Origin: a virus | Reading direction: 5' to 3' (one strand) | UHGV virus genome: UHGV-1526745 | DNA: 57,022 bases | Shown here: one piece after another, positions 1 through 57,022 of the stretch | How the letters are laid out: each line of letters begins with the position of its first letter | How positions within the stretch are numbered: position 1 is the first letter of the stretch | Position numbers and translations under genes: made by a program | Notes under the pieces: model-generated | The model's database searches: none | Seen by the model: only the letters and a program-made list of their open reading frames with translations | Told to the model about the DNA's origin: nothing

Positions 1-90
1 ATGGCATCAGACGGATTCATACATGTATTCCCGGTGAAAAAAGACAAAACCCCGCGCACCGGAAAGGTGGCGGGGGATTCACGGAGATAA
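1..90 (+). CDS. hypothetical small protein (29 aa) at window edge
   Basis: ATG at position 1, open to TAA at 88-90; no recognisable family; below ORF-track cutoff. Confidence 0.2.
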   Translation: MASDGFIHVFPVKKDKTPRTGKVAGDSRR

Positions 91-1249
91 TATCTGTCTG
101 AAATTGTTTTGAATCGATGGGATTGTTGCGTATTAACATGAAGGAGATCAGGACTTATCCGTTACTGGGTGATCTCCTTCCATGAAAATACGCCGTTATT
201 GTTAAACAGCAGGCTGATTTCTCCGTAAAGGGGAAAATATTTATCGGCTGTATGATTATCAGGTGTATCTGTGTTTACTGCTGTGAGTATTTTTTAGTGT
301 ATTGTGGGGGAGATGTCAGTGGGAGATATTAAATTTACGTTTATAATTATCTTACTTCTTCTGTGTGTTTTTTATAAGAGTGCACACGTAATGATATCTG
401 TTGATACCATGTGGTTAAGTGTTTCCCTTCCTGGTCATGCGTAATGATTAAATGCTTTTGTGACACCATTCTTCCGGTCTGAATATTTATCCCGTTCTTT
501 TTATTTGTGCAGTGATACTGTCGGAAGAGAATTCAGTAATGTGAGGTGTCCTGGTCAGGATAATATCTGCTGAGATATTATTAGTTGAGTGTGTTTTACT
601 GAGCAAAAGCTGACTTTTAATTCCTGTACTGAAACACTGTCGCTCGTCCGGGGTTAACTGAAACTGGATGATGATGTAAAATGAAGGCTGTTTTTGTGTT
701 TGTCGAAGAAGTGTTATTTTAATCCATTCTCATCATTGGCTGGCGATTATACAGAAGTATTTGAAGAAAAAATGGTGCATTTTATCTGTGTCAGCAGGGA
801 AGAAGTATTTTATTGATGTATCAGTATTAAATGGTTTTTGTTATTTATAAAAATGTCATCCTGTCCATAAAATATTGTACTCAGCATTCAGTGCAGGAAC
901 TGTAGTCTTCTTTATTTTATTCTTCTTCAGGAGGGGGGGTGATTCCTGAAGGCGTTATTCCCGGTGTTCTGTTTATGATTCTTCCCGGCAGGAAACCGGT
1001 ATCTGCAATACCCGGGATGATGCTTTTTGTTCGTACGTGGTTGTGTAAAATTTGAATAGTGGATGTGCTCCGAAGGGAAGGAGGGGACACACAGATTCAT
1101 TTTGTCTTTCTTCAGCAGCAAAATACACTGTGGTTATTATTTAACCATTAAATCAACAAAAAATTTTACCTCATATTGATTTGACTGCTATTTTTGCTAT
1201 TAATAGACAGAATTGCAGTGCTTTTATATCTGTGTATAGTGAGGTTACT

Positions 1250-2734
1250 ATGTCATTCGGTCAGCCTTGTGATGAGTTTCCCCTGAGTTCGCTGCCTCCA
1301 CTCATTCGTGATGCCGTTATTGAAGCTCAGCAAATTACGCAGGCTCCCCTTGGGCTTGTGGCAGCGTCTGCCCTGGGCGCTGTTTCACTTGTCTGCCAGA
1401 ATCTGATTGATGTCTGCAGACTGAATACACTGCGGGGGCCGGTCTCTCTTTTTTTCCTGACGCTTGCCGAGTCCGGAGAACGAAAAACCGCAGTGGACAA
1501 ATTATTAATGAAGCCCCTGTACCAGCAGGAGATGCAGTTATATTCCAGATACAAAAGTGAACTGGCTGTCTGGAAAAACAAGGAAGAGCTTTTAAAGGCT
1601 CAGAAAAAAGCATTGTTGTCAAAACTGAATAAAGAACTCCGCAAAGGCGCGGATGAGTCAGAAACCCTCAGACAACTGGAAGTACTTCAGAAAAACAGTG
1701 CGGAAGAACCTGTGAGGTATAAATTCATTTTTAATGATGCCACGACTGCGGCAATTAAGAATCAGCTTTGTGGTAAATGGCGTTCAGTTGGTATTATGTC
1801 AGATGAAGCCGGTATTATATTTGATGGATATACCCTGTCTGAGTTGCCTTTTATTAACAAAATGTGGGATGGCTCTGTATTGTCTGTGGACAGAAAGAAT
1901 GAACCCGAACAGATGATTGAAAATGCCAGAATGACGTTATCCCTCATGGTGCAACCCGGTCTTTTTGACCGATATATGGAGCGAAAAGGTTCTGTTGCCA
2001 GGGACAGTGGTTTTCTTGCCCGTTGTCTTATCAGTAAACCTGCAACCACGCAGGGGAAACGCTTTATTAACGGAGCTGTGATTCCGGGAGGATCATTAAC
2101 GGCATTTCATGAACGATTAATGGAACTGGCCAGAGGCAGTATTGAAAAATCCAGTGAGGATGAACGGTATTGTCTGCATTTTTCGCCTGAAGCGCAAAAA
2201 ATATTTATTGAGCACTATAATGTTCTGGAGCAGGATTTATCCCCTTCCGGACCCTTAAGCCCGTTTCGGGGACATGTTTCAAAAAAAACAGAAAACATTG
2301 CAAGAATTGCAGCGTTATTTCAGTATTTCAGCTATGGTGAAGGGAAAATCTCTGCCGATATCATGACGTCTGCTGTCGTAATAAGTTCGTGGTACACAGA
2401 TGAATATAAAAAATTATTTGCGTTACCTGATGAATCTGAACTGCAGCAGAAGGACGCCGAGGAGCTGTTCGACTGGCTCATTGAGGAGTGCCGCGGAGAA
2501 TGCCCGCCCCGTGTCAGGAAAAATTATATTCTCCAGTGTGGCCCGGGCCGGTTCAGAAACAGGAAAAAACTGAACGCATTGCTGAACATTCTTGAATCTC
2601 AGTTCAGGCTTTCTGTCGTGCCGGAAGGAAAAACCATGTATGTTCTGCTTCCCCAGATAGCCAGTTTAAAGTTGTCTGATGTCTCTGGTATTTTTACCTC
2701 GGGTTATCACTACAATAAGCTGAGAGCGAAGTAA
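1250..2734 (+). CDS. DUF3987-family protein (YfjI-like island protein)
   Basis: Track ORF 1181..2734; ATG at 1250 with GTGAGG RBS preferred over TTG at 1181; resembles DUF3987 proteins of CP4-57-type islands (recalled). Confidence 0.6.
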   Translation: MSFGQPCDEFPLSSLPPLIRDAVIEAQQITQAPLGLVAASALGAVSLVCQNLIDVCRLNTLRGPVSLFFLTLAESGERKTAVDKLLMKPLYQQEMQLYSRYKSELAVWKNKEELLKAQKKALLSKLNKELRKGADESETLRQLEVLQKNSAEEPVRYKFIFNDATTAAIKNQLCGKWRSVGIMSDEAGIIFDGYTLSELPFINKMWDGSVLSVDRKNEPEQMIENARMTLSLMVQPGLFDRYMERKGSVARDSGFLARCLISKPATTQGKRFINGAVIPGGSLTAFHERLMELARGSIEKSSEDERYCLHFSPEAQKIFIEHYNVLEQDLSPSGPLSPFRGHVSKKTENIARIAALFQYFSYGEGKISADIMTSAVVISSWYTDEYKKLFALPDESELQQKDAEELFDWLIEECRGECPPRVRKNYILQCGPGRFRNRKKLNALLNILESQFRLSVVPEGKTMYVLLPQIASLKLSDVSGIFTSGYHYNKLRAK

Positions 2735-3055
2735 CCGGTGAGCAGTTTTTCTCCATTATGCTTCAGACTTAGATGATTGATTATTATGGGGATTTCATCA
2801 CCGATATTCAGATGTATGAATATCGGTGATGAACTAAAGCTCAGGAGCTGCGTGGTGGTGATGAATCAACAGGCATATAACTGATACCCGCCGGTCAGAA
2901 GTTCCAGCCTGCGACTTTCCTGTCTGCGTGCCCGCAGTCCGGCGTTCAGGTGCAGCGTGTGACAGAACGCACGGAGAGCGAAACGGCAGGCAGACAGGCC
3001 GTTCAGTCAGCCCTGGCACCCTGCCCGGATACCAGCTTCCCTGAAACAACTGGCA

Positions 3056-3673
3056 TCAGGTGCGCTTATCGTCAACCGTTGTGCGGTATGACAGGAGCAC
3101 GTACTGATCCATCAGATCCGTCAGTGCTGCGCTCTGCTTCTGACGGTTGATGATCCATTCCTCCAGCTCTTTTTCTGATTTCCGTTTCAGATTCTCCGTC
3201 CAGTCGTCAAGGCAGTTTCCGGTCATTAAATCAAGCCAGCAAAGCCAGACCAGTTTGAGGCGCAACTCCGTGCCACCAAACTGACGGAAGAGGCTGATCA
3301 GTTTATTTGCCAGAGAACGCTGCCTCAGACGTTCACATTCAGACAGGAGAATGCCTTCCAGCATCGGATGATGAACCAGCAGATGTTCACTGGTGCATAA
3401 ATTCACTATCAGATCATCATCCAGGGGCGGTGTGGCCCGTTTGTCAGGGCCATAAATCAGCCGGTGCAGGCTCTGGGGTACGATGGCAATCTCCGGTTTT
3501 TCACCATTGAATGACACCCAACCGGGCGTCAGATTATGGAAGTAGTAGATATTCGGATGACACACGCCCCAGAATACGGCGTGCCGGGTGAAGCCGGTCA
3601 GCCATTTCTGGTAGCTTTCGTGGAGCCATTCGTAGCGGGTCTGATACTGTTGTTTCATTTTCATATTCCTCAC
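3056..3673 (-). CDS. inovirus Gp2-family / YfjJ-like protein
   Basis: 205-aa track ORF; MKQQYQTRYEWLHESYQKW N-terminus typical of YfjJ/YagK-type island proteins (recalled). Confidence 0.5.
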   Translation of the reverse strand: MRNMKMKQQYQTRYEWLHESYQKWLTGFTRHAVFWGVCHPNIYYFHNLTPGWVSFNGEKPEIAIVPQSLHRLIYGPDKRATPPLDDDLIVNLCTSEHLLVHHPMLEGILLSECERLRQRSLANKLISLFRQFGGTELRLKLVWLCWLDLMTGNCLDDWTENLKRKSEKELEEWIINRQKQSAALTDLMDQYVLLSYRTTVDDKRT

Positions 3674-3752
3674 GGGGATATAACAGGCAGCAGAATGCCG
3701 CCGGCAGGCCGGAGATTACGTCTGCTGCGGGTGAACGGATAACGGTCAGAAA

Positions 3753-3884
3753 TTACGGACGGGACTGTGCAATACGCGCCTGCAGCCAGGCTTCCACTTC
3801 ACTTTTCAGCCAGCGGGAGCTGCGCCCCATTTTGATGGGGGCAGGAAAGCCCCCATCTTTGATGAGTTTGTAAAACCACTTATC
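3753..3884 (-). pseudogene. alpA: alpA 3' fragment (AlpA-family HTH regulator, C-terminal half)
   Basis: Minus-strand translation ...KDKWFYKLIKDGGFPAPIKMGRSSRWLKSEVEAWLQARIAQSRP* with in-frame stop just upstream and no start codon; complements the N-terminal fragment at 56942..57022. Confidence 0.65.
3876..3884. repeat. attachment-site core copy CCACTTATC (left junction)
   Basis: Same 9-mer with one mismatch (CCGCTTATC) at 56939..56947; both sit exactly where alpA-like coding sequence breaks. Confidence 0.5.
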
Positions 3885-3957
3885 TTTTGAATGGCTGGCT
3901 TAACGAAAAAATATTTTGCATTCAACATCTTATGTTTTGTTTTGTTTTTAATTTATC

Positions 3958-3980
3958 AATTTGGTCGCAATTTGGTACAC
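3958..3980. promoter_or_regulatory. direct repeats AATTTGGT(C/A), putative integrase arm-type sites (left arm)
   Basis: CAATTTGGTCGCAATTTGGTACAC; same motif repeated three times at 56771..56813 next to int. Confidence 0.4.
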
Positions 3981-4009
3981 AAAAAAGAAACGAGGCGTTA
4001 GCCTCGTTT
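3978..4009 (-). terminator. rho-independent terminator after tail-fibre operon
   Basis: Hairpin AAACGAGGC-GTTA-GCCTCGTTT followed on minus strand by CTTTTTTG. Confidence 0.5.
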
Positions 4010-4055
4010 CGCGCGGCGATGTTTTCAACATCACCATGCTATCACTGCCGCATCA

Positions 4056-4322
4056 TTAAGCCCATGCGCGGACGCCTGGATCTGGAACAATGAAAGGCTC
4101 AAGCTGAGAAATATCAACATCGTCACCAGTTATACGCACGTTGACGTAATAACCTTTTTTCCCAATAAGTACAGGTGTCTCGCTTTCTGGATCGTCGAAT
4201 ACAAGGACAAAACCGATATCATCAATAAACACTGTTGACCAATTGGCATCCAGCCAGCCGCTATTAATCACAATGTCGTTGTATTGCTGTTTGTCAGTAA
4301 ATTGCAAGCTAACGTCTTTCAT
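4056..4322 (-). CDS. hypothetical protein downstream of tail fibre gene (possible fibre assembly factor)
   Basis: Track ORF 4056..4340; internal ATG at 4322 preceded by AAGGTGG; position only. Confidence 0.4.
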   Translation of the reverse strand: MKDVSLQFTDKQQYNDIVINSGWLDANWSTVFIDDIGFVLVFDDPESETPVLIGKKGYYVNVRITGDDVDISQLEPFIVPDPGVRAWA

Positions 4323-4332
4323 GTTAACCACC

Positions 4333-6123
4333 TTAAACAATTTCGCTTAATTGCGTATCAGTTAATGCTTTGTGCCATACTCGAACATTTCTGACATGAC
4401 CAAATAGATGACGTTCTCCAGTATTTGTTTTACCACCGATACAAATAGTTGCTGAGCTTTTGATATAAGTCCAGGTTGTTTTTGTTTCGCTGGATATACG
4501 TCCGTTACTTATTGCACATGTAAATTGATTTGCTTTTACACGCATCCCTATAACCATTTTTTCAAGAGAAGCGTTTTCATTAATGTGTGGGCTTGAGCCA
4601 CCAATATCACAATAAGGGAATCCGTCATGATCCGTTGCACGACCGAAGCCAAGAATAATAGCTGCTCCGGTTTGATTACCGCTGGTTTCAAAAACACGTG
4701 GCGCTGCATTTGGCGTTTTGCGCCAGTTCTTATGTACCTCACAAAGAACCGTAAAAGGAAGATTATAAAGGTTATTCTTGATTGGGGCTGTCACCATATC
4801 GCTTGCGCGCGTCGCCGCCGTCGTTTCTGATATAATAAAAGATGATGCGCAAGGGCCATTTTCAACCTGGGGGGTAGCCAGATAAATATAGTCACCAGAT
4901 TCAACGACGCCACCAGATTTTGGTGCGTATTGTATTGCAGAGGTTATGTAAGTTTCTTCACTTGCTTGAATCGTTGCCTCTACAAAAATCCAGCCCGCAG
5001 CTTCATCTTTGTTAACTCGTGCGGTAAGCCTGTCGGCAGCTACACCAGTGATTTCAACCAATAAAGACCGCGTATTAACAATGGCATATCCAAGATTAGA
5101 TGAAGCGCTGCCATCGAAGGCTTCAAACCTGATCCTTAACAGGAGTTCCAGATCCGTTTTAAATCTGCACGATGTCGTCACACACTTATTATCGCCTGAT
5201 ACATCGACAGCCCCCGAGGTTGAAACTACTGCCATATTAAGGGCTGTACTTTGCCCAATTAATGATTCATTACAAACAAACTTTCCATAAGTAAAACCAA
5301 AACTATCAGTTCCAACCTCAGCGATATTCATATTTGCAGATTTACCCCAAGAAGCTGGAGTTGCTGAATTCAACATGTAGTTTGTTCGCTGACCTTCAAT
5401 CAATAAACCTTCTTTTTCAAATCGTGGCTCATTAATTTCCGCCGTTTTCAGTTCGCCAGATTTGTTGATATATGTTGCCGTTGATGCGCGACTGAAATTA
5501 ACCTGTTTATCACTGGCAACCTGAACCACATTATCACCAATCTTCACTTTTTTATAACCCGGAGAATAGCCCGTAATCATATCCAGCGAATCATTAAAGG
5601 GCATCCACACATCCGGCAGAGGCTGTAAAACATACGCGTAAGGCTGCGCCGTCTGATTGGCGTATTCGTGGGCTTCGTCTCTGTATGTCTTAGCTGAATC
5701 TGCGGCGCTTGTCGCTGTTGTTGCAGCGTTGGTTGCAGTTGTAGCTGATTCTGATGCTAATTTTGAGGCTGAAATTACATCTTTGTTGTCGCTGAAAAAC
5801 TCCACAGCGTCCGCTATTTCTGATTCTTTGCCCTGATAGTAACGCAGTGTTTCTGCAACATCCTGAGCAAGACCATCCACAGAGATCGAATCTGAAAGCA
5901 GGATGCTAAATTTAGTCCCAGCCGGAATAGACGGACTTGCCGCCGGAGTTACCGACAAACTTGTTGCGCTTTTTACTTCTGTAATTGAGAAAATCTGCAC
6001 CGGATTGCTAATGGCAATAAGAGTGCAACCAACTCTGATCAGAGATAACGCGGCATTGAATTCAGTCCCTGTTCCGGTAACTGTGTTTCCGCTAACGGCT
6101 ATCGTGCCAGTTGTGTAAATCAT
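4333..6123 (-). CDS. tail fibre protein (receptor-binding, LamG/ConA-like C-terminus)
   Basis: 596-aa ORF after J-like gene; Gly/Thr/Ser-rich N-terminus, Ala/Thr-rich linker, lectin-like C-terminal region. Confidence 0.7.
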   Translation of the reverse strand: MIYTTGTIAVSGNTVTGTGTEFNAALSLIRVGCTLIAISNPVQIFSITEVKSATSLSVTPAASPSIPAGTKFSILLSDSISVDGLAQDVAETLRYYQGKESEIADAVEFFSDNKDVISASKLASESATTATNAATTATSAADSAKTYRDEAHEYANQTAQPYAYVLQPLPDVWMPFNDSLDMITGYSPGYKKVKIGDNVVQVASDKQVNFSRASTATYINKSGELKTAEINEPRFEKEGLLIEGQRTNYMLNSATPASWGKSANMNIAEVGTDSFGFTYGKFVCNESLIGQSTALNMAVVSTSGAVDVSGDNKCVTTSCRFKTDLELLLRIRFEAFDGSASSNLGYAIVNTRSLLVEITGVAADRLTARVNKDEAAGWIFVEATIQASEETYITSAIQYAPKSGGVVESGDYIYLATPQVENGPCASSFIISETTAATRASDMVTAPIKNNLYNLPFTVLCEVHKNWRKTPNAAPRVFETSGNQTGAAIILGFGRATDHDGFPYCDIGGSSPHINENASLEKMVIGMRVKANQFTCAISNGRISSETKTTWTYIKSSATICIGGKTNTGERHLFGHVRNVRVWHKALTDTQLSEIV

Positions 6124-6162
6124 CGCAATGACTCCATTATGTTAATTAACGGAATAATTCTA

Positions 6163-6183
6163 CCATTTTGTGATCTGTGTTGC
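6163..6183. promoter_or_regulatory. conserved motif TTTTGTGATCTGTGT upstream of tail fibre gene
   Basis: Shares TGTGATCTG(T/C)GT with sites at 12858..12873 and 17964..17979. Confidence 0.35.
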
Positions 6184-6304
6184 ATTTTATGCTTGCACAA
6201 AATGTATTTATTGATTTACGTCAATACAATAAATCATTTACAGTGAATGTAACTTGCCACAATTTATGATGTAAATTATTGGCGTAAAAATAAAAACAAT
6301 GCAT

Positions 6305-6333
6305 AAAAACGGGGCTTATACCCCGTTTTGTTT
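6305..6333 (-). terminator. rho-independent terminator after J-like gene
   Basis: Hairpin ACGGGG-CTTATA-CCCCGT flanked by A-tract and T-tract (bidirectional potential). Confidence 0.5.
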
Positions 6334-9300
6334 TTATGCTGTAGTTGATGCGCTGAATGATCCTGTTCCTCTTGATACTAGCATTGTTGGAGAATACAAA
6401 GCTGTACAATATGAGTAGCCTTCTGATGCTGATGTTTGTGGGCAATATATTTGCCCGGTAATACTTGATGCCGTTAAACCAGAAAAAGCGCATTGCACTG
6501 TTAATGTGCATCCACCATAAGGAACGTAATATTGAATTGTTTTACTTTTACCTCCGCAACTAAACGTTACGTTATAAGTTGATCTATATTCACCAGATGC
6601 TAATGAAATCGTCGCCATAAGCATAACTGATTTCCTCAATGGACTATCCGTGCTGTCGTTATATGTGATGGTTGCGTTATAACTTCCGTTATACCCAAGC
6701 ACTCGATCTGGACCAACCCCCATGTTAGCAACATCACCAACAAACGTTTTAGCTTCCACCGTTCCTGTGAATTTACCGCTACTTGCATACACCTTGCCCC
6801 TTACAGTTACGTTGTTGAACTCCGCGTTGCCATTTTTATCAATCATCCACCCGGCAGATCCTGATGCGTAGTTTGTTGACTGTATTCGCTGTGCAATCTT
6901 AGCGGTAGTGATAGCTGCATCTGCAATTTTAGCCGTCCCTATTGATGCGTCTTTAATAAACGCTTCGCGCACATACATTGCGCCATTGGTGACATAGAAA
7001 GGCGATTGATATGTGCCGTTTGCCGCAGTCATTAACACGAAGCGATCAACCAGGAAAATACACTGCGATTGAAAGTTAGTCCCGTCACCAGTAAGGCCAA
7101 GCGACATACCTGTTGCGTATGTTCTGCCGTTGCTATCTGTTGCCAGCTTGATTGAATACGACGCATCTACATTACCTTTAAAGTCGGTAAGCGCTTTCGA
7201 TGTTGTCTCTATAGCGGTTTTGTTCCCGTTAACGGTCACTGTCAACTGATCAATTTTGCTTGATAATGCTTCGTCAGCCGTTGCCATAGCCTGCGACCAT
7301 TCCGTGATGCTTGAATTTACATCTTCGAAAGACGCCGAGATCTGGACAAATTTTTCAGCGCTTGATGCCTCGTGATTTGCGAGTGCCGTTGAGACATCCA
7401 TTATTTTTGCTGAAATGTTTTCATTAATATTTGCCTCAAGCGATGCTATAGCCTCCGCGCGGGCCTGGGTTTCGTCTGCTATTGCTGTATCGATCCTTGC
7501 TATTTCCGCTTTTGTTTTTATCTGGCCTTTCCTGTATTTCGCCTCAATAACAGTGCCCATCTTGCTTTGCGCTATTGAGTTGTTGATAAGTGCAATCGAG
7601 GCGTTTTGCAGACTTGCTTTCGCCTGTTCTATCTTGTCGCTGTTTTTATCAACATCACTTTCAACAGAACCAAGCTCCGCGCTGATGCCTGATATTGCCT
7701 GTGCGCGGGCGCTTGATTCATCGGCAATCGCCTGATCCAAGCGTTTAACGCTGGCGTTCGTGCTATTTTCAAGCGTTGTTAAATCAGCCTTAACATCCGT
7801 TATTGCGTCGCTTCTTGCCTGCGTTTCATCTGATATTGCTTTATCAAGGCGGGAAACGCTGGCGTCAGTTTTCTTATCAAGATTGCTTATTGCTGCGTTT
7901 ACACCGTTAATAGCTTCAGCGCGGGCGCTGGCCTCGTCAGCAACTGCGCGTTGCACGTTAGAGATTTGGCCTTTAAGGTTGGAATCCATCGTATTCATTT
8001 CTGCCGTGATGGTTTCCAGTGATTCCGCAGTCGCTTTTTTCTCTTCAGCGATAACGTTGTCAATACGGTCAATTTCCGCCTTCGTCTCTGTTCTACCTTT
8101 TTTGTACTGAGCGGTAAGAGTTACACGGGTGTTAGTCTGTGCAAGTGAGTTATTAATAAGAGCAATAGAAGCGTTTTGCAGGCTTGCTCTTGCTTGCGCC
8201 AGTTCGCTGTCAACTTTTTCGCTAGATACCTCCAGCGAGTCTATTCTAGACTCATGCTGTCCAATATCATCGGCGTTTTCCTTAACCTTTTTATAAAGAT
8301 CTTCCGTTTCTTTTTTAAGTGTATCCGTGTCAGCTTTTATTGACCCTGTTTCTGTGATTAGGTTGTCAGTAGCAGTTTTAAGGTCATTCGTAGCGCTTTC
8401 GATAAGATCGGTGCGGTCGCCAAGATCCTTAATATCACTTACCATTCCCTTAAATTGCTCTGAATTCATCACGTCTTTGGTGACGTAATCGGTGATTTCA
8501 TCAAAGTTTTCTGTTGGCTTGCCTGATGCTTCAACGAAGTCTGACACACCAAAGGCATTACGCGTGCGCACATAAACGTAATAGGTGTGCCCCGTGTTCA
8601 TGCCGCCAAAAGTCCACTGATGACCACGCCCGGTATATTGTGCTTTAGTGGTTACTGATGCCGGATCGGTGATTTGTGTTTCACCTGAGTAATAAAACTC
8701 ATAACTAGTGTCAGTGGTAAGCGTTGTTCTGCTGATCGGGTAAACTGTAGCCTGAAATACACCGGGAACCCAGTTAACTCCTACCGGGGCCGCTGGTGCG
8801 CCAATAACCAGATCCACAATGCTTTCCGCACCCTTCATGCCCGTGTCATTTCTGCCACGAATGCCTAGTGAGTAGTTGCCAGCATCAATACCATAAAAAT
8901 CATAACTGTAATTCGTAGTTTCGTAGCTTTTAACTACGGCCCCCTCTGAATTATATACGCGGATTTCAAATGTCAGGCGATGAGTTGTCGTCAGTGTTTC
9001 CCATGTTGCGCGGCATTGAACTGTTTCAGATCCAATATTTAACACCTTCAGGTTTTCAATGTTCGGTACGCGGAAGTGATTAAGCGTGTCGTTGTTGACC
9101 TCAAAGATTGCGCCATTATCTACTACAGCCTGTTTGTGCGGGTCATGCTGTGATGCCTCTACAGTGTACACGCTATTATTTTCTGTTTCTGCTACGCTGG
9201 TGATTCGACACAATACGGGTTTTGCTGCGTTAGTTGACACAGCAAATACAGTACCGTTACGAATCCATGCCGGGGCGGATGCAAGGGTAATTTTATTTCC

Positions 9301-10914
9301 GCTAACTCCGGTGATCTGGTGTTTTTTAAATTTGCCATCACTATCAAGCAGGCTGATGGTGTCACCAGGGGCGATATATTCAGAATCAACTTTATCGACC
9401 GTGATAACCCTGCCATTGTTTGCCACGATGCGACCGCCTAAACGAGCGCCTGCGCGGTTATTGTCGAGTATCTCGATAATATCACCAGGGGTGAAGTGAA
9501 TTGCGTCACGGGCCATTTTAAACGTGAATTTTGACGGCTCGCGTTTTGCTGTTTCTATCAGCCATTTGCCAGCGCGGTACGCTTGCCCGCGTGACGTGCA
9601 ACCGAAAGCCTCTAGCGTGGTTTCGTTATAACCATCGCGGGCGATCAGTTCATCATCTGCCACATATTCTTTTGATTGCTCCCAGCCGTTTTCTGGGTCA
9701 GTCCATGATACGATCACGGCGTTGTAACATTCTGCAAGCGGAAGGCTTGAGCGAGTAAACGCGCCATCAACGACGTTTGCATTTGTGATGGTGGCAATTG
9801 GATCTTGTGGCGCATCAATCATCACGGTAAGGCGTTGCCCGTCCCATAACGCGATGCCACGGAACATACCTGCGATGTTATCCAGTAGGTCGCGGGCGCT
9901 CATTTGCTCCGTAATGTAAGCGTTGAGAGTCATGCGAGGTTCAAGGCCACCATAGCCATCATCAACCAACTGATCGCAGTATTGAGAAAGCACATACAAA
10001 GCGCCATCATCAACATCAATGTAACCAGCATGTCTAGCAAGCCCAAAGCGCTCGTTTTTAACCAGATACCGGAAAATCCACGCAGGGTTATTGGTGTACG
10101 CTTTTTTGAATCCACCAAGCCATAAACCCGAATATGTGCGCGTTTCTGTGTTGTAGTTATCAGGAACATCAACAATCAGGCCGCGAAGGTGATAGGTACG
10201 GGTGGGCGTATCAGTATACTGATCATGGTCAATTACAGCGCCAGCCACGGCGGTATGAGGATAAGACAGGTTATCATCTATTATTTCGCTGTAACTACTC
10301 CACCGCGTATCATTCCGCAATAGATCGCTGTTGCTGTCTGCTGTTATGCGACGAACGCGAATATCAAACGGCTTTTCATCAGGCGCGTTGATAACGTGAG
10401 CTTCCAGGTATTCACCACTCTGTTTACCAGGCCCGATTGTAATGTATTTAACAGGCGACCACGTCGATGATAATGATGGCTTAACATCAACCATTAACAC
10501 AACGGATGTATTGTATTGATTGCCCTTATCATCTGACTGAACGAGAGCATCAACACCAAGATTCAACCTGACGCGGGTAACGTTTGGATCTGAAACAGTC
10601 CTGATTATTGGCGTGTCGTGAGTTACCTTTGCGTTGACGATAACGGTTGATTCGATGGCATTAAAACCATTAATCGGCGATTGGTCAGCCGTGCCGTTGC
10701 GCCAGGCTATACTAATCCCCGGGATTGATGTATTCCCGTTTGCGTCAGTAACAGGTGTGTCATTAAGCATCACATCATTTAGTGGCGCCTTCTGGTTTAC
10801 CGGACCGTATATCGGCCCTTCGCTGAGAATATCTAAAACACGATAAAACTGTTTATGATACAGGTTATCGTTTAATAATACTGGTGTCTTGGCTTTGCCG
10901 CCGCCGCTACTCAT
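6334..10914 (-). CDS. host specificity protein J-like central tail fibre / tip protein
   Basis: 1526-aa ORF at lambda J position after I/K/L homologues; long coiled-coil repeat segment in middle. Confidence 0.85.
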   Translation of the reverse strand: MSSGGGKAKTPVLLNDNLYHKQFYRVLDILSEGPIYGPVNQKAPLNDVMLNDTPVTDANGNTSIPGISIAWRNGTADQSPINGFNAIESTVIVNAKVTHDTPIIRTVSDPNVTRVRLNLGVDALVQSDDKGNQYNTSVVLMVDVKPSLSSTWSPVKYITIGPGKQSGEYLEAHVINAPDEKPFDIRVRRITADSNSDLLRNDTRWSSYSEIIDDNLSYPHTAVAGAVIDHDQYTDTPTRTYHLRGLIVDVPDNYNTETRTYSGLWLGGFKKAYTNNPAWIFRYLVKNERFGLARHAGYIDVDDGALYVLSQYCDQLVDDGYGGLEPRMTLNAYITEQMSARDLLDNIAGMFRGIALWDGQRLTVMIDAPQDPIATITNANVVDGAFTRSSLPLAECYNAVIVSWTDPENGWEQSKEYVADDELIARDGYNETTLEAFGCTSRGQAYRAGKWLIETAKREPSKFTFKMARDAIHFTPGDIIEILDNNRAGARLGGRIVANNGRVITVDKVDSEYIAPGDTISLLDSDGKFKKHQITGVSGNKITLASAPAWIRNGTVFAVSTNAAKPVLCRITSVAETENNSVYTVEASQHDPHKQAVVDNGAIFEVNNDTLNHFRVPNIENLKVLNIGSETVQCRATWETLTTTHRLTFEIRVYNSEGAVVKSYETTNYSYDFYGIDAGNYSLGIRGRNDTGMKGAESIVDLVIGAPAAPVGVNWVPGVFQATVYPISRTTLTTDTSYEFYYSGETQITDPASVTTKAQYTGRGHQWTFGGMNTGHTYYVYVRTRNAFGVSDFVEASGKPTENFDEITDYVTKDVMNSEQFKGMVSDIKDLGDRTDLIESATNDLKTATDNLITETGSIKADTDTLKKETEDLYKKVKENADDIGQHESRIDSLEVSSEKVDSELAQARASLQNASIALINNSLAQTNTRVTLTAQYKKGRTETKAEIDRIDNVIAEEKKATAESLETITAEMNTMDSNLKGQISNVQRAVADEASARAEAINGVNAAISNLDKKTDASVSRLDKAISDETQARSDAITDVKADLTTLENSTNASVKRLDQAIADESSARAQAISGISAELGSVESDVDKNSDKIEQAKASLQNASIALINNSIAQSKMGTVIEAKYRKGQIKTKAEIARIDTAIADETQARAEAIASLEANINENISAKIMDVSTALANHEASSAEKFVQISASFEDVNSSITEWSQAMATADEALSSKIDQLTVTVNGNKTAIETTSKALTDFKGNVDASYSIKLATDSNGRTYATGMSLGLTGDGTNFQSQCIFLVDRFVLMTAANGTYQSPFYVTNGAMYVREAFIKDASIGTAKIADAAITTAKIAQRIQSTNYASGSAGWMIDKNGNAEFNNVTVRGKVYASSGKFTGTVEAKTFVGDVANMGVGPDRVLGYNGSYNATITYNDSTDSPLRKSVMLMATISLASGEYRSTYNVTFSCGGKSKTIQYYVPYGGCTLTVQCAFSGLTASSITGQIYCPQTSASEGYSYCTALYSPTMLVSRGTGSFSASTTA

Positions 10915-10927
10915 GGTTTTTCTCCTG

Positions 10928-11458
10928 TTAACTTACAACGTCTAGAGCGTCTCTGTTATTACTTGTGTCTATGCCTAACGACCCGACGTTTGAACCTATT
11001 TTCATTTCGCCCAACAGGATCGGCACTGGTCTACCCTGGCCTACCTTGTTTTCAATGCTGGTGTAGGTGTTATTAGATATGGTGTTATCTTGTGCGCTTT
11101 CTGCTGATGTTTTTATCTTCATGTTGCGAGACATAAAGATCGAGAACGCAACGCTAACAACCGAAACACCGATCAAAATCCAGCCTACAACGCCAATTCC
11201 TGCAATACCGCCTTCCACCACTGGCGCAACAATGACAGTAGTCCCGTCCGGGTATTTACTGTTAACCGCTGCTGGCGCGGTCTTTTCGTCATAATCTTTC
11301 CCGGCAATTCGTAAGCGCAACGGAGTGCTTAAAAACGCCTTTTTGAACTCATGATTCTGCGCAACCAGCAAGCCAAGTCCTTGCGCTGGCGTATCAACGT
11401 TTAAACACACCTTGCCGTAATATCTTCGAAGATTGCCCGTAAATCTAAATTTGAGCAT
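10928..11458 (-). CDS. tail assembly protein I (lambda gpI-like)
   Basis: RIAGKD..., hydrophobic Gly-rich core and ILLGEMKIGS resembling lambda gpI (VLPVLYGEMRVGS); position after K. Confidence 0.75.
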   Translation of the reverse strand: MLKFRFTGNLRRYYGKVCLNVDTPAQGLGLLVAQNHEFKKAFLSTPLRLRIAGKDYDEKTAPAAVNSKYPDGTTVIVAPVVEGGIAGIGVVGWILIGVSVVSVAFSIFMSRNMKIKTSAESAQDNTISNNTYTSIENKVGQGRPVPILLGEMKIGSNVGSLGIDTSNNRDALDVVS

Positions 11459-12138
11459 TTGTCAGATCTCCATATTGAGTTGGTCTGTCGAACATACGCG
11501 GGCCGCATTTGTTCGCGGCGGCTTAACAGTCCGGCATTGTCATGATGCAAAACAGTGTTATCGCCCAGGTAAATCATCGCGTGACATGGGTCAGCGCCTT
11601 TAAACGGCTGGCGGATAATCACATCACCAGGCTGAATACTTTTCGCGTCAACCATGAAAAACCCGTTCAATGGCAGGTTTTTTATGTACAGGTTTTCCCC
11701 ACGCAGCCACCATCCGTCGTGGCGTTCAAAATCCGGTAGATCCACGCCGCAAAGGTGATAGGCGTCACGAAAAAGCGAGTAGCAGTCTGTTTTCCCGTGC
11801 TCAAATTTACGGCCTAACAGGTGCGCCACCGGGCGGAATTTTCTAACCCTGCCACCGGAACACAAATACCACGGCAGGCCTGAAATAACCTGCTGTTGTC
11901 GATCCCGTGCTGACAATACCAACGAATTGTCAGTATGGGAGTGAAAAACGGCAGTTATAACGCCTAATTCGTCAGCTTTGATATAATCGTCAGGCGAGAT
12001 TTTAAAGCTGTTGTGCGGCGTTTCAGACACGTTGGCGCACGGGTAAAAATAATCGTTATCTATCACCAGCCCGCACACTTCCTCGCACTGGTGGGCTGCC
12101 GCATAGCGAATCATTTTATCTTCAAGTGCCATAATCAA
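11401..12138 (-). CDS. tail assembly protein K (lambda gpK-like, NlpC/P60 + JAB-type)
   Basis: 245-aa ORF between L and I homologues; Cys/His motifs consistent with gpK family. Confidence 0.75.
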   Translation of the reverse strand: MIMALEDKMIRYAAAHQCEEVCGLVIDNDYFYPCANVSETPHNSFKISPDDYIKADELGVITAVFHSHTDNSLVLSARDRQQQVISGLPWYLCSGGRVRKFRPVAHLLGRKFEHGKTDCYSLFRDAYHLCGVDLPDFERHDGWWLRGENLYIKNLPLNGFFMVDAKSIQPGDVIIRQPFKGADPCHAMIYLGDNTVLHHDNAGLLSRREQMRPAYVRQTNSIWRSDKCSNLDLRAIFEDITARCV

Positions 12139-12839
12139 CCCACCTTACTGGACCCAGGGAAGCACGAAATCGGTAACGGATTCGGGCGTGGAAAACGCAA
12201 ACGGCAACCGCTAAGGCGGTGGCTGCATTTGTCCAGCTTTGGATCACTGGTAGATTCGTCTTTATCGGTAGCTACAGGTCCACCACTATATCCGCAACCG
12301 TCGCCGCGATATTGCCATTGGCAAACGTCAGCGAGGATTGTGCGCCCTGGGATAACCGCCTTGTCAGCATCAATTGGCGTTGACAGTTCATATTGCACCT
12401 GGTCGGCTGTTTCTTCGCTCATCGCCTCAACGACGTAAAAAGACACCGCCTCGATAGATGGATCTGCATCCGGGTTGCCGTTTGGGAAGTTGATGGCGTC
12501 CAGGTATTTTACTTCCACCTGGCGGCGTGTAACCTTCATTCCTCGCAGGTCGTTGAAATCGTTGTTCATCCCGGTGATTAGCCCGCCAATGTTGGCTACT
12601 ACCATCTGCGGGCGTGAGTAAACGCCTTCGTTTTTCATTTCGAAGCCAGTGGCCTCGATTGGGTAGCTGTTGTAAGTCACTCCCTTCCAGATAACCGGGC
12701 CGTAATAGCCATTCGCTCCGGAATGGAAGCGGATAACCTCGCCACCCATGGGCGTGAGGTCTAATTCAAACAAGTCAATGACCGCGCCGACTCCGGCATC
12801 GACGGAATCAATAATCATCTCTCTCGGAATATTGCGCAT
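12135..12839 (-). CDS. minor tail protein L (lambda gpL-like)
   Basis: Track ORF 12135..12872; ATG at 12839 after AAGGTGAG; C-terminal CxxxxC...C motif and overall similarity to gpL. Confidence 0.8.
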   Translation of the reverse strand: MRNIPREMIIDSVDAGVGAVIDLFELDLTPMGGEVIRFHSGANGYYGPVIWKGVTYNSYPIEATGFEMKNEGVYSRPQMVVANIGGLITGMNNDFNDLRGMKVTRRQVEVKYLDAINFPNGNPDADPSIEAVSFYVVEAMSEETADQVQYELSTPIDADKAVIPGRTILADVCQWQYRGDGCGYSGGPVATDKDESTSDPKLDKCSHRLSGCRLRFPRPNPLPISCFPGSSKVG

Positions 12840-12857
12840 TTTCTCACCTTGTAATTT

Positions 12858-12873
12858 TGTGATCTGCGTCACG
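12858..12873. promoter_or_regulatory. CRP-like binding site TGTGAtctgcgTCACG
   Basis: Matches TGTGA-N6-TCACA consensus at 9 of 10 positions; centred ~63 bp upstream of predicted start of plus-strand promoter at 12893..12921. Confidence 0.4.
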
Positions 12874-12892
12874 CTAAATCATACCAAAACGG

Positions 12893-12921
12893 TTGATCGC
12901 GATTTTTACAATATGTATATT
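12893..12921 (+). promoter_or_regulatory. sigma70-like promoter for plus-strand moron cluster 1
   Basis: TTGATC-N17-TATATT upstream of ATG at 12938. Confidence 0.4.
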
Positions 12922-12937
12922 GTACTCAAAAGGAAGC

Positions 12938-13123
12938 ATGGTTAACAAAATGGCGCTGAGGTGTGAAATGGATGATAAGGTGTGGAGGTTGACGGTGTTC
13001 CTTGCTGATGGCAGGAAAATGACTGTGGCCCTGTATAAAGATGAAGGCGAGGCACTTACCGACGCGCTCTTACTCGCTGAAGATGAACGCGTTTTGGGGT
13101 ACAGGATCGAACCTGTCAAATGA
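12938..13123 (+). CDS. hypothetical moron protein (61 aa)
   Basis: ATG with AAAAGGAAG RBS inside track ORF 12893..13123; opposite strand to tail operon. Confidence 0.4.
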   Translation: MVNKMALRCEMDDKVWRLTVFLADGRKMTVALYKDEGEALTDALLLAEDERVLGYRIEPVK

Positions 13124-13135
13124 GAGGTTAACGAA

Positions 13136-13486
13136 ATGCAAAAATATAGTTTAGAAATATGGACTGATAAGTGTGAATGGGAGCGCATGGGCCTGTTTGA
13201 CACATACGCCGCAGCGCGTGATGAAGGTAGTGAGTTACTTCGCTGTTGGTCTGGCGCTCGTGATTTTGATATTACTCCGGTCCAAGTACCGGACCTGGTG
13301 GAAGAGATGAACCCGAAAGATATTAACTTTAACGTCAATGTTGAATTTGCAGACTCTATGGATCAGGCTTGCCCTGGTGAAATACACGCAAAAGGTTTTC
13401 CGGCTGACGATCCAGAAGCAAAACGAGAATACGAAAAAGCTGCGAAAGACTTCTGCATAGATAACCTGGCCGCATTCGATAAATAA
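13136..13486 (+). CDS. hypothetical moron protein (116 aa)
   Basis: Track ORF; tightly follows previous gene; no family recognised. Confidence 0.45.
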   Translation: MQKYSLEIWTDKCEWERMGLFDTYAAARDEGSELLRCWSGARDFDITPVQVPDLVEEMNPKDINFNVNVEFADSMDQACPGEIHAKGFPADDPEAKREYEKAAKDFCIDNLAAFDK

Positions 13487-13495
13487 GGCGGCAAC

Positions 13496-13744
13496 ATGGG
13501 GCGGCGCAATCACGGCGATTATGTGTACACGCTGAAACAGGCCGCCCGCCTCATCGGTTATCATGAGCACGAATTTATTGATTTGCTGATTGAGCGCGGG
13601 ATACTGTACCAGGTCTGTTTAACGCTGTACCCGAAAGCGAAATACCTACAGGAAAAGTTATTCATCATCATGACGGATGAAAACCAGGTTAATCATTCAT
13701 TCGTCACTGATAAGGGATTGACATATTTGAAGGGGGCGTTATGA
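13496..13744 (+). CDS. hypothetical moron protein (82 aa), possible HTH
   Basis: Track ORF; segment YTLKQAARLIGYHEHEFIDLLIERGIL looks helix-turn-helix-like. Confidence 0.45.
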   Translation: MGRRNHGDYVYTLKQAARLIGYHEHEFIDLLIERGILYQVCLTLYPKAKYLQEKLFIIMTDENQVNHSFVTDKGLTYLKGAL

Positions 13745-13819
13745 GATGTGCGAACATTACGTTCTGGAAATGATCATTATCATTATTGGATTGTTATGCA
13801 TTCTGCTATCGACACTATA

Positions 13820-13847
13820 AACCCCGCCGTGGCGGGGTATTTTTTAA
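13820..13847. terminator. rho-independent terminator ending moron cluster 1
   Basis: Hairpin CCCCGCC-GTG-GCGGGG followed by TATTTTTT. Confidence 0.5.
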
Positions 13848-14056
13848 TCGTAGGATAGAAATGCTACTTCTTTGCCATCCCAAGTCGTACAGCCGATATA
13901 TCCATCACCCATATCATGAAGATACCACGTCTCGCCGTTATCAGCTTGTACAGTTAGATCATTAATTTCATAGTCGGCAAACAATGTAAAAGCGCCAGTG
14001 CGCTCCACTACACAAAAATAAGGCATATCCCCTCCCCTAATTAATAACTTGCTCAA
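13844..14056 (-). CDS. hypothetical protein (70 aa)
   Basis: Track ORF between M homologue and terminator; no family recognised. Confidence 0.35.
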   Translation of the reverse strand: MSKLLIRGGDMPYFCVVERTGAFTLFADYEINDLTVQADNGETWYLHDMGDGYIGCTTWDGKEVAFLSYD

Positions 14057-14390
14057 ATGTTGCGTTTAGCGTGTATAGCGGTCCGTCTTTAGTCATGCTC
14101 CAGCTACGGCAAACAAAAAGCCTTTGCACGTTATCCATTGACGGCGACCAGTAAAAAGCCTCGACCGCGCCGCGCGCCCTCAAGAATGCTTCCGCCTGGA
14201 TTGCTACGTTTTCACCATCACCACATCCGGCGCTACTGCCCTTAAACACCAGGGTGTAGCTATCAAGTAACGGGTTGATACCTTTAACCTGTCTTTGCTC
14301 ATAACCATCGCCCAGCTTAACAACTGATACGTCCGGCTCCCTGGTCACGCTGTAGCTTCGTTGCGGCGTCCATCTGAACACTTCCGGCAT
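14037..14390 (-). CDS. minor tail protein M (lambda gpM-like)
   Basis: MPEVFRW... start after GGGGG RBS; FRW and GDGY motifs and C-terminal FEQVIN resemble lambda gpM (ends FEQVVN). Confidence 0.75.
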   Translation of the reverse strand: MPEVFRWTPQRSYSVTREPDVSVVKLGDGYEQRQVKGINPLLDSYTLVFKGSSAGCGDGENVAIQAEAFLRARGAVEAFYWSPSMDNVQRLFVCRSWSMTKDGPLYTLNATFEQVIN

Positions 14391-14423
14391 AAAACCCCCA
14401 TAAGTCACATTTTGTATATATCT

Positions 14424-14447
14424 TTACGCGCCTCTACGCGAAAAATG
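14424..14447. promoter_or_regulatory. conserved 24-bp element TTTACGCG-N4-CTACGCGAAAAAT (copy 1)
   Basis: Near-identical copy at 27213..27236; both immediately upstream of minus-strand genes (M, portal). Confidence 0.35.
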
Positions 14448-14558
14448 AGATCTTAATCACAATGATTATAGCTAGTTTACAAAATGGCTTCACATAGTGC
14501 GCAACAAGATGTATATAGAAAGCAAGAAGAAAAGCAGTACCAACGAAGGAGGCCAAAA

Positions 14559-14714
14559 ATGAAACGCTATGTAGTGGTAATGCTGAACAACGCATTCGAA
14601 CAAGTGGAAATAGCAATCGTTAAGGGCTTCGACGACGCATTCAAATACGGTCAATTCATGATGAATGCAAAAGAAGATGAATACCGTGATTTCTTCCTGA
14701 AGGCACTCAACTAA
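14559..14714 (+). CDS. hypothetical moron protein (51 aa)
   Basis: ATG after GGAGG RBS within track ORF 14484..14714. Confidence 0.35.
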   Translation: MKRYVVVMLNNAFEQVEIAIVKGFDDAFKYGQFMMNAKEDEYRDFFLKALN

Positions 14715-14731
14715 GGATGATGGGGTGAGTT

Positions 14732-14986
14732 ATGAAACTGGTAGCGATTGATAAAAACCTGAAAGTACAGAAAAACGCACAAGACAGGATTATCAAGAAA
14801 GGGAAGGAACTGCTTAAAGCATTTTTGAAGAAAGAGGCGCGCCCCAAAAAGTTACGTGATGGTTATGGCTTTAAATTCGACATCAACCCTGACTGGAGGC
14901 TGTTTAGCGAAGACCTAAAAGTCTGGTTAATTATCGATCATCTGGAATATAACAGGCACTGTGGAGTCAAAGGGGTGCATAAGTGA
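14732..14986 (+). CDS. hypothetical moron protein (84 aa, Lys-rich)
   Basis: Track ORF; no family recognised. Confidence 0.45.
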   Translation: MKLVAIDKNLKVQKNAQDRIIKKGKELLKAFLKKEARPKKLRDGYGFKFDINPDWRLFSEDLKVWLIIDHLEYNRHCGVKGVHK

Positions 14987-15095
14987 GGTGGGACATGGAG
15001 GACGATAAATTCACCTGGCGGGAGATCTGGAATATTTGGTTGGTGATGTTCGGCAGTGGTTACGTCGCACGTAACGGAAGATTATAGGAGGAAAA

Positions 15096-15281
15096 ATGAT
15101 TATTGACGAAACAGAGTTATGTTACGGAGTTAGGTTAGATCTTGATGAGGATGGTCGGCTATGGATAACCGAACTCATGGGGACTGACACCCTCGTAATT
15201 GACAAATCGCAGGCGACGCAACTTATCGCCGGGCTTCAAAAATTTATAGATGGCACATTTGAGAACGATCAGGAGGATTAA
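15096..15281 (+). CDS. hypothetical moron protein (61 aa, acidic)
   Basis: Track ORF with AGGAGG RBS. Confidence 0.4.
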   Translation: MIIDETELCYGVRLDLDEDGRLWITELMGTDTLVIDKSQATQLIAGLQKFIDGTFENDQED

Positions 15282-15283
15282 CA

Positions 15284-15571
15284 ATGGATTTAACCGTCAT
15301 TGGTCACGCACTGGCTGCGGCGGCTATGCAGGTTGTTATCGGCCTGCTTACTGGTGATTATCTCACTGGCGGCCTGATTGGATGTACATTCTTTTTTGCA
15401 CGCGAACACACGCAGGCTGAATATCGTTACATAGCGGAATTTTGCGGTGGAAAACGGGAAAGAATGCCGTGGTATGGCGGATTATTACCTAAAGCATGGA
15501 ATATGGCTAGCGTTTGCGACTTCGCCGCACCTGTATTCCTGTGCTGTTTGATTTATATTCTCACCATGTAA
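15284..15571 (+). CDS. hypothetical inner-membrane protein (95 aa)
   Basis: Track ORF; two or three hydrophobic segments. Confidence 0.5.
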   Translation: MDLTVIGHALAAAAMQVVIGLLTGDYLTGGLIGCTFFFAREHTQAEYRYIAEFCGGKRERMPWYGGLLPKAWNMASVCDFAAPVFLCCLIYILTM

Positions 15572-15575
15572 AATA

Positions 15576-15596
15576 AAGGCCGCTTATAGCGGCCTT
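15576..15596. terminator. bidirectional rho-independent terminator (after TMP and after moron cluster 2)
   Basis: Hairpin AAGGCCGC-TTATA-GCGGCCTT with T-tract on minus strand and A/T flank on plus. Confidence 0.5.
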
Positions 15597-15600
15597 AGTG

Positions 15601-17946
15601 TTATTTGCGGCGCGGTTGCAACATCCCGCCAGGTCTTTGCGATTCCCTTGTTATCATCTTCATTGCTACACGTTCCATTGTTGATTCAAGTCTGCGGCTG
15701 TCTTCTTCGCTAAATCCGTTTGTGGTTTGAATACTGATACTGACAGGCATACTAAAACCGCCACCGCCGCCAATATCACGACCAGGAATAACCCTGCCGT
15801 TCTCGCCTGGGATCATATATTGGTTGCCGTTAGACGTCTGGAATAGCTCCGGCCTGTTGTGTTCCCCTACGCGGTACATATTGCCACCAATGACGCTACC
15901 ACCATTAAAGCGACCGCCGCCGAAAATTGACGTAGCCAGCGACATGATCGCAGTGAGCGCAGCCGAACCAGCCGCCGCCCAGCTACCGCCAGTTGATGCA
16001 GCCGTTGCCGCCGCCGCCGGGGCCGCCGCCGCCGCGATGCTTCCCTGAGCGGCAACCGCGCTTGCCGTTGTACTTGCTTGAGTTGCCTTGCTTTGTGTTT
16101 CCATCATGATCTGATCTGCTATCCAGTCGGCTGCTATATCAGAAAGTCTGTTGCCAATATTCCCTAGTATATTGCTCCCTAAGTTAGCAAAAACATCGCT
16201 CAATGATTGAGTACCGTTAAGCAGGCCGACAAGCGCATTGCTCATGCCACCTTTAAGGCCATTAACGCAATCACCGATCAGGCCGTTTGTCTGGCTTTGC
16301 GCCTGCCATTGCTCCCATTTCAGATCGCGGATCTGTTGCTCATAGGCTAACAATGCCTGTTTCTGTTGCGCTTCGGTAGCGCCCAGGTCGATAAGCATTT
16401 GCTTACGGACGGCCCATTCATTTTGTACCTGCTGAATAGGGTCAACCTCGCCTTTAAGCTGATTCATCGGGCTTACTATTTGCGCCCATTTATCACGCAA
16501 TTCATCTACCGGAATTTGGGCTAATTCTTCCTTCAGTTCCTTACCTATCCCTTTTTGCGCGGCGCGGTACTCAAGGAGGGTGATTTTACCCTGGGCGAAT
16601 GCAGCATCAATGGCCTTGCCGTTCTCTAACGCTTTGCGCATGGCGGCGGCGTCTTTATTGTACTGGTCAGAAACGCTTATACCCTTGTCACCAAGCGTAT
16701 CCTCTTTGCTTTTCTTGCTGCCACTCTTCTTACCCTTTTTAGGCTTATCAACTGGCTTGTCGAATCCGGTGATCTTGCCGTCGTTGGCTTCTGCCTGTTT
16801 CTGCATAAACTCATCATAAGCGGCAGTCGCGTTTTTAATGTCGTTTGCAAAAGTCATGACTTTACCGACTGTAGGGCCGAATTTCTTCTCATTGTTGCTA
16901 TTTAGTTCTTCCTTGCGCTTATCTACAACCTCCTTCATCCATTTGTAGGCGTCCATAAGTGCCTTGATTGGCATCACCATTGCGATGATCTTCTCTGCCA
17001 CCTCGCCAGCCTTCACAGCCACATCATCAAACATGTCGATGAATTCGCCACCAGCCGTTTTGAGTGTATCGAAGCAGGTTTTAGCGAATTTAGCGCCCTC
17101 ACCTAACCCCTTAACGCCTTTTGTGATTAAGTCGATAGCTGAGACTACGCCATCTGATACGCCGAAAAGATCATCAAGCTGTTCAACAAGACCCATGATT
17201 TCGACTTTAAGCTCATTGATAGCCATGCCGGATGTGCGCGGCAACTGAGCAAACTGCTCGTTTGTTTCCTGCGTAGCCGCCTGGATTGCGTTAACCATCC
17301 TTTCTGCCGTGATCTTGCCGTCCAGCATTTCGGCGCGGAACTGGCCCATAGATAACCCCATCTGACGGGCCATTGTCTGTACGATGGTCGGGGTGTTTTC
17401 AAGTAGGCTGTTAAATTCTTCAGCACGCAGCACGCCGCCGTCTATAGACTGGCGGAACTGGCGCATAGAGTTAGACATCTGTTCCGCTGATGCGCCGCCT
17501 AACGCCCCCATTTTCTGAATAGTGCCAACCAGGTTAAGTAATTGCCCTTCCGTAGCTGACGTGTTCTTCAGTGAGATGGCAAGACCTTGCCATAGCTCGC
17601 CAGTATCCTTCAGGCTTTGCCCCGTTTCCCTGGATATTGCTTTCAGGCCGTCGAAAACCCGTCCGGCGGACTCCGCATCGCCCGTAAGCATTTTGATTTT
17701 TACGCGAAGCATTTTTGCTTGCTCCGCCATATCCATAAATTGGCGCACAGCCTCGGCAGCAATTAGCAAATGGATAACCCTGGTCAGTGCTTTGATGGAT
17801 GTTTTCAGGGTGTTTACCTGGCGGTCAGCCTGTTTTGCGCCGCGCTCTATACGGTCAAAGGCCTGGTCTGCCTGTCGTTGTGCAACGAGAAGTTGACCAG
17901 TTTTTGCATCAACTTCGTAATAAATTGTACCTACACTGGTAGCCAT
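15601..17946 (-). CDS. tail tape measure protein
   Basis: 781-aa ORF, Ala/Gln-rich helical protein at lambda H position. Confidence 0.85.
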   Translation of the reverse strand: MATSVGTIYYEVDAKTGQLLVAQRQADQAFDRIERGAKQADRQVNTLKTSIKALTRVIHLLIAAEAVRQFMDMAEQAKMLRVKIKMLTGDAESAGRVFDGLKAISRETGQSLKDTGELWQGLAISLKNTSATEGQLLNLVGTIQKMGALGGASAEQMSNSMRQFRQSIDGGVLRAEEFNSLLENTPTIVQTMARQMGLSMGQFRAEMLDGKITAERMVNAIQAATQETNEQFAQLPRTSGMAINELKVEIMGLVEQLDDLFGVSDGVVSAIDLITKGVKGLGEGAKFAKTCFDTLKTAGGEFIDMFDDVAVKAGEVAEKIIAMVMPIKALMDAYKWMKEVVDKRKEELNSNNEKKFGPTVGKVMTFANDIKNATAAYDEFMQKQAEANDGKITGFDKPVDKPKKGKKSGSKKSKEDTLGDKGISVSDQYNKDAAAMRKALENGKAIDAAFAQGKITLLEYRAAQKGIGKELKEELAQIPVDELRDKWAQIVSPMNQLKGEVDPIQQVQNEWAVRKQMLIDLGATEAQQKQALLAYEQQIRDLKWEQWQAQSQTNGLIGDCVNGLKGGMSNALVGLLNGTQSLSDVFANLGSNILGNIGNRLSDIAADWIADQIMMETQSKATQASTTASAVAAQGSIAAAAAPAAAATAASTGGSWAAAGSAALTAIMSLATSIFGGGRFNGGSVIGGNMYRVGEHNRPELFQTSNGNQYMIPGENGRVIPGRDIGGGGGFSMPVSISIQTTNGFSEEDSRRLESTMERVAMKMITRESQRPGGMLQPRRK

Positions 17947-17963
17947 GATTTAACCTCATGCAA

Positions 17964-17979
17964 AAATGTGATCTGTGTA
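17964..17979. promoter_or_regulatory. conserved motif AAATGTGATCTGTGTA (CRP-like left half-site)
   Basis: AAATGTGATCT matches the left half of the CRP consensus; right half does not. Confidence 0.35.
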
Positions 17980-17986
17980 TCTATTT

Positions 17987-18027
17987 TATACAAAATGGCT
18001 TTACTTCAACGACTCCATTTTGTATAA
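17987..18027. promoter_or_regulatory. perfect 12-bp inverted repeat TATACAAAATGG-N17-CCATTTTGTATA
   Basis: Read directly; sits between TMP start and plus-strand lipoprotein gene. Confidence 0.45.
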
Positions 18028-18073
18028 GGAAGCCAAAGGGAAAGGTCAGTAAATCAAGTTAGCGTGGTGGGTT

Positions 18074-18733
18074 ATGAAACGGTTAGCAAAAGTGGCAATG
18101 ATTGCGGCGGTATTGGGTCTGGTTGGTTGCAATGAGGATAATGAAAAAGCGCCTATAGTGACCAATCAAGAACAACAAGCATTAGCAGAGAAAAATGCTA
18201 AATGGCTTGCAGAACAACAAGCAAAACAAGCCGCATACGATGCACAGTTAGAAAAAGAAAATGCTGGTAAACAGTGGCTTGTAGTTGAAAGAAAAGATGA
18301 TATGCAGGACGCAAAAAACGTATTCCTTTTTGTGAAAGCAGAACAATTCAGCGGAAGTCTTGATGCTTTCCCGACACTGAAGGCACAGGATAAGAATAAA
18401 CCGGTATTAACAATCGCTTGCCAGGGTAATAAAACAAAAATGTTCGTAGCATGGTCACACCATGTAACTGACGCCGGGGACACTACTTATATTAACTACC
18501 GGATCGGCGTTCACAAAGCTGTAGCTACTGAGTGGGGGCGGTCAACTAATTATAAAGCTCTTGGATTATGGGATGGCAAAAAAGCCATCCCAATGATTAA
18601 AAAAATGGTTAACGAAAAACAATTCATCATTGAAGTAGTGCCGGAAGCTGGCGACATTGAGAAAGCAGTGTTTAACATTGATGGTCTTTATAACCACATC
18701 GACAAAGTGAAAAACGCTTGCAACTGGAATTAA
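18074..18733 (+). CDS. lipoprotein (219 aa) moron
   Basis: Signal peptide with LVGC lipobox; GGTGGG RBS. Confidence 0.6.
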   Translation: MKRLAKVAMIAAVLGLVGCNEDNEKAPIVTNQEQQALAEKNAKWLAEQQAKQAAYDAQLEKENAGKQWLVVERKDDMQDAKNVFLFVKAEQFSGSLDAFPTLKAQDKNKPVLTIACQGNKTKMFVAWSHHVTDAGDTTYINYRIGVHKAVATEWGRSTNYKALGLWDGKKAIPMIKKMVNEKQFIIEVVPEAGDIEKAVFNIDGLYNHIDKVKNACNWN

Positions 18734-18743
18734 GGGGTAAATC

Positions 18744-19118
18744 ATGAAAAACATAATCAAAGCGGCTCTCATTGGTGTTATGGCTTTAGCTCTTACAGGG
18801 TGCGCAAGATCAACTGATTTCGTTAAGTTAGCTGATAAAAAATTGCAAGTTGGAATGACTTGTGAGCAAGTGAATAAAATAATGGGGGAACCACAAAGAA
18901 TCGAGCATGACGGTAATTATAGTTATCACGTATGGTATTCAGTAACCAGCACGATAGGATTTACTTACATGGATGTTGAAGAATTATCCCCTTCAAGGGT
19001 TATCGCAAAGTTTGATAACTGCATCCTAAAAGAATGGAAAGATCGCAGTAAGGCAAAGTCTGTATACAATACAATCACACACAGTTCACCAGGTACAGCA
19101 ATTAAAGATTTCAATTAG
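18744..19118 (+). CDS. lipoprotein (124 aa), BamE/SmpA-OmlA-like
   Basis: Signal peptide with LTGC lipobox; QVGMTCEQVNKIMGEP resembles SmpA/OmlA motif. Confidence 0.55.
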   Translation: MKNIIKAALIGVMALALTGCARSTDFVKLADKKLQVGMTCEQVNKIMGEPQRIEHDGNYSYHVWYSVTSTIGFTYMDVEELSPSRVIAKFDNCILKEWKDRSKAKSVYNTITHSSPGTAIKDFN

Positions 19119-19132
19119 CAAAACGCCCTGAT

Positions 19133-19819
19133 CTACCGGGCTTTTTCTTGCTCACGATTTTTCATTCTTTCTAGTGCCTTTTTAGCGGCCTCCATTTGCT
19201 CGTCATAAGCACGTTTATTTATGTGAATGTTTGGCTTGCTTCTCTCGTTTCTTTCGTCTGGCGGCGTTTTAGCGCGTACAGCGGCCCTATATCCGGTCAT
19301 TGTCATATTCCATGCTTCCGATTCTGACAAGCCCAGGTGAGCAACGGCAGAATAAACGAATTCCAGCACGTTAAAAGTAGGCTTATATTCCCCTTCCCGG
19401 ATCTCTCCGGCGTCTTCTTCCGGCCCGTCACCGATTAAGCCGTGGTACATGCAATGCTGCGCCAGCGTGATAACGTCACTGGTAGGCATCAGTCCTGGTC
19501 TTAGCCGTAACTTGCCGGAAGGAGTAAACCTACATTCGCCTAATAGCGTGCCTATTTCGTCGTCTGAGCAACATTTCAGGATGTGCATGGACGTTTGCAC
19601 CATTTCACCATAACACCGCGCCATAATGCGATTGCGAAGGTCTGGATCCGCTGGCAATCGTGATGGATATTTGCCACCGTGTATGGTTGCGAAGTATTCG
19701 ACCAGTTCGCTGTCACTGCCGATTTTAGCCATTGCAGCGAAGCAGGGATTAAACACGTACCGCCTGCCGTCTACCACCGCCGCAAATTGTCCCGTTCGAA
19801 CATGGATCATAGCTGTCAC
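19133..19819 (-). CDS. tail assembly chaperone (positional)
   Basis: 228-aa ORF between major tail and tape measure genes. Confidence 0.4.
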   Translation of the reverse strand: MTAMIHVRTGQFAAVVDGRRYVFNPCFAAMAKIGSDSELVEYFATIHGGKYPSRLPADPDLRNRIMARCYGEMVQTSMHILKCCSDDEIGTLLGECRFTPSGKLRLRPGLMPTSDVITLAQHCMYHGLIGDGPEEDAGEIREGEYKPTFNVLEFVYSAVAHLGLSESEAWNMTMTGYRAAVRAKTPPDERNERSKPNIHINKRAYDEQMEAAKKALERMKNREQEKAR

Positions 19820-19864
19820 CTTAAAAGAAAGGGGCCAGATGGCCCCGATTGTTAATATTGATTA

Positions 19865-20341
19865 TTATGCTGCTGGGATGTCGCCAACCGTCACCTTGCC
19901 AGCACTTGAACACTCAATGGACCAGGTGGAAACGTCGTCGTTAGGGTCTTCTTCTTTAAAGGAAGTGCAAAGAAACGGACCTTCAGTCACATCAGCCGGG
20001 GAAACAATTTTAAGCCAAACATATGGTTGCGATCCGGTTGTTTCGCCTGGGTTAATAACGTGGCGTTTAAGTGCCTTCTGATTATGAATTTCTTCAGTAC
20101 GGGATACGCCGTCACCTGAGAAAGAAACAGATTTGTAAGTGACAAGTGATTCTTTGGTGTAGTCTGCTGATTTATCAGCGGTGGCGTCTGCGGTTTCCCA
20201 TTCTACGGAAAGCGTTTTGCCGCGCATCATGCCTAACGCTTTATAAGAGCCGTCTTCAGGTTTCACGTTAGGACAAGCGATAGCGTAGAATACAGCAACG
20301 TCGCGGCCTAAAAACGCGCCTTTTTCGCAAGTCTGAGACAT
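19865..20341 (-). CDS. major tail protein (positional)
   Basis: 158-aa ORF upstream of chaperone/TMP. Confidence 0.55.
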   Translation of the reverse strand: MSQTCEKGAFLGRDVAVFYAIACPNVKPEDGSYKALGMMRGKTLSVEWETADATADKSADYTKESLVTYKSVSFSGDGVSRTEEIHNQKALKRHVINPGETTGSQPYVWLKIVSPADVTEGPFLCTSFKEEDPNDDVSTWSIECSSAGKVTVGDIPAA

Positions 20342-20354
20342 GTTTAATTACCTC

Positions 20355-20741
20355 TTATCTGGATATGATGGTTTGAAAAGCTACGGTAAAAATAAAGCGC
20401 CCTTCTCTTGTCTGCATCGCAGGAATAGCGCCAACTGGCTTCATGTGTGTAATTTTATCAGTTTTATATTCTGTTAACATACTTTGACGGATGGCGTCGG
20501 CAAGGTCTTCCACTTCACTGATATTTGCATCATTACGCGCTGAAATAACCAGGATGCGGAAATAATCACGGGTTATTGCTTCTTCACCAGCCGCGCCGCC
20601 GTTCTGCTGGATCACGATGTATCTGTCATTATTCGAATTACTTCGCTCATTCCAGAAACGGGCCTGCAAAATATAGCCCTCATCGTATCCGTGAGACTGT
20701 ATCCAGTCTCTTATATTGTCGTAGACTTCGCTGCGTTTCAT
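20355..20741 (-). CDS. tail terminator / head-tail joining protein (positional)
   Basis: 128-aa ORF upstream of major tail gene. Confidence 0.4.
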   Translation of the reverse strand: MKRSEVYDNIRDWIQSHGYDEGYILQARFWNERSNSNNDRYIVIQQNGGAAGEEAITRDYFRILVISARNDANISEVEDLADAIRQSMLTEYKTDKITHMKPVGAIPAMQTREGRFIFTVAFQTIISR

Positions 20742-21178
20742 ACTTTGTAACCTTCTACAATCTCTTTATAAATATCGTCTGCGTTGTTTGGATCTTCGAA
20801 TGCCTTGCGCAAAAATTCCGGCTCCGCGTTTGGATCCCAATATTTACCTTTTCCAGTACCGCCGCCGAATTCAACCCCTTCGCTAGTCTTGCCGAAATGT
20901 TCGCGCGGCTGTCCTTTTAATTTACCTGGCATATTGTGCACCCATTCAGCATACCTGGCCGTATATCCCAGCCGTAACTGCATACCATCCGCCGTGCTAC
21001 CTATATACTGAAATTGGCTGTTAATTAAAAAACCCGTATCAACTGGGGTCATGTTCGCCGCGAAGCCACCAGCCAGCATCCCTACTCGCCATAACACCTC
21101 ATGAGTTTTCTTATCTGTGATTTCCTTTAGCTCCTGCTTTAATCGCTCCCTGACACGTTTAACACCCTTGATAGGCAT
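20738..21178 (-). CDS. HK97 gp10-like head-tail joining protein
   Basis: MPIKGVKRV... N-terminus typical of HK97 gp10 family (recalled). Confidence 0.5.
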   Translation of the reverse strand: MPIKGVKRVRERLKQELKEITDKKTHEVLWRVGMLAGGFAANMTPVDTGFLINSQFQYIGSTADGMQLRLGYTARYAEWVHNMPGKLKGQPREHFGKTSEGVEFGGGTGKGKYWDPNAEPEFLRKAFEDPNNADDIYKEIVEGYKV

Positions 21179-21180
21179 GA

Positions 21181-21549
21181 TTAACCCCCTGTCACGATCT
21201 TATAATCCGGCGTGTCATTAAACATACTCATGTCCCATTCAACGATTCCGGTTATAACGTTGGCCCCGGCCGCCAGCGGGTCGGAAATATCAGCGGTGTT
21301 ACCAGTAGCAATCATCCAGCCTTTTTCCGGGCGCTGTACTGGCTGCATATTGTGAAGCAGTTCGGTAAATACGGTTATTGTATTGCTAACCTCATTGCCG
21401 TTTGCGTCTGTTGCCGTGCCGTCGGTGCGCTCCCATGAGCAATCAATCAGGTATGGTGCACCGTATACATCGGAGTTTGTCCAGTCGTCACGCGTTACGG
21501 GGTAAATGGTGGCTAACGCCTTGTAAGTGAATCGTGATAATTTACTCAT
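21181..21549 (-). CDS. head-tail adaptor protein (positional)
   Basis: 122-aa ORF in connector region. Confidence 0.4.
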   Translation of the reverse strand: MSKLSRFTYKALATIYPVTRDDWTNSDVYGAPYLIDCSWERTDGTATDANGNEVSNTITVFTELLHNMQPVQRPEKGWMIATGNTADISDPLAAGANVITGIVEWDMSMFNDTPDYKIVTGG

Positions 21550-21727
21550 ATCCGTTGCTCCATTTGATGATTCTCGGATGGGTTTCAGCCACGCGCGGGC
21601 AAAGAATTACCCATTCACCAGCATCATTGAGGTAGGCTGCCACCTGTCGCCCGGTGTCTGTCTTCACCCACACGCGGGTAAACAGTTTCGGCAATAGCGG
21701 ATCCGGTAATGTCAGGTCGTTCCACAT
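21542..21727 (-). CDS. hypothetical protein (61 aa)
   Basis: Track ORF overlapping neighbours by a few bp. Confidence 0.3.
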   Translation of the reverse strand: MWNDLTLPDPLLPKLFTRVWVKTDTGRQVAAYLNDAGEWVILCPRVAETHPRIIKWSNGYE

Positions 21728-21729
21728 TA

Positions 21730-22116
21730 TTACATCCTCCCGCTTTTACCTATCCACAGTCCGGCGTGCGCGGTGTTTTCTGGATCTGCTGGAATTAGTT
21801 CGGCTGTACAGTGATGTTTATCAAGTGAGTAAAGCAACGAATAGGCCGCCTTCCATCGTTTGTTGAAATCGACATAGCGGTATGACTGGCTTGCACCGTT
21901 CGGACCCGTCTGCGATGAGACGTATTTATCAGCCTGGCTGAGTCCTAACAGTCCAATCAGATAAAGCTGAATCAATGTTGCAGTGGAGGCCGGATAGTTG
22001 GCATCAAGGCATTCATTAACGCTATTTGCCTGCTCCACCAGCAAAGATAAGATAATGTCTGGCAGGTCAATACCCTGGCTTTCAAGATATTCCCGCGCCT
22101 GTTCTGTAGTGACCAT
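21730..22116 (-). CDS. head-tail connector protein (gp6-like, positional)
   Basis: ATG at 22116 after GGAG RBS. Confidence 0.4.
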   Translation of the reverse strand: MVTTEQAREYLESQGIDLPDIILSLLVEQANSVNECLDANYPASTATLIQLYLIGLLGLSQADKYVSSQTGPNGASQSYRYVDFNKRWKAAYSLLYSLDKHHCTAELIPADPENTAHAGLWIGKSGRM

Positions 22117-22182
22117 TTTGTTTACTCCACATACAAAAAAAATCCCCGGCATCGCGCCGGGGAGTTACAGGAAACGTTCTAA

Positions 22183-23235
22183 TTAAGAATTTTTGCCGTA
22201 AACGACACCGGAACGGCCTAACATGTCGCAGGTGATTTGTAAACCTTCGGCAGACATGATTTTGAAGTTATAGTTATCAGTCGGCATAAAGCGCGGTACA
22301 GGTACAACGCCAGTAGTCATACCGATCAGCGGGGTAATGACATCACGGCGGCGCTGATAAGCAATAATTTCATTGCCTTTCAGTGCAAAGGTCTGGCGGA
22401 TTTCACCTACCGGGGCGAACGGCATAACCGTTTGCAGCACGCTACCAACGACAGCACCGTTAACGATGTGCGGGCGGGCAAGGTTAGCCATGATTTCAGG
22501 TGATACCCACATCACATCATATTTAGCAACGAAGTTATTGCGGGCCAGAACACCGAATTCACCAACGGTGAAGAAGTCGATCAGTGCGTCAAATCTTGCA
22601 GTGGTCAGGTCAGTTGTCAGGGTTAGTTGCTGGGTGTTTTTGTGGTTTTTAATACCCATAGCCTTATGACCATCAACCTTGATGTTTTCGTTACCGTTCA
22701 GATAGAAGTTAACGCGTGCTTTGTTGAATTTTTTCAGTTTCAGGCGTTGGCTATCAAGTGCAAGGTCGATACCTACAGTATTCAGACCCTGAGCAAGACG
22801 CCAGTTGACACCATAACCAGCCGCGAACATCGGGATCGGGTCGCCATCGCTGCCGTATTCGGTGTGATCAAAGCCGTGTGGCGCTTGACCATCCATAGAC
22901 ATTACGACTTCATCGTTGATGTCGCCGGATACGCTGTACATTTTCAGCGTTTTACCGATAGGAAGTACAGTCTGTACAGCCATAAGGTCGTTTACGATCT
23001 CGATGCCGATTTCTTCGGTGTTCAGTTCGATGATCTGGTTATCAATTTCTTTCCAGAATGATTTTTCAAAACCACCAACGGCGTTACAAGCAATCATTTC
23101 AGCGGTCATGTTTGCTTTGTTCGCTGCAATCATGGCGTCATGCTGATCGTTGAAGATATTGCGTTGCGCCCACAGTTCATTCCAGTGTGCCTGCATCCGG
23201 CTGTTAGTGGCGAGGTTTTCTTTTGTAAAGTACAT
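22183..23235 (-). CDS. major capsid protein
   Basis: 350-aa ORF following decoration-like and scaffold-like genes. Confidence 0.55.
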   Translation of the reverse strand: MYFTKENLATNSRMQAHWNELWAQRNIFNDQHDAMIAANKANMTAEMIACNAVGGFEKSFWKEIDNQIIELNTEEIGIEIVNDLMAVQTVLPIGKTLKMYSVSGDINDEVVMSMDGQAPHGFDHTEYGSDGDPIPMFAAGYGVNWRLAQGLNTVGIDLALDSQRLKLKKFNKARVNFYLNGNENIKVDGHKAMGIKNHKNTQQLTLTTDLTTARFDALIDFFTVGEFGVLARNNFVAKYDVMWVSPEIMANLARPHIVNGAVVGSVLQTVMPFAPVGEIRQTFALKGNEIIAYQRRRDVITPLIGMTTGVVPVPRFMPTDNYNFKIMSAEGLQITCDMLGRSGVVYGKNS

Positions 23236-23252
23236 GTTTTTCCCCTTTTAAA

Positions 23253-23624
23253 TTAAGCGACGCGAACGCGGATGAAGTCTTCCGCTTCCAGTTTTACGTC
23301 TTCCTGGCAGTATGCGACGGTTACATCACCGACCTGGATGGCCTGGTCTTTAGTGTAAGTACCCATGGCAACGCGCATTGCAAACTCGCGGCCTTGTTCC
23401 ACGTAGTCAGCTACAACGGTTTCACCTGCTGCGATCGCATCGGCAATGGTTTTACCTTCATGAAATGCAGGGTTAACGATATACAGACGTCCTTCTGCGG
23501 TTGTTGCTTTGACGAATTTACCGCTTTCCAGTTTCACCAGTTCACCCGGTTTTAATTCAGCACCAGCGAGGCGGGTTTCTGTGATTGATTTACCATCAAT
23601 ATTTACACGACGAAAACGAAACAT
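23253..23624 (-). CDS. head decoration protein (positional)
   Basis: 123-aa ORF immediately upstream of capsid gene. Confidence 0.35.
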   Translation of the reverse strand: MFRFRRVNIDGKSITETRLAGAELKPGELVKLESGKFVKATTAEGRLYIVNPAFHEGKTIADAIAAGETVVADYVEQGREFAMRVAMGTYTKDQAIQVGDVTVAYCQEDVKLEAEDFIRVRVA

Positions 23625-23640
23625 TGTGATCCCCTTTTAA

Positions 23641-24969
23641 TTAGAAATAAGTGTTAAAGTCTGGTACTTCGCCTTTTTTACCTTCGCTTGCTGCGTTGGT
23701 AGCCATCGGCGCTGCTTTGCCCAGGGATTTAAACATTGCATCGAGCGCATCACCGCTTAATGCGTTAGCAACAATTTCGCCGTGTACTTTCGCAACTGCG
23801 GCGCGTTTTTCTGCTTCTTCTTTATTTGCGTTTGCTGCAATTTCTTCTTTAATTGCTTTCTGGTTGGTCTGCAATTCTTCTTGGTTGGTCTGTAATTCTT
23901 CAACGCTTGCCTGTAATGGTTTTAATGCCTCTGCTACTGCATTAGCGATATTGGCGGATAAGCCTTCGTTAATTTCTTTTACCAGTTCGGCGCGTTCTTC
24001 TTTGGTCAAAGGCATGGGATCGTCCTCCGATTTATTGGCCTTAATTTTTTCATTCAGGGAGAAAAGATTAGAAAGGTGTTCAGCGAACTGAGCAAACCAT
24101 GATTTACTTTCCTCGTTGGTTGCAAGCTCGCCATTATTGAGAATAATTTTATCAGCCTGTTTTTCGTATGCGCAAACTTGAGCACTTTCAGTATTAGTGG
24201 CGATCGTCACTTCTTTATCAGTGAAGTCCACCACGTACACATAATCGGCATCAGGGAATAATTCCCGCGCCGCGTCGGTTAATTGTTTCTCAAGCGTGCG
24301 GTAGCTGTTTTCTTTCATTGCCACCGCCATTAACGGTTTCGCCTGGTCAGTATTAACCATCAACCCTACACCCTGTTCAGGTGAGGCTGCTGGCGGCTCA
24401 TGCAGCAAAATAGCGTCATGGTCGATCGACATAATTTTAACAACGCTGTCAGCGCCCTGGGCTTTCATCTCTTCAGTAGCTGGCATACGTTGACGATATA
24501 CAGCGACGGACGACCAGATAGGATCTTTGCTTTCACCTTTTTCCAGTGCTTCCAGTCTGCTTAATAATTCGCGGCCTTGTTCTGAATGGCTGGCGGTTTC
24601 CACATCCACCCATTTTTCCACATAAACACGGTTGCCGCGTAATTCAACGTTTCTGTTCCACGCCCCACAAAAACCAGTGTTTAATCCTTCCGGGCTAAAT
24701 GCGGAAACAAATTTACCGTCAACGGTAGGATGACCCAGCGGGGCGAGTGTCCCCTCCAGTGACTGGTAATTAGCGATAATTTCAGCTTCAGGGTAATATT
24801 CCCGATTCATAACGATGTTAAATGGTAACGTGTAGGACGGGACGACAATATGTTCCCGCCCGTTATACGTTTCCCGGCGGATGGTATTAGCGGTTAATTT
24901 GGTATTAACCTGAATCAGTTCTTTACTCACGGTTTTACTCCCAATCTTCGCCATATTTAGCGTGCGCAA
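23641..24969 (-). CDS. scaffolding / prohead-maturation protein (DUF2213-like)
   Basis: 442-aa ORF between head-morphogenesis and capsid genes; helical Glu/Ala/Lys-rich C-terminal half with EELQTNQ tandem repeat. Confidence 0.45.
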   Translation of the reverse strand: MRTLNMAKIGSKTVSKELIQVNTKLTANTIRRETYNGREHIVVPSYTLPFNIVMNREYYPEAEIIANYQSLEGTLAPLGHPTVDGKFVSAFSPEGLNTGFCGAWNRNVELRGNRVYVEKWVDVETASHSEQGRELLSRLEALEKGESKDPIWSSVAVYRQRMPATEEMKAQGADSVVKIMSIDHDAILLHEPPAASPEQGVGLMVNTDQAKPLMAVAMKENSYRTLEKQLTDAARELFPDADYVYVVDFTDKEVTIATNTESAQVCAYEKQADKIILNNGELATNEESKSWFAQFAEHLSNLFSLNEKIKANKSEDDPMPLTKEERAELVKEINEGLSANIANAVAEALKPLQASVEELQTNQEELQTNQKAIKEEIAANANKEEAEKRAAVAKVHGEIVANALSGDALDAMFKSLGKAAPMATNAASEGKKGEVPDFNTYF

Positions 24970-25831
24970 CCTTATAGTTTTCTTGCGCCCGATCTAATAT
25001 TCGTTTGTTTAATATGTTACCGTCTTCGTCAACCAATACGGTAATCGTGCTACATTTGCAGTTAATTGAATTTGGGGATCTGCTCCACCATTCGCGCTGC
25101 TCATCTATGGTGTATGTTTTCCCGTGCCGCTGCGCGTGCGATAGCCTGGTAGTCGGTGACAATGCCGAAATGTGCATTTGCATGGTGCGCAGATTAAGCT
25201 CTTCTGTCGCCGCTTCTGCCTCATCCATACGCGCTGTGCGTAACGCTGTGCATATTTCAGTTCGGGCAATACGTTTGCACCTGTATAGCGGCAATTGCGT
25301 TTCCTGCTGCAATGTGCGCGCTATTTCCAGTGGATTTAAACCACGGGCCATCCCTTCGGTTAATCGTCGGGCCATATCCTTCTTGATCTGTGCTGTTAGC
25401 CCGCGCATTTCCTCAAATACACGGGTACGAACAAGGGCAAGGCGCGTGCGGTAAGTCGTACTTGATAGCACGGCGGATACATCAGGATAAGCGCTTGAGT
25501 AAGTAACAGACTGGTTGGCAAGGTTGGCGTACTCCTGTGCCGTGCCGCGCTGATATGCCACCTTCACGTATTCCTGCCAAAACCAAAAACTTTCCGGGTC
25601 GGTTAGCTCGAATATCTCATCAATCATGTCGCTGGCGTCCTCCAGCATGTCGTGCAATTCATCCATGTAAATCTGGAAGGTGTATTTTTTATTAACAGCC
25701 AGGCTATATTGTATTCTGTCCAGTATGGCGATATACGGATCTGCAACTTTCTTCAGGCAGGCTTTAAAACGCTTAATAGCACCAGACCGTAACTTCCATG
25801 TCATGGTCGGGTCTTCGGTGTTAGATGGCAT
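24935..25831 (-). CDS. head morphogenesis protein (Mu F / SPP1 gp7-like)
   Basis: Track ORF 24935..25879; internal ATG at 25831; follows portal gene. Confidence 0.55.
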   Translation of the reverse strand: MPSNTEDPTMTWKLRSGAIKRFKACLKKVADPYIAILDRIQYSLAVNKKYTFQIYMDELHDMLEDASDMIDEIFELTDPESFWFWQEYVKVAYQRGTAQEYANLANQSVTYSSAYPDVSAVLSSTTYRTRLALVRTRVFEEMRGLTAQIKKDMARRLTEGMARGLNPLEIARTLQQETQLPLYRCKRIARTEICTALRTARMDEAEAATEELNLRTMQMHISALSPTTRLSHAQRHGKTYTIDEQREWWSRSPNSINCKCSTITVLVDEDGNILNKRILDRAQENYKVAHAKYGEDWE

Positions 25832-27212
25832 TATCGCGGCTGGAGGTATTCGCCTGATTATCTTCTTCACCTTCATCATCGTCTTCCTCTTCCGTTTCCA
25901 CTACACTGGCAGGGCCGTCGTATCCGGCAGCCTCGCGGATTTCGTCACCGCTAAATATTTCTTCACCAGTAGCCAAACAAGCCTGATTGATTTGTGCCAT
26001 CTTGTCTGCGGCTTCCAGTAGCTCTGCTTTGGTCATGGCGTTCAGGTCGTCCCATATAACCGATACGTCAATTGGCATACTGATAAGGCGGAGATCTGCC
26101 ATCTTGCGGAATAGATCCTCAAGCTCACCGCCGATTTCCTCCCTGCGGGTCATGCAGCGGCTGTTGAAGTAACGCAGGTCTTCGGTTGATGCGCGTTCTC
26201 CCTGCTGGTTCCCAACCAAGATGCGGGTTGGAATATCAACACCAGCGGCGGCGGTTTGCAGGTTTACGTCATAGGTTGATGACGGGTCAGATACGGCAGT
26301 AACCAGCGGGCTTACTGTCGCACCCTGTAACGCCATCATTACGTCATTACCCTTATTCATTTCAGCCGTAGCCTCATTGAATCTTTCGCGTAACTCTGTA
26401 ACGTCGCAATCGTATGTTGCAGCCAGGGAACGGAAGTCAATCTCTTTATCGAACGAAATGGCAAGCTGACGCGCTGCGTTTTTCAGGAATGATTCACCAC
26501 TACCGCCTTCCACTTTTTCCAGTGATACGAATGCGTTGTAGGAAGGTTCAAGGAAAGCGATGACATCATCAGAATAGTCGCCAAAGATGAATATGCGGTC
26601 AGGGTGGATCTTTCTGGCAATGGTCTTACTGTTAATGCGTTCTTTGTATTCCCACCACGTTGGCAGGCCATAGTTTTCATTATCCGGGTTTTCTTCGAAG
26701 TCCTTCGGTGTAAGAGCGCCAGCCCACACAGGGGTAAATTTTGCAATGCCTACGCCTTTTGTCACTGGCTGATCCCACGGCTTGTTATCTCTGATATGAA
26801 TTAACAGACCAGAGTAACGACCAATGAGGCGGCGGCGATCACATTCAGCAACAGTGCGCCAAAATCTGTTGTTAAATTTCTTCTTGATTTCTCTTTCCCA
26901 CGGTGTTTCCTTTTTCGCTTTCTCGTCTTCAGTTCCTTCAATCATCTTTGGCTTGGTGCGCCAGCAAGTAGTAACAATCTTTTCTACAGCACCGTGAGCG
27001 ATGCCGCCGCGTCTGTACAGTTTGTATAGATCGTGATACGTGATCTCTTCTTTAAATCCGTATTCACTCCACGCAGCATCACGTTTGGCATCTATCCCCA
27101 TAGTGAACGGATGTGCCGCTGCATAGCGGGCAAAGGCCGCCTGTCGTTGTGACAAGGCAGCATTAACCGCCAGTTCTATATTAGATGGCATAATGTTTAC
27201 TCCTGAATACAT
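25821..27212 (-). CDS. portal protein
   Basis: 463-aa ORF immediately after large terminase; acidic C-terminal tail. Confidence 0.7.
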   Translation of the reverse strand: MYSGVNIMPSNIELAVNAALSQRQAAFARYAAAHPFTMGIDAKRDAAWSEYGFKEEITYHDLYKLYRRGGIAHGAVEKIVTTCWRTKPKMIEGTEDEKAKKETPWEREIKKKFNNRFWRTVAECDRRRLIGRYSGLLIHIRDNKPWDQPVTKGVGIAKFTPVWAGALTPKDFEENPDNENYGLPTWWEYKERINSKTIARKIHPDRIFIFGDYSDDVIAFLEPSYNAFVSLEKVEGGSGESFLKNAARQLAISFDKEIDFRSLAATYDCDVTELRERFNEATAEMNKGNDVMMALQGATVSPLVTAVSDPSSTYDVNLQTAAAGVDIPTRILVGNQQGERASTEDLRYFNSRCMTRREEIGGELEDLFRKMADLRLISMPIDVSVIWDDLNAMTKAELLEAADKMAQINQACLATGEEIFSGDEIREAAGYDGPASVVETEEEDDDEGEEDNQANTSSRDNAI

Positions 27213-27236
27213 GTTTACGCGTTGCTACGCGAAAAA
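27213..27236. promoter_or_regulatory. conserved 24-bp element TTTACGCG-N4-CTACGCGAAAAAT (copy 2)
   Basis: Directly abuts portal start codon. Confidence 0.35.
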
Positions 27237-27269
27237 TAGAAAAACTTGTGGGTAGTTGTGAGTCAGATT

Positions 27270-35962: not shown

Positions 35963-36247
35963 CTAGTAAATATCACACTTTATTGCGAATACCTTCACCG
36001 GATCAGGGCCGAATAGTGGATGTTGAATCAACTTGATTTCGTACCCCATGTAAGGCAATACGATAATCCGGTCTTTCTCATCATCCGATGGATAACCCCA
36101 TTTAATGATTAATCTTGTGTACTCCCGCCCCTCCAGGCGTTTACGCCAGTATTCATTGTAAAGCCGGTATTCCTCAACCTTCTTCCCCGCCCGGATAGCG
36201 TGGAAGTATTCTCCTTTTAAATTCAAATGCAGGTGTTTATTTGCCAT
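35963..36247 (-). CDS. ASCH/DUF3850-like protein
   Basis: MANKHLHLNLKGEYFHAIRAGKKVEEYR matches ASCH-type pattern (recalled). Confidence 0.5.
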   Translation of the reverse strand: MANKHLHLNLKGEYFHAIRAGKKVEEYRLYNEYWRKRLEGREYTRLIIKWGYPSDDEKDRIIVLPYMGYEIKLIQHPLFGPDPVKVFAIKCDIY

Positions 36248-36584
36248 CACTATCACCCTTAAAATATTGCTCAAGCGCACGTTTGACGTTCATTTCACGC
36301 TGATAATTGTTATCGCCGTAGATTGCGGCTGCCGATACGTGATCGATAATTTGCTGTAATAAATCAGGATGAATTTTTATTTTTTCATCAAGGACAATGC
36401 GCTCTGGTTCTTGCGCTACGGCGTTATCTTCAATAATTTCTATCTCACCACTACCACCGCATCGCGGACAAACAAACTTATCGCCTTGATACAGAAGGAG
36501 GCCGCAGCCTTTTTCAGTCTTAACAACCATGCCGTCGTCGTCGCAGTTTTCGCAATATAACCAACCGATATTAATCATTTTCAT
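36237..36584 (-). CDS. hypothetical Cys-rich protein (zinc-ribbon-like)
   Basis: Internal ATG after AAGGGG RBS; CENC...CPRC motifs. Confidence 0.4.
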   Translation of the reverse strand: MKMINIGWLYCENCDDDGMVVKTEKGCGLLLYQGDKFVCPRCGGSGEIEIIEDNAVAQEPERIVLDEKIKIHPDLLQQIIDHVSAAAIYGDNNYQREMNVKRALEQYFKGDSDGK

Positions 36585-36771
36585 TGTCGCCCCTTTTATA
36601 GATATGCACTGGCTTAACAGGGATGGCGGGCAATTCGCCATCATTTAACGCGCTTGCCATACCCAATATTAAGCGCGCTTCAGCACCAGTGACTTTTTTT
36701 ACAACATGCGCCGCCTGTTTTATCTTCGAATAAGATAACGGCAAACTGATCGTTTATTTCCAGTTTATCCA

Positions 36772-37494
36772 TCATTCACCTCGCGTCACTCGTTTAATTT
36801 CGTTATCAGCCCGCGCCTCTTCTTTGAACAATTCAGCGATGGCGTCTTCATAGAAAACCCGGTATTTTTTCCACCATGTTGATCGGCTTACCGGAAATAC
36901 AAGCTGATTAACCGCACGCCGGACAAGATCTACAGGGAAACGCGAGTACCCGCGCCCGCCGCAATGCTGGCACGTTTTGAACACTGGCATTTCCGCTGCT
37001 TCACTGGCTGCTTTATCCGGTATCTCGCCGCGCCCTTTGCATCGTTTACAATGATTGCGAACTTTTCCATGCCCCTTGCATTTTTTGCAAAGGTGTTTTT
37101 CTCCGTAGTCGTCAAACGTAAATTTATATCCGCCGCAATCCATACAAGTTTTTTCTGTCGCGGCACTCTGGCAGTAATCCCGAAACGCGAAAACGGCAAC
37201 AAGAATAATAAGATCATTGCGTTTGTCCTCGTCCAGCTCCATGACGTATTCGTAATCTTTTGCCATAGCTCTTAAACGCTCTGTAAGCAAAACTACGGCC
37301 CTGTGTTTTTCGGCTTGCGATAGTTCCATCTTCCCTAAAAAAGCGCTGTAACCAAGCTCTACGCGCGATTGCGCCATACCTGCAGCGGTTAGCGCATCAG
37401 TCGTATTAAGCGCATCCGGGGATGTGCCCCGGCTTTCGTCTGATAATCGCGGTGATTTGGGAAAGTGGAATTTCAGAATGGATTCTAAATTCAT
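36772..37494 (-). CDS. late-gene antiterminator Q (lambda Q family)
   Basis: MNLESILKFHFPKSPRLSD..., AAGMAQS, DYCQSAAT and Cys-rich region followed by GYSRFP...RAV align with lambda Q as recalled. Confidence 0.85.
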   Translation of the reverse strand: MNLESILKFHFPKSPRLSDESRGTSPDALNTTDALTAAGMAQSRVELGYSAFLGKMELSQAEKHRAVVLLTERLRAMAKDYEYVMELDEDKRNDLIILVAVFAFRDYCQSAATEKTCMDCGGYKFTFDDYGEKHLCKKCKGHGKVRNHCKRCKGRGEIPDKAASEAAEMPVFKTCQHCGGRGYSRFPVDLVRRAVNQLVFPVSRSTWWKKYRVFYEDAIAELFKEEARADNEIKRVTRGE

Positions 37495-37676
37495 TATTTC
37501 CCCCCGTAACGAGCAATAAGTTGTTTACGATCAGAAATAGACTGGACTAACTTTTTCTCAAGCTCTTTCAATGCAAGCAATTCGCGCATATGAAAAGCCC
37601 GGATTTGTCGGACTGTAGCTAAATCATGCTCATCGCGCTGAATATCTATTTGCAGATCTTTAACTTCGTTTTTCAT
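37494..37676 (-). CDS. hypothetical protein (60 aa)
   Basis: Track ORF between RusA and Q. Confidence 0.35.
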   Translation of the reverse strand: MKNEVKDLQIDIQRDEHDLATVRQIRAFHMRELLALKELEKKLVQSISDRKQLIARYGGK

Positions 37677-38080
37677 TGCTCACCCCACATATTAGTCGCG
37701 TATTCGTCAATATCCGGTAGTAGGTCGCCGCGTTCGCGGATCTTAATAAACAAGCGTCCGCCTTTTACCTTCCGGCAGCGGACAATTTTTATTGAGTCAA
37801 TTTGTCCATCATCTTTCCAAAATCCGGCATAAGTAAGGCTGTCAAATAGGCATTTAGGGATATTATCAAGATCCCTGGTCCGGTTATCAGGCGGCGCGGC
37901 ATAAATGGCGATTGCCAGTCGGCAAGACAGGTTAATGTCTAGATTTAATAATTCGATGATGTCTTTTACTTGTTCCCGGTATTCCTTCCCCACTTCGCTG
38001 ATATAGTGAAAACCCCGTGAATGTCGGTAATAGCGGTTATTCGATGGCGGGTAAGGCAGGCTAAAAGTATATTCATTCAT
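37673..38080 (-). CDS. rusA: Holliday junction resolvase RusA
   Basis: LPYPPSNNRYYRH... and RDLDNIPK motifs characteristic of RusA. Confidence 0.85.
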   Translation of the reverse strand: MNEYTFSLPYPPSNNRYYRHSRGFHYISEVGKEYREQVKDIIELLNLDINLSCRLAIAIYAAPPDNRTRDLDNIPKCLFDSLTYAGFWKDDGQIDSIKIVRCRKVKGGRLFIKIRERGDLLPDIDEYATNMWGEQ

Positions 38081-38682
38081 GCTGCCTTTCTCCTTAAGGC
38101 GTCCAATTTCGCCTGATAGATGTTTATTAGCTCCTTACATTCTGCGATCGTCCATTTATGCGTATCATTGTTGTTTTCCAGTGCTACCACCCTTGCGAGG
38201 CCAATTTTTCGAATCAGTGCCGGGCGATACCCTCCGATGCTGCCGTCTAGTGTCTGGTTGCAGTGCCTACATTGCTTATGGCAATTATCCTCGTTGAAGC
38301 GAAGGTGTCCGGCGGCGGCTACCGTCCTGTAATGACCTGCATCCCACCCGCATTGCTCACCGTAGTAAGTCCCGCAAGATATACACGGCAAGCGCGCGTC
38401 ACGTTCGCGAATATAGGCGTTAAATACATTTTGAACTTGTTTGATCCAATAACTACGCGGATTTAACTGTTTACGCTTCCGGTTGCGTTCTTCCCTCTGG
38501 CTATCACGGCGTTTCTTCCGCTCCATAGCCTTCATAGCCTTCTCACGGTCGCGGCATAGCTGGTCAAACTTCAGTTCTTCCAGACATTCATCGCTGCACC
38601 ACGTTTGATTGTGATATTTAGGCTCAAAAAAAACGCCGCAGCATTTGCAACGGCGTCTTATTGGTTTCTTAGGGTTTTGCAT
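38077..38682 (-). CDS. ninG: recombination protein NinG
   Basis: Internal start MQNPKKPIRRRCKCCG...; PRSYWIK, CISCG and DAGHYRT motifs as in lambda NinG. Confidence 0.8.
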   Translation of the reverse strand: MQNPKKPIRRRCKCCGVFFEPKYHNQTWCSDECLEELKFDQLCRDREKAMKAMERKKRRDSQREERNRKRKQLNPRSYWIKQVQNVFNAYIRERDARLPCISCGTYYGEQCGWDAGHYRTVAAAGHLRFNEDNCHKQCRHCNQTLDGSIGGYRPALIRKIGLARVVALENNNDTHKWTIAECKELINIYQAKLDALRRKAA

Positions 38683-38696
38683 AAAAACCACCCCGA

Positions 38697-38873
38697 TTAT
38701 TCTTGATTCTCTGTTTCGTTCAGCCTTTCGGCGTGTCCAGCCCTTAGCAAGCGATCTACGCATTCGTTGCACTCGTTACATTCTCCCTTCTTCGTGCTGC
38801 ATACACTGCACATTGCACGCATGACACTTTCCCGTTCATAGTCGTCATGCCATTGGTAATTCTCAAAAGACAT
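38697..38873 (-). CDS. small Cys-rich protein (58 aa)
   Basis: Manual translation MSFENYQWHDDYERESVMRAMCSVCSTKKGECNECNECVDRLL...; below track cutoff. Confidence 0.25.
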   Translation of the reverse strand: MSFENYQWHDDYERESVMRAMCSVCSTKKGECNECNECVDRLLRAGHAERLNETENQE

Positions 38874-39033
38874 AATGCTCTCTCCTTTTTCAGGTGATTT
38901 TTACGCATTTCAGCGTTACCGGATTTTTAAAGAGCATTTTGTTTGTTTGAAGTATACAAAACGGATACATGCGAACAAACAATAAAGCGCCATTATGTGA
39001 TCCGCATCACACAATGACGCCATTTTGTAAACA

Positions 39034-39798
39034 TCAATCCGGTAAAACGCGGTTAAGAGTAGTCCGCGTGATTGCCCGGTCATTAGCCAGGAATACAGCA
39101 CGGGCGAATCCTCGCGGCGTGAGTGAGCGGATCATCTTAGTGCGCTTCGACTTCCCGCCTAACTTCGCGTGCTGCTTACTATCTTCCCACTCATCAGGCA
39201 TTGGTACAGGCCGAAATAGCGGCTGTTTAAATCCGTTGCCGCACCAGATACAAGTTTTCTTCGTGTAGGCGTCGCGGTCGGCGATGTATTCCGGGAAAGC
39301 TGGATGCTTATCATCTTCCGGCAGGTAGCCACCGTAAGCGCACGGATTAAAAATGAAATCCGGCTTACGCCATAACGTTGACAGTGCTCCAACCGGGTTT
39401 TCCACCATCCACGGGACGTGGTACATGTCAGCAAGCGTTTCTACCAGTTTTGCGTTGTATGCCGCCTTCTGCTGGAAGTAAGGATCTTTTTCACGCTTGC
39501 TTGAAAACCAACGAGCGCCGGACACCGCAAGATCGTCGCACGGAGGAAAGCCCAGGATAATGTCAGGATCTGGATAAACAGACAATTCAGGGGAGAACAT
39601 TACCAGGAAATGGCTGTCAATCCATACGTTGACATATTCAATGTTAGGATGAATGATCTTGACGCCTTCATAATCGCCATGATTAGCGCCGTCATAATTG
39701 AAACAATAACACTTATAGCCAGCGTCGGCCCAATCTTTAACGGCGTACCCGCTGCCGTCGTACAGCGACCACACCACCCAATTTCTAAGCCCACTCAT
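39034..39798 (-). CDS. putative DNA C5-cytosine methyltransferase-like protein
   Basis: Motifs LYDGSG, GFPPCDD and MVENPVGAL resemble C5-MTase motifs I, IV and VI. Confidence 0.5.
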   Translation of the reverse strand: MSGLRNWVVWSLYDGSGYAVKDWADAGYKCYCFNYDGANHGDYEGVKIIHPNIEYVNVWIDSHFLVMFSPELSVYPDPDIILGFPPCDDLAVSGARWFSSKREKDPYFQQKAAYNAKLVETLADMYHVPWMVENPVGALSTLWRKPDFIFNPCAYGGYLPEDDKHPAFPEYIADRDAYTKKTCIWCGNGFKQPLFRPVPMPDEWEDSKQHAKLGGKSKRTKMIRSLTPRGFARAVFLANDRAITRTTLNRVLPD

Positions 39799-40370
39799 TT
39801 CCTACCCTCGAACGTAAAATAGCGACGAATGATGATAGTGATCACCGTTACAGCCGCCATTTTTGAGATGAATTGCATAGCTGATATTTCCGGCATAAAT
39901 GCCATAAACGATAGCGTGGGAAAAATTAACGCATCACCAATGGCGGACGCTATATTCGCAGGCCAGCGTTTTGAATCGAAATCGCCAGGTAAAATCCGGT
40001 AAACACCGCCAGAAATAAGCGCACCGGAAACAACCGCGACGAATGACGCGATCGCCACCATCCCGGCATCGTAGTTTATCAGCACCGTGATTGCGCCAGC
40101 GGCGGCGCATGTTGTAGCCGACCATTTCAGGCCGCCGTCATATAACAGGAAGTCACGGATCATCATATTGACGCACACGGCGGCTACCGTGGTGATCGGA
40201 ATTACCCACGGGCCGCAGTGGTTAACAATAAGGTTAATGATCACGAAAACGGCGACATAAATGCAGGCCAATAACCTGTCAATTGTCACCCTTTCCATTT
40301 TTATGATACCCCGCCGCGCGTAGTAGTGATTCGTTATCACACTTACCATCAAGCCTGTTTGCAAGGACAC
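39795..40370 (-). CDS. hypothetical polytopic membrane protein
   Basis: Track ORF; several hydrophobic segments. Confidence 0.45.
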   Translation of the reverse strand: MSLQTGLMVSVITNHYYARRGIIKMERVTIDRLLACIYVAVFVIINLIVNHCGPWVIPITTVAAVCVNMMIRDFLLYDGGLKWSATTCAAAGAITVLINYDAGMVAIASFVAVVSGALISGGVYRILPGDFDSKRWPANIASAIGDALIFPTLSFMAFMPEISAMQFISKMAAVTVITIIIRRYFTFEGRK

Positions 40371-40436
40371 TATTTAGCGTTACCTTGCTGCTGGCGATTA
40401 AGTCGCCTGGTATTGAGGCATTCTTACAGCCGCAAT

Positions 40437-40769
40437 TTAACGGTATATCAAAACAGCCCGTTTCTTTCTTTGGGCTTCCTCCCGCTCCGTTAATATTTGC
40501 TCCGCTTTTAGCGCGTTATAGCTAATCAAATCAATTAGCGTGTCTGTCGGATCTGATTTATTGCTTAAAATGGCCTCTAAACGCGCCTCCTTGAGACAAA
40601 TTAGCAGATCCCATACATCAAGCGGGGTTAAATCTGCTCCCTTCTTAGCGTTGTAAATAGTGGCTATTTTTGGCGCTGATTTTTCCTCTTTTTTGTCGTA
40701 GCCGTTTTGTTTACCTCTTTGCTCTATGGTTTCCGCTGCAAGTCTCAATAAATCTGCTGCCTTAGTCAT
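40437..40769 (-). CDS. hypothetical protein
   Basis: Track ORF 40437..40787; internal ATG chosen. Confidence 0.4.
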   Translation of the reverse strand: MTKAADLLRLAAETIEQRGKQNGYDKKEEKSAPKIATIYNAKKGADLTPLDVWDLLICLKEARLEAILSNKSDPTDTLIDLISYNALKAEQILTEREEAQRKKRAVLIYR

Positions 40770-41301
40770 TATCTGCACCTCTTGCATATAGCTCTTTACG
40801 TGTTATCTGCGTGAAAATACATTCATGTCTGCACCGTGGATGCCAGATCAAGAACAAGCTCCCCTTATTGTTTCCGCTTGCTGGTTTACCCGTCGCGGCA
40901 TTAATAAACGCCAGCCGCCCGCGCGTGATTAATCGGCATTCATTTGCCGTCTCCACGCCGTTCATAAACCAACTAACAGAAGTGTCGGCTGGCAATAACA
41001 TTACACAGCCAATATGATTTCGGTGGTGTTCAAACGCCGCCTTATCAACGAATGGTCCCGGATTAGAATATGGTGGATTCATCCAGACATATTCACCAGG
41101 CATCGCCACCGCTCCCCACGGGTAATTAAGCGTGTTCATTTCTTCGGTTATATATCGCGGAACTAATGCATTTGCCTTGTTTGCCGCCACGTCCGCGACG
41201 AATTCGAATTCCCGATCCATTCCTCTAAAAACAGGTTTCGGCGTCTGCCATAGGTCTTTTATTTCTTTCGGCGTATGACTGCCGCCGTAATCATTTTTCA
41301 T
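40762..41301 (-). CDS. phage-type DNA N6-adenine methyltransferase (Dam family)
   Basis: NPPYS catalytic motif; 179 aa. Confidence 0.8.
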   Translation of the reverse strand: MKNDYGGSHTPKEIKDLWQTPKPVFRGMDREFEFVADVAANKANALVPRYITEEMNTLNYPWGAVAMPGEYVWMNPPYSNPGPFVDKAAFEHHRNHIGCVMLLPADTSVSWFMNGVETANECRLITRGRLAFINAATGKPASGNNKGSLFLIWHPRCRHECIFTQITRKELYARGADND

Positions 41302-41311
41302 TGCGTCCCCC

Positions 41312-41545
41312 TTAGAAATAATCCTGCTCCGTCCCCCAGCGGTTATTCAGATACCCCACCAACCACACAAAACGCTCAATGCTGATTAGCGGGGCGACCT
41401 TGCGATAATGCTTGTCGAGTATCAGCCGCGTGGCTTTATCGCTGTAGCCGTTCTTCTCTACCTCCGCTTTGCAGGCCGAAAGCGCGGCGCGGGCGGCAGT
41501 CTTTACGGCGTTAAATTGCGGCTCTGACATATTGAATAAGGCCAT
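41312..41545 (-). CDS. hypothetical protein
   Basis: Internal start of track ORF 41312..41704. Confidence 0.35.
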   Translation of the reverse strand: MALFNMSEPQFNAVKTAARAALSACKAEVEKNGYSDKATRLILDKHYRKVAPLISIERFVWLVGYLNNRWGTEQDYF

Positions 41546-41549
41546 AGGA

Positions 41550-41786
41550 TCACCATGTGTCAGTCCAATCCGGCGCGGCAGTCCAGCAAAAACCAATGAA
41601 TGCGCTAACAGCCAATAAAGCGCGGGCTGCAAAAAGAATATTCCCAATGTCGTTAAATTCAGGAAGCGACCACGTAATAAACATAGCCCCCAGCATAATA
41701 ACACCGATAACAGTCAGGGCCGCCAGGAAAACAAAAAGCGTAGCCAAAAGCCACGCCCCCAACCAGTTAAAAAAGCTCTTAAGCAT
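41550..41786 (-). CDS. hypothetical membrane protein
   Basis: Internal start (MLKSFFNWLGAW...); two TM segments. Confidence 0.4.
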   Translation of the reverse strand: MLKSFFNWLGAWLLATLFVFLAALTVIGVIMLGAMFITWSLPEFNDIGNILFAARALLAVSAFIGFCWTAAPDWTDTW

Positions 41787-41787
41787 T

Positions 41788-41991
41788 TTAAACGTCCTCA
41801 ATTACCCCGCCTTTCACGCGCTCTTTAATATCCCATACGTGAGGCTTGCATATTTCTTGATAGTAGTGATCCGGCCTGCTGCCGAAATACCATTTGCCAT
41901 CCATATAAAAATAAACGCCAGAAAAATTTCCTGGCGCTGCCTTTGTTGCTGCTTCTGGAATTTTCCATTCCATGTAATGTTTAAATTTCAT
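41788..41991 (-). CDS. hypothetical protein (67 aa)
   Basis: Track ORF. Confidence 0.35.
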   Translation of the reverse strand: MKFKHYMEWKIPEAATKAAPGNFSGVYFYMDGKWYFGSRPDHYYQEICKPHVWDIKERVKGGVIEDV

Positions 41992-42175
41992 GAGTTTTTA
42001 AATAACCTCTTCTGAATGCTTTGATGTAAATTCCTAATCTCCTTATATGTTGAACGCCATCAATAAGACGTATTAAATAAATCGCTCCTTTTGCGTCAGA
42101 TACAAATCTACACCCGAAACCAATGCCAACTAATTTTAGGCTATCAGGTATTCGATAATCAGTTTCTTGTTCCAT
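41981..42175 (-). CDS. hypothetical protein (64 aa)
   Basis: Track ORF. Confidence 0.35.
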   Translation of the reverse strand: MEQETDYRIPDSLKLVGIGFGCRFVSDAKGAIYLIRLIDGVQHIRRLGIYIKAFRRGYLKTHEI

Positions 42176-42271
42176 ACATTACCTCATATGGTATTCAATA
42201 AACCACCTGATAAACAGGTATAAGGCAATAAAACCCCAGAAACAGCACATATAAAACAATGTATCGTCCAT
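42176..42271 (-). CDS. tiny hydrophobic peptide (31 aa) MDDTLFYMCCFWGFIALYLFIRWFIEYHMR
   Basis: Manual translation; abuts downstream ORF. Confidence 0.3.
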
Positions 42272-42273
42272 AA

Positions 42274-42492
42274 TTAAGCCTCAATAACACCGTAATCAAA
42301 CGTGCCTAAATACCGTTCGATACTTACAACCTCAATACCATCAATACACCGTTTCCACACAGACACCTGGCTTTCATTTTCTCTGAAGTGCATATTAGAA
42401 AGCACTTCATCGGCTGGATAGTCTTTCCCGGCGACGTAGGCATCGTGACCTACGCCACCTTCTACGCAATAAAGCATCAATTCGCGTTCCAT
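42274..42492 (-). CDS. hypothetical protein
   Basis: Internal ATG after GGAGG RBS within track ORF 42274..42549. Confidence 0.35.
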   Translation of the reverse strand: MERELMLYCVEGGVGHDAYVAGKDYPADEVLSNMHFRENESQVSVWKRCIDGIEVVSIERYLGTFDYGVIEA

Positions 42493-42591
42493 TTTTGCTT
42501 CCTCCGCACCGTAAACCTTTTGATTTCGGCTTACAAAACGGATATACAATCACAATACAAAATGTATATTTATGTGATCGGAATTACTCGG

Positions 42592-43212
42592 TTAATGCAG
42601 TACACGTTTTCCCTGTTCAGGCGTCGGCTGTGCGTTTTTCCGTGCGTAATTAAGCACAGCGATAGCCGCCTGTACGCCGAAATCATTTGCACGCATATCA
42701 TTGCCAACCATTTCACCGTAAAACAATGGCATGAGCGCTTTTACTTCTTCCTCTTTGTGGCCTTCCTCAATGCATTTCTGCAACATCTTAACCTCAAAGA
42801 TATTTTTCATCAGGACGCGCATAGAATGCAGTGAAACACTACCAAGCTGTTCCTTGTTCAACGGGAAAATGACAGCACTTCCGAACGCGAGCGGATCAAC
42901 CTCTTCCGGCACTGGTACGCGTCCGAATTCTTCCTCCATGCGCTTCACAAAAGTAAGAGAGAATACATAACGCGCTACCGATGTTTTTTCTTCCATACTT
43001 AAAGACACGTAATCGCGGATTGACGCACCCATCACAATATCAACAACCTGTAGCGCCAGATTCAAATCAGCGTCATACGCGCCAGCTTCCATATCTTTCA
43101 ATACTTCGTGATAATCTTTAATTTCCACTTCGTGAAAGTTTGCATCATCTGTATAGCGAGTGATCAACATACCTTCATTACCGAGAGAGTAAGCTGTTTT
43201 GATGTCGTTCAT
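42592..43212 (-). CDS. hypothetical protein (206 aa)
   Basis: Track ORF. Confidence 0.45.
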   Translation of the reverse strand: MNDIKTAYSLGNEGMLITRYTDDANFHEVEIKDYHEVLKDMEAGAYDADLNLALQVVDIVMGASIRDYVSLSMEEKTSVARYVFSLTFVKRMEEEFGRVPVPEEVDPLAFGSAVIFPLNKEQLGSVSLHSMRVLMKNIFEVKMLQKCIEEGHKEEEVKALMPLFYGEMVGNDMRANDFGVQAAIAVLNYARKNAQPTPEQGKRVLH

Positions 43213-43225
43213 GATATTTATCCTT

Positions 43226-43558
43226 TTATAGTGGGTGATGCCATTTCATTTCAGTTTCTGAATTAAACGGGTTTCCTTCGCTTGAAAGGAATAAATCACG
43301 CTCCCGTTTCAGTTCTTCCGGGCTTATTTCTATTTCATCAATCTGACCGAACGATCCCGGCATCATTCGTTTTAAATCAGATAGCGGACGCATAAGGCCG
43401 CAGCCGCGTAACAGCATATCGACCGCGAATTGTCTACGTCCGCCAGCGTCATTGAAGCGCCGCGCCCAGGGCACAACCACGATCCGGCGTTCGAATTCGA
43501 TAAATAGTGATAGCTTGTTTGTTTCGCTATCATATGCTTTATGGAATTTAATTTTCAT
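43226..43558 (-). CDS. hypothetical protein (110 aa)
   Basis: Track ORF. Confidence 0.4.
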   Translation of the reverse strand: MKIKFHKAYDSETNKLSLFIEFERRIVVVPWARRFNDAGGRRQFAVDMLLRGCGLMRPLSDLKRMMPGSFGQIDEIEISPEELKRERDLFLSSEGNPFNSETEMKWHHPL

Positions 43559-43739
43559 TTAACACCTCAACATATTGTTCAAGATGCCATTGACCCACCT
43601 CATCATCTTCCTCGTCAAATAATGTTACCTGACCACCAGGCCCAAAAGAAAAGGCAGCTATGATAAATTTATACCCATACCACGTACGGATCTTTTCGCC
43701 GCCTTTTAAATCTTTAACTTTTACCAATTTTATAGCCAT
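43548..43739 (-). CDS. hypothetical protein (63 aa)
   Basis: Track ORF. Confidence 0.35.
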   Translation of the reverse strand: MAIKLVKVKDLKGGEKIRTWYGYKFIIAAFSFGPGGQVTLFDEEDDEVGQWHLEQYVEVLNEN

Positions 43740-44002
43740 ACGCCGAACATCCCATTCAGTCCGGCGAACAATTTCCGCCAGTGGTCTTCAACATAAGCCC
43801 GGAACGGCTTAACGCGAACGTTACGGGCCTTCAGTTCGATCTTGTCAAAGAAGCGCGGCTCTATAATTGTTCCGTCCAGATATTTAACCAGGATCGGACG
43901 CTCAAGATCGTTATATGTCTTATTCAGCACAACCAGACCAGGGTCTTTACGGTATTCCGGGAGCACGACCAGATCACCCGTTTTGATATTCATGAATGGC
44001 AT
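43730..44002 (-). CDS. hypothetical protein
   Basis: Track ORF 43730..44005 (GTG); ATG at 44002 preferred. Confidence 0.4.
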   Translation of the reverse strand: MPFMNIKTGDLVVLPEYRKDPGLVVLNKTYNDLERPILVKYLDGTIIEPRFFDKIELKARNVRVKPFRAYVEDHWRKLFAGLNGMFGVWL

Positions 44003-44118
44003 CACATCACCCCGCCGATATAGCTAATAATTGCCGCAGTCGCGCCAGCTATTACCACCATGAAGACGAAAGCGACCACATAGAAAACAGCCTTGACAGT
44101 ATTTTTGTCGACTCGCAT
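44002..44118 (-). CDS. small hydrophobic peptide (38 aa) MRVDKNTVKAVFYVVAFVFMVVIAGATAAIISYIGGVM
   Basis: Manual translation; coupled to neighbours. Confidence 0.35.
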   Translation of the reverse strand: MRVDKNTVKAVFYVVAFVFMVVIAGATAAIISYIGGVM

Positions 44119-44125
44119 ATAAACC

Positions 44126-44233
44126 TCACATGTCAGTAATCAGCTTAACAATCGCCACAGTGATATAGAGTGACGCACTAAGGTAAACAGCCGCCACAGC
44201 AACGGCGGCGGATAACATTGCAATCTTTTTCAT
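44126..44233 (-). CDS. small hydrophobic peptide (35 aa) MKKIAMLSAAVAVAAVYLSASLYITVAIVKLITDM
   Basis: Manual translation; ATGA overlap with upstream stop. Confidence 0.35.
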   Translation of the reverse strand: MKKIAMLSAAVAVAAVYLSASLYITVAIVKLITDM

Positions 44234-44481
44234 TTGCCACCCTCCGCAATGAACTTATCAAGCCATTTGTTATTAGCCAGCCGTTCGGCATCTTCGCCAA
44301 ATGATTTACGTTCGCTTAATTCCTTGCGCGTCGGGAAAGGCCATTTATCGTGCCAGCCCGCCGACGTTTCGAATTCATAGTTATCGCCACCGAATTCGAC
44401 AAATACATCACCATCGTCTGAGGTTTCCGCAGTCCCCTGAAAACCGCGCCCGTTATTTTCGCTTAATGTTGTAGCTGTCAT
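44230..44481 (-). CDS. hypothetical protein (83 aa)
   Basis: Track ORF. Confidence 0.4.
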   Translation of the reverse strand: MTATTLSENNGRGFQGTAETSDDGDVFVEFGGDNYEFETSAGWHDKWPFPTRKELSERKSFGEDAERLANNKWLDKFIAEGGK

Positions 44482-44493
44482 GGTAATACCTCA

Positions 44494-44772
44494 TTAATCG
44501 TTAATAACCTTGCCCATACGCCCGCGATATTTGCGCATTCGTGGATCAACATATTCAGGCCACTGCATATCATCAGTTTTCTGTAGCGGGTAAGAACTCG
44601 CTCGCCAGTTGTCAAACCAGATTTGCTTCGCGTACAGGTCACTAAATCTTTTCGCCATTCGATCCGCTGCCGTGCCGCATAAAAAAAGCCCGCGATCGAT
44701 TTGATCGCGGGCTTCTTTTAATACTTGCTCTTTTGTTCGTGGTTGCGGTGGCGGTTTTAGACAATCACTCAT
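44494..44772 (-). CDS. hypothetical protein
   Basis: Internal start (MSDCLKPPPQ...) of track ORF 44494..44904. Confidence 0.4.
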   Translation of the reverse strand: MSDCLKPPPQPRTKEQVLKEARDQIDRGLFLCGTAADRMAKRFSDLYAKQIWFDNWRASSYPLQKTDDMQWPEYVDPRMRKYRGRMGKVIND

Positions 44773-44788
44773 CGCTAACACATTGATT

Positions 44789-45208
44789 CTAAAAAGGAAT
44801 ATCGTCGTCGAAGTCCATCGGAGGCGGATTATTCCCGTTATTATTCTGCTGCTGCGGCGGCGCTTTCTGCTGCTGTCCTTGCTGCTGGCCTTGTTGGTTA
44901 ACATTCATGAATTCAAATTCATTAACCGCCACTTCTACCGCAGTCCCCTTCGTGCCGTCGTTCCGGTCATATTGCCGAACATCCAGGCGACCGCTTACCA
45001 CTATTTTTCCACCCTTGCGGATATGTGGCGCTAATTTTTCCGCACGCTCACCAAATACCAGGCAAGTGATCCACATTGTCCGCTTGTTATCACCGTAGCC
45101 ATTCGTTACAGCTAACGGAAAACTACCAATCGCTTTACCGTTTTGCGTGTAGCGAACTTCCATGTCGTTTCCGATATTCCCGCCCAGCGTAATTGAATTC
45201 AAACTCAT
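44789..45208 (-). CDS. ssb: single-stranded DNA-binding protein
   Basis: OB-fold N-terminus, Gln/Gly-rich linker, acidic tail DFDDDIPF. Confidence 0.9.
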   Translation of the reverse strand: MSLNSITLGGNIGNDMEVRYTQNGKAIGSFPLAVTNGYGDNKRTMWITCLVFGERAEKLAPHIRKGGKIVVSGRLDVRQYDRNDGTKGTAVEVAVNEFEFMNVNQQGQQQGQQQKAPPQQQNNNGNNPPPMDFDDDIPF

Positions 45209-45852
45209 TAACCCATCTCCCCGTTAAGCTCTGCGACCCGGATGTCATAAACATCTTTTGCCTTGATTCGATGTTCCGATCCTTCCGGTAGTAATTTCCA
45301 GCATTTGCCAAATATTTCACGCAGCTTGTTAGCGTCCTGCGCTTTCGCTGCTGCATCACAGAAACGTGCTAATACTTCATCAGGATTTGGCGGCGCTTTC
45401 TTCTGCTGCGGTTGTTGTTTTGGTGGGTTTTTCTGTTGTCGCGGCTGCTGGCCTGTCTGCTTCGCGTAAGCATCAGTATCAGGATCGCGAGCATCATCTA
45501 TACAGAATAAACCGTTCAAAGCATATTTACGCGCGTAACTTGATGTTGCTCCTGTTAGCTGGCTGGCGTCCATACCCTTCTTGTTTTCTTCCTCCCTGGC
45601 ATAAGCAGTTACCGCTATTACGTCTTCACCGTCGCTTAGCGTCGCCGTTGCTTTCACATAATAGCGATTGCCGATCAGGACAATTTCATCACTAACAGTC
45701 AGCGTGATATTTTGAAGCAGTGGTTTAACCGCCTCTAAAATATCCTCCGCCGACCTGTAATTATATCCACCAAAATTATTACGCTGATTTTTCGGCGCGT
45801 TCAGCGTTTGCTGAATCGTCCATAGCTTTTTATGTAACTCTGTTTTCACCAT
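45208..45852 (-). CDS. Erf-family single-strand annealing recombinase
   Basis: 214-aa ORF directly upstream of ssb; resembles P22 Erf-type proteins (recalled). Confidence 0.7.
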   Translation of the reverse strand: MVKTELHKKLWTIQQTLNAPKNQRNNFGGYNYRSAEDILEAVKPLLQNITLTVSDEIVLIGNRYYVKATATLSDGEDVIAVTAYAREEENKKGMDASQLTGATSSYARKYALNGLFCIDDARDPDTDAYAKQTGQQPRQQKNPPKQQPQQKKAPPNPDEVLARFCDAAAKAQDANKLREIFGKCWKLLPEGSEHRIKAKDVYDIRVAELNGEMG

Positions 45853-45998
45853 TTAATCTCCCGTGCTGTTAACACTATGTATAAGGCTTTATTCGCGGCG
45901 CTCCACATTTCGGCATCGTGAAGCATTTCCGCTACTGCCAGTTTGAATTGAAGCGCCTGAATAACCATAATGTCATCTCCGGATGTTTACATTTTGTA

Positions 45999-46289
45999 TT
46001 AATGGTAGCGGACTTTATCCAGGGGTTTTTCCCCTAAATGGCGTGGTTGCGTTGCGTGGTAGTAGCTGCCGCTTTCATTTTCCGTATACCATTTTACTGA
46101 TCCTTTGCGACGTTCTTTAATGCTATTTGGTTTGCATCTTTCCTCGTTTGCAAATCGAATAGCTTTATCCACATTGTCTGTTTTATTGATTGCAGGTGAT
46201 GATTTTCTTTCGTTTTCTCTTTTTATCCTTCTGCGTTCCCTGGCATTCATTTTGCTATCACATTTACCATATATAATTGTAACGCTCAT
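45999..46289 (-). CDS. putative N-like antitermination protein (arginine-rich motif)
   Basis: First gene of leftward operon; MNARERRRIKRENERK resembles lambdoid N ARM; start may be internal (46250). Confidence 0.35.
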   Translation of the reverse strand: MSVTIIYGKCDSKMNARERRRIKRENERKSSPAINKTDNVDKAIRFANEERCKPNSIKERRKGSVKWYTENESGSYYHATQPRHLGEKPLDKVRYH

Positions 46290-46750
46290 AATCTGATCTC
46301 CGTATATCCTTGATGATACTTAATAAAAAATCATCTTCGTTAATTGCCGCACTTCCAGCGGCTGACCAGATTGTTAATGAGCGGCTTAACATCTTTCAAC
46401 TAATCCCGCAATCATCGCCGTTCCCGGCGTGACCTTGCTCACTCCAAGCAAGCTGACTCGTCGCCTTGCGTGCGGTTTCGTGGGGGATGTAACGCTTTAA
46501 ACACCCCATGCGCCTTGTTATCAGTGCCGCTTTCGGTCCCCCATCGGGGAGTTACTCCACGGTTGACAAGGTGTTAAGCCTGATTTTTAAAGTGCCAGGA
46601 AGTTGCTTTTGTTACCTGCGCCCTTCCTTTGACTCGCAATATACGCCCCGTAAAACATCGAGTCAATCCATTTTGTATACTTTTTTAAAATATTTTATAT
46701 GCCATTGATATTTAAATAATAAATAACGTTTTCTGTTTACGTTTTGGTGT

Positions 46751-46784
46751 TTTCCAGGCAAAGAAAAGCCGCCATTCGGCGGCT
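46751..46784 (-). terminator. rho-independent terminator after repressor gene
   Basis: Hairpin AGCCGCC-ATTC-GGCGGCT 6 nt after repressor stop, followed on minus strand by TTTCTTT. Confidence 0.5.
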
Positions 46785-46789
46785 AATGT

Positions 46790-47437
46790 TTATGGCAGGT
46801 TTACGATCTTCGCATCAACCACCACGCCTATAATTTTTGATTCTGGATTCATAGGGATTGGCGGATACAGCGGATTGAGCGAACGTAAAAGCCTTTGACC
46901 TCCATCAATAATCAACTGTTTAAACGTCGGTATCTGCCCTTCCTCAAGCTGGGCTATAACCAGTTTGCCGTCAATAGCTGGCGCGTGCGGGTCCACAAGT
47001 ATCATCGTCCCCGCCGGGATGCTCAACCCCTGCGGCGCGTTCATTGATTCACCTTTGGCAACCAGCCAGTAACTGTCATCTGAACAAATAACGCTAGTCG
47101 TAACGTGTCGTAATGCTGAACGCCTTGCGTCATCCATATTGTTTACTGTGTCCTTCCAGTCAATAACCGGGTAACTACCTAAATCACGCGGCGGCACGGC
47201 CTGAAGTGTATTAGAAACAGAATCATCAATGACCATGCCATCATGTGTAACAGTAAACTGCCGACGACCAAGCTCGCGCATAATCCGCGCAATATCTTCA
47301 AGATTTGGCTCTCGGCGACCGTTCAGCCAGTGTGACAGGCCGCCTTTAGTTATCCCCATACGATCCGCGAGCGAATCCTGGCTCATGCCCTGCGCCCGCA
47401 TGAGCTGCTTTGCTAAGTCATACCATTTTGTTTTCAT
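46790..47437 (-). CDS. CI-like repressor (HTH_XRE + S24 LexA-like peptidase)
   Basis: N-terminal HTH (QDSLADRMGITKGGLSHWLNGRREP), C-terminal KGESM / ILVDP autocleavage-type region. Confidence 0.85.
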   Translation of the reverse strand: MKTKWYDLAKQLMRAQGMSQDSLADRMGITKGGLSHWLNGRREPNLEDIARIMRELGRRQFTVTHDGMVIDDSVSNTLQAVPPRDLGSYPVIDWKDTVNNMDDARRSALRHVTTSVICSDDSYWLVAKGESMNAPQGLSIPAGTMILVDPHAPAIDGKLVIAQLEEGQIPTFKQLIIDGGQRLLRSLNPLYPPIPMNPESKIIGVVVDAKIVNLP

Positions 47438-47439
47438 GT

Positions 47440-47742
47440 CGCTACCCTATAACCTCAAAAAGTTTGATGCAAGTCACAAAACGTGTATTTTAAGCCTTGA
47501 TCTTAAAATTCCATTTTGTAAACTTGCAGACAAGGTAAGGCCATACTTGCAAAGACGCAAGGAAAAAGATAACGGAAGGCACAAAAAGGCACTTACCTTA
47601 TGCTCTTTAAAAATCCGGTGTCGCTGCGAAGCGAAAAACAAATATCACGCAACGGCGGGATCTGTTGAGCGGTCAGTCACTGCTATCTAATGCTAATGGG
47701 ATGCCCGCCCGCGCGTTCACTCTAACCATAGGAGAAAATGCG
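47440..47742. promoter_or_regulatory. right operator/promoter region
   Basis: Divergent intergenic region; inverted repeats CTTGCAGACAAG and CTTGCAAAGACGCAAG (47523..47562) plus CCATTTTGTA motif. Confidence 0.4.
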
Positions 47743-48000
47743 ATGAGTATAAACATGATTAGTAAAGCATGGAACGTAAAACTTAATAGCCCGATTCAAA
47801 AACTTGTCTTAATGGCTCTGGCTGAAAAGGCAGATAACAAAGGACGGGTACATGATGCATCACGCAAAGAAGTAGCCGCAATGTGTGAACTTCCTGTTCA
47901 TACGGTACATGATGCCTTCGCCGCGTTAATGGATAAAGGATTTGTTTGTCGTCTTGATGCATTCAGTGATGTCTATGTAGTGATGTTGCCGGAGGGATGA
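47743..48000 (+). CDS. winged-HTH DNA-binding protein (Cro/CII-position regulator or replication-associated)
   Basis: ATG after AGGAGAAA RBS inside track ORF 47665..48000; first rightward gene. Confidence 0.5.
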   Translation: MSINMISKAWNVKLNSPIQKLVLMALAEKADNKGRVHDASRKEVAAMCELPVHTVHDAFAALMDKGFVCRLDAFSDVYVVMLPEG

Positions 48001-48003
48001 TCT

Positions 48004-49056
48004 ATGAAGTGGTTTAAGCATGACAGCGATGCGAACCGCGATGAAAAACTTCAAAACGTTTTGTTAGATTATGGCCTGGAAGGGTACGGGCTTTATTGGT
48101 ATTGCCTCGAACTAATAACTTATGACGTAGATCAGCACAATCTGACTTTTGACCTACGACATGACGCGAGAATCATTGCGCGAAACGTCGGATCGACTGA
48201 AAAACGTATAGAAGAAATGATGAAATACTTCATCGAAATTGGTTTGTTTGAATGTTCTCAAGGCCACATAACTTGTTTAAAGTTATTGAAAAGGCTTGAC
48301 CAATCAATGACTTCTAAAAGCGCGTACAGGGCCGCCATAAACACAGCTAAGGAGCAATTAAAATTAGAAAAGTTAATCAATCCAACACAAAAAGGTCATG
48401 ATAGGGTCATGACCGGGTCAGGAAAGGGTCATGAATTAGAATTAGAAGTAGAAGAAGAAAGAGAAAAAGATATATACACTTCGTGTATTGTCGAAAATGA
48501 ACAAAAAATGGTCAATCATGATGGCGTAAACGAAGCGGCGTTGCGTTGCCTGGCCTTCTACAACGACAAGGCAGGATGCAAATGTCGTGATGCGAAGCCA
48601 TTCATCGAACTACTGACAGAAACAAAAACACGTAAAGCGTATACGGAGGATGAGATCACATTAGTGATTGAGTGGGCTTTAACGCAATGGCGTAGCCGTG
48701 GTGGAACACCTAAGCCTATCAATATTTGCCGGGTAACTAAATTTGATGGGTATCTGACTGATGCTGAACAATGGCGCAAACTGTCAGCCACTGCAAACGC
48801 TGCCGACGTGGTGGAAGCATTTAACAGCACGTTTGACGGCCTGTTACCACCTGTCGAACTGGATCGGGATCTTGAACGCAAGATCTATGCGTTCACTGAC
48901 TACCTGAAAGACAAAAGCATTAACGGCTTTGTCGCCTACTTCGAAACATTCAAAAACACGGCTTCAGATTTTTACTTCGGCAATGGCTTCACAGCGACAC
49001 TTGATTTCCTGCTTAAACCAAAAACGCTACGCGACACACGCGCAGGCGCTCTTTGA
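48004..49056 (+). CDS. replication protein, DUF4373 (Lin1244-like) N-terminal domain
   Basis: MKWFKHDSDANRDEKL... start characteristic of DUF4373 (recalled). Confidence 0.55.
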   Translation: MKWFKHDSDANRDEKLQNVLLDYGLEGYGLYWYCLELITYDVDQHNLTFDLRHDARIIARNVGSTEKRIEEMMKYFIEIGLFECSQGHITCLKLLKRLDQSMTSKSAYRAAINTAKEQLKLEKLINPTQKGHDRVMTGSGKGHELELEVEEEREKDIYTSCIVENEQKMVNHDGVNEAALRCLAFYNDKAGCKCRDAKPFIELLTETKTRKAYTEDEITLVIEWALTQWRSRGGTPKPINICRVTKFDGYLTDAEQWRKLSATANAADVVEAFNSTFDGLLPPVELDRDLERKIYAFTDYLKDKSINGFVAYFETFKNTASDFYFGNGFTATLDFLLKPKTLRDTRAGAL

Positions 49057-49444
49057 CCAACCACGATTCGCAAAAATCCAAAATTACCCACAAAACAACC
49101 TCACCAGCGAGCTAAAACACGCATGGTGCTACGATTGCATATCTTTAGCTATTTAGCTCGTTATAGAGCGTTTTAGAGAGGATTTTAAAATGGACGGTAA
49201 ACACGTTTTCGCCCTGGCCTTTGCCATCGCTGCTGCAATCGCTGTTAACGTCGCTTTGTTCGGCGGTTTGTTCCTTCTTATCAATCCATAACCTTCATAC
49301 CAGCCTGTAAATCAAAAATTAGCCACCTGAGAGCGCCTCTGACGCAATAAGACACTGCAACCTGTGCAAACGGGTTACGCGGTGGGATTTTTGCGTTGTA
49401 GCACGTCTGAGGCGTTATATATAAAATTAAGAAAAGAGGTACAT

Positions 49445-50500
49445 ATGATTGCCACTTATCATGTGAAACTAAATTGTAAGGACACGCAATTACTATCTGT
49501 TAATAATCTTGTTTCTGAACTTGAAATCGATAGGCTTAAATCATTTGTTAAATACTCTGATCTTTACGGATTTGAGGAATACAAGGATTTTATTATTGAT
49601 GGTGATGATGTGTATATCACACCTATAACGTTTATTAGATTCGTTACACCTGGTAAATATAGACATTATGAATATAATGAAAATTGGGTTAAGCCAGTTA
49701 TTGAATCTTGTGGATTAGTTGATTTACAAGATGTGTTTAATAAATATTCAAATAATACCAGAAAAGATAGTCCTTATGCTTATAATTATGTTTTATGGTG
49801 TAACAACTATGTTGAAACTAGTGATACTCCCGGGCGATGCTCTGTGTATGTGTCAAAGGAAGATGCTGAAAAGTATAAAAAATGGTTGTTCGTTACTCGC
49901 GGAGTATCAATAGAAAAACTATGGGTAAGGTTGTTTCATTCAAGCGATATTGCAGATCCAGATACGTTTTTAAATGAACATCTTAATAATGATGAGTTTA
50001 CCATTGATTTAAATATTGAATATTTTACAGTTAAAACAAATTATGGATATGAAAGATATATTAGCGATAAGATAGCGGAAAAGTATCATACATGGGGTCA
50101 AAATAAAGGTCTTAGTAATAATTTTGAATGCGGTAATTATAACGACATAGAAAACTTTATTGAATTAAAAAGCGACAAGAATGTAATTGAGGAAATAAAA
50201 AGGGAATGTGACGAGAAATTATCAGAAATGAGTTATAATTGTAAAAATATGATTAGGAAGCGTTATGAACATGCTGGATTAACTATGTACGAAAAACTAA
50301 AAGGAGTTAAATTAATAAGGCAATATCCTGTTAATGTTGCTGGCAACAAGTATTTTATTGATGGCTACGATCTTGTGAATAATATTGCTGTAGAAATTGA
50401 TGAATCACATCACAAACGGCAAGCAAAAAGCGATGCGATAAGACAAAAACGCATTGAGGATTATTTGGGGTGCAAGTTTTTTCGTTGTGCTATATCCTGA
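49445..50500 (+). CDS. AT-rich moron protein with C-terminal DUF559/Vsr-like nuclease-type domain
   Basis: ATG after AAGAGG RBS; C-terminus YFIDGYDLVNNIAVEIDESHH...DAIRQKRIEDYLGCKFFRC fits DUF559-type pattern; strongly AT-rich versus neighbours. Confidence 0.55.
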   Translation: MIATYHVKLNCKDTQLLSVNNLVSELEIDRLKSFVKYSDLYGFEEYKDFIIDGDDVYITPITFIRFVTPGKYRHYEYNENWVKPVIESCGLVDLQDVFNKYSNNTRKDSPYAYNYVLWCNNYVETSDTPGRCSVYVSKEDAEKYKKWLFVTRGVSIEKLWVRLFHSSDIADPDTFLNEHLNNDEFTIDLNIEYFTVKTNYGYERYISDKIAEKYHTWGQNKGLSNNFECGNYNDIENFIELKSDKNVIEEIKRECDEKLSEMSYNCKNMIRKRYEHAGLTMYEKLKGVKLIRQYPVNVAGNKYFIDGYDLVNNIAVEIDESHHKRQAKSDAIRQKRIEDYLGCKFFRCAIS

Positions 50501-50534
50501 TGTATACAAAATGTAAACCTGAGGAATTAACATT

Positions 50535-51653
50535 ATGTCGCAAAGAAAAATCAGCGATGAGCAATTGATCGCTGAATATAACAACGGTTTAACGTACAAG
50601 CAGATTGCTGAAAAATATGGCATGTCAAAACGCAATGTCGAGCGCCTGGGCGCAAAACTGGCGAAACGTGGTTTATTATCAACACGCCGCGCTCCTGGTT
50701 TTGGCGTCAATGGCGAGTCGTTGCTAGTCGATAAGAACGGCAATGTTATCATGCGCTGGATTAAAACAGCCCGTGACCGCGAAGAAATGGAACAGCTAAT
50801 GGAAGCGGCCCGCGACGCTTTCACTGATGAAATACCACGCGCGGAGGCTGTGCCAGTGCCTGAAATTGATTTTCAAAAAAGCCTGGCACTTTATCCGGTG
50901 TTTGATCTGCATATCGGGGCGCTTGCTCATAAAGCTGAATGCGGTGAGAGCTACGATACTGGGATCGCTGAGCGCGTGTTGAATGACTTCTTTGACTACG
51001 CTGTTGGCGCTGCTCCGATGTCTGAAAAAGCTGTTTTACTTCTCGGCGGTGATGTGCTTCACACTGACGGCCTGTTACCAGTGACGCCATCAAGTAATCA
51101 CGTTTTAGATTGTGATTCACGCTACGCAAAACTGGTTTATGTGGCGATCCGGTCGGTCCGGCGTGCGGTCGGGAAGATGTTACTAAATCATAAGGATGTC
51201 GAGATCCAGGTATTATCCGGTAATCACGACCAATCAGGTATGATCTGGCTACGTGCTGCGCTTGCGGCTTTTTACGAAGATGAGCCGCGCGTGACTGTTG
51301 ACGTGTCACCTGCCATTGTCCACCACACACAGTATGGCAAAACATTCCTTGCTTACCACCACGGGCACACTATCAAAAAGCCGGAAAATTTATTGTCTGC
51401 TTGCGTAGCTGACTGGCGGGAGGATTTCGGAAGGTCTGTGGCTGTTTACGCTCACACTGGACATCTGCACCATCAATCAGTTGTTGAAACATCACTTGGA
51501 ATAGTTGAGCACCACGGCACATTAGCTGGCAAAGACGCATATTCAACTAATGGCGGCTGGCGGTCGCGGCGTCTGGCAGCGGTGATTATTTACAGCCCGG
51601 ATCATGGGGAAATTGGGCGCTTTGTTTATTACCCTGAATATTCCATTTTGTAA
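50535..51653 (+). CDS. HTH domain fused to calcineurin-like metallophosphoesterase
   Basis: N-terminal LTYKQIAEKYGMSKRNVERL HTH; DLH, GGDVLHTDG, SGNHD and TGHLHH motifs. Confidence 0.6.
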   Translation: MSQRKISDEQLIAEYNNGLTYKQIAEKYGMSKRNVERLGAKLAKRGLLSTRRAPGFGVNGESLLVDKNGNVIMRWIKTARDREEMEQLMEAARDAFTDEIPRAEAVPVPEIDFQKSLALYPVFDLHIGALAHKAECGESYDTGIAERVLNDFFDYAVGAAPMSEKAVLLLGGDVLHTDGLLPVTPSSNHVLDCDSRYAKLVYVAIRSVRRAVGKMLLNHKDVEIQVLSGNHDQSGMIWLRAALAAFYEDEPRVTVDVSPAIVHHTQYGKTFLAYHHGHTIKKPENLLSACVADWREDFGRSVAVYAHTGHLHHQSVVETSLGIVEHHGTLAGKDAYSTNGGWRSRRLAAVIIYSPDHGEIGRFVYYPEYSIL

Positions 51654-51671
51654 ACCGGAGGCAATAACATA

Positions 51672-53093
51672 ATGGTAACTGAGCAAATAAACTCACTACG
51701 GCAGGAACGTGAAGCGTCAGTTATCGGCGGGCTACTGTTAGGTGGCCTTACTCCTAACGCGCAAGATGTTCTCGCCACACTTGATCCTGAAGTGTTCACG
51801 ATCCCGCTTTATAAACGTGCGTTTGAAGTTATCCGGGCGCAAGCCAGAAACAGAAATCTTATCGACGCGTTATTGGTTGGCGATGAGATTGGCAATGAAA
51901 ACTTTGTACCGCTAATGCAAACGGCACGATCGTGCCCTTCTGCTGCCAACCTGAAAGGATATGCGCAACTACTACAGGAAGAACACCAGCGTCGGCAAAT
52001 GCTGGAACTAATGGAAGACATTCGCTACAAGCTGGAAACAGGGACGCTTGAAGTCGTCAGGGAGACGATGAAAGATTTTGATTCCCGGTATTCAAAATTA
52101 AAGGTAACAAAAGATCAAATTATCCCGGTGCTGTTGCGCGATGCGGTCCAGGAATACACGGAAGTGTTAAGTAAACGCATGGAGTGTGGCGTGAACTCTG
52201 ACAACATCAAAACAGGGATTGACCCACTCGACGAAATGTTAGGCGGCATTAACGCTACTGATCTGGTGCTTATCGCCGGACGCCCAGGGTCTGGTAAATC
52301 GGCGTTGGCGTTGGCAATTGCCCGCGCGGCGGCTGAACGCCCATACCCTGGAGGCGAAGGTCAGCGGGTCGGCGTTTTGCTGTTCACGCTTGAAATGTCG
52401 CTCGATCAGATGACTGAACGCGCTATCGCTGGCGCAGGGAACTTGTCAACGGATTGCTTACGTAATCCGGTAAAACTGGATGACGAAGGATGGGCGCACG
52501 TTGCCCAGGGAATGAGCGCACTTGCTGATCTCGATGTGTGGATTGTTGATGCATCACAGTTAACTGTCGAGGAAATACGCGCCACAACTGAACGAATGAA
52601 GCAGGATTATCCCAACCTGGGTATGGTAATGATTGACTACATCGGGTTAATGAAGCTGGCTAAGGCAGAACGTCACGATCTCGCTGTAGGGCAATTGTCG
52701 TGGTCATTGAAAATGATGGCGAAAGAATTGCGCGTACCAGTGGCGGCGCTGGCGCAATTATCCCGCCGCGTCGAGGAACGACCGAACAAGCGACCGAACA
52801 ATTCTGATCTGCGCGATTCCGGCAATCTTGAACAGGACGCAGACCGGATCATCATGGTATACCGCGACGGCTACTACAACGAACAATCTGTTGCACGCGA
52901 ATACATGGAGATTATCGTTTCAAAAAACCGTCACGGAAAAACCGGGACTGTTTACCAGCGTTTTGACGACAACGGCAACATATTACCGTGTGACCAGGCC
53001 CGCGCGGCGTCAGCTTGCATCCAGTCAATGCAACAACGTCCGGCGGTAAGCCGATTCTCGCCACGAAACAACCAGAATAAAGCATCTTTTTAA
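51672..53093 (+). CDS. dnaB: replicative DNA helicase (DnaB family)
   Basis: 473 aa; Walker A GRPGSGKS; DnaB-type N- and C-terminal domains. Confidence 0.9.
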   Translation: MVTEQINSLRQEREASVIGGLLLGGLTPNAQDVLATLDPEVFTIPLYKRAFEVIRAQARNRNLIDALLVGDEIGNENFVPLMQTARSCPSAANLKGYAQLLQEEHQRRQMLELMEDIRYKLETGTLEVVRETMKDFDSRYSKLKVTKDQIIPVLLRDAVQEYTEVLSKRMECGVNSDNIKTGIDPLDEMLGGINATDLVLIAGRPGSGKSALALAIARAAAERPYPGGEGQRVGVLLFTLEMSLDQMTERAIAGAGNLSTDCLRNPVKLDDEGWAHVAQGMSALADLDVWIVDASQLTVEEIRATTERMKQDYPNLGMVMIDYIGLMKLAKAERHDLAVGQLSWSLKMMAKELRVPVAALAQLSRRVEERPNKRPNNSDLRDSGNLEQDADRIIMVYRDGYYNEQSVAREYMEIIVSKNRHGKTGTVYQRFDDNGNILPCDQARAASACIQSMQQRPAVSRFSPRNNQNKASF

Positions 53094-53172
53094 TTAACTT
53101 GAGCAAACGGCTTACCGGAAAGTTTACCGCTTTCTGGTGGCTGTTTTCGCGCTTAAATTGAGGCTAAAAACA

Positions 53173-53730
53173 ATGAGCATTGAACTTGAAACAAAAATTA
53201 TCAACATCCTTGAACTGGATGGCATCGACACAATGCAGCAGTTACGCCAGAAAACAGGATTATCAGCGGAATATGACGAAGCAGGATGCTTGCCTGAGAC
53301 AATTAAACACTTAATCGACACTGGCATTGTCGAGCGTGTATATACATATTTCGGACCACGCCGCCGCTTGCTTGGTTATCGGATTAAATATTTGTATGCA
53401 CAACGTCGCGATCGTGTGGCGGCGTTATTTAGTGACTACAGCGTCAAAAAGCGTATGCGTGACATTAGCGCTGAAACAGGTATCCCGTGGAATTATCTTT
53501 CGCGCACCCTGCGTTTAATGGTGCTTGATGAGACACTTTGCATTGATACAAATAAACATGGCCTTAATTTTTATTCACTGTTTAAACCTGGGCGCTTCGG
53601 TCACGCTAATGATCTTGCATTTGATTTTGACAGCCGCCTGAATGAATACCGGAAAAATAACGGCCTGCTGCCGGATAAACCAGTATTTGAGATCGAAAAA
53701 CTTAATGGTGAAACTGGATTGGAATTATGA
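53173..53730 (+). CDS. hypothetical protein
   Basis: Internal ATG after GAGG RBS in track ORF 53137..53730. Confidence 0.4.
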   Translation: MSIELETKIINILELDGIDTMQQLRQKTGLSAEYDEAGCLPETIKHLIDTGIVERVYTYFGPRRRLLGYRIKYLYAQRRDRVAALFSDYSVKKRMRDISAETGIPWNYLSRTLRLMVLDETLCIDTNKHGLNFYSLFKPGRFGHANDLAFDFDSRLNEYRKNNGLLPDKPVFEIEKLNGETGLEL

Positions 53731-53933
53731 GACGTGTAATCTTTTATTTAGTTGAAACATTCATTGATGAATCACATTTCCGTTTCCCATGCAATTCTTG
53801 CGGCGCGATGGTTTATACACCGCCACTAATGCGGAAATATAAACACGTAAAATTTAACCGGTTTTTTGTACCAATGCGTGATGCACTGCGCGCGCTGCGC
53901 GGTGAATTACGAAACACAATGCGTATTGTGTGA
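53727..53933 (+). CDS. hypothetical protein (68 aa)
   Basis: Track ORF. Confidence 0.3.
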   Translation: MRRVIFYLVETFIDESHFRFPCNSCGAMVYTPPLMRKYKHVKFNRFFVPMRDALRALRGELRNTMRIV

Positions 53934-53942
53934 GGTGGCGTT

Positions 53943-54140
53943 ATGGATAAGGAATTAGATTTAACAGTTGAAGACCTGAGCACGATTGCGGAATACATGC
54001 GCGGCGATGATCCTGATCGTCCTGTCGTCGTTGATATGAAAAAACTAAAAAACGACCATATGGCTAGTTCAAGGCTCATTTCTTTATGGGCGATCATGTA
54101 TGCGCGTGCACCGCGTGAAAATAGTAACGGTGTATCATGA
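53943..54140 (+). CDS. hypothetical protein (65 aa)
   Basis: Track ORF. Confidence 0.3.
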   Translation: MDKELDLTVEDLSTIAEYMRGDDPDRPVVVDMKKLKNDHMASSRLISLWAIMYARAPRENSNGVS

Positions 54141-54568
54141 AACAAATTAGATTTGAAATAGTTAATGACGCTGTGAAAGAAAATGCTATCAGGCAGATAA
54201 TGGAAATACAGCCTGATAGCAAAAGCCCGCTGATAATTACCATCCAGGAGAAAACCCGCTCGCTGAGTCAAAATGCGTTGCTTTGGGCGCTGTTAACCGA
54301 CATTAGCGATCAGGTTAATTGGTACGGTAAAAAGCTATCGCCGGAAGACTGGAAATCGGTATTCACTGCCGGGCTTAAAAAATATGGCGTCGTCCCTAAT
54401 TTGGATAAATCAGGCTTTGTTGTGCTGGGAACGTCAACCAGCCGGATGAGTAAATCAGAATTCAGTGAACTAATAGAACTGATCTACTCGTTCGGCGCGG
54501 AACATGATGTTCAATGGTCGGGTGATACGAAATTAAATGATGAATTCATAAAACGCTGGGGGCAATAA
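54137..54568 (+). CDS. ninB: recombination protein NinB
   Basis: ITIQEKTRSLSQNALLWALLTDISDQVNWYGKK matches lambda NinB core as recalled. Confidence 0.8.
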   Translation: MKQIRFEIVNDAVKENAIRQIMEIQPDSKSPLIITIQEKTRSLSQNALLWALLTDISDQVNWYGKKLSPEDWKSVFTAGLKKYGVVPNLDKSGFVVLGTSTSRMSKSEFSELIELIYSFGAEHDVQWSGDTKLNDEFIKRWGQ

Positions 54569-54744
54569 TGGTTAGTTATTACATGGCTAGATCAACGGGG
54601 ATTTTGTACAAAATAGATCGCCATACGGTGTACTACTTCAATAATCAAGCGAATGAATGGCGGGAATGTTTTTCTAAGTTTAAATCTGAAATAGAAAACA
54701 ACCATGAATATTACATTAAGGTTGACAATGTAACCGTGGCGTAA
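54568..54744 (+). CDS. hypothetical small protein (58 aa)
   Basis: Manual translation; ATG overlaps ninB stop. Confidence 0.25.
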   Translation: MVSYYMARSTGILYKIDRHTVYYFNNQANEWRECFSKFKSEIENNHEYYIKVDNVTVA

Positions 54745-54758
54745 TTGAGGATAAATAA

Positions 54759-57022: not shown

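Follow-up and report, generated by a model that had tools for sequence, protein, structure and literature searches.

The virus genome UHGV-1526745 (57,022 nucleotides; hereafter the window, i.e., the whole stretch of DNA that was analysed) encodes two apparent DNA methyltransferases at close quarters, an adenine-N6 enzyme of the Dam family and an unusually small protein resembling cytosine-C5 methyltransferases. This raises the question of whether the small protein is an enzyme in its own right and whether the genes between the two take part in the same process.

Gene block and Dam-family enzyme

The source of the window is a temperate E. coli phage of the mEp021/mEpimmI group, and the same genes have already been annotated in its GenBank relatives mEp021 and MagusPhagus. 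Four tightly packed genes on the minus strand encode the phage Dam-family N6-adenine DNA methyltransferase (40762-41301, 179 aa), a DUF6378 protein (40437-40787, 116 aa in its present form), a six-helix membrane protein (39795-40298, 167 aa), and the compact C5-cytosine-methyltransferase-like protein (39034-39798, 254 aa; hereafter C5-like protein). A first-pass annotation made from the sequence alone had all of its genes in the right place. It described the two methylases as flanking a membrane protein, which does lie between them, but it overlooked the DUF6378 gene, so that two genes are flanked rather than one. Genes of the block overlap by 4-8 nt, with the stop codon of the membrane-protein gene running into the start of the C5-like gene by 4 nt (ATGA), and the order Dam, DUF6378, membrane protein, C5-like is kept even in a relative whose proteins are no more than 52-66% identical.

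Terminator-like hairpins up- and downstream bracket an Ipe-like ORF together with these four genes. The downstream hairpin on the minus strand (38986-39021; 16 pairs and a T-rich tail) lies 13 nt past the C5-like stop codon, matches the annotated terminator TERM_4 of mEp021 in position, and is a terminator-like structure closing the operon segment after this gene. Upstream of the block, a minus-strand hairpin at 41734-41760 matches the position of the annotated TERM_3 of mEp021, and a second one is found at 41914-41938. Previous work located nutR2 downstream of the putative cytosine methyltransferase gene (PMC11893012). Placement of the Dam and C5-like genes within an early, antiterminated operon segment is supported, in line with the early-arm position initially assigned to both.

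The Dam-family assignment made earlier from the NPPYS motif holds up well in profile searches. The protein matches Pfam PF05869 (E 2.4e-52, 177.5 bits against a cutoff of 28.1) and TIGR01712 (E 7.3e-42, 142.7 bits against 97.05), with residues 7-175 covering the whole profile, and it is also picked up by PADLOC as an orphan MTase (E 6.4e-25). The NPPYS catalytic motif at residues 75-79 (41065-41079) aligns with that of phage T1 Dam, to which the window protein is 38% identical (E 1e-33); it is 58 residues shorter, at the ends, and otherwise shows nothing notable in this comparison. With the phage Dam family in general it shares the full-length match, NPPYS, an N-terminal W-x-T-P motif, and the nature of an orphan enzyme of the phage early region. 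Its dN/dS is 0.06-0.10, and the window shows no avoidance of GATC (252 sites observed versus 272 expected). By analogy with characterised phage relatives, which include the Dam enzymes of HP1 and VT-2 (PMC7556043), the protein would methylate adenine at N6, most likely in GATC.

The compact C5-like protein and its family

Database searches with the C5-like protein returned no Pfam, NCBIfam, or PADLOC methyltransferase match and none to PF00145 at E<=0.1, and only 2 of 61 relatives match PF00145 at E<=0.01. Three close relatives do pass the curated cutoff of this model (24.7-28.5 bits versus 22), over profile positions 4-94 only, i.e., motifs I-IV. A PDB sequence search with the single protein found nothing and one with a broad 61-sequence profile noise only, while a narrow 21-sequence profile gave weak matches to DNMT3B and HaeIII. 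Since hhalign against M.HhaI alone aligned just motif IV, we built a canonical HhaI profile from 80 viral HhaI-like loci, to which the C5-like protein aligns in a collinear but weak manner (E 0.049).

The motifs resembling I, IV, and VI that the first-pass annotation had pointed out are all in place, i.e., a motif I-like Y-D-G-S-G at residues 13-17 (DGSG at 39748-39759), the catalytic-cysteine motif FPPC at residues 84-87 (39538-39549), and ENPV at residues 133-136 (39391-39402); a further block conserved in the family, IRSLTPRGFARAV, is found at 39094-39132. Among 61 relatives of 34-58% identity, Glu133, Pro135, and the catalytic Cys87, on whose conservation the first-pass annotation had made its assignment depend, are each invariant (61/61), and the likeness of motifs therefore goes beyond chance. 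Further conserved residues include N134 (58/61), P85 (57/61), and D61 (51/61), and position 34, which aligns to HhaI E40, is Asp in 57/61 and Asn in the clade of the window protein. The cofactor-binding motifs I (FxGxG), II (acidic residue), and III (Asp) are present in variant form, with motif I reading F/Y13-D14-x-S/T16-G17. In profile alignments, C87 falls on M.HhaI C81 and the PC motif of DNMT3A, and E133-N134 on HhaI E119-N120. With dN/dS of 0.040 against MagusPhagus and 0.079 against mEp021, the gene is, as judged from these sequence comparisons, under strong purifying selection, which together with the invariant cysteine speaks against the earlier suggestion that it may be degenerate.

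A confident predicted model (pLDDT 84) has the fold of a C5-methyltransferase catalytic domain, and each of the 12 top-ranking PDB structures is either a DNA C5-methyltransferase or CmoX, a phage DNA cytosine C5-carboxymethyltransferase (PDB 8yf3; PMC12783734). DNMT3 is the best structural match, and on the strength of the model it is DNMT3 that the C5-like protein appears to resemble most closely. Compared with the catalytic domain of DNMT3A/DNMT3B, it is ca. 30 residues shorter with 13-16% identity, and common descent is supported at the superfamily level only.

The C5-like protein also lacks a large target-recognition domain, as had been noticed at the outset. Between the strand formed by residues 182-187 and a conserved block at 223-235 lie merely ca. 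35 residues (188-222), partly modelled with low confidence (pLDDT 56-66), that hold a conserved KLGGKS-x-x-TK block and not a variable domain. In contrast, M.HhaI and M.HaeIII (PF00145) are 327-330 aa long with a recognition domain of ca. 100 residues and carry QxRxR and GN(S/A)V motifs, neither of which is recognisable in the phage protein. In the region of motif VIII (QxRxR), which includes the arginine in contact with the flipped cytosine, the PQKRER of HhaI falls on a non-conserved LPEDDK, and HhaI R165, the second arginine of this motif, falls on Thr182 (60/61) in a low-confidence alignment; the alignment with DNMT3A, also of low confidence, places K180 (60/61) on Arg790 and T182 (60/61) on Arg792. 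A separate motif X (the GN[SA]V helix that shuts the cofactor pocket) was sought in the alignments, including those with DNMT3A, and not found. The protein ends ca. 20 residues past R-S-L-T-P-R-G-F-A-R-A-V, a stretch that aligns to HhaI motif IX and also resembles a merged motif IX/X. Unlike bacterial type II C5-methyltransferases, the gene is not accompanied by a partner restriction enzyme.

Related proteins of ca. 230 aa form a sizeable family with 2367 matches (1278 representatives at 50% identity), found in 1516 of 50,697 phage records (ca. 3%) and in 244 plasmids. The extra parts of its longer members (n = 10, 292-453 aa) contain no Pfam domain, and one of these sits on a 2-kb contig with uninformative context. 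It had been proposed that the C5-like protein may need a partner, but the data do not call for one, given that most members are encoded beside helicase, primase, or unrelated genes with no methyltransferase neighbour. However, a recurrent minority adjoins an amino-methyltransferase, as in the unrelated phages GZ7 (PF05869), D6 (PF02086), and Daob (PF01555), and this association with three different Pfam families fits a role in DNA methylation. P1 Dmt was considered as a fusion of Dam with a C5-like protein and set aside, with D6 carrying a separate family member beside a D12-class adenine methylase and P1 absent among the best matches; phage T1 likewise does not serve as a studied carrier, having Dam and no C5-like gene. 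Our literature search found no biochemical, methylome, or other experimental data for the ca. 230-aa family, which thus appears to be a large, as yet uncharacterised group that is abundant in phages and plasmids and covered by no curated model.

The genes between the methyltransferases

The DUF6378 protein passes the threshold of Pfam PF19905 (32.2 bits versus 27.1) over residues 13-96, and this domain is intact. Frame comparison shows that the gene is shortened relative to MagusPhagus by a T-run at ca. 40446-40451 that is one base shorter; the homologues have 165 aa in mEp021 (mEp021_31) and 170 aa in MagusPhagus, and a 99-aa version is found in the distant relative L003. A search for solved structural relatives found none, and the literature was uninformative.

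Translation of the membrane protein probably begins with the ATG at 40298, giving 167 aa; MagusPhagus has the same start, and that of mEp021 lies nearby. It has six transmembrane helices in an S-component-like fold, with S components as the top solved membrane-protein folds and a viral "vitamin uptake transporter" as the top match in BFVD. Vut_1 (PF02592) is the top Pfam match, full-length and collinear, though at 12.9 bits (E 0.15) below the cutoff of 27.2, with 20.8 and 10.3 bits for relatives; NCBIfam gave no match at E<=1. Six helices and a length of ca. 170 aa are shared with YhhQ/Vut_1 and the S components of ECF transporters, while E. coli YhhQ is ca. 50 residues longer. The protein is thus probably a small-molecule transporter of a remote Vut_1/YhhQ type that resembles ECF S components, and it would add to the small-molecule uptake genes carried by phages. 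Its 12 detectable homologues all come from phages of the mEp021/mEpimmI type.

A likely role of the block and its alternatives

We consider it fairly probable that this early, co-transcribed block supplies two DNA-modification enzymes, Dam and a functional minimal cytosine-C5 methyltransferase. Going by the fold and the invariant residues of the 254-aa protein, Cys87 would attack C6 of a flipped cytosine while Glu133 of the Glu-Asn-Pro motif protonates N3, and the methyl group would come from S-adenosylmethionine held by the F/Y-D-x-S/T-G loop, position 34 (Asn here), and Asp61. A short site would probably be read via conserved basic loops (K180, KLGGKS, R224, R229), perhaps by a dimer. Marks set by both enzymes during replication would be in place when the phage DNA is packaged, and the progeny may then be partly protected from restriction enzymes that are sensitive to these marks.

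The absence of a discrete target-recognition domain, a recognisable QxRxR, and a separate motif X, together with the lack of matches to curated methyltransferase models and an amino-methyltransferase adjacent or near in four lineages, could also be expected of a protein that is catalytically dead or unable to act alone, i.e., a vestigial protein that binds DNA or cofactor, or a subunit that finds DNA only with a partner such as the neighbouring amino-methyltransferase. We regard this as unlikely because of the invariant nucleophilic cysteine and Glu-Asn-Pro motif, the conserved Asp residues of the cofactor site, a dN/dS as low as 0.04-0.08, and the lack of a methyltransferase neighbour in most of the family; moreover, DNMT3, which matches the model best, makes do with a very small recognition region. 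It seems very unlikely that the protein is active but makes a product other than 5-methylcytosine in DNA, e.g., by transferring a carboxymethyl group from host carboxy-S-adenosylmethionine like CmoX or by targeting RNA like DNMT2, given that the recurrent neighbours of the family are DNA methyltransferases and replication genes. CmoX itself is a full-size protein (>330 residues) with a recognition domain, and its diagnostic arginine at the position of HhaI N304 is not identifiable in our alignments of the C5-like protein, where the position beside G230 holds a conserved Phe rather than Arg or Lys. Carboxymethylation of this kind also found no supporting neighbours, with no CmoA, amide ligase, or ParB-domain gene among the scanned window ORFs or in the annotations of relatives.

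The conservation of the four-gene block down to 52-66% protein identity and its overlapping reading frames could further suggest a single pathway in which the Vut-like transporter imports a base or cofactor precursor, which would then serve the DUF6378 protein and the methylase-like enzymes in DNA hypermodification, all the more as Vut_1/YhhQ proteins take up queuosine precursors and YhhQ homologues are known from some phages (PMC6884629). However, Hutinet et al. found no correlation of these homologues with DNA-modification genes in phages (PMC6884629), and a 7-deazaguanine pathway was discarded after no DpdA/TGT-like enzyme turned up in ten scanned window ORFs (197-517 aa) or in the annotations of MagusPhagus and mEp021. 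Ca. 1500 phages carry the C5-like family without a Vut-like transporter, and shared ancestry can account for the linkage, since the homologues of the membrane protein are confined to one phage group. We therefore see a single pathway as highly improbable; most likely, the genes for the DUF6378 protein and the transporter are accessory genes in their own right that accompany the block within this group.

For the preferred reading of two modification enzymes, the pairing as such is largely ordinary because orphan adenine and cytosine methylase genes are common in phage early operons and annotated in close relatives of the window phage. Of wider interest is the membership of the C5-like gene in a family that is very abundant in phages and plasmids and lies outside all curated models. 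Should so small a recognition apparatus suffice for activity, the protein would define minimal requirements for DNA C5 methylation and affect how phage methylomes, sensitivity to type IV restriction, and anti-restriction are read. More tentatively, and with considerable doubt on our part, the ca. 230-aa family may comprise the smallest natural DNA C5-methyltransferases, with a DNMT3-like core devoid of a discrete target-recognition domain, the canonical motif VIII arginine, and a separate motif X, that would modify very short or degenerate sites for broad anti-restriction cover.

Methyl transfer, its target site, the GATC specificity of Dam, and an anti-restriction benefit are what we infer for the pair. 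Regarding the broader protection that the first-pass annotation expected from dual methylation, restriction resistance in Drexlerviridae did not track in any simple way with such methyltransferase genes in the BASEL study (PMC8594841). Avoidance of six-base palindromes is still strong in the window genome, so that protection would not be complete. Relatives of the window phage have been propagated on K-12 W3110, and the McrBC+/McrA+ genotype of this strain speaks against purine-C sites being densely methylated.

A four-gene block in the early arm

The first-pass annotation had described two DNA methyltransferase genes flanking the gene of a polytopic membrane protein. This observation is confirmed with one omission: these genes are all present, but the minus-strand block comprises four, including a DUF6378 gene that had been passed over. 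It runs from dam (40762–41301) through the DUF6378 gene (40437–40787) and the membrane protein gene (from 40298, the likely ATG start as in relatives, to 39795) to a C5-cytosine-methyltransferase-like (C5-like) gene (39034–39798). Reading frames overlap at two junctions, dam stop with DUF6378 start and membrane-gene stop with C5-like start, the latter as ATGA. A terminator-like hairpin of 16 pairs (38986–39021) follows the C5-like stop and two further hairpins lie upstream (41734–41760 and 41914–41938), all three coinciding in position with terminators annotated in phage mEp021. The same hairpin-bracketed segment contains, immediately upstream of dam, a minus-strand homologue (41312–41545) of the mEp021 "inducer of pleiotropic effects" (ipe), which matches PHROG 303, of unknown function. 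The four-gene order is retained on a metagenomic contig at only 52–66% protein identity.

Over positions 38800–41800, DNA identity is 92% to Escherichia phage MagusPhagus and 84–87% to mEp010, mEp013, mEp021, mEp044, mEp515, and mEp554, phages that belong to the Nus-dependent temperate coliphages of the mEpimmI group (PMC11893012). The genes are of known kinds and already annotated in relatives: mEp021 lists a putative DNA N-6 adenine methyltransferase, a hypothetical protein, a putative membrane protein with six transmembrane domains, and a putative DNA cytosine methyltransferase (GenBank), while MagusPhagus carries the label "DNA methyltransferase" twice at positions matching those of the block. 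Placement in the early arm was correct, because Erf, anti-RecBCD-like, and Ipe-like genes lie upstream and NinF/NinG, RusA, and the Q antiterminator downstream; nutR2 has been placed just downstream of the putative cytosine methyltransferase gene (PMC11893012).

An adenine methyltransferase and a cytosine-methyltransferase-like protein

The earlier interpretation is supported in part. The adenine methylase is unambiguous, with full-length matches far over the cutoffs to PF05869 (E 2.4e-52) and TIGR01712 (7.3e-42), an NPPYS motif at residues 75–79, a PADLOC orphan-methyltransferase match, 38% identity to phage T1 Dam (NPPYS included), and a dN/dS of 0.06–0.10. By analogy with characterised phage Dam enzymes referenced in PMC7556043, its specificity would be GATC.

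What retains interest is the unusually compact, uncharacterised cytosine-methylase-like family. The C5-like protein has no match in Pfam (E≤0.1) or NCBIfam (E≤1) and none to a PADLOC methyltransferase; its sole sequence-model match is PHROG 757, "DNA methyltransferase" (1.2e-87). The family is very large, with 2367 matches in a 90% clustered database, 1278 representatives at 50% identity (nearly all 210–260 aa), and matches in 1516 of 50,697 phage records and in 244 plasmids. Carriers include Drexlerviridae, Jersey-like and Kagunavirus phages, Dhillonvirus, rV5-like phages, 9NA, many Klebsiella siphoviruses, and Arthrobacter phages. Our literature search found no experimental data on any member; Drexlerviridae are rich in methyltransferases of the N6-adenine and C5-cytosine types, and no simple relation between them and restriction resistance was seen there (BASEL, PMC8594841).

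Sequence profiles link the N-terminal half to DNMT3 in particular: a 21-sequence family profile finds DNMT3B (E 0.02), and a 61-sequence profile matches DNMT3A over its catalytic domain (E 4e-4), aligning SLFD with SLFDG and PPC-T-DLA with SPC-N-DLS. The reference sequences for M.HhaI and DNMT3A were identical to PDB chains 10mh_A and 5yx2_A. Across 61 relatives with identities of 34–58%, C87, G94, E133, P135, P152, Y178, W185, and P193 are invariant, and K180, T182, and R224 (60/61 each) and N134 (58/61) nearly so. A canonical profile of 80 HhaI-like viral genes aligns collinearly but weakly (E 0.049), placing C87 on C81, E133 on E119, position 34 on E40, and IRSLTPRGFARAV on motif IX (RKLHPRECARVM). 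Position 34, thus opposite the cofactor-ribose-binding Glu40 of M.HhaI, is near-invariant as Asp in 57 of the 61 diverse family members and is Asn throughout the enterobacterial clade containing the window protein.

The reported absence of a large target-recognition domain is borne out, with ~35 residues in place of the ~100 of M.HhaI; this stretch shows conservation (KLGGKS-x-x-TK), not variability. No QxRxR motif can be recognised; in low-confidence alignments Lys180/Thr182 fall opposite DNMT3A Arg790/Arg792. In the HhaI-profile alignment the chain stops shortly beyond the motif-IX-like block, and no separate motif X was found.

Degeneracy, partners, and probable accessory genes

It had been suggested that the C5-like protein might be degenerate or need a partner. 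A decaying relic is contradicted by dN/dS values of 0.040 and 0.079 against two close relatives, and loss of the catalytic Cys, named in the first-pass annotation as refuting, is not seen, C87 being invariant. A methylase partner in cis is not required, since in most phages family genes adjoin helicase, primase, or unrelated genes. In unrelated lineages, however, the C5-like gene immediately adjoins an amino-methyltransferase gene, with frames overlapping by 4–8 nt and neighbours drawn from three different Pfam families: PF02086 in P1-like phage D6 (locus L087, 2270–3848), PF01555 in Arthrobacter phage Daob (L088, 89–2148), and PF05869 in Klebsiella phage GZ7 (L089, 974–2268). This recurrent adjacency supports a DNA-methylation role for the family and keeps alive a looser "methylation cassette" idea. 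At another locus (L086, 518–2682), a 228-aa member directly precedes and abuts the large terminase subunit gene, in the usual small-terminase-subunit position.

The membrane protein has only 12 detectable homologues, none outside this phage group. Pfam Vut_1 (YhhQ family) is the best match for three members, all under the gathering score; with the window protein (E 0.15) and its relative P0124 (E 0.89) the match is collinear and spans almost the entire profile, whereas with relative P0129 (E 5e-4) it covers only profile positions 58–149. A model of moderate confidence (pLDDT 72) shows six helices, and the one high-probability match that it has in BFVD is a viral protein labelled "Putative vitamin uptake transporter". 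On these grounds it is probably a small-molecule uptake protein of Vut_1/YhhQ type. No DpdA/TGT-like enzyme was found among scanned window ORFs or in relatives' annotations, and Hutinet et al. (PMC6884629) report no correlation between YhhQ homologues of phages and genes for DNA modification; we therefore treat this gene as an independent accessory.

The DUF6378 protein scores over its Pfam threshold, but neither a solved relative nor helpful literature was found for it. A T-run at about 40446–40451 (within 40437–40460) reads TTTT in the window and TTTTT in MagusPhagus; this shifts the frame to give 116 aa instead of ~170, cuts short the variable C-terminal tail, and leaves ~138 bases untranslated ahead of the membrane gene. 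The shorter run may reflect either a genuine mutation or a sequencing error in the homopolymer. Since a distant relative has a version of only 99 aa, the tail is dispensable.

Wider genome observations

A DUF3987 protein (1181–2734, plus strand; E 1.5e-95), primase/helicase-associated, lies close to one window end and a tyrosine integrase (55591–56838, minus strand) close to the other. Window-wide, many six-base palindromes are strongly rarer than Markov expectation (AAGCTT 0 observed vs 10.4 expected, CCGCGG 1 vs 20.6, GGCGCC 1 vs 19.5, GCCGGC 1 vs 11.4), while GATC (252 vs 272) and CCWGG are not avoided. A 378-aa ORF (49364–50500, plus strand) with a G+C of 0.316 against 0.456 for the window has no counterpart in the gene order of MagusPhagus. 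Its C-terminal part carries a DUF559 (Vsr-like nuclease) domain (E 1.4e-4), and PADLOC gives a short match to a methyl-directed restriction enzyme of type II (2.4e-7); the ORF may represent a nuclease or defence gene inserted amid replication genes.

Follow-up and report, generated by a model that had tools for sequence, protein, structure and literature searches.

The window analyzed here is the whole 57,022-nucleotide stretch of UHGV virus genome UHGV-1526745, a mEpimmI (mEp021-group) Escherichia coli prophage that is 99.9% identical to the E. coli M15 prophage and 81–94% identical to phages mEp021, mEp010, mEp013, mEp044, mEp515, mEp554 and MagusPhagus. Passages of the group's descriptive paper (PMC11893012) present the mEp021 group as prevalent in the human gut, describe nut sites and Gp17 antitermination for it, and report proteomics of virions only; the passages returned by text searches of that paper do not discuss the three genes considered here. 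Prophages with the three genes are found in 35 of 5,426 complete E. coli genomes (~0.6%). The operon order on the mEp021 map is repressor, N-like gp17, erf, ssb, abc2 and onward, with nutR1 and nutR2. In the window, the repressor, N-like gene, erf, ssb and abc2 are upstream of the three genes and point in the same direction. A strong intrinsic terminator (z −8.3), which corresponds to the T4 label in mEp044, lies within the abc2-like gene just upstream. The "early-left arm" to which a sequence-only reading of this DNA had assigned the genes is a lambda analogy; the mEp021 map places them in the nutR1/nutR2 operon, which continues into the Q-like and lysis genes.

The three small open reading frames exist exactly as the sequence-only reading quoted them, and all are on the minus strand, which it left unstated. 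Gene A encodes the 35-residue peptide MKKIAMLSAAVAVAAVYLSASLYITVAIVKLITDM (MKKIAML...; 44126..44233 including the stop), gene B the 38-residue MRVDKNTVKAVFYVVAFVFMVVIAGATAAIISYIGGVM (MRVDKNT...; 44002..44118 including the stop), and gene C the 30-residue MDDTLFYMCCFWGFIALYLFIRWFIEYHMR (MDDTLFY...; 42179..42271 including the stop). The range given earlier for C began at 42176, which is the edge of an unannotated gap and not part of the gene; positions 42176–42178 are the 3-nucleotide spacer between C and the ATG of the next gene at 42175. The genes were also said to be coupled by ATGA overlaps. This is correct where the A ATG overlaps the TGA of the upstream gene (ATGA, 44230–44233), but A and B are 7 nucleotides apart. 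The A–B gap contains a GAGG Shine-Dalgarno motif (44124..44127, minus strand) that overlaps the A stop codon and is 5 nucleotides before the B ATG. The B TGA shares one base with the ATG of the following gene (TGATG, 44000–44004), and the C ATG is 2 nucleotides after the TAA of its upstream neighbor. The Shine-Dalgarno motifs of A (GGAGGG, 44240..44245) and C (GAGG, 42279..42282), both on the minus strand, are located within the 3' end and the last codons of the respective upstream genes.

The neighbors are small minus-strand genes. A is preceded by a gp22-like gene for an 83-residue protein (44230..44481; PHROG 28542, unknown function), and B is followed by a gp23-like gene for a 90-residue protein (43730..44002) whose start is coupled to the B stop. 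C lies between a gp26-like gene for a 72-residue protein (42274..42492; PHROG 28996, unknown function) and a gp27-like gene for a 64-residue protein (41981..42175) that starts 3 nucleotides past the C stop in the same frame. When the neighbors were scanned against Pfam, PHROGs, NCBIfam and PADLOC, the only matches were to PHROGs of unknown function. None of the models run supported the name "toxin-antitoxin system toxin subunit" that PGAP gives to the 90-residue protein, and the name was rejected; this protein had zero relatives in a search of species-representative genome contigs, and a PDB sequence search with it and a 206-residue neighbor yielded nothing useful.

The statement that such genes are missed by annotation depends on the annotation. 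PGAP on the M15 prophage and the mEp021 record have no calls there, whereas the PHANOTATE-annotated mEp044 (mEp044_27, mEp044_28 and mEp044_34; PP180004) and MagusPhagus (CDS0113, CDS0112 and CDS0106; PP925836) list all three. GenBank E. coli drafts hold the exact window peptides as "hypothetical protein" (ELC61238.1 and ELC75897.1, for example). The exact peptides are deposited on 18–423 public contigs, with A on 423, and the orthologues are labeled only "hypothetical," "uncharacterised" or "putative membrane protein." At least three selected genes are missing from the RefSeq/PGAP annotation of these prophages.

The conservation analysis that had been proposed for these reading frames was performed on 48 related loci whose DNA divergence in this region reaches about 25–35%. 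A is intact in 47 of 48 loci, B in 48 of 48 and C in 45 of 46, counts that are not independent observations because the loci are phylogenetically related. The dN/dS ratios are 0.19 for A (1.05 and 1.41 in the shifted frames), 0.33 for B (0.87 and 1.07) and 0.12 for C (0.86 and 2.54), and the flanking annotated genes have similar values of 0.11–0.32. The shifted frames, at 0.86–2.54 overall, contain stops in every sequence. Variable sites cluster at third codon positions and lengths change by whole codons only: A alleles have 35, 37 or 39 residues, B alleles 38, 39 or 40, and C is constant at 30. The ATG starts and Shine-Dalgarno motifs are kept in all loci, with GGAGG upstream of A in every locus examined, tGAGG upstream of B (GGGG in two allele types) and the GAGG of C throughout, and the tight gene junctions are also conserved. 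The hydrophobic segment is retained in all alleles, with KD19 maxima of 2.19–2.56 for A (20 alleles), 2.58–3.08 for B and 1.69–2.37 for C; the lowest value, 1.69, belongs to the window allele of C and is barely over the classical threshold of 1.6. Judged by this sequence comparison, the conserved reading frames, starts and Shine-Dalgarno motifs, the low frame-specific dN/dS and the conserved hydrophobic segment identify A, B and C as genuine microprotein genes under purifying selection in the proposed frames.

Hydrophobicity alone is not decisive. The window contains 17 open reading frames of 28–60 residues with KD17 ≥ 2.1 compared to ~4 in Markov-simulated sequence, and most of the 17 are probably not genes. 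The deciding evidence for A, B and C is the conservation of the reading frames, starts, frame register and hydrophobicity across diverged relatives. The sequence-only reading also suggested that the prophage is unusually rich in small membrane peptides; elsewhere in the window there is a run of tiny hydrophobic open reading frames at 29440..30195.

The sequence features of the three peptides support the view, also held by the sequence-only reading, that they are single-pass transmembrane peptides. This prediction is upheld by the frame-specific purifying selection, the hydrophobic segment in every allele and the single-helix models of B and C. A has an uncharged stretch of 26 residues; its C-terminal half (YLSxSLYITVAIIKLITxM) is almost invariant and its Ala-rich N-terminal half is variable. 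B has a basic N terminus followed by an uncharged stretch of 29 residues, with conserved F12, F17, F19, G25, A28 and A29, and its AlphaFold model is a single helix of residues 5–37 (pLDDT 90.9). C has an acidic N terminus, an 18-residue uncharged stretch and a conserved basic and aromatic tail (RWFIEYHMR); 21 of its 30 residues are invariant, and its AlphaFold model is a helix of residues 3–29 (pLDDT 94.3). The positive-inside argument can draw on the basic N terminus of B and on the acidic N terminus and basic C terminus of C.

Profile-profile comparison shows that A, B and C are mutually unrelated and are not paralogues. They have no family match in Pfam, PHROG, NCBIfam or PADLOC, and these scans, together with homologue searches and tblastn against phages, revealed no homology to any characterized protein. 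A profile search with a query alignment led by a 40-residue B allele recovered 72 clusters, all of 37–48 residues, and every source name that gives an organism is E. coli or Caudoviricetes. A query of A extended by its five native upstream in-frame codons recovered two clusters only. C gave no matches against 1.84 billion representatives, probably because 30 residues are too short to reach significance or such reading frames are rarely called there. In tblastn against phages, B matched only MagusPhagus and C only the seven mEpimmI records; A gave no matches there owing to the low-complexity filter. Homologues of the three genes occur only in the mEp021-type phage group, and the most divergent relatives keep a C homologue of ~50% identity at the same position.

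We consider it likely that A, B and C are genuine microgenes without relationship to one another, each encoding one hydrophobic helix, that are expressed by coupled translation within an early operon under antitermination control. The length of each helix would suffice, or almost suffice, to cross the inner membrane. The genes sit within a long early operon controlled by N-like (gp17-type) antitermination, and they would be expressed along with the delayed-early genes around them once a prophage is induced or a cell is infected. Coupled translation is the most likely mode because the Shine-Dalgarno motifs are inside the preceding genes, stops and starts overlap, the genes are tightly packed, and there is no promoter-like site directly upstream. 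We picture the peptides as inserting into the inner membrane, where each may serve as a small partner that binds or modulates larger proteins; they would not be enzymes. Their role may be in early host takeover or in protection at the membrane.

A and B may act as a pair, since the two always lie side by side and are passed on as a single cassette despite recombination of the genes around them. Type 0 alleles of A and B occur together, as do A type 3 and B type 2, with varying allele types of gp22 and gp23 on either side. This co-inheritance could merely reflect their 7-nucleotide separation. C may work with, or tether, the 64-residue protein encoded 3 nucleotides downstream. This link is suggested by three observations: the in-frame spacer of 3 nucleotides is constant in 45 of 45 loci examined, a TGA→TGG change fuses C to the gp27-like gene in some strains, and the C homologue is kept in divergent relatives. 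The constant spacer can be explained by Shine-Dalgarno–ATG spacing, and the fusion could have arisen by chance, without selective effect, as a prophage decayed. The fusion is seen in independent samples, and the idea that the 96-residue protein is an artefact of gene calling with genetic code 4 was rejected because the DNA has a real TGA→TGG change.

A more far-reaching version, which is clearly unlikely to hold, treats the three genes as founders of new families of early-gene membrane adaptors. A and B, co-adapted to each other, would assemble as a two-helix complex that targets a host inner-membrane machine, such as a DNA-entry transporter, the divisome or a protease. The 64-residue protein would be held at the membrane by C, covalently in those strains that have lost the stop codon. 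The mEp021-type A would carry a functional terminator hairpin, and coupled translation of A would decide whether transcription passes into the rest of the operon. If A and B or C bind host membrane proteins, they would be additions to the short list of phage microproteins with known targets.

The peptides could instead be membrane-damaging toxins of the type I toxin-, holin- or viroporin-like kind, which would oligomerize and depolarize or permeabilize the inner membrane, and would serve host shutdown, superinfection abortion or the timing of lysis. The sequence-only reading implied this function, which we regard as a minor possibility. With 30–38 residues, a single hydrophobic helix and charged ends, the peptides resemble the Hok/Ldr/TisB class. 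The conserved half of A has a polar stripe (Y17, S21, Y23, T25, K30 and T33), and the small-residue motif G25-A26-x-A28-A29 of B could support self-association. A passage in PMC11893012 reports that overexpression of ipe, a neighboring gene of the operon, causes cell death and haemolysis. Against these points, none of the three peptides matches a Pfam toxin or holin family, with no Pfam match of any kind at E ≤ 1 and no PADLOC match, and no antisense-RNA or other Rfam sRNA family is found over the reading frames. There is no promoter-like site directly upstream on their strand that would make them stand-alone units; they are set within a polycistronic early operon with translational coupling to their neighbors, an arrangement that type I toxin-antitoxin modules do not have. 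The holin-lysozyme-Rz cassette is ~10 kb downstream, and a holin, antiholin or pinholin match is absent from both Pfam and PHROGs. A productive lytic cycle would also have to tolerate three toxins that are expressed constitutively and early.

Gene A lends itself to a further interpretation as a pre-peptide, which is improbable. Residues 1–21 would be a Sec signal peptide that is cut after the invariant Ser21, and the highly conserved 14-residue product LYITVAIVKLITDM would be freed into the periplasm or the outer leaflet. The MKK N terminus is followed by a variable Ala/Val/Leu-rich region suited to an h-region, and a [S/A/T]-x-S motif (LSAS, LSVS, LSLS, LAAS or ITAS) is placed right before the conserved C-terminal block, with the invariant Ser at −1 and a small residue at −3. 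A variable N-terminal half joined to a conserved C-terminal half is the pattern of a signal plus a mature peptide. However, the segment proposed as the mature peptide is itself hydrophobic and runs on directly from the h-region, so that the uncharged stretch is typical of an uncleaved transmembrane helix, and most alleles have only one basic N-terminal residue.

The value of the reading frames could also reside in their translation, with peptides that are themselves functionless. Ribosomes retained on them would maintain coupling, protect against Rho polarity or mask a hairpin in A. This hairpin is a short GC stem at 44190..44209 on the minus strand (GCCGCCGUUGCUGUGGCGGC then UGUUUACCUU) in A codons 9–15, at the site of "TERM_2" in the mEp021 record, where it falls in A codons 6–12. 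The tight junctions (ATGA, TGATG and spacers of 2–7 nucleotides), the location of the Shine-Dalgarno motifs in preceding genes and the TERM_2 hairpin fit such a role, and the hairpin of mEp021-type alleles is more stable than synonymous permutations (z −1.7 to −2.7). A spacer reading frame would need none of the features that are conserved at the amino acid level: purifying selection with dN/dS of 0.12–0.33, hydrophobic helices kept in all alleles despite extensive nucleotide change, and the invariant residues of C. These data make ribosome retention as the sole function very improbable. The reading of the region as non-coding regulatory spacers (a terminator, attenuator or RNA structure) in which the frames arose by chance draws on the terminator-like hairpin, its TERM_2 label in mEp021, the missing PGAP and original mEp021 gene calls and the ~4 small hydrophobic frames expected by chance per simulated window, but it has next to no probability and is effectively refuted by the frame-specific selection, the stops in both other frames of every sequence, the whole-codon indels and the conserved ATG and Shine-Dalgarno motifs; the window hairpin itself is weak (−13.3 kcal/mol, z −0.97), with a stability that exceeds neither that of shuffles nor that of synonymous-codon permutations (z +0.55), and no Rfam family covers the frames.

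The favored reading of A, B and C as membrane microproteins of an early operon has precedents. The mEp044, MagusPhagus and GenBank E. coli genes are their orthologues at the same positions and do not differ from them. The Entero67K catalog describes unannotated intergenic reading frames of 15–70 codons in Enterobacteriaceae that are under purifying selection, are hydrophobic and have no Pfam domain, with a predicted transmembrane segment in only ~5% of clusters (PMC11188072). This description applies exactly to A, B and C, all three of which have a conserved hydrophobic helix compared to the ~5% of transmembrane clusters in the catalog. That a phage early operon contains conserved microgenes for hydrophobic peptides is expected, not surprising, and such genes are of an already known kind. 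As phage membrane microproteins of the mEp021 group, the three genes form a well-defined set that is open to test.

Type I toxins such as Hok/Gef, Ldr, TisB, Ibs, ShoB, DinQ and ZorO are 19–50 residues long, have a single hydrophobic helix and are often located in prophages. A, B and C are likewise small, single-helix and prophage-borne, but they lack sequence similarity to these toxins and have no independent promoter, long 5' UTR or antisense RNA. Lambda Kil and CIII, T4 Imm and Sp, P22 SieA, HK97 gp15 and Cor/Llp are also small early or prophage-expressed proteins at or near the membrane. A, B and C occupy the same kind of recombination and host-takeover region, downstream of the N-like gene, and are not homologous to these proteins. 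None of the three has a Pfam match to PF06301 (Lambda_Kil) or to the CIII family. The Kil-like reading frame of the window is a different gene next to the N-like gene (45846..45968), and a 39-residue reading frame at the Kil-like position of one related locus (L053) gives a faint PF06301 match. The superinfection-exclusion lipoproteins (Cor, Llp and mEp Lpp) are not represented either: A, B and C have no PHROG or PADLOC match, and the lipobox [LVI][ASTVI][GAS]C is absent, since A has no Cys, B has FC or FY with a disallowed Phe at −1, and the Cys residues of C follow M or C. A passage of PMC11893012 assigns exclusion in the mEp021 group to an Lpp lipoprotein. For A, B and C, the favored working model is a different class of small membrane protein, one that in Pfam and NCBIfam shows no sequence similarity to them and is chromosomal, whereas they are phage-borne. 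These regulators, AcrZ, MgtS, MgrB, KdpF, CydX and SgrT, are single-pass proteins of 30–50 residues that act by binding to a partner.

The three hydrophobic peptides quoted in the sequence-only reading match, residue for residue, three short minus-strand ORFs: A (44233..44126, 35 amino acids), B (44118..44002, 38 amino acids), and C (42271..42179, 30 amino acids). Each ORF takes up nearly every base of a gap that annotation leaves between two genes. The ATG of A overlaps the stop codon of the upstream 83-residue gp22-like gene (ATGA), and 7 nt separate the A stop from the B ATG, with a GAGG overlapping the A stop codon. The TGA of B overlaps the ATG of the 90-residue gp23-like gene (TGATG). 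C starts 2 nt 3' of the stop of the 72-residue gp26-like gene and ends 3 nt 5' of the ATG of the 64-residue gp27-like gene. No promoter-like site was found directly upstream of A, B, or C. The gp23-like gene (43730..44002) is named "toxin-antitoxin system toxin subunit" by PGAP, which places its start at 43993; the name has no backing for this protein in NCBIfam, Pfam, PADLOC, or PDB. Relatives indicate that the gene starts at the ATG at 44002, coupled to the B stop.

Hydrophobic small ORFs are not rare in the window (17 observed versus ~4 expected), so the case for genes rests on conservation. The comparison set consisted of 45 IMG/VR loci collected via the neighboring 90-residue protein, together with M15, mEp021, and MagusPhagus. 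Between the flanking genes, the DNA has diverged to ~74–77% identity over A and lower over B. Every locus has ATG-started ORFs of 35–39 (A) and 38–40 (B) residues at matching positions, except that a 1-nt frameshift in one locus (L009) fuses A to an upstream frame. For C, 45 of 46 loci retain an intact ORF; in the exception (L014) C is truncated and the next gene is damaged too. Where lengths differ, they do so by whole codons, and all loci have an ATG preceded at a fitting distance by GGAGG or GAGG. Nei-Gojobori dN/dS for unique sequences was 0.19 for A, 0.33 for B, and 0.12 for C, compared to 0.11–0.32 for the four flanking annotated genes. When these alignments were shifted into either of the other two frames, dN/dS was 0.86–2.54, with stops in every sequence. 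Variable sites favor the third codon position (positions 1/2/3: A, 24/18/35; B, 21/22/34; C, 8/5/18). The most divergent relatives found, whose neighbor protein is 64% identical, have called genes of 37 and 39 residues at the A and B positions and a 29-residue homologue with ~50% identity, MDAEMMFMACCWGIVAVGLFLRWVIEKYL, at the C position. The proposed conservation check found the ORFs kept across diverged loci at low dN/dS in the proposed frames, and the comparative case for A, B, and C as genes is strong.

All alleles retain a hydrophobic segment, with KD19 hydrophobicity maxima of 2.19–2.56 for A, 2.58–3.08 for B, and 1.69–2.37 for C. In A, the Ala-rich N-terminal half varies among alleles and the C-terminal half (YLSxSLYITVAIIKLITxM) hardly changes; A might possibly consist of a cleaved signal peptide and a mature part. 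B combines a basic N terminus (M[KR]VxK) with conserved Phe residues and a patch of small residues (G25-A26-x-A28-A29); its AlphaFold model, built from 38 sequences, is a single helix over residues 5–37 (pLDDT 90.9). C is acidic at its N terminus; its uncharged core spans 18 residues, of which C9, W12, and G13 are invariant, and the tail (RWFIEYHMR) is invariant as well. Its single-sequence model is helical over residues 3–29 (pLDDT 94.3). Profile comparison found no mutual relationship among the families. The window alleles carry Tyr, Phe, or Ala in place of cysteines that are frequent in the B and C of relatives, so these cysteines are not essential.

None of the three peptides matched a family in Pfam, PHROG, NCBIfam, or PADLOC. 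A profile search with B returned 72 clusters, all of 37–48 residues, in which every organism-bearing source name was E. coli or Caudoviricetes. C was matched by tblastn only in seven mEpimmI phages among 50,697 phage records, and it had no match among 1.84 billion representatives. The three are orphan families restricted to this lineage. No gene is annotated in the A, B, and C stretches by PGAP (RefSeq M15) or in the 2018 mEp021 record. The ORFs are present as mEp044_27, _28, and _34 in PHANOTATE-annotated mEp044 and as CDS0113, 0112, and 0106 in MagusPhagus, in each case as "hypothetical protein." In public protein collections the exact A peptide occurs in 423 contigs and the exact window C peptide in 99; B occurs with the window allele Y13 in 18 and with the common C13 in 422. 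Their sole names there are "hypothetical," "uncharacterised," and "putative membrane protein." In B, the window's rare C13Y lies at 44080..44082; even the M15 prophage, despite its 99.9% identity, keeps Cys13. In C, the window's C11F/C18Y are shared with L004, L005, L030, and L036. Divergent relatives have an extra 32-residue hydrophobic ORF, MWLIDLILACWLIVLVGFVGYFAWEEGKHNGR, between the 72-residue gene and the C homologue (L052 4932–5030), intact in L052 and broken by stops in L053 and L054. This pattern suggests that membrane microgenes are gained and lost immediately 5' of the C homologue. Downstream of the lysis genes, 29440..30195 (minus strand) holds tandem tiny hydrophobic ORFs of 34, 27, 24, 35, 26–28, 24, and 27 residues, such as MDAYIIAGLIGVSVFLVGSIIVALINVYIKYLVG and MDIFELLAIMCGMMFCVVAVIIIIGLVIGSVNERI; this run is probably the "nine-gene array" of the sequence-only reading.

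A, B, and C are genes under selection; they encode hydrophobic helical microproteins and are coupled to their neighbors. That they are type I toxin- or holin-like peptides is unlikely: they match no toxin or holin family in Pfam, no promoter of their own and no antisense RNA (Rfam) was found for them, and they lie outside the lysis cassette. The microproteins would enter the inner membrane soon after induction or infection and work by binding other proteins. Two leads favor such membrane binding partners. First, type 0 of A occurs with type 0 of B, type 3 of A occurs with type 2 of B, and the gp22 and gp23 alleles around them differ through recombination. A and B thus behave as one cassette, a pairing that linkage across 7 nt alone could explain. 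Second, C is linked to the 64-residue gene. Exactly 3 nt, a single in-frame sense codon, separate the C stop from the gp27 ATG in 45 of 45 loci, a constancy that Shine-Dalgarno spacing can explain. The C stop has mutated from TGA to TGG (atgagg tgg ggc atg) in at least two independent samples, which yields a 96-residue C-gp27 fusion protein on four contigs; L055 1501–1791 and L056 1501–1791, equivalent to window 41981..42271, show this fusion. The fusion is consistent with a cytoplasmic C terminus of C and a functional link, and it may be neutral.

The mEp021 record annotates "TERM_2" inside its A equivalent, and the window has a terminator-like hairpin within A (44209..44190). The window hairpin is weak (−13.3 kcal/mol, z −0.97 versus shuffles) and has no extra stability compared to synonymous-codon permutations (z +0.55); such hairpins arise for free from an Ala-rich helix in GCN codons. 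The structure in mEp021-type A alleles is stabler than permutations (z −1.7 to −2.7), and a dual coding/terminator role is possible there. Just upstream, the abc2-like gene (44494..44772, minus strand) contains a hairpin at 44686..44714 (−33.4 kcal/mol, z −8.3); its fold has a 17-pair stem, after which the coding strand continues with U7. Its mEp044 counterpart is "T4," inside mEp044_25, and its Rfam matches were sub-threshold hits to leader/attenuator models. The fold predicts a very strong intrinsic terminator within a gene whose operon is antiterminated. All genes 3' of it, including A, B, and C, would need Gp17 antitermination, which the strong terminator fits. A 99-nt gap between the 206- and 72-residue genes (42493..42591, minus strand) has no ORF and folds into two hairpins stabler than shuffles (−27.2 kcal/mol, z −3.6) that could be a processing site, a termination site, or an operator.

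The 41500–45000 region is 99.9% identical to the E. coli M15 prophage and 81–94% identical to phages mEp021, mEp010, mEp013, mEp044, mEp515, mEp554, and MagusPhagus; among 5,426 complete E. coli genomes, 35 carry it. The window thus belongs to the mEpimmI group, described as Nus-dependent, non-lambdoid temperate coliphages (PMC11893012). The operon runs in a single direction (repressor, N-like gp17, erf, ssb, abc2-like, ..., Dam, NinG/RusA, Q-like, lysis), and the replication genes are divergent from it. The group's authors assign both nutR1 and nutR2 to this operon, so the "early-left arm" in which the ORFs had been placed is a lambda analogy and not the group's nomenclature. Between the N-like gene and erf lies a 40-residue ORF, MVIQALQFKLAVAEMLHDAEMWSAANKALYIVLTAREIKW (45846..45968, minus strand), which PGAP does not annotate and which is probably the "Kil-like protein" of PMC11893012; a 39-residue ORF in its position in L053 has a faint Lambda_Kil (PF06301) match.

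The earlier proposal that A, B, and C are real, overlooked genes for predicted single-TM peptides is supported by the conserved ORFs and by the hydrophobic segment in all alleles. Sister genomes already list them as hypothetical proteins, and the class of small genes to which A, B, and C belong is well known (e.g., PMC11188072).

Follow-up and report, generated by a model that had tools for sequence, protein, structure and literature searches.

The stretch of DNA analysed here, referred to below as the window, comprises 57,022 nucleotides. Positions 45999 to 47742 carry, on the minus strand, a gene for an arginine-rich N-like protein (gp17 homolog) preceded by its own leader and early promoter, and a gene for a CI-like repressor (rep) followed by its own terminator. 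A rightward early promoter and a nut site are found beyond rep, on the opposite strand, and further candidate control elements lie along the gp17 arm (Table 1).

Table 1. Genes and predicted control elements of the immunity and early-control region, in window coordinates
Feature	Position	Strand	Remarks
nutR2	38903..38936	-	boxA TGCTCTTTAAAAA 38936-38924; boxB ACGC-UGAAAU-GCGU 38916-38903
t4-like terminator hairpin	38986..39021	-	terminator scan
t2-like intrinsic terminator downstream of ssb	44686..44714	-	13-bp stem then U7
gp17 homolog, N-like antiterminator	45999..46289	-	96 aa; arginine-rich motif at residues 15-29
nutR1	46346..46383	-	boxA CGCTCATTAACAA 46383-46371; boxB GCCGC-UGGAAGU-GCGGC 46362-46346
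Predicted optional structured RNA element, gp17 leader	46383..46581	-	closing stem 46568-46581 with 46383-46395
Inverted repeat CTTGCT-N7-AGCAAG, hairpin	46434..46452	-	arms 46434-46439 / 46447-46452
Pseudo-nut, boxA-like GGCACTTTAAAAA without boxB hairpin	46584..46596	-	5' edge of optional element
Predicted gp17-operon early promoter TTGACT-17-TATATT	46638..46666	-	best regional promoter match
S1, candidate operator GTATACAAAATGG	46668..46680	-	abuts -35 of gp17 promoter
Variant motif copy CACCAAAACGTAAAC	46735..46749	-	upstream of gp17 early promoter
Intrinsic terminator of rep transcript	46767..46784	-	AGCCGCC-GAAT-GGCGGCT then TTTTCTTT
Rep, CI-like repressor, Rep021/gp15 homolog	46790..47437	-	HTH_3 + Peptidase_S24, 215 aa
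S3, candidate operator TGCAAGTCACAAAACGTG	47468..47485	+	upstream of PR, where the rep promoter must lie
Predicted rightward early promoter TTGATC-16-TAAACT, replication arm	47497..47524	+	conserved hexamers
S2, candidate operator TGCAAGTTTACAAAATGG	47511..47528	-	overlaps rightward promoter spacer and -10
nutL	47601..47634	+	boxA TGCTCTTTAAAAA 47601-47613; boxB UCGCU-GCGA-AGCGA 47621-47634

At the DNA level, this region is 90-93% identical to phages mEp021 (92%), mEp010, mEp515, mEp044, mEp013 and mEp554 and 99.9% identical to a prophage of E. coli strain M15, and it is found in 35 of 5426 complete E. coli genomes. Its gene order agrees with the mEp021 record. The region shares with the mEpimmI group both its genome organisation and its immunity, Rep being 95% identical to Rep021; within the group, Rep is about 96% identical, which serves as a group criterion. 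In a study of the mEp021 early control region, Rep021 blocked infection by all six mEpimmI phages, and Rep021 immunity, Nus-dependent antitermination by Gp17 and three nut sites (nutL, nutR1 and nutR2), at which Gp17 exerts early antitermination, were experimentally shown for mEp021; antitermination and Nus dependence are reported for both mEp021 Gp17 and the mEp phage collection (Negrete-Mendez et al. 2025, PMC11893012). Published work on this phage group already covers repressor, N-like protein and all three nut sites and, since homologs of Rep and Gp17 have been characterised, the main reading of a first-pass annotation of this DNA, made from the letters alone, is right but known. Nut and operator sequences are absent from the supplements of that study, to which the present sequence comparison would add the predicted promoters, the candidate operators and a putative structured leader element.

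The CI-like nature of Rep, recognised in the first-pass annotation, is borne out by matches to HTH_3 (1.5e-12) and Peptidase_S24 (5.8e-19) and by similarity to lambda cI (3BDN, E = 1.4e-20, alignment spanning residues 15-208). The catalytic Ser and Lys of the S24 domain, S131 and K173, are invariant in the Rep family alignment. The linker (residues ~60-125) contains no AG or CG dipeptide, i.e. the self-cleavage site is absent; likewise, Rep021 is without an Ala-Gly site and its lysogens are not UV-inducible (Negrete-Mendez et al. 2025). The terminator, which had been placed 6 nt after the repressor gene, is found as a hairpin 5-6 nt past the TAA stop, with a 7-bp stem including 6 GC pairs, a GAAT loop and a TTTTCTTT tail. 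It is kept in all relatives, only with variation in the loop, corresponds to TERM_1 in the record of mEp021 and probably represents t1 as published.

The gp17 homolog had been singled out for its N-type arginine-rich stretch and indeed carries the motif NARERRRIKRENERK, of which R17, R19, R20, R21 and R24 are invariant among 10 relatives. The protein is 93% identical to mEp021 Gp17, the primary paper on which is reportedly that of Valencia-Toxqui et al. 2023 (Arch Virol 168:92), and matches PHROG 271, 'anti-termination protein N-like' (E = 1.3e-13). Against Pfam PF25694 (N_peptide), it scores 15.9 bits, under the cut-off of 27.9, and BLASTP gave no similarity to lambda N. A search for distant relatives in GTDB genomes found none, and searches of IMG/VR and protein databases returned only relatives at least 60% identical. 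A start at the internal Met14, which would make the arginine-rich motif N-terminal, was rejected because most relatives have Leu or Ile at this position. The homology to Gp17, combined with the activity published for the latter (Negrete-Mendez et al. 2025), supports the earlier proposal of N-type antitermination serving a long operon.

According to the first-pass annotation, a single leader of about 460 bp follows the repressor gene. This interval of about 460-500 bp contains its own conserved promoter, the score of which (10/12 in a consensus scan) is the best in the region; both hexamers are conserved across relatives and the spacer is variable. Transcription of gp17 would start near 46631, and the conserved sigma-70 promoter thus implies a transcribed leader of about 340 nt. 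In the rightward promoter, which is below the threshold of the consensus scan, the -35 (TTGAYC) and the -10 are likewise conserved in relatives with a variable spacer, and a nearly identical promoter, TTGAAC-16-TAAACT, precedes cro in a sister phage (L096). Its start site probably lies near 47531. The 'lambda-like logic' read into the region holds for the CI-like repressor, the terminator and the N-like protein, but no cro ORF is found in the present region and the N-like gene sits on the arm toward Q and the late genes. Terminators that need overriding, t2-like and t4-like, lie downstream of gp17 on the minus strand. The t2-like terminator, identified by a terminator scan and a partial match to the Rfam Thr_leader family (32 bits versus a cut-off of 55, the only notable Rfam match), is a candidate target for Gp17 antitermination.

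The three nut sites have a common boxA, a spacer of 7-9 nt and a common hairpin geometry; the boxB hairpin begins 7-9 nt past boxA in 15 of 15 variants examined, which have five stem sequences, and the boxB stems covary among relatives. A search of the leader for boxA and boxB, as suggested in the first-pass annotation, located the probable nutR1 at 46383-46346 on the minus strand, a placement that follows from conservation and geometry; its boxB stem takes the forms GCUAC/GUAGC, GCAC/GUGC and UCGC/GCGA in relatives. In short-form phages, nutR1 has a perfect TGCTCTTTAACAA. The boxA of nutL is an exact repeat of that of nutR2, and nutL is kept in all relatives, where only its loop changes; nutR2 lies just downstream of the t4-like hairpin. 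The pseudo-nut has two mismatches to the nutL/nutR2 boxA, is followed by no stable hairpin (-2.3 kcal/mol) and is absent from short-form leaders.

The optional element of the gp17 leader is present in 44 loci and absent from 14, mEp044 among the latter, and is 94-100% identical where present. RNAalifold predicts a multi-branch fold, with a folding z-score of -1.9; because the sequence is almost invariant, there is no covariation support beyond one hairpin. This hairpin corresponds to the CTTGC-N-GCAAG repeat reported in the first-pass annotation at 46434..46454; the repeat is present, although the coordinates were off by 1-2 nt. It is unremarkable by folding energy alone (z = -0.9), and its reality as an RNA stem follows from covariation: in one lineage (L003/L004/L060), three pairs are changed on both sides and one U-A has become U-G, G·U pairs being possible on the minus-strand RNA only. 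The inverted repeat is probably one hairpin within a larger leader RNA element. Comparison with Rfam, in which 44500-49500 was scanned by E-value and 46300-46650 at a laxer setting, assigned the element to no family, a result that bears on HK022 put only if Rfam includes a put model. The element was also considered as a mobile or shared block, but a distant blastn search against phages and E. coli genomes, complemented by an exact-core scan of IMG/VR, showed it only inside the phage group, once per genome.

An RNA function of this block has to be weighed against a small protein gene, gp16 (46509-46396, minus strand), or a DNA-level site. Small ORFs are annotated there in mEp021 and mEp515, and the block is more conserved than neighbouring genes. 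This reading is nevertheless improbable, as the eight hairpin changes in the L003 lineage turn SQLAWSEQGHAG into SQITWIEWCHTG with every base pair kept, the remaining changes fall mostly in predicted loops and the block is dispensable in 14 loci; coding by gp16 was rejected because these radical amino-acid changes keep the base pairs. It is very improbable that Gp17 is a Nun-like exclusion or termination factor directed against other phages rather than the phage's own antiterminator. Its N/Nun position, its arginine-rich N-terminus and the lack of detectable similarity to lambda N would suit such a factor, but the phage's own early transcripts contain three cognate boxA-boxB sites and the 93%-identical Gp17 is reported to act in antitermination (Negrete-Mendez et al. 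2025), both of which would argue against a Nun role.

An asymmetric 13-bp motif, copies of which occur across the genome, is the only conserved sequence common to both early promoter regions. In the form CATTTTGTA it occurs 13 times versus 0.93 expected, and in the form [CT]ACAAAA[CT]G[GT] (GTWTACAAAAYGG) 16 times versus 1.2 expected, with 15 of the 16 copies in intergenic DNA, which makes up 14% of the window. The copies are of mixed orientation and include many inverted pairs 26-71 bp apart; in mEp021, copies are present at homologous places. At the gp17 promoter, S1 is invariant in alignments of 12 loci and of 15 leader sequences, which include the most divergent leaders, the adjacent spacer being variable, and the same arrangement recurs in sister phage L096 and in a Citrobacter prophage (L098). 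S2 is a 94% repeat of S1, conserved in relatives with CCATTYTG variation only, and S3, inverted relative to S2 and 36 bp away, is conserved in 15 diverse relatives and has a counterpart in L096. The variant copy is nearly invariant in relatives, and the identical 15-mer is found upstream of the ant gene in L096. Moreover, the motif flanks rep in two further groups of phages whose Rep has almost the same recognition helix, namely L096/L097 (Rep 55% identical, recognition helix identical) and the Citrobacter prophage L098/L099 (Rep 50% identical).

Several other roles for the motif were tried. As a start-codon context, TACAAAATG has an ATG, but most copies open ORFs of 1-10 codons, and at 14408 a GTG start had been picked by a crude ORF caller. 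A general role as a sigma-70 -10 element was rejected, a suitably spaced -35 being present for no more than two or three copies. Comparison with the binding sites of OmpR, PhoP, LexA, IHF and TyrR gave partial resemblances only, and the motif string was matched in the literature by nothing but unrelated primer sequences. Asymmetry is unusual for the sites of a dimeric CI-like repressor, and S1 lies upstream of the -35, not over the core promoter; together with the mixed orientation of the copies, these features count against GTWTACAAAAYGG operators.

The first-pass annotation had instead proposed as repressor operators the CTTGC-N-GCAAG repeat in the leader and repeats of the same type in the divergent region. 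The repeats exist: four CTTGC/GCAAG pentamers cluster within the 305-bp divergent region, at 47469(-), 47523(+), 47546(+) and 47557(-), versus about 0.8 expected from the window-wide density (152 copies), they are conserved in relatives, and the palindrome CTTGC-N6-GCAAG at 47546-47561 would overlap a weak alternative promoter, TTGCAA-15-GATAAC. An operator role is nonetheless hardly likely. Two of the pentamers are the outer flanks of another conserved motif, while the other two belong to palindromes downstream of the likely start site, which differ in arm spacing (4 and 6 nt), cover about -8 to +31 relative to the conserved promoter and give leader hairpins on folding. These palindromes are confined to one side, none of the CTTGC type being conserved at the gp17 promoter in the leader alignments of relatives. 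The leader repeat, for its part, forms an RNA stem in which three pairs show double compensation, its G·U pairs being sensible only as RNA, and is located ~180-195 nt past the promoter; it is no essential operator, because it is among the sequences missing from the 14 short loci, including mEp044, which is still repressed by Rep021 (Negrete-Mendez et al. 2025).

The GTWTACAAAAYGG motif is most likely a better operator candidate than the CTTGC palindromes. It might also be functional without being the operator of Rep, either as a site for another phage or host protein, e.g. gp14, encoded by the first gene in the rightward operon, or as a promoter-associated element. Asymmetry and mixed orientation are more in keeping with a protein that binds as a monomer or in tandem than with a CI dimer, and the motif has the same spacer/-10 position in two plausible promoters, TTGATC-16-TAAACT and TTGTTC-16-TATACT. 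We consider this somewhat unlikely, however, given that the motif accompanies the Rep family in three otherwise different phage backbones, where it is found on either side of rep, that no other conserved sequence is common to the two early promoter regions and that most copies are without a usable -35 at promoter distance (flanks read by eye).

Judging from these sequence comparisons, positions 45999-47742 very probably govern immunity and early transcription in an E. coli prophage of the mEp021 type (mEpimmI), in which Rep would act via the candidate GTWTACAAAAYGG sites. Rep would silence the early promoters via S1, S2 and S3, about a dozen further copies being located in other intergenic regions; by homology, its own transcript stops at the hairpin behind the gene. 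Transcription of the gp17 leader would pass through the optional ~200-nt RNA (46581-46383) and then nutR1. Going by homology and the published activity of mEp021 Gp17, the arginine-rich motif of Gp17 binds boxB RNA and, with host Nus factors, enables RNA polymerase to pass terminators; polymerase modified at nutR1 would read through the t2-like terminator and then reach nutR2 on the same arm, toward Q and the late genes. The rightward promoter would serve nutL and then the replication genes, with no cro between. A joint proposal, which we put forward tentatively, is that Rep acts via all ~16 asymmetric sites and that the leader RNA, undescribed so far, tunes the expression or loading of Gp17. 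The GTWTACAAAAYGG network may span both early promoters, the region upstream of nutR2 and the moron and replication intergenic regions, and the same site family, with a copy that precedes an antirepressor gene, may be used by repressors of this kind in other phages of enterobacteria. Most group members may carry the nearly invariant ~200-nt RNA between early promoter and nutR1.

Exact nut, promoter and terminator coordinates are now available for a prophage of a group that is reportedly as common in the human gut as the lambdoid phages. The palindromic operators proposed earlier appear to be features of the RNA leaders, which would spare misdirected gel-shift work, and two testable leads emerge, i.e. 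the candidate operator network of a cro-less, non-UV-inducible switch and the optional structured leader RNA.

Compared with mEp021 early control, the same genes are found in the same order, with three nut sites at the described places, the present copy being a prophage variant close to that of strain M15. As in lambda, a CI-like S24 repressor gene that has a terminator of its own is combined with divergent early promoters, an arginine-rich protein is encoded first on one arm, and the boxB stem-loop behind boxA has a GNRA-like loop, Nus dependence being known from the literature. In contrast to lambda, Gp17 is without similarity to N (the N_peptide match being below threshold), the nut sites number three rather than two, the arm toward Q and the late genes carries the N-like gene, genes for cro, cII and rex are not seen, the Rep linker is without Ala-Gly and lysogens are reportedly not UV-inducible (Negrete-Mendez et al. 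2025), and the candidate operators are asymmetric whereas those of lambda are 17-bp pseudo-palindromes. In mycobacteriophages L5 and Bxb1, repressor sites called stoperators, which are asymmetric and 13 bp long, occur in many copies throughout the genome. The present motif likewise has many short asymmetric copies, almost all intergenic and including those at the early promoters, but the 16 sites are of mixed orientation, with no bias relative to transcription and hence no stoperator-type single orientation, inverted pairs are common, the repressor is of the CI/LexA type and the sites are only candidates. The lambda N leader contains an RNase III-sensitive structure between nutL and N. Here, the structure is upstream of the nut site, optional within the immunity group and without an Rfam family; in both phages, a long structured leader would lie between the early promoter and the antiterminator gene.

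The region is carried by 35 of 5426 complete E. coli genomes. Over 1.9 kb, it shows 90-93% identity to the Escherichia phages mEp021, mEp010, mEp515, mEp044, mEp013 and mEp554 and 99.9% identity to a prophage of E. coli strain M15. The CI-like repressor (Rep) is 95% identical to mEp021 gp15 (Rep021) and the arginine-rich protein (Gp17) is 93% identical to mEp021 gp17. In this mEpimmI group, plasmid-expressed Rep021 blocks all six phages, early antitermination is ascribed to the N-like Gp17 (citing Valencia-Toxqui et al. 2023), the phages are Nus-dependent, lysogens are not UV-inducible, and Rep has no Ala-Gly cleavage site (PMC11893012). Three Gp17 nut sites were described: nutL precedes gp15, nutR1 precedes gp17 and nutR2 follows gp32 (PMC11893012). 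The repressor and antiterminator system is already known, as is the finding in the form given by the first-pass annotation, which our analysis confirms in part.

Rep contains HTH_3 (1.5e-12) and Peptidase_S24 (5.8e-19) domains, and lambda cI (3BDN) aligns to its residues 15-208 (E = 1.4e-20), in agreement with the CI-like assignment. The Gp17 protein carries NARERRRIKRENERK at residues 15-29 and matches PHROG 271, "anti-termination protein N-like" (1.3e-13). Pfam N_peptide scored only 15.9 bits against it, below the cut-off of 27.9, and BLASTP gave no similarity to lambda N. On the same strand, gp17 is followed by a kil-like 40-aa ORF, erf and ssb; the other side, on the plus strand, encodes a small winged-helix protein (47743-48000) and a replication protein of the Lin1244/DnaD type. 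The 40-aa ORF (45846-45968, -) directly follows gp17 and matches Lambda_Kil weakly (Pfam E = 2e-4, below cut-off; PHROG 2055 Kil, 1.4e-3); as it adjoins gp17, a kil-like gene would be under the early promoter of gp17. A sub-threshold Rfam Thr_leader match after ssb (44679-44783, -; 32 bits versus 55) corresponds to a strong intrinsic terminator, with a 13-bp stem followed by U7, and this terminator is likely the t2 target of Gp17.

Features of the immunity region and of the dispersed motif
Feature	Position	Strand	Description
Rep ORF	46790-47437	-	215 aa; ORF call
gp17 ORF	45999-46289	-	96 aa, arginine-rich; ORF call
Rep terminator	46784-46767	-	Hairpin AGCCGCC-GAAT-GGCGGCT, then TTTTCTTT; 5-6 nt past the stop codon
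gp17 promoter	46666-46638	-	TTGACT-17-TATATT
Rightward promoter	47497-47524	+	TTGAYC-16-TAAACT
nutR1	boxA 46383-46371; boxB 46362-46346	-	CGCTCATTAACAA; GCCGC-UGGAAGU-GCGGC; 8 nt between boxA and hairpin
nutL	boxA 47601-47613; boxB 47621-47634	+	TGCTCTTTAAAAA; UCGCU-GCGA-AGCGA; geometry of nutR1
nutR2	boxA 38936-38924; boxB 38916-38903	-	boxA identical to that of nutL; ACGC-UGAAAU-GCGU; geometry of nutR1
Leader block (~200 nt)	46581-46383	-	Closing stem (13-14 nt) 46568-46581 with 46383-46395
Leader inverted repeat	46434-46452		CTTGCT-N7-AGCAAG
S1	46680-46668		GTATACAAAATGG
S2; S3	47511-47528; 47468-47485		Conserved element TGCAAGT(C/TT)ACAAAAYG(G/T), inverted copies
Palindromes	47523-47534; 47546-47561		CTTG-N4-CAAG; CTTGC-N6-GCAAG
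Motif copies	6163, 6196, 14407, 14478, 17989, 18015, 38955, 39020, 42532, 42556, 45989, 46668, 47475, 47511, 50505, 51643		[CT]ACAAAA[CT]G[GT]

Alignment of 46 distinct versions of the repressor-gp17 interval (phages, E. coli prophages, IMG/VR contigs and assemblies) revealed that the gp17 promoter, the top promoter match in the region, is kept throughout, with a variable spacer. Because of this conservation, the interval is not a leader continuing from the repressor gene, as had been proposed; the repressor transcript would stop at its own terminator, the presence of which is borne out, and gp17 would be transcribed separately, from a promoter that gives it a leader of ~340 nt. The nut sites, missed in the first pass, were located at three boxA-boxB pairs, in support of N-type antitermination, and their positions appear to fit the published description. 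Among relatives, pairing of the boxB stems is kept while their sequence is altered (GCCGC/GCGGC, GCUAC/GUAGC, GCAC/GUGC, UCGC/GCGA, ACGC/GCGU), loops remain UGAAAU-like, and short-form phages carry a perfect rrn-type boxA, TGCTCTTTAACAA. A candidate promoter, TTGTTC-16-TATACT (38978-38951, -), lies between a t4-like hairpin (39021-38986) and the nutR2 boxA; a start at this site, if real, would explain the need for a third nut site.

The CTTGC/GCAAG inverted repeats had been put forward as operators. The leader copy lies ~180-195 nt 3' of the gp17 promoter, within a ~200-nt block that 44 loci carry and 14 lack, mEp044 being one of the latter. Phages mEp044, mEp013 and mEp554 give the same two-piece 84% match to the region, with the short form confirmed for mEp044, and Rep021 represses all three (PMC11893012). 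Since mEp044 is repressed despite its short form, the leader repeat cannot be an essential operator. In one lineage (L003, L004 and L060) the stem reads AUCACU...AGUGGU, with three pairs changed on both sides and one U-A pair turned into U-G; a further lineage shares U-G at this pair. On the plus strand, the G·U pairs would turn into A·C mismatches, so it is the minus-strand RNA, the gp17 leader, that forms the structure. The repeat is an RNA hairpin, and its assignment as an operator is wrong. Elsewhere the block retains 94-100% identity, also in loci whose flanking DNA is at 85% and Gp17 at 71%, and RNAalifold predicts a multi-branch domain, for the other helices of which covariation speaks neither for nor against. 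The 5' edge carries a boxA-like GGCACTTTAAAAA (46596-46584) without boxB hairpin, and the 3' edge coincides exactly with the true boxA. The block matched no Rfam family, nor was it found outside this phage group among E. coli genomes, phages and IMG/VR. The gp16 ORF annotated in the mEp021 block is rewritten by the compensatory changes and so probably does not encode a protein. In plus-strand orientation, the 5' edge including the pseudo-boxA (46574-46597) shares 75% identity with the sequence around the rightward promoter -35 (47490-47513), which hints that duplication or recombination inside the control region may have given rise to the block.

The four pentamers of the divergent region are real and conserved, but of two kinds, and it is unlikely that they serve as the palindromic operators proposed. 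Those at 47469 and 47523 belong to the longer element (S3 and S2), at its outer end in each copy; the remaining two belong to palindromes of unequal spacing, and both CTTGC-type palindromes, which fold as hairpins in the leader, lie just 3' of the -10. The S2/S3 core recurs as S1, which abuts the gp17 promoter -35 and does not vary in the aligned leaders, the most divergent ones included; it alone among conserved sequences is common to both promoter regions. In the window, CATTTTGTA occurs 13 times versus 0.93 expected, and the asymmetric [CT]ACAAAA[CT]G[GT] (core GTWTACAAAAYGG) 16 times versus 1.2. Fifteen of these 16 copies are intergenic (intergenic DNA being 14% of the window), mostly in pairs 24-71 bp apart, and mEp021 has copies at homologous places. 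Just upstream of nutR2, the t4-like hairpin and TTGTTC-16-TATACT are framed by one such pair, one copy falling inside the spacer of that candidate promoter. A CRP-like TTTGA-N6-TCACA (47463-47478) overlaps S3, its half-sites kept and its 6-nt spacer variable in relatives.

The main argument for the motif as candidate operator is that it accompanies rep in otherwise different phages. The sister phages L096 and L097 (in L096, Rep is 55% identical, with an identical recognition helix TKGGLSHWLNGRR) have three copies in the 124-bp cro-rep interval, one immediately next to the -35 of the promoter that follows rep, two upstream of an Ant antirepressor gene and one after the Gp17-like gene. A Citrobacter prophage (L098/L099), with a 50% identical Rep and an unrelated replication module, has one copy in the cro-rep interval and one immediately next to the -35 (TTGACG) that follows rep. 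Against this, the site is asymmetric and S1 is located 5' of the core promoter. On balance, we consider the chances somewhat better than even that this repressor family uses the dispersed motif as its operator. The literature searched, including the supplements of PMC11893012, gave no operator sequences for mEp021-type phages. A 15-mer upstream of the gp17 promoter, CACCAAAACGTAAAC (46735-46749), recurs unchanged at 2689-2703 of L096, upstream of the antirepressor gene, and looks like the main motif with other bases in place of the central A-tract.

As far as our literature search shows, the dispersed motif and the optional structured leader RNA are unpublished leads. The lambda-like logic claimed for the region holds for repressor, terminator and antiterminator, but the N-like gene lies on the Q/late arm and cro is missing. 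Between the rightward promoter, kept in 15 diverse relatives, and gp14, the first gene of the rightward operon, no cro-like ORF is present (47531-47742, +), the sole short ORF having lost its ATG in relatives. The ~100 untranslated nt from the nutL boxB to the gp14 ribosome-binding site (47635-47735, +) are near-invariant in 15 diverse relatives and fold as a hairpin closed by GGCGGG/CCCGCC; no terminator was detected in this stretch. In L096, by comparison, the same promoter, as TTGAAC-16-TAAACT, precedes a genuine 75-aa HTH cro (3649-3876).

What the first reader, a model, noticed from the sequence alone, without database searches (positions are those of the whole stretch)
46664..47523. CCATTTTGTA / TACAAAATGG motif enriched in intergenic and operator regions
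The 10-mer or its complement occurs at about 14406, 14477, 17988, 18016, 39019, 46668 (left operator region), 47511 (right operator region) and 50495, far more often than expected for a window this size. Several copies are paired in inverted orientation. It may be a binding site for a phage regulator or host nucleoid protein, or part of a family of promoters.
Basis: seen in the sequence. Interest (0 to 1): 0.4.

Follow-up and report, generated by a model that had tools for sequence, protein, structure and literature searches.

The report
Scattered operator sites of phage repressor
The repeated CCATTTTGTA word is most likely the DNA site bound by this temperate phage's lambda-CI-like repressor, and unusually about 20 copies are spread over the whole genome rather than confined to the two classical operator regions.

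Summary
CCATTTTGTA occurs 7 times exactly (0.22 expected) and is the most over-represented word in the window. This holds within intergenic DNA alone, so AT content does not explain it.

The window is a relative of E. coli phage mEp021 (the mEpimmI family), and the word is conserved at orthologous positions across the family.

In its correct register it is a 13-bp near-palindrome, ATACA-TTT-TGTAT. Most copies pair one consensus half with an nnCCA half.

The key evidence is comparative. The window's repressor is a true lambda CI homologue. Seven unrelated classical prophages or phages have repressors with the same or nearly the same recognition helix. All carry this sequence as three sites between cI and cro and two or three sites before N, and almost nowhere else. 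A P22-C2-type control does not.

In the window, sites are centred at -16 and -41 of both early promoters, the same geometry as in those relatives. About 16 further strong sites form pairs or triplets 24-37 bp apart at secondary promoters, a nut site, replication genes and tail-region cargo junctions.

No binding experiment exists, and repression at the dispersed sites is inferred.

Verdict: a predicted, previously undescribed operator set for a known kind of repressor, with P1- or L5-like dispersal.

The parts
47509..47521 (+). Operator (O_R1-like) TTCCATTTTGTAA over the spacer and -10 of the rightward early promoter TTGATC(47497-47502)-N16-TAAACT(47519-47524). nutL boxA TGCTCTTTAAAAA follows at about 47601.
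   Evidence: 24.5 bits; centre at -16. Same geometry in the sister phage and in L331 O_L1.
47474..47486 (-). Weaker operator (O_R2-like), ACACGTTTTGTGA on the minus strand, 35 bp from O_R1 and upstream of the repressor gene. It is the counterpart of ATACATTTTGTGT in the lambdoid relatives.
   Evidence: 27-nt imperfect palindrome; O_R site spacing of 33 bp in the relatives. The sister phage has CCATTTTGTGACTTG at the same place.
47421..47433 (+). Box-like site TACCATTTTGTTT inside codons 2-6 (MKTKW) of the repressor gene. It could be an autoregulatory site or a by-product of the coding sequence.
   Evidence: 14.6 bits. Its function is not tested.
46666..46678 (+). Operator (O_L2-like) ATCCATTTTGTAT. 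On the minus strand it reads ATACAAAATGGAT and its last T is the first base of the -35 TTGACT of the leftward early promoter, putting the site centre at -41.
   Evidence: (24.0 bits). It is 100% conserved in 31 distinct family sequences. The sister phage and L331 O_L2 share the geometry.
46641..46653 (-). Probable second operator (O_L1-like) TTACGGGGCGTAT at -22..-10 of the leftward early promoter TTGACT(46666..46661)-N17-TATATT(46643..46638), 25 bp from the previous site.
   Evidence: Read. Its halves TTACG and CGTAT both occur in operators of the relatives. The T-rich-centre matrix missed it, so it is weaker evidence.
45987..45999 (+). Single site TTACATTTTGTAT (one mismatch to the symmetric consensus) just downstream of the N-like gene 45999..46289(-). 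No recognisable promoter overlaps it, so it is a candidate roadblock.
   Evidence: (20.0 bits). It occurs in 42 family instances and at the same position in the sister phage.
42531..42567 (-). Operator pair 24 bp apart: ATACATTTTGTAT (42555-42567, a perfect match to the consensus) and ATCCGTTTTGTAA (42531-42543). In mEp021 the pair brackets TTGTGA-N16-TAAACT.
38954..39030 (.). Triplet of sites at 38954-38966, 38988-39000 and 39018-39030, with centres 34 and 30 bp apart, around a 16-bp terminator-like hairpin. The first site is centred at -16 of TTGTTC-N16-TATACT, 13 nt upstream of the nutR2 boxA.
50504..50516 (-). Single site (ATACAAAATGTAA on the plus strand) about 20 nt upstream of gene 50535..51653. 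It lies at a common mosaic breakpoint.
   Evidence: 23.6 bits.
51641..51653 (+). Single site TTCCATTTTGTAA 21 nt upstream of the helicase gene 51672..53093. That is too close to the start codon to be that gene's promoter.
   Evidence: 21.8 bits. In the sister phage the site at this position is inverted.
17988..18025 (.). Operator pair 25 bp apart (ATACAAAATGGCT ... CTCCATTTTGTAT) between the tape-measure gene (minus strand) and a plus-strand cargo block. Each site is at about -16 of one divergent promoter and about -41 of the other.
   Evidence: (a conservation peak).
14405..14489 (.). Two sites 72 bp apart (14405-14417 and 14477-14489) between the minor-tail gene (minus strand) and the ParE-like toxin block (plus strand). 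A perfectly conserved TATAAT lies 7 nt after the second site.
12906..12955 (-). Pair 37 bp apart. TTACAATATGTAT (12906-12918) is centred at -16 of the plus-strand promoter TTGATC-N17-TATATT (12893-12921). That promoter leads into the block ending in a KilAC antirepressor fragment.
   Evidence: (18.0 and 16.1 bits).
6132..6207 (.). Triplet at 6132-6144, 6161-6173 and 6195-6207, with centres 29 and 34 bp apart, between the J-like gene and gene 4333..6123. In mEp021 this junction holds the Lpp exclusion gene.
46790..47437 (-). Gene for the CI-like repressor (215 aa; HTH_3 plus S24 domains), the inferred binding partner.
   Evidence: (lambda CI, PDB 3bdn, E = 1.4e-20). Rep021 function is shown in PMC11893012.

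Best explanation
The word is the core of the operator recognised by the phage's lambda-CI-type repressor (the Rep021 family, gene 46790..47437), and presumably by its Cro-like partner. The full site is a 13-bp near-palindrome, ATACA-TTT-TGTAT. In this phage most copies keep one consensus half (TGTAT or TGTAA) and the A/T centre, but have nnCCA as the other half. That is why a tool-less reader saw an asymmetric 10-mer.

Repressor dimers would bind each site, and sites 24-37 bp apart would be filled cooperatively. Sites centred at -16 cover the spacer and -10 and block RNA polymerase. Partner sites centred at -41 abut the -35. This arrangement occurs at both early promoters, which feed nutL and nutR1.

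Unlike classical lambdoid phages, the same sites also cover secondary promoters elsewhere: before nutR2 and the Q region, at 42.5 kb, before an antirepressor-containing block, and at every junction between tail genes and opposite-strand cargo. Single sites with no recognisable promoter lie inside operons, after the N-like gene and before two replication genes. One repressor would therefore silence a dispersed set of transcription units in the prophage.

Shown here: the enrichment, conservation, site-to-promoter geometry, pairing, and identity with the operators of homologous repressors. Inferred: actual binding, cooperativity, and repression or roadblocking at the dispersed copies.
For: 1. The repressor is a true lambda CI homologue, including the C-terminal dimerisation and cooperativity domain.

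2. Homologues with an identical or nearly identical N-terminal arm and recognition helix (ITKG[GA][LV]SHWLN[GA]RREP) occur in unrelated classical prophages of Enterobacter, Serratia and Tatumella, in a metagenomic contig, and in Erwinia phage Midgardsormr38; a Citrobacter prophage and Salmonella phage ST64T carry more diverged variants of this helix (ITQGGLGHWLNGRREP, KTQGAIGHWLNGRREP).

3. In all of them the cI-cro intergenic region holds three ATACA-NNN-TGTAT sites with starts 33 and 25-26 bp apart. The region before N holds two or three more, with the last two 25 bp apart.

4. A matrix trained only on this window's family places 28 of its 30 hits of at least 9 bits inside those O_R/O_L windows of about 200 bp. 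In a P22-C2-type control it places 0 of 3 there.

5. The Citrobacter O_R even contains TTCCATTTTGTAT, read on the complementary strand.

6. The site is by far the best sequence shared by the window's left and right early-promoter regions.

7. The -41/-16 geometry is the same as in L331 O_L.

8. The diverged sister phage has a repressor only 55% identical overall but with an identical DNA-reading head. It keeps the sites although the promoter hexamers have changed.

9. Sites are local conservation peaks in variable intergenic DNA, are family-specific and are non-randomly paired.

10. Whole-genome controls: ST64T has only 2 sites of at least 14 bits, both in O_L. Midgardsormr38 has 4 sites of at least 10 bits, all in O_L or O_R. 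The window has 20 sites of at least 14 bits, 16 of them outside the immunity region, and mEp021 also has 20.
Against: No binding data exist for any member of this family, and the only paper on the family defines no operators.

Most window sites are hemi-consensus. Fifteen of 20 have C at position 3 of one half, whereas that position is A in 55 of 58 half-sites in the relatives. With a free centre the symmetric pattern alone is only weakly enriched: 45 against 33.5 expected at up to 2 mismatches. Affinity of individual copies is therefore uncertain.

If the sites repress, the ParE-like, VasI-like and lipoprotein cargo would be silent in the lysogen, which is unexpected for such genes.

Some matrix hits are probably not operators. 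Examples are 22113, where ACAAAATGG is a ribosome-site spacer plus start codon, and the coding hits at 40702 and 47134.

The rightward promoter's site is polymorphic in the family (CCATTCTGTA in mEp021) and degenerate in the sister phage.
Confidence: 0.78

Rival explanations
1. The word is a shared core-promoter element, a special -10 region or a duplicated promoter cassette, read by RNA polymerase or by a phage-encoded activator or sigma-like factor, and is not a repressor site.
For: Most copies point toward a downstream gene 20-150 nt away. The 3' end, TA(A/T)A, often starts a -10-like hexamer such as TAAACT, TATACT or TATAAG. T1-like phages that share the replication module have clear repeated promoter-like cassettes of their own.
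Against: Across 36 independent flank clusters there is no information at any fixed -35 distance, and only 31% have TAnnnT at the putative -10 position. The register relative to the best-conserved -10 boxes varies: -16, -25 and -41. Copies lie 21 nt from start codons. Orientation flips between the window and the sister phage at the same locus. The same sequence forms the canonical operators of homologous repressors in unrelated phages.
Confidence: 0.1
2. Only the copies in the immunity region are functional operators. The dispersed copies are relics of operator-promoter cassettes that were moved with mosaic modules, and they have little or no regulatory role.
For: Several copies lie exactly at homology breakpoints, at 6174, 12954, 50503 and 51638. 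Many are hemi-consensus. Some have no recognisable promoter.
Against: Breakpoints are not enriched at sites overall: 4 of 116 against 2.1 expected. Dispersed sites are conservation peaks within variable flanks across 20-30 distinct family sequences. They are retained at equivalent positions in mEp021 and in the diverged sister phage. They keep operator-like pair spacing of 24-37 bp. One dispersed site, at 42555, is the only perfect consensus copy in the window.
Confidence: 0.1
3. The word is a binding site for a host nucleoid or global regulator (IHF, Fis, CRP, OmpR-like), or a short linker for module exchange by recombination.
For: The core is A/T-rich and intergenic. Some neighbouring sequences resemble CRP half-sites, for example TGTGA-N6-TCACA at 38995-39010. 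A few copies lie at mosaic junctions.
Against: There are zero copies in 830 kb of tail regions of other phages with related tail genes, and background frequency in 732 kb of T1-like coliphage DNA. Multi-copy contigs in the viral collection all belong to this family. By my recollection of the IHF and Fis consensus sequences there is no match; no tool was run for this. There is no overall enrichment at breakpoints.
Confidence: 0.02

Closest known systems
Lambda/P22/434-type O_R and O_L operators for CI/Cro repressors
   Same: The repressor is a sequence homologue of lambda CI. The sites are short dyads in tandem arrays that overlap divergent early promoters next to the repressor gene. The pair spacing is compatible with cooperative binding. 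The sequence is the same as in the O_R/O_L of homologous repressors in ST64T, Midgardsormr38 and five prophages.
   Different: The site is 13 bp (ATACA-N3-TGTAT), not 17 bp as in lambda (from general knowledge of lambda). Most copies here are hemi-consensus. About 16 strong copies lie outside the immunity region, whereas the two complete classical genomes tested have none or one. The repressor gene is co-oriented with the N-like gene. The family is reported as not UV-inducible (PMC11893012).
Phage P1 C1 repressor operators
   Same: One immunity repressor controls many operators dispersed over the genome. P1 has 22 operators according to PMC8546580. From general knowledge of P1, these operators control scattered operons, including an antirepressor operon, and some occur as paired (bivalent) sites.
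   Different: P1 operators are 17-bp asymmetric sites (ATTGCTCTAATAAATTT) according to PMC8546580. From general knowledge, C1 is unrelated to lambda CI. Here the site is a dyad and the repressor is of the HTH_3-S24 CI type.
Mycobacteriophage L5 / Cluster A repressor operators and stoperators
   Same: More than 20 13-bp sites lie throughout the genome, both at promoters and in short intergenic spaces inside operons, where they are proposed to stop elongation (PMC9283540; PMC6550527). The window's sites at 45987, 50504 and 51641 look like this second class.
   Different: The L5-type repressor binds as a monomer to an asymmetric site, and orientation relative to transcription is critical. Here the site is near-palindromic, orientation is mixed (about 11 co-directional to 5 opposite) and flips between relatives, and the repressor belongs to a dimeric family.

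Membership tests
CI/Cro-type operator (site of an HTH_3-S24 phage repressor) | A CI-type repressor gene is present, with sites flanking it over divergent early promoters. | tested here: met
   The repressor at 46790..47437 matches lambda CI (E = 1.4e-20). Sites lie at 47509-47521 and 47474-47486 on one side and at 46666-46678 and 46641-46653 on the other.
CI/Cro-type operator (site of an HTH_3-S24 phage repressor) | Two-fold (dyad) symmetry of the site. | tested here: inconclusive
   The consensus ATACA-TTT-TGTAT is a near-palindrome, and 42555-42567 matches it perfectly. However, 15 of 20 strong window sites have a non-consensus nnCCA half.
CI/Cro-type operator (site of an HTH_3-S24 phage repressor) | Repressors with the same recognition helix use the same sequence at canonical O_R/O_L, and a different helix goes with a different sequence. 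| tested here: met
   Seven independent phages or prophages carry the sequence at O_R/O_L. The P22-C2-type control L335 has unrelated operators and no hits in O_R/O_L.
CI/Cro-type operator (site of an HTH_3-S24 phage repressor) | Direct, specific binding by the repressor, with loss of immunity when sites are mutated. | not testable with these tools
   This needs EMSA, footprinting, ChIP or genetics. The literature has none.
L5-type stoperators | An asymmetric site bound by a monomeric two-domain repressor, acting only in one orientation. | tested here: not met
   The repressor is of the CI type, the site is near-palindromic, and orientation is mixed and flips between relatives.
L5-type stoperators | Many sites dispersed in short intergenic spaces genome-wide. 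| tested here: met
   There are 20 sites of at least 14 bits against 1.05 expected, with 16 outside the immunity region.
Sigma-70 core promoter element (-10, extended -10 or -35) | A fixed register relative to a partner hexamer and the start site in all copies. | tested here: not met
   There is no information at -35 distance, only 31% have TAnnnT at offset +7, and site centres fall at -16, -25 and -41.
Mobile promoter cassettes or recombination linkers (PeSL-like) | Copies coincide with the boundaries of exchanged modules. | tested here: not met
   Four of 116 breakpoint loci lie within 20 bp of a site, against 2.1 expected. Only individual cases coincide.
Host nucleoid-protein or global-regulator site | The site also occurs in other phages of the same host and matches a known consensus. 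| tested here: not met
   Zero copies in 830 kb and background level in 732 kb of other phage DNA. No consensus match by my recollection of the known consensus sequences; no tool was run for this.

The most novel reading that the evidence does not exclude
A lambda-CI-type dimeric repressor runs a genome-wide regulon of 8 or more operator clusters plus intra-operon roadblock sites in a Nus/N/Q-dependent coliphage. The paired and triplet clusters could be bridged by CI-type higher-order oligomers into multiple loops, and the systematic consensus/CC half-site asymmetry could tune affinity or discriminate the repressor from the Cro-like protein. That would be a hybrid of lambda-style cooperativity with P1- or L5-style dispersed control. 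It could also explain how a repressor reported as not UV-inducible keeps scattered promoters, including one leading to an antirepressor, silent.
Probability: 0.35. Interest if true: 0.65.

Novelty: new variant of a known kind. Interest (0 to 1): 0.55.

Why it matters
The mEpimmI phages are reported to be as common in human faeces as lambdoid phages. Their repressor has been shown to confer immunity, but its DNA targets have never been defined (PMC11893012).

This analysis predicts the operator sequence, the positions of both early promoters and their operators, and an unexpectedly large set of additional targets.

If confirmed, it gives a ready map for dissecting the lysis-lysogeny switch of a new phage family. 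It would also show that lambda-type repressors can be deployed in the dispersed manner so far associated with the unrelated repressors of P1 and mycobacteriophage L5.

It also assigns an operator consensus (ATACA-N3-TGTAT) to a widespread CI subfamily that includes those of ST64T (annotated as similar to phage L c2) and Midgardsormr38.

Tried and rejected
1. Fixed -10, extended -10 or -35 element: rejected by the logo and offset analysis.

2. Alternative sigma-factor consensus sequences (sigma-S, sigma-32, sigma-54, sigma-28), and IHF, Fis, DnaA, Tus and TyrR consensus sequences, were compared from memory only. None fits. These comparisons are leads, not tests.

3. Recombination linker: the breakpoint test was negative.

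4. RNA-level element or mini-ORF (the complement contains ATG): the downstream reading frames are inconsistent (read). A few hits are genuine start-codon contexts (22113; sister phage 5258 and 16089) and were set aside.

5. I first judged the word asymmetric and therefore unlikely to bind a CI dimer. That was wrong, because the T-run hides the dyad centre. The register became clear only from the relatives' operators.

6. 'Heteroimmune relatives' found through the replication protein turned out to be virulent T1-like phages, so they could not test co-variation with the repressor.

7. A scan of species-representative genomes for the repressor found nothing.

8. The mEp021 antitermination paper (PubMed 36795170) is not held.

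9. A viral-collection scan with a 16-mer gave mostly single chance hits outside the family.

10. A literature search for the site sequences returned only unrelated primer matches.
Full report
OBSERVATION

CCATTTTGTA or its complement occurs exactly 7 times: 14478-, 17989-, 18015+, 39020+, 46668+, 47511+ and 51643+. The expectation is 0.22, and 0 of 100 shuffles reach 7. With up to one mismatch there are 22 copies against 6.25 expected.

The word is the most over-represented 8-, 9- and 10-mer in the window. Fourteen of the 21 CATTTTGT cores lie in the roughly 11% of the window that is non-coding.

The enrichment is not an AT-content effect. Inside intergenic DNA alone, scored against intergenic composition, CATTTTGT occurs 11 times against 0.5 expected and remains the top word. 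With shuffling inside 500-bp blocks, a weight matrix gives 20 sites of at least 14 bits against 1.05 expected.

WHAT THE WINDOW IS

The window is a mosaic relative, 85-90% identical, of E. coli temperate phage mEp021 and the mEpimmI family. That family has a CI-like repressor (Rep021) shown to confer immunity, an N-like antiterminator (Gp17) with three nut sites, and a Q-like protein. No operators have been defined for it (PMC11893012).

In the window:
- The repressor gene is 46790..47437(-).
- The N-like gene is 45999..46289(-).
- Replication genes run rightward from 47665.
- Structural genes are on the minus strand, interrupted by plus-strand cargo blocks.

The sites are conserved at orthologous positions in mEp021. 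Across 43 + 30 + about 40 family loci from the viral collection they occur at 1.3-2.1 exact copies per 10 kb. They are local conservation peaks within more variable intergenic DNA.

The word is absent from 830 kb of tail regions of other phages with a related tail protein. It is at background level in 732 kb of T1-like phages that share a replication protein.

WRONG TURNS

Anchored on the core, the logo looked like an asymmetric element of about 14 bp, W-K-M-CATTTTGTA-W-A, with no -35 at a fixed distance. Only 31% of copies had TAnnnT at the would-be -10. So it is not a core promoter element.

Mosaic breakpoints coincide with a few copies but are not enriched overall: 4 of 116 against 2.1 expected. 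So it is not a recombination linker.

I also concluded too early that the site lacks dyad symmetry.

THE DECISIVE COMPARISON

The repressor is a genuine lambda CI homologue, including the C-terminal domain (3bdn, E = 1.4e-20). A database search found homologues at 39-55% identity whose N-terminal arm and helix-turn-helix are almost unchanged: MKTKW...GITKGGLSHWLNGRREP here, and ITKGAVSHWLNARREP in others.

One homologue (P0008) lies in a diverged sister phage with the same gene order. That phage again carries the sites:
- An inverted copy abuts the -35 of the leftward early promoter, although the promoter hexamers differ.
- A copy lies before the repressor gene.
- A tandem pair lies before an antirepressor gene.
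- Copies lie after the N-like gene and before the helicase gene. The helicase copy is in the opposite orientation to the window's.

The others lie in classical lambdoid prophages of Enterobacter, Serratia and Tatumella, in a metagenomic contig, and, with a slightly different helix, in Citrobacter. In every one:
- The cI-cro intergenic region contains three sites such as ATACATTTCGTAT, ATACATTTTGTGT and ATACGGATTGTAT, with starts 33 and 25-26 bp apart.
- The region upstream of N contains two or three sites such as ATACATTTTGTAT and ATACGTTTTGTAT, with the last two 25 bp apart.

The symmetrised half-site is A-T-A-C-(A/G), and the commonest centre is TTT.

A matrix trained only on the window's family puts 28 of its 30 hits of at least 9 bits inside these O_R/O_L windows of about 200 bp. 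In a prophage with a P22-C2-type helix it puts 0 of 3 there, and that prophage's operators are unrelated.

Two complete named phages with this repressor type confirm the pattern genome-wide:
- ST64T has 5 hits of at least 10 bits, 4 of them in O_L/O_R, and only 2 of at least 14 bits, both in O_L.
- Erwinia phage Midgardsormr38 has 4 hits of at least 10 bits, all in O_L/O_R.

The window's word is therefore the operator of this repressor subfamily, read in the register ATACA-TTT-TGTAT. The earlier logo fits this register: position -3 is W, -2 is T and -1 is A or C.

ANATOMY IN THE WINDOW

Rightward early promoter. TTGATC(47497)-N16-TAAACT(47519) is covered by TTCCATTTTGTAA (47509-47521, centre -16) and is followed by the nutL boxA at about 47601. 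A weaker site (47474-47486) lies 35 bp away on the repressor side. It corresponds to the relatives' middle O_R site.

Leftward early promoter. TTGACT(46666..46661)-N17-TATATT(46643..46638) has ATACAAAATGGAT ending on the first base of the -35 (centre -41). It probably also has TTACGGGGCGTAT at -22..-10. These are the same two positions that O_L2 and O_L1 occupy in L331. nutR1 and the N-like gene follow.

Sites outside the immunity region:
- A triplet at 38954-39030 surrounds a terminator-like hairpin. Its first site is centred at -16 of TTGTTC-N16-TATACT, 13 nt before the nutR2 boxA.
- A pair at 42531-42567 includes the only perfect consensus copy in the window.
- Pairs or triplets lie at 6132-6207, 12906-12955, 14405-14489 and 17988-18025, that is, at every junction between tail genes and opposite-strand blocks.
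- Singles lie at 45987, 50504 and 51641 inside operons, with no recognisable promoter.

The 12906 site is centred at -16 of a good plus-strand promoter (TTGATC-N17-TATATT) that leads to a block ending in a KilAC antirepressor fragment.

Seven neighbouring pairs lie 22-40 bp apart against about 0.5 expected, and 0 of 2000 randomisations reach 7. This matches the operator spacing in the relatives.

MECHANISM

Shown here: the enrichment, conservation, geometry, pairing, and identity with the operators of homologous repressors.

Inferred, by analogy with lambda CI from established knowledge:
- Dimers bind each 13-mer.
- Adjacent sites are filled cooperatively.
- Sites at -16 occlude RNA polymerase.
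- Dispersed clusters silence secondary promoters in the prophage.
- Promoter-less single sites may act as roadblocks.

The Cro-like product of the first rightward gene probably shares the sites. This was not tested.

CAVEATS

- Fifteen of 20 strong sites have C instead of A at position 3 of one half. The symmetric CC/GG version never occurs. A link to GGL versus GAV in helix 3 is only suggestive.
- Repression of ParE-like, VasI-like and lipoprotein cargo in lysogens would be unusual.
- A few matrix hits are start-codon contexts or coding coincidences.

COMPARISON WITH KNOWN SYSTEMS

In the kind of site and protein, this belongs with lambda/P22/434-type operators.

In deployment it resembles P1, with 22 dispersed C1 operators (PMC8546580), and mycobacteriophage L5, with more than 20 operator and stoperator sites (PMC9283540). 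Those repressors are unrelated, and their sites are asymmetric.

No paper in the searchable library mentions the site sequences in a phage context.

VERDICT

It is the predicted operator set of the family's CI-like repressor, which makes it a new variant of a known kind. It is of moderate interest because of the genome-wide dispersal and because it supplies testable targets for a recently described, common gut coliphage family.

Noticed in passing
L165-L206, e.g. L184 at 5766, 12829, 14997, 15734, 17022 and L177 at 9412, 14721, 15572: Virulent T1-like phages share the 372-aa replication-module protein of window 50535..51653. They carry their own repeated cassette: a conserved box of about 19 bp (aATAGCACTTTTTGTTAAAA in one group, AAATAGCACGAATTGCTAAA in another), then a GC-rich hairpin of variable sequence, then (C/T)ATAAT. 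There are 6-9 copies per 21 kb. The box-to-ATAAT distance of about 22 nt is too long for a standard sigma-70 spacer.
   Followed up: partly
window 38986-39021: A 16-bp hairpin lies in the position of the predicted terminator t4. Its central part is a perfect CRP-like TGTGA-N6-TCACA, and GATCACA-type words recur near several operator sites.
   Followed up: no
window 46628-46665: The 8-bp inverted repeat TTGACTCG ... CGAGTCAA, 22 bp apart, brackets the whole leftward early promoter. It may be a site for another regulator or an RNA or DNA structure.
   Followed up: no
window 50510-50537, 51647-51674 and 45960-45995 (minus strand): A translation-initiation cassette, TGTAAACCnGAGGnAAtnAACATnATG, is repeated before two replication genes and after the N-like gene, each time fused to an operator-like site.
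   Followed up: partly
window 13136-13744, 14484-15571 and 18074-19118 (plus strand): Opposite-strand cargo blocks inside the tail gene cluster encode a KilAC antirepressor fragment, a ParE-like toxin with a small upstream partner, a VasI-like protein and a BamE-like lipoprotein.
   Followed up: partly
window 49364-50500: A variable 378-aa gene with a DUF559 domain is bounded by the two most frequent homology breakpoints in the family, 49406 and 50503. mEp021 carries different genes and an HNH endonuclease gene here.
   Followed up: no
window 47421-47437: The repressor's N-terminal arm codons MKTKW (ATGAAAACAAAATGG) themselves form an operator-like site. The published mEp021 annotation starts the repressor 17 codons further in, which would omit the lambda-like arm that all homologues conserve.
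   Followed up: partly
L337 (Erwinia phage Midgardsormr38) 10441-12777: This classical relative keeps its antirepressor genes under Arc-like repressors inside the tail region, as annotated in the record (P22 immI-style, from general knowledge). In the window the antirepressor-containing block instead has a CI-type operator over its promoter.
   Followed up: no

Follow-up and report, generated by a model that had tools for sequence, protein, structure and literature searches.

An AT-rich single-gene cassette in the replication module of mEpimmI-type coliphages encodes a putative two-part nuclease with an orphan N-terminal region

The window analyzed here is a 57,022-nt stretch of the virus genome UHGV-1526745. 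The locus under study is a slot among the replication genes of temperate coliphages of the mEpimmI type (mEp021-like); in the window these genes belong to an E. coli prophage. A sequence-only reading of the window had placed a strongly AT-rich gene between a DUF4373 replication gene and an HTH-metallophosphoesterase gene. Domain and PHROG matches agree with this arrangement: the left neighbor (48004-49056, plus strand) is a replication initiator of the Lin1244_N/DUF4373 type (phrog_20981 and replication-initiation PHROGs), and the right neighbor (50535-51653, plus strand) encodes an HTH and metallophosphoesterase-type protein (phrog_704, 'DNA repair exonuclease'). The open reading frame between them spans 49364-50500 on the plus strand. 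The same reading had assigned 49365-50500 to a gene for a protein of ~352 aa beginning MIATYHVKLN; the reading frame and the protein stand, while the start is corrected to the ATG at 49445, giving a coding sequence proper of 49445-50500 (plus strand; 351 aa plus stop). This start was adopted because it has a good ribosome-binding site (AAGAGG, 49433-49438, plus strand, 6 nt 5' of the ATG; the E. coli M15 counterpart is AAGGAGG) and is the same in all homologues. A GTG start at 49364 (378 aa) was dropped, since the 81 nt upstream of the ATG form part of the conserved flank, which empty-site genomes have as well. The coding sequence has a GC content of 0.308 and a GC3 of 0.233, compared with 0.43-0.51 and 0.38-0.52, respectively, in the neighboring genes, and it is the lowest-GC 1,056-nt stretch in the whole 57-kb window (z = -4.3). 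Both the per-gene values and the window scan bear out the AT-richness first noted, and the composition of the gene is foreign to the surrounding genome.

The locus was compared with prophages lacking the insert, as the sequence-only reading had suggested, and precise junctions were seen. Alignment to the empty-site E. coli STEC308 and phage MagusPhagus breaks at 49406 and restarts at 50503, two bases past the stop codon, which delimits a cassette (49407-50502, plus strand) of 1,096 bp in place of 15 bp of the empty site. Two of the 35 related loci in 5,426 complete E. coli genomes carry the cassette, and close relatives are either empty at precisely this slot or have another gene in it. The gene order of the window recurs at four IMG/VR loci. 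Cassette copies always occupy one slot of one phage group; no other insertion site or host species was found for them, and a scan of GTDB species representatives gave no relative. The earlier suggestion of a horizontally acquired moron is thus upheld by the empty sites and alternative cassettes of close relatives: the cassette is a discrete, dispensable, horizontally acquired single-gene insert. In IMGVR_2700989400 the cassette is 94.5% identical and the flanks 83-86%, in Ecol_244 the cassette is 78.9% identical and the flanks 85-90%, and the right flank of the window is nearest to genomes with other cassettes. These identities indicate that the cassette and its backbone have decoupled histories.

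The location of the gene between the replication initiator and the metallophosphoesterase and DnaB genes could suggest an accessory replication or recombination nuclease for the phage's own DNA, e.g. one that processes intermediates together with the neighboring metallophosphoesterase. We consider this scarcely credible, given that the gene is dispensable (MagusPhagus, mEp515, mEp021 and mEp554 are viable without it or with unrelated genes), that its composition is foreign, and that members of the nuclease family occur in unrelated contexts, e.g. before lysis genes or next to T4-like gene 32. Nor is it a conserved core replication protein, as most relatives do not have the gene.

The left border of the slot is a terminator-like stem-loop followed by a U-run (49341-49397, plus strand), which is conserved in all relatives and has a folding energy of -26.9 kcal/mol (z -4.55; none of 200 shuffles folds as well). 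The right border is a conserved 33-34-nt linker, TGTATACAAAATGTAAACCTGAGGAATTAACATT (50501-50534, plus strand), which comes after every cassette type and carries the ribosome-binding site of the downstream metallophosphoesterase-type gene. All cassette types at the slot share the same short conserved border sequences. The cassette ORF lies in the early lytic (replication) operon, just 3' of the terminator-like hairpin. A consensus scan detected no convincing forward-strand sigma-70 site upstream of the ORF, where at most a weak TTGTAG-18-TATAAA can be discerned by eye; the one forward-strand match (9/12), which begins within the ORF at 49479, does not exceed what shuffled sequences yield. A group I intron or an intein-borne endonuclease was ruled out, the gene being intergenic and free-standing and the region 46000-54000 having no match to an Rfam family at E <= 1. 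No tRNA genes were found in the window. The left flank and the 3' part of the ORF share a direct repeat that is in register with the junctions, although its significance is only modest.

The predicted nuclease domain occupies aa 270-351 (50252-50497, plus strand) and was recognized as Vsr/DUF559-type PD-(D/E)xK by Pfam, PADLOC, profile comparison and fold. The Pfam DUF559 (PF04480) match is narrow (22.2 bits with a cutoff of 20.6; aa 284-340 in tool numbering); DUF559 is also matched by 94 of the top 150 among 746 homologues, and the nuclease profile matches the DUF559 structure 3hrl with an E value of 2.9e-4. A search of the PDB with the single protein sequence gave nothing meaningful, and profiles were needed. 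The modeled topology, alpha-beta-beta-beta-alpha-beta, is that of a restriction-endonuclease-like core. Homologue alignment places the putative catalytic stretch I-D306-GYD ... E317-I-D319-E320-S-H322-H323 at 50357-50413 (plus strand). Of the best 150 of 746 homologues, all or at least 90% retain D306, E317, D319, E320 and H322/H323 of this stretch, which match D61, E72, D74, E75, H77 and H78 of AbaSI. The predicted metal ligands are present, with acidic residues on beta2 and beta3 and a conserved His. Sequence and model together identify the C-terminal ~80 residues as a Vsr/DUF559-clade PD-(D/E)xK nuclease in which no metal-binding or catalytic residue is missing; the DUF559/Vsr-like C-terminus proposed earlier is confirmed by the Pfam, homologue and profile matches, and the structure prediction returned a nuclease fold.

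Cellular DUF559 (PF04480) proteins, e.g. Neisseria NGO0050 (3hrl), and Vsr share the Pfam family and fold of the cassette nuclease, and a classification of PD-(D/E)xK enzymes puts Vsr, DUF559, 3hrl and 3r3p in one clade (PMC3424549). Those proteins are stand-alone domains or T:G-mismatch repair enzymes, whereas the cassette core is minimal (~80 aa), is devoid of the Vsr zinc site and intercalating tryptophans, and follows an N-terminal region of 265 aa, the whole being encoded in a mobile phage cassette.

The motif of the cassette protein, D...ExDExHH, is of the PvuRts1I type; its EIDExHH part is identical in PvuRts1I ('EIDEAHH'), and AbaSI has the highest structural-alignment identity to the cassette nuclease (29%). 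Together with a PADLOC match to mREase_II (E 2.3e-7) and Pfam PvuRts1I-like_N matches in 19 of 150 homologues (the best 150 of 746), these similarities would fit a prophage-encoded, PvuRts1I/AbaSI-like modification-dependent (type IV-like) restriction nuclease that excludes phages with modified DNA. However, all of the matches are limited to the ~65-aa nuclease core (positions 37-101 of 294 in the PADLOC model), the domain order is reversed relative to PvuRts1I/AbaSI (PMC4081097), and no SRA-like reader of modified cytosine was detected in the cassette protein. In addition, the family partners NUMOD3, Rha and Bro-N bind specific sequences rather than modified bases, the context is a phage cassette and not a cellular defense locus, and a position in the early lytic operon behind the hairpin, with no convincing promoter, makes expression in a lysogen doubtful. 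We regard a modification-dependent enzyme as very unlikely. This proposal is close to the exclusion or abortive-infection nuclease that the sequence-only reading had put forward, along with an anti-defense role. We found no specific support for those functions, since the mREase_II match covers the nuclease core alone and the gene lies in an early lytic operon with no convincing promoter of its own.

The nuclease module was found in 746 representative clusters, nearly always at the C-terminus, and is unannotated in PHROGs. Partner domains among the best 150 of the 746 matches are Rha (24), NUMOD3 (19, or 58 by clustering), Bro-N (7), HNH_repeat (2) and an I-HmuI NUMOD-like domain (1); KilA-N is also among the fusion partners, and the sister protein P0004 carries three copies of NUMOD3. 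Across hundreds of phage protein clusters, the module is thus joined to DNA-binding modules of the sorts usual in homing endonucleases and phage 'antirepressor-type' proteins. Structural neighbors in BFVD carry the annotation 'homing endonuclease'. A Rha plus nuclease-module protein is present in the variable slot by gene 32 in one of 64 T4-like Krischvirus phages, and a DUF4379/CapR 'endonuclease' occupies the gene 32 slot in Phi1.

The slot itself is also occupied by Zn-finger (DUF4379/CapR) plus T5orf172 proteins, as in the sister E. coli FAH and in mEp021_12, and by Bro-N+KilAC and Rha+KilAC proteins. In mEp515 and mEp021 an HNH homing endonuclease lies at another site, 1.1 kb further downstream. 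The KilAC-containing occupants raise the question of a regulatory DNA-binding protein akin to the Bro/Rha-KilAC 'antirepressor-type' proteins, in which the nuclease domain would be only a binding or oligomerization module; Bro-N is joined to the nuclease module in mEp044 and to KilAC in mEp515. The full catalytic set is nearly invariant in the best 150 of 746 homologues, which is unexpected for a non-catalytic scaffold, and we therefore hold a regulatory function to be highly improbable.

Proteins combining Zn-fingers with T5orf172 are a published class of phage homing endonucleases that cluster near replisome genes (PMC10448857). This class has in common with the cassette a design of DNA-binding repeats plus a terminal nuclease, a replisome-gene neighborhood, a GC content below that of the backbone, and the left-border sequence CTGAGGCGTT. 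T5orf172 is GIY-YIG-like, whereas the cassette nuclease is PD-(D/E)xK Vsr-like, and both the nuclease folds and the DNA-binding modules are unrelated. A second comparison is offered by the EDxHD family, in which a Vsr-like nuclease stands C-terminal to DNA-binding modules and to which the free-standing phage gene Hef belongs (PMC3239194). Like the EDxHD homing endonucleases (I-Bth0305I; T-even Hef), the cassette protein has a C-terminal Vsr-like catalytic domain; unlike them, it has no NUMOD motifs and its N-terminal 265 aa are orphan. The module profile reaches 3hrl, PvuRts1I and AbaSI but misses I-Bth0305I (3r3p). Judged by spacing, candidate residues for the composite E-D-x-H-D catalytic signature are E283, D306, H323 and D330, where I-Bth0305I has D196, N208, H213 and D222.

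The orphan N-terminal region (aa 1-244; 49445-50176, plus strand) has no family match, a low-confidence model and a signature of purifying selection. No relative of the N-terminal ~265 aa was found outside the protein's own cluster. An exhaustive HMMER search of 1.84 billion representatives gave no N-terminal homologue among the best 150 of 746 matches listed, and a word-indexed search with aa 1-262 alone gave none either. Three N-terminal sub-segments had no Pfam match at E <= 10; PHROGs and NCBIfam yielded no match to the region; and no NUMOD, KilA-N, Bro-N, Rha or SRA-like domain was detected there with Pfam or PHROG. Comparison with the N-termini of 135 nuclease-family members by phmmer revealed no N-terminal relative, and hhalign against the N-terminal clusters of family members gave probabilities below 1%. 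The initial impression that this part of the protein matches nothing therefore holds in all family, profile and homologue searches. Residues 76-148 weakly match a KilA-N-like region of P0003 (E 0.035, a single pairwise comparison), and there is a 13-aa self-match within the N-terminus (YVSKEDAEKYKKW / YISDKIAEKYHTW, E 0.026); the two matches are insufficient for a claim of internal repeats or KilA-N-like modules. In the AF2 model of the full protein the N-terminus has a pLDDT below 50, a consequence of an alignment that is only three sequences deep in this part, and a Foldseek search with this model was correspondingly weak. The ratio dN/dS is ~0.1 in both the N-terminal region and the nuclease domain, with a dS of ~1.3 between copies, which indicates purifying selection on each half of the protein. 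We infer that the orphan region is the DNA-binding, target-recognition part. It is followed by a long alpha-helix that runs into the nuclease core (aa ~245-286; 50177-50302, plus strand; conserved E275 and E283), which by analogy with the N-terminal helices of AbaSI (PMC4081097) may be a spacer or dimerization helix.

We put the chances at about even that the cassette gene behaves as a free-standing homing-type element and that its product is a two-part DNA endonuclease directed to a specific site. A particular DNA sequence would be recognized by the orphan N-terminal ~245 aa, and the long helix would position the catalytic domains, probably as a dimer able to cut both strands. The gene would be transcribed with the early rightward (replication) operon in lytic growth, and its target would be the corresponding locus of related phages or prophages without the cassette. 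Repair of the break from a cassette-bearing genome would then copy the cassette in (homing) or, alternatively, the cut would at least exclude the rival's local markers. An exclusion or competition role is a plausible outcome of a homing-type enzyme. Three features suggest the homing-type interpretation: how the nuclease family is built, what else occupies the slot, and a sporadic presence and absence at one precise site among close relatives, which is characteristic of homing-endonuclease genes. It also leans on the foreign composition, the decoupled histories, the low dN/dS, the HNH homing endonuclease at the nearby second site, the family member at the Krischvirus gene 32 slot and the EDxHD precedent (PMC3239194).

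Several observations weigh against homing. No DNA-binding family could be recognized in the N-terminus, for which the model is unreliable, and in sequence the nuclease resembles DUF559 and PvuRts1I more closely than I-Bth0305I. The flanks showed no identity gradient toward the insert that would mark co-conversion, and no carrier-specific fixed substitutions were found within 200-250 nt of it, in a comparison of low power that drew on no more than three to five carrier lineages. Cassettes without a nuclease (Bro-N/Rha plus KilAC) are found in the slot as well. Since all cassette types share border sequences, ordinary homologous recombination at the borders could explain their presence and absence without homing. 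Moreover, a dS of ~1.3 with strong purifying selection is no worse a fit to a useful gene kept for a long time than to a purely selfish one.

These points bear on a further possibility, less probable but worth serious attention, that the gene is a domesticated conflict nuclease: homing-derived, no longer homing, and cutting a co-resident or superinfecting phage or satellite, as ICP1 Odn or marker-exclusion nucleases do. Such a role would agree with strong selection on both domains over deep divergence, with the restriction of the cassette to one slot of one phage group, with the absence of a homing signature in the flanks, and with a slot that is an exchangeable accessory-gene locus also home to Bro/Rha-KilAC proteins. 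Domestication of homing endonucleases has been published, coliphages included (PMC10448857), with Odn itself a domesticated derivative of the Zn-finger plus T5orf172 enzymes (PMC10448857, PMC8263062); the ends of the window hold a DUF3987 protein and an integrase, and other mobile elements may be nearby. However, Odn-type chimeras have an N-terminus copied from the DNA-binding protein of their target, whereas the cassette N-terminus has no homologue, and on sequence data alone a domesticated enzyme looks the same as an actively homing one.

The cassette is most likely a rare, unusual member of a known element type with a previously unseen N-terminal region. No major concept is altered, as free-standing nuclease genes beside replisome genes are a known phage theme. 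If the homing-type assignment is right, temperate coliphages would be shown to carry Vsr-like homing-type endonucleases whose targeting domain lacks known relatives. The orphan N-terminus, paired with a compact (~80 aa) nuclease head, would then be a candidate for a new DNA-recognition module, and many phage proteins annotated as 'antirepressor' or 'transcriptional regulator' would probably be site-directed nucleases. A bolder combined proposal, which we advance tentatively and think unlikely to hold in full, is that the slot is an exchange locus for genes with a DNA-targeting head and an effector, that the N-terminus is a new fold, and that the enzyme is a domesticated weapon against rivals. 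In this combination the mEpimmI-type slot would be paralleled by the gene 32 slot of T4-like Krischvirus, and the weapon would cut a specific rival prophage, phage or satellite in lytic growth instead of homing selfishly. Vsr-like nucleases headed by Rha, Bro-N or KilA-N would then form a general virus-against-virus class. The slot is in any case a cleanly delimited cassette hotspot in a phage group prevalent in the human gut, and a tractable system in which swaps by nuclease cleavage can be set against recombination at the border sequences. The unannotated Vsr-like nuclease family reaches into giant and insect viruses.

The open reading frame (ORF) proposed by the sequence-only reading is real and is listed by the ORF call from a GTG at 49364; its true start is the ATG at 49445, which is preceded six nt upstream by the ribosome-binding site AAGAGG. 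The ORF (49445-50500, + strand) encodes a 351-aa product (MIATYHVKLN...FFRCAIS). The AT-richness noted in that reading was confirmed, with GC and GC3 of 0.308 and 0.233 compared to 0.43-0.51 and 0.38-0.52 in the four flanking genes, and the ORF is the lowest-GC 1,056-nt stretch in the 57-kb window (z = -4.3). The neighborhood is also as described: a LexA/cI-type repressor gene (minus strand), a small HTH gene and the Lin1244_N (DUF4373-type) replication initiator gene lie on one side, and the HTH-metallophosphoesterase gene (phrog_704) and a DnaB helicase gene on the other.

The region was assigned to the mEpimmI group of temperate coliphages, which includes mEp021, mEp515, mEp554, mEp044, and MagusPhagus (PMC11893012). 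A related replication module was found in 35 of 5,426 complete E. coli genomes, only two of which (M15 and Ecol_244) carry this gene. The site is empty in E. coli STEC308 and in phage MagusPhagus, whose match to the window breaks at 49406 and restarts at 50503, two bases past the stop codon, so that 15 bp of the empty site are replaced by 1,096 bp (49407-50502) in the window. The slot is a cassette hotspot, and the gene occupies it as a discrete insert. The gene is absent from viable phages, which excludes a core replication role. The identical protein occurs in many assemblies, in this slot every time, and is absent from every other species representative scanned.

Other relatives carry different genes in the slot, namely DUF4379/CapR zinc-finger repeats with T5orf172/MUG113 (E. 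coli FAH and mEp021_12), Bro-N with KilAC (strain 127 and mEp515_13), Rha with KilAC (NRZ96606), Rha alone (strain 190), and, in mEp044, two genes, the first combining Bro-N with a nuclease module homologous to that of the window and the second Rha with KilAC. Domain-level shuffling was observed between mEp044 (L011 1617-2971) and mEp515 (L004 2927-3670). The Bro-N domain of mEp044_12, which is followed by the Vsr-like nuclease, is 64% identical to the N-terminus of mEp515_13, and mEp044_11 (Rha and KilAC) is 93% identical to the C-terminus of the same protein; the arrangement resembles the insertion of a "nuclease - linker - Rha" segment into a Bro-N-KilAC gene. The GC content of all cassettes is 0.31-0.45 against a backbone of about 0.50, that of the window being the lowest. 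Compared to the window, the cassette of IMGVR_2700989400 is 94.5% identical with flanks at 83-86%, the cassette of Ecol_244 is 78.9% identical with flanks at 85-90%, and the nearest relatives of the right flank (94-99%) are genomes carrying other cassettes. Judging by these identities, the histories of cassette and backbone are decoupled.

Both borders of the slot are well defined. A terminator-like stem-loop with a U-run (49341-49397, + strand; -26.9 kcal/mol, z -4.55) is kept in all relatives, and each cassette starts directly 3' of it. This hairpin sits within the early rightward operon, immediately 5' of the slot, and may be an antiterminated early terminator, since the mEpimmI phages are Nus-dependent. 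The stretch from the replication initiator gene to the hairpin contains an ORF for a strongly hydrophobic 33-aa peptide (MDGKHVFALAFAIAAAIAVNVALFGGLFLLINP; 49191-49292, + strand). This ORF is conserved, and gene calls in relatives include it (mEp515_14, a MagusPhagus CDS, and a 33-aa gene in assemblies). All cassettes end at their own stop codon. The 33-34-nt linker behind it, (g/a)TATACAwwwTGTAAACCGGAGGAATTAACATT, is conserved and provides the ribosome-binding site of the metallophosphoesterase gene. In mEp044 a linker copy stands behind each of the two cassettes. In the M15-type loci (L001 3993-4169; also L024 and L030) the cassette is separated from the metallophosphoesterase gene by an additional 143 nt and another, diverged copy of the 33-nt linker, which suggests a remnant of a second cassette. 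Because non-nuclease cassettes in the slot are bordered by the same short conserved sequences, cassettes could be moved by border recombination alone, with no cleavage involved. The sequence adjoining the insert on its left (70 nt, 49340-49410) is similar to the 3'-terminal 70 nt of the ORF (50431-50501) in a register that fits both junctions (GACGCAATAAGACA / GATGCGATAAGACA; TTTTTGCGTTGTAGCACGTCTGA / TTTTTTCGTTGTGCTATATCCTGA), reading in frame SDAIRHC...DFCVVARL in the left flank and SDAIRQK...KFFRCAIS at the ORF end. The alignment score was reached by 0 of 2,000 shuffles, yet it is equalled by about four other loci in the window, making its significance modest; the likeness could be what is left of an older nuclease cassette, microhomology that serves cassette exchange, or a chance match.

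The C-terminal 80 or so residues match Pfam DUF559 (22.2 bits against a cutoff of 20.6) and the nuclease core of PADLOC mREase_II, in agreement with the DUF559/Vsr-like nuclease pattern noted in the sequence-only reading; the PD-(D/E)xK classification places Vsr and DUF559 in a single clade with 3hrl and 3r3p (PMC3424549). The catalytic residues D306, E317, D319, E320, and H322/H323 (motif ID...EIDESHH) are invariant or at least 90% conserved among the best 150 of 746 family matches. They correspond, with identical spacing, to D61, E72, D74, E75, H77, and H78 of AbaSI, in which D61A or E75A abolishes activity, as do D57A or E71A in PvuRts1I (PMC4081097). By this correspondence, the active site is intact. 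With its active site conserved, the protein is unlikely to be purely regulatory. A PvuRts1I-like role in modification-dependent restriction is also unlikely, as the match is limited to the nuclease core, the domain order is reversed relative to PvuRts1I, and no reader domain was detected in the cassette protein by Pfam scans. In the AF2 models a long helix (aa ~245-286) with conserved E275 and E283 precedes the nuclease strands; the protein may dimerize through it, because the equivalent helices form the dimer interface of AbaSI (PMC4081097).

An exhaustive HMMER search of 1.84 billion representatives returned 746 matches. Among the best 150, matches outside the protein's own cluster are confined to aa ~270-350, and in the matches listed the module is nearly always C-terminal in proteins of 130-400 aa. 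The same 150 contain DUF559 in 94 cases, MTES_1575 in 36, and PvuRts1I-like_N in 19; N-terminally, the module is joined to Rha (24), NUMOD3 (19 by Pfam; a 58-member cluster by BLAST), and Bro-N (7), and more rarely ORF6N (3), AntA (2), HNH_repeat (2), KilA-N (1), and an I-HmuI NUMOD-like domain (1). The sister protein P0004 has the module joined to NUMOD3 repeats, a hallmark DNA-binding motif of phage homing endonucleases, and BFVD neighbors of the nuclease-domain model are labeled homing endonucleases. In BFVD, the compact module is also fused to Bro-N in giant viruses (Borely moumouvirus, 35% identity; Terrestrivirus) and present in entomopoxvirus "ALI motif" proteins and an ascovirus; the "antirepressor-type head + Vsr-like nuclease" design thus spans bacterial and eukaryotic viruses. 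PHROGs v4 contains no profile matching the nuclease module, and the PHROG names of family members come from the N-terminal heads only ("anti-repressor Ant", "Rha-like regulator", and, for NUMOD3, "homing endonuclease"), a likely source of systematic mis-annotation.

The N-terminal ~265 aa, which the sequence-only reading could match to nothing, have no relative beyond their own cluster in the exhaustive HMMER search (best 150 of 746), an N-terminal-only search, or the N-termini of the family, and no family model in PHROGs, NCBIfam, or Pfam matched them. The AF2 model of this region is unreliable. Comparison of three copies (dS as high as 1.3) gave dN/dS values of 0.10-0.13 for the N-terminal part and 0.05-0.13 for the C-terminal one, and the low N-terminal value indicates a real protein domain. 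The region has a repeated motif, G..Y(V/I)S...AEKY..W, and also matches the KilA-N-like region of protein P0003 weakly; both are hints that the N-terminus could contain degenerate KilA-N-type modules.

We favor the prediction that the cassette product is a free-standing homing-type endonuclease, which would be expressed together with the early replication operon. This preference is based on the module family, the slot mates, a second HNH site and a parallel in Krischvirus, as well as on the precision, sporadic occurrence, and foreign composition of the insert. The EDxHD homing endonucleases such as I-Bth0305I share the architecture, with the targeting region in front and a Vsr-like nuclease at the C-terminus, and include the free-standing T-even phage gene Hef (PMC3239194). 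The zinc-finger/CapR and T5orf172 proteins, alternative occupants of the slot in relatives, belong to a phage homing-endonuclease class that is found clustered around replisome genes and in company with other classes of endonuclease (PMC10448857). The second endonuclease site lies 1.1 kb downstream, between the metallophosphoesterase gene and dnaB, where mEp515, mEp021, and mEp010 carry an HNH-type gene (annotated "homing endonuclease"; mEp515_11, L004 4773-5327; mEp021_10, L010 3840-4343) and the window has only an 18-nt gap (51654-51671). In the T4-like Krischvirus phages, an unrelated lineage, the variable slot between gene 32 and frd holds the same two cassette classes: Rha with a Vsr-like nuclease in pEJ01 only (one of 64 genomes; L012 2282-2719) and a 460-aa DUF4379/CapR "endonuclease" in Phi1 (L027 1192-2574), with other small ORFs elsewhere (L025 and L026). 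Against this reading stand the flanks, which showed no co-conversion gradient and no carrier-specific substitutions among the three to five carrier lineages compared, and the possibility of border recombination noted above. Cleavage, target, and homing are predicted properties of the cassette protein.

A serious rival is a domesticated nuclease acting against competing phages or satellites, as in the precedent of Odn (PMC10448857), because the strong purifying selection over deep divergence would fit a retained, useful gene; against it, the N-terminus bears no sign of copying from a target element. The earlier suggestion of an abortive-infection or anti-defense role found no specific support, and competitor exclusion would be a natural consequence of such a predicted nuclease. 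Free-standing modular phage endonucleases with a Vsr-like head near replisome genes are already known. What is new is the orphan, constrained, putative targeting region of 265 aa, the slot of the mEpimmI phages, cleanly delimited by hairpin and linker, and the size of a nuclease-module family that lacks PHROG annotation and whose members are named by Rha or Bro-N heads alone.

P0003 (232 aa; KilA-N-like region and DUF559-type nuclease; L014-L017 5001-5699) is encoded in a lambdoid or P22-like E. coli prophage at a classic moron position, directly 5' of the holin-lysozyme-Rz genes; the L017 variant has an additional HNH_3 gene between the lysis and terminase genes. At the ends of the window, a DUF3987 protein is encoded on the left (1181-2734, + strand; E 1.5e-95) and a tyrosine integrase (Arm-DNA-bind_3 and Phage_integrase) on the right (55591-56838, - strand), directly after the NinB-region genes, and a second integrated element in the window is possible.

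Follow-up and report, generated by a model that had tools for sequence, protein, structure and literature searches.

The stretch of DNA analysed here (the window; 57,022 nucleotides of the virus genome UHGV-1526745) carries a prophage of the non-lambdoid mEp-immI group, and not a lambdoid phage as a first reading made from the letters alone (hereafter, the sequence-only reading) had taken it to be. Its integrase is annotated as tyrosine-type, and a P22-type Erf/SSB/Abc2 set is also present. Within this prophage, we examined a gene for a protein in which a metallophosphoesterase (MPE) core follows a helix-turn-helix (HTH) domain (Table 1). Just as had been described, the gene lies directly upstream of dnaB, the spacing from its stop codon to the start of the helicase gene being 18 nt, and this DnaB is closest to ST104/P22 gp12 (57% identity). 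Together, the MPE and DnaB genes form a single block of about 50% GC with no signals between the two, whereas the DUF559 gene has a GC content of 28-33% and lies outside the MPE unit; in relatives, the same upstream slot holds Rha-like or zinc-ribbon genes. The idea that the MPE gene is a recent foreign insert was rejected, as its GC content is like that of the DnaB gene and not that of the DUF559 gene. A MarR/Ren-like gene is also found among the neighbors. As for a role of the MPE protein as the resection nuclease of Erf, this is less likely, since the P22-type Erf/SSB/Abc2 set would use RecBCD.

Table 1. Positions of the MPE gene, its encoded domains and motifs, and neighboring genes in the window.
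Feature	Position	Strand	Basis or remark
Small O-like N-terminal ORF preceding the initiator gene	47665-48000		
Initiator/organiser: Lin1244_N and O-like C-terminal part	48004..49056	+	Pfam Lin1244_N; phrog_20981, 428, 345, 4617
DUF559/mREase-like gene, variable slot directly upstream of MPE	49364..50500	+	Pfam DUF559; PADLOC mREase_II
Shine-Dalgarno-like GAGGAA, 8 nt before the MPE gene ATG	50521..50526	+	sequence inspection
HTH-metallophosphoesterase CDS, complete (372 aa and stop)	50535..51653	+	ORF; phrog_704 member
N-terminal basic tri-helical HTH domain (residues 1-50)	50535..50684	+	sub-threshold Pfam HTH matches; AF2 helices
Beta-hairpin (residues 56-80), helix (82-98) and linker	50685..50864	+	AF2 secondary structure; conservation
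MPE catalytic core (residues 111-372)	50865..51650	+	
Motif I, D124-L-H126	50904..50912	+	D124 and H126 99% conserved each
Motif II, GGD173VLH176TDG (GDxxH form)	51045..51071	+	D173 100%, H176 97%
Motif III, SGN230H231D	51216..51230	+	N230 and H231 99% each
Motif IV, H275H276GH	51357..51368	+	H276 99%
Motif V, TGH310LH312H	51456..51473	+	H310 95%, H312 99%
DnaB-type replicative helicase, P22 gene 12 type	51672..53093	+	Pfam DnaB_C, DnaB; own GGAGG

Domain layout and catalytic motifs

In the AF2 model, the three helices of the HTH domain span residues 8-16, 21-27, and 32-44 (pLDDT of 72-86). This domain has a computed pI of 9.9 and resembles sigma-70 region 4 in Pfam, the HTH matches being below threshold, and it is the least conserved part of phrog_704-type proteins, being absent from some representatives. 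In the hairpin that follows, residues G69 and W75 are each conserved in at least 94% of the family representatives. In the model, the final strands of the MPE core are also the end of the protein (residue 372). Between motifs II and III, the core holds a conserved insert (residues about 174-220, including T184, L191, D192, D194, and R196), which is likewise basic with a computed pI of 9.9.

All five MPE motifs are present behind the small basic HTH domain, and thus the fusion of an N-terminal HTH domain with an intact calcineurin-like core, as proposed in the sequence-only reading, is borne out. The metal ligands (D124, H126, D173, N230, H231, H276, H310, and H312), whose loss would have spoken against that proposal, are 95-100% conserved across 148 representatives taken from 50%-identity clusters, and the same residues are invariant in a cross-family alignment of seven sequences. 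Moreover, the gene is under purifying selection, with a dN/dS of 0.066 at a dS of about 0.6 in both domains (33 alleles of the mEp-immI lineage).

The Pfam models Metallophos (PF00149) and Metallophos_2 (PF12850) did not match the whole protein at E≤0.01, and residues 111-372 gave no Pfam match even at E≤10; the phrog_704-type sequence is too divergent for the Pfam Metallophos models. For the catalytic core, there was also no match in NCBIfam, and none in PADLOC at E≤0.1. With these three collections silent on the catalytic domain, the MPE assignment is based on the motifs, PHROG membership, and the predicted fold. The predicted structure does contain the beta-sandwich MPE fold, and its nearest likenesses are the nuclease MPEs SbcD, Mre11, and PolD DP1. 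A sequence search of the PDB returned HTH matches only, all of them insignificant, while a Foldseek search of the PDB returned weak generic MPE matches only.

Family membership, spread, and genomic company

The HMM search called for by the sequence-only reading gave a full-length match to phrog_704 (E=8.5e-140), with residues 4-368 aligned to profile positions 2-387 of 390. The protein is 95% identical to mEp554_11 and, over its full length, 58% identical to gp16 of coliphage T1 (ST16, YP_003929), of which it is an orthologue. Homologs are found in 2048 phage records and form about 4400 clusters at 50% identity, and the T1 gp16-type gene counts as persistent in Drexlerviridae, with 508 of 522 carrying it (PMC13164509). 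A scan of GTDB genomes found only eight loci. In PHROG, phrog_704 is annotated as ‘DNA repair exonuclease’, though this family name is an annotation and never an experimental result. Our literature search (phrog_704, escape mutants in ‘DNA repair exonuclease’, and the function of the Drexlerviridae phosphoesterase) found no characterization, and a paper on the replication module of Stx-phage Eru describes no relevant gene (PMC8951638).

The surroundings of the gene differ from phage to phage. In T1-like phages, it closes the early operon (in T1, a helicase/Dam operon) beside the lysis cassette, and in Jerseyviruses it lies in an island among tail genes. In Era103, it belongs to a block of DNA polymerase, exonuclease, polynucleotide kinase (PNK), and ligase genes, with the order being MPE, PseT-like PNK, a T1 p62-like gene, and DNA ligase. 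RecE/RecT genes are near the MPE gene in one locus (L014) and a RusA gene in another (L010), whereas HAD_PNKP, YbcO, and DUF1064 genes are its neighbors in IMG/VR loci. Across phages, its company is that of DNA metabolism genes, which we counted in favor of a DNA substrate.

Comparison with known systems

T1 gp16 has the same HTH, hairpin, and MPE architecture as the protein here, as well as the same start, and both are early-operon genes transcribed with helicase genes. They differ in position, however, as gp16, like its counterparts in 508 of 522 Drexlerviridae, stands at the end of the early operon before the lysis cassette and has no DnaB gene beside it, while in the temperate mEp-immI prophage examined here the gene has the initiator on one side and DnaB on the other. 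As a lead only, a non-essential T1 gene (‘2.5’) may be required for the breakdown of host DNA and might correspond to gp16; the literature search yielded nothing usable on this process in T1.

Of the analogues that have been studied, the Bxb1 gp47/A10ZJ24 Gp48 MPE and T5 A1 come closest. Bxb1 gp47, an MPE, is described as required for phage DNA replication in PMC11795197, which cites Savinov (2012), and its structural neighbors are, as for the protein here, Mre11 and PolD DP1 (PMC11795197). A10ZJ24 Gp48 is a Mn-dependent DNase that acts on linear, plasmid, and genomic DNA, and the phage depends on it to replicate its DNA in M. tuberculosis (PMC12287305). Bxb1 gp47 is a stand-alone MPE with five motifs, and in Bxb1 its gene lies in the company of replication genes, namely those of primase and polymerase. 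Yet, with 255 residues and motif I at its N-terminus, it lacks the HTH/hairpin module of the protein here, and it is detected by Pfam Metallophos whereas the latter is not. In hhalign comparisons, gp47 as a single sequence gave a probability of 79% (E of 1.7e-5) and the gp47 family, profile against profile, a probability of 45% (E of 2.2e-4), with only motifs III-V aligned in both cases; we counted this remote and only marginal likeness in favor of a DNA nuclease. Moreover, the RDF role of gp47 belongs with a serine integrase, unlike the tyrosine-type integrase of this prophage.

T5 A1, a predicted MPE, is both required for the breakdown of host DNA and enough to bring it about (bioRxiv 10.64898/2026.04.02.716235). 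Like the protein here, it is a predicted stand-alone phage MPE, is encoded by an early gene, and has nuclease-like structural neighbors; in place of a fused HTH domain, T5 has a separate DNA-binding partner, A2. A1 has 556 residues, however, and is reported to be largely restricted to Demerecviridae (bioRxiv 10.64898/2026.04.02.716235). Homology to A1 was rejected (hhalign probability of 1%).

The nuclease domain of Mre11/SbcD has a similar fold at about 15% identity, and only this domain aligns, the capping domain and Rad50-binding region being absent here. The N-terminal HTH/hairpin module, in turn, is without counterpart in Mre11, and hhalign with E. coli SbcD was not significant (probability of 3%, E of 0.015). 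A search for a Rad50/SbcC ATPase gene came up empty for the neighbors, for T1, and for the scanned large ORFs of the window, which encode tail, terminase, and portal proteins and a helicase. Archaeal PolD DP1, with which we grouped the inactive eukaryotic polymerase B-subunits as comparison MPEs, is a 3'-5' proofreading exonuclease that has an OB fold where the protein here has an HTH domain and hairpin. A DP2-like polymerase is absent, and this phage operon includes no DNA polymerase.

Candidate roles of the enzyme

Strict pairing of the MPE gene with dnaB is confined to the mEp-immI lineage. Among 5426 E. coli genomes, 35 carry the MPE gene and likewise 35 this DnaB allele, and the two were adjacent in every record checked among the E. 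coli matches listed. In 41 related mEp-immI loci, the DnaB gene is at +1 in 38 and at +2 in three, and the 18-nt gap is kept in 38. Within the lineage, then, the pairing whose conservation the sequence-only reading had proposed to check is strict, but it disappears beyond it, with none of 79 diverse IMG/VR viral loci having an adjacent DnaB-like gene and only eight having one up to 6 kb away (offsets of -6 to -12 genes). Homologs unlinked to replication genes, which that reading had named as evidence against itself, are largely what we found, as these IMG/VR loci and the T1-like and Jerseyvirus contexts attest.

The co-inheritance, the conserved spacing, and the shared GC block would suit a helicase loader, or an obligatory DnaB partner, that replaces a lambda-P or DnaC type of protein and recruits DnaB to the origin. 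We nonetheless regard such a role as highly improbable. Many homologs belong to phages without DnaB, such as T1 and its relatives, and linkage within one lineage is not independent evidence. The protein has no Pfam, NCBIfam, or PHROG match to loader families (lambda P, DnaC/IstB-like AAA+, or SPP1 G39P type), and its fold is that of an MPE, with conserved catalytic residues that indicate an enzyme and not an adaptor. Nor is this a slot where a loader would be expected, as had been assumed, given that DnaB relatives of the P22 gene 12 type, including that of ST104, directly adjoin the O-like gene 18 and leave no room for a loader gene. The P22 gp12-type helicase works beside gene 18 without one.

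Since the family is very common and usually far from any helicase gene, the MPE protein is most likely an accessory DNA nuclease instead of a loader. Put in full, and held with about even confidence, our preferred reading is that of an HTH-tethered two-metal DNA phosphodiesterase serving as an accessory nuclease of the replication/recombination operon. As such, it would be an active phosphodiesterase of the calcineurin-like superfamily using two metals of the Mn2+/Mg2+ type, with DNA as the most likely substrate. Two basic parts, the HTH domain and the insert beside the active site, would keep the enzyme bound to nucleic acid, and phosphodiester bonds would be cleaved by the MPE core acting as an exonuclease, an endonuclease, or both. 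The gene is probably co-transcribed with those of the initiator and DnaB helicase in the rightward early operon, and its product would have an accessory DNA-processing role in lytic growth. Candidate jobs include the trimming or processing of ends and intermediates for replication or recombination, as well as the breakdown of competing or host DNA. The earlier proposal of an unusual replication factor thus survives in a weaker form, as an accessory nuclease in a replication operon for which Bxb1 gp47 sets a precedent, while its loader part does not. We also consider it conceivable, although rather unlikely, that the mEp-immI protein is a true component of the replisome, where a DNA-tethered nuclease together with the phage DnaB and host polymerase may perform such jobs as 3'-end editing, primer/flap removal, or fork processing.

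Other chemistries of the MPE core have to be weighed against the accessory nuclease. In one, which we judge unlikely, the enzyme heals nucleic-acid ends as a 3'-phosphatase, as a 2',3'-cyclic phosphodiesterase, or by trimming blocked ends, and together with a polynucleotide kinase/phosphatase and a ligase it would repair nuclease-damaged tRNA or DNA of phage or host as a counter-defense. Such chemistry is performed by the MPE domain of the Clostridium thermocellum RNA-repair enzyme Pnkp. A link to PNK components does recur, as in Era103, in the IMG/VR loci (HAD_PNKP phosphatase at +1/+2 in seven of 79 and a P-loop kinase at +2 in six), and in Webervirus-type loci, in which HAD and kinase genes come after the MPE gene, and L014 has an RNA-ligase-like gene upstream. 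In Drexlerviridae that lack SH3, moreover, polynucleotide kinase and dNMP kinase are the commonest genes directly downstream (PMC13164509). The link is nevertheless found in a minority of loci, the T1 PNK gene (ST64) is about 36 kb from gp16, and in this window the MPE gene has no PNK, HAD_PNKP, or ligase gene nearby. Besides, HAD_PNKP already supplies a 3'-phosphatase activity, which would make the MPE redundant. Less probable still is an anti-defense phosphodiesterase directed at nucleotide second messengers (CBASS, Pycsar, Thoeris, or type III CRISPR). For action on nucleotide signals, which the sequence-only reading had offered as an option, we found no positive evidence, and the protein gave no match to defense or anti-defense profiles in PADLOC. 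A DNA-binding type of HTH domain and a basic insert are unexpected in a small-molecule sink, the gene is core and not sporadic in Drexlerviridae (508 of 522), and both the DNA-metabolism neighbors and the nuclease identity of the nearest structural matches point elsewhere, though fold similarity alone does not decide against it, and class III cyclic-nucleotide phosphodiesterases (CpdA/Rv0805) have the MPE core in common with the protein here.

Very unlikely, too, is a protein phosphatase like lambda NinI (lambda-PP) with protein targets in host or phage, in which the sigma-70 region 4-like domain might steer the enzyme to DNA-bound proteins or RNA polymerase. NinI is of the same superfamily and sits at a position resembled by that of the T1 gp16-type gene in several temperate phages, where the latter is near YbcO/DUF1064/RusA genes just before lysis cassettes, and a Phage_antitermQ gene is directly downstream in nine of 79 loci. 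Even so, the GDxVDRG and GNHE motif forms of NinI (PPP type) are not those of the MPE protein, which differs in its type of motif II, and homology was rejected as there is no profile similarity. Protein phosphatases also rank low among the structural matches, and no NinI-type gene is present in the short nin-like region of the window. A main role as a late-gene regulator, suggested by the HTH domain and the position upstream of Q/lysis genes elsewhere, was rejected in view of the strong purifying selection on the catalytic residues.

For the dnaB-adjacent slot, the outcome is mostly deflationary, in that the MPE gene proves to be an unremarkable representative of an uncharacterized phage family that is already catalogued. 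That family, however, is carried near-universally by T1-like phages, including many therapeutic phages of Klebsiella, E. coli, and Salmonella. To learn its true role, be it as a replication-linked nuclease, host-DNA degrader, end-repair enzyme, or anti-defense enzyme, would sharpen gene annotation in thousands of genomes, and it would also bear on transduction risk and host takeover by therapeutic phages. Here, the mEp-immI prophage offers a tractable temperate system in E. coli K-12 (mEp021 and mEp554), with the gene in a compact replication operon. Were the replisome reading to be true, a common and unstudied phage family would represent a new class of replication nuclease in bacterial viruses.

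The gene product, its family and its conservation

The product of the HTH-metallophosphoesterase (MPE) gene joins an N-terminal HTH domain to a calcineurin-like core. Its ORF has just the bounds that a sequence-only reading had given, and the motifs quoted there, DLH, GGDVLHTDG, SGNHD, and TGHLHH, are all present (see table). A GAGGAA ribosome-binding site was seen on inspection 8 nt upstream of the ATG. The HTH is supported by four lines, these being sub-threshold Pfam HTH matches at the N-terminus (Rrf2, Sigma70_r4_2, HTH_IclR, and HTH_28/36), precomputed PF08281 or PF13384 matches in close homologs, three helices predicted by AF2 within residues 8-44, and the basic character of residues 1-50 (pI 9.9).

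Features of the window and motifs present in the MPE protein
Feature	Position	Strand	Remarks
Helicase-family ORF	1181-2734	+	517 aa; matches phrog_2373 (phage DNA helicases), E=3e-82
Small O-like ORF	47665-48000	+	first of rightward early operon; resembles O-like initiators (phrog_4617) in their N-terminal part only
Initiator, Lin1244_N + O-like C-terminal region	48004-49056	+	350 aa; starts 3 nt after small O-like ORF
DUF559/mREase-like gene	49364-50500	+	378 aa; between initiator and MPE gene
MPE ORF	50535-51653	+	ATG start; 372 aa
MPE motif DLH	residues 124-126		
MPE motif GGDVLHTDG	residues 171-179		
MPE motif SGNHD	residues 228-232		
MPE motif IV, HHGH	residues 275-278		
MPE motif TGHLHH	residues 308-313		
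ORF between NinB and Xis-like genes	54759-55415	+	218 aa; conserved in mEp554
Xis-like ORF, putative	55415-55633		rightward operon; by eye only

An HMM search, as proposed with that reading, placed the whole protein (residues 4-368) in phrog_704 of PHROGs ('DNA repair exonuclease', E=8.5e-140), the family of coliphage T1 gp16 (ST16), with which it shares 58% identity over the full length. Pfam was blind to the catalytic domain even at E<=10, neither NCBIfam nor PADLOC matched the catalytic core, and a sequence search of solved structures was likewise without a match. By tblastn, relatives are present in 2048 GenBank phage records, the hosts being Escherichia, Klebsiella, Salmonella, Vibrio, Campylobacter, Flavobacterium, and Rhodobacter, among others. 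Moreover, HMMER, run exhaustively against 1.84 billion cluster representatives, returned 4391 clusters at E<=1e-3 (953 at E<=1e-30), mostly of 370-450 aa and with the layout of this protein.

Over 148 mutually distant cluster representatives, the metal ligands (D124, H126, D173, N230, H231, H276, H310, and H312) are 95-100% conserved, whereas their loss would have counted against the sequence-only reading. Equally conserved are residues specific to the family, namely G69 and W75 (both in a β-hairpin), E135, and H176, as well as T184, L191, D192, D194, and R196, which lie in a basic insert that separates motif II from motif III. For the mEp-immI prophage lineage, 33 distinct alleles give a dN/dS of 0.066 at dS ~0.6, with equally small values for the N-terminal module and for the MPE core. 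The gene thus encodes an enzyme under strong purifying selection. Two IMG/VR loci (L037, 6001-7116, and L038, 3585-4700) have the motif I ligand substitution H126Y in otherwise intact, 92% identical ORFs, which may reflect either loss of activity or errors in sequencing.

Genomic surroundings within and outside the lineage

The window represents an E. coli prophage from the mEp-immI group, which was described recently and is non-lambdoid and Nus-dependent (PMC11893012). The MPE protein is 93-96% identical to its mEp554 and mEp010 counterparts, and the window's DnaB 94-97% identical to that of mEp021, mEp554, and MagusPhagus. The MPE gene belongs to the early replication/recombination operon and is expressed from there. 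As had been noticed from the sequence, it lies directly upstream of dnaB (Pfam DnaB_C, 2e-75; DnaB N-terminal domain, 8e-12), which starts 18 nt past the MPE stop, and nothing resembling a promoter or terminator rises above the shuffled background between the two genes. Further along the operon are a MarR/Ren-like gene, small ORFs, NinB, the Xis-like ORF, and the integrase; the 218-aa ORF here has no PHROG or PADLOC match. The initiator function is apparently split between the two O-like ORFs. The leftward arm carries the P22-type recombination set (Erf, SSB, and Abc2), followed by two DNA methyltransferases, NinG/Rap, a Q-like antiterminator, and the late genes. This unusual architecture, with a leftward operon (36775-45852, -) running into late genes and a rightward end at 55415-56838, fits the non-lambdoid mEp-immI group (PMC11893012). 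Far to the left, beyond the tail-fibre genes and on the strand opposite the structural genes, the helicase-family ORF may be part of a neighboring element or prophage cargo.

Within the lineage, the pairing with dnaB is strict. Of 5426 complete E. coli genomes, 35 carry the MPE gene and 35 the window's DnaB allele, and the two are adjacent in all checkable records among the matches listed. In 38 of 41 related loci, DnaB follows immediately, always with the 18-nt gap, and the other three have an HNH homing-endonuclease gene inserted (~200 aa, an insertion of 540-551 nt; 7016-7624 in locus L045 and two other mEp-immI loci); in mEp010 (PP180001.1), the intervening gene is annotated 'homing endonuclease'. 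The MPE gene has HNH neighbors in T1, Warwickvirus, a Jerseyvirus, and Vibrio phages as well, and these sequence contexts suggest that it is a frequent homing target or landmark. Upstream, the slot is variable (Rha-like, zinc-ribbon, or DUF559 cassette), and the window's DUF559 gene (28-33% GC, beside a ~50% GC block of the MPE and DnaB genes), with a C-terminus matching DUF559 (Vsr/restriction-endonuclease-like) and PADLOC 'mREase_II', has the look of an exchangeable cassette, be it a moron, a homing endonuclease, or a defence gene. Because all these loci descend from one module, the MPE-DnaB linkage does not count as independent evidence.

Outside the lineage, no DnaB-like gene adjoins the MPE gene in 79 further diverse IMG/VR loci, though one lies within 6 kb in eight (offsets -6 to -12). 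Recurrent neighbors among the 79 are Phage_antitermQ at +1 (nine loci), HAD_PNKP (seven), a P-loop kinase (six), YbcO, DUF1064, and lysis genes. In T1, the MPE gene ends the helicase/Dam early operon, with the lysis cassette next, as it does in 508 of 522 Drexlerviridae, where a polynucleotide kinase (PNK) or dNMP kinase often follows (PMC13164509). Elsewhere, it is found in a small island among tail genes (Jerseyviruses), flanked by endonuclease/exonuclease genes and PNK plus ligase (SP6-like Era103), or adjoining phosphatase and HNH genes (an N4-like Vibrio phage), holin, endolysin, or RusA genes (Pseudoxanthomonas, Luteibacter, and Mesorhizobium prophages), and RecE/RecT-like genes (a Myxococcales contig). 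Homologs unlinked to replication genes, which the sequence-only reading had named as grounds against it, are thus largely what is seen with respect to dnaB, though the neighbors of the MPE gene do generally serve DNA metabolism. Specific to the lineage is only the gene's fixed place between initiator and DnaB.

Fold, known MPEs and candidate functions

The predicted fold is unambiguously that of an MPE. Foldseek gave generic matches only, and the fold comparison ranked SbcD (14.7), Mre11 (14.3), MJ0936 phosphodiesterase (14.2), PolD DP1 proofreading exonuclease (13.7), Pol delta B-subunit (13.4), LpxH (12.9), and Rv0805 (12.3) above the protein phosphatase PP5 (8.6); the model leans, by a small margin, to the nuclease branch. 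Motifs and fold place the protein in the MPE superfamily, which Pfam models do not. It is not an Mre11/SbcD member, lacking a capping domain and sequence-level homology (the in-register match to SbcD is non-significant), and no Rad50/SbcC partner is found among its neighbors or the scanned ORFs of the window. Nor does it belong to the PPP phosphatases or any known helicase-loader family. The family shows no profile similarity to T5 A1 and matches the gp47 family of cluster A mycobacteriophages marginally, over motifs III-V (hhalign 79% against a single sequence, 45% profile-profile). Like the window's gene product, T5 A1 and the gp47 homolog A10ZJ24 Gp48 are stand-alone phage MPEs, and both have been studied experimentally. 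Gp48 shows Mn-dependent DNase activity against linear, plasmid, and genomic DNA, and phage DNA replication in M. tuberculosis requires it (PMC12287305). Host DNA degradation requires A1, a predicted MPE, and A1 alone suffices for it (bioRxiv 10.64898/2026.04.02.716235).

The protein has an intact two-metal active site, maintained by selection, within an MPE fold, together with a basic HTH and a basic insert close to that site. The favored reading, held with middling confidence, is that of an HTH-tethered DNA phosphodiesterase, an accessory nuclease that would serve replication, recombination, or the turnover of DNA. We infer a DNA substrate and nucleolytic activity because the protein's structural neighbors belong to the nuclease MPEs, its fused domain is of DNA-binding type, and three studied stand-alone phage MPEs, Gp48 and A1 among them, behave so. 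Alternatively, the recurrence in unrelated phages of a T1 gp16-type MPE followed by a HAD_PNKP phosphatase, a P-loop kinase, and sometimes a ligase (in IMG/VR loci L100-L179, Era103 at 6169-8200 of L004, and Webervirus-type L093 and L095) hints at an end-processing toolkit, but this string is absent from the window, and an end-healing enzyme working with PNK and ligase is unlikely here. A phosphodiesterase acting on nucleotide signals, as the sequence-only reading had also raised, we consider quite improbable. A NinI-like protein phosphatase is very unlikely, and the family has no profile similarity to lambda NinI.

The strict pairing with dnaB within the lineage would suit a helicase loader, yet this position is not a loader slot, and that role is scarcely credible. 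The nearest DnaB relatives outside the lineage are the P22/ST104 gene 12 helicases (57% identity), whose gene directly abuts the O-like gene 18 without any intervening gene, and the pairing is lost elsewhere. P22-type replication modules are known to need no separate loader. The original observation is upheld and its interpretation partly supported, while its premise of a missing loader was wrong.

Since the protein falls within phrog_704 and the MPEs, with Mre11/SbcD, PPP, and loader assignments excluded, the gene is largely an ordinary member of a very common, catalogued, uncharacterised phage family, one that is core in T1-like phages. That replication depends on it as a genuine replisome-associated nuclease, in the manner of DP1 or gp47, seems doubtful; mEp021/mEp554 and T1 are tractable systems.
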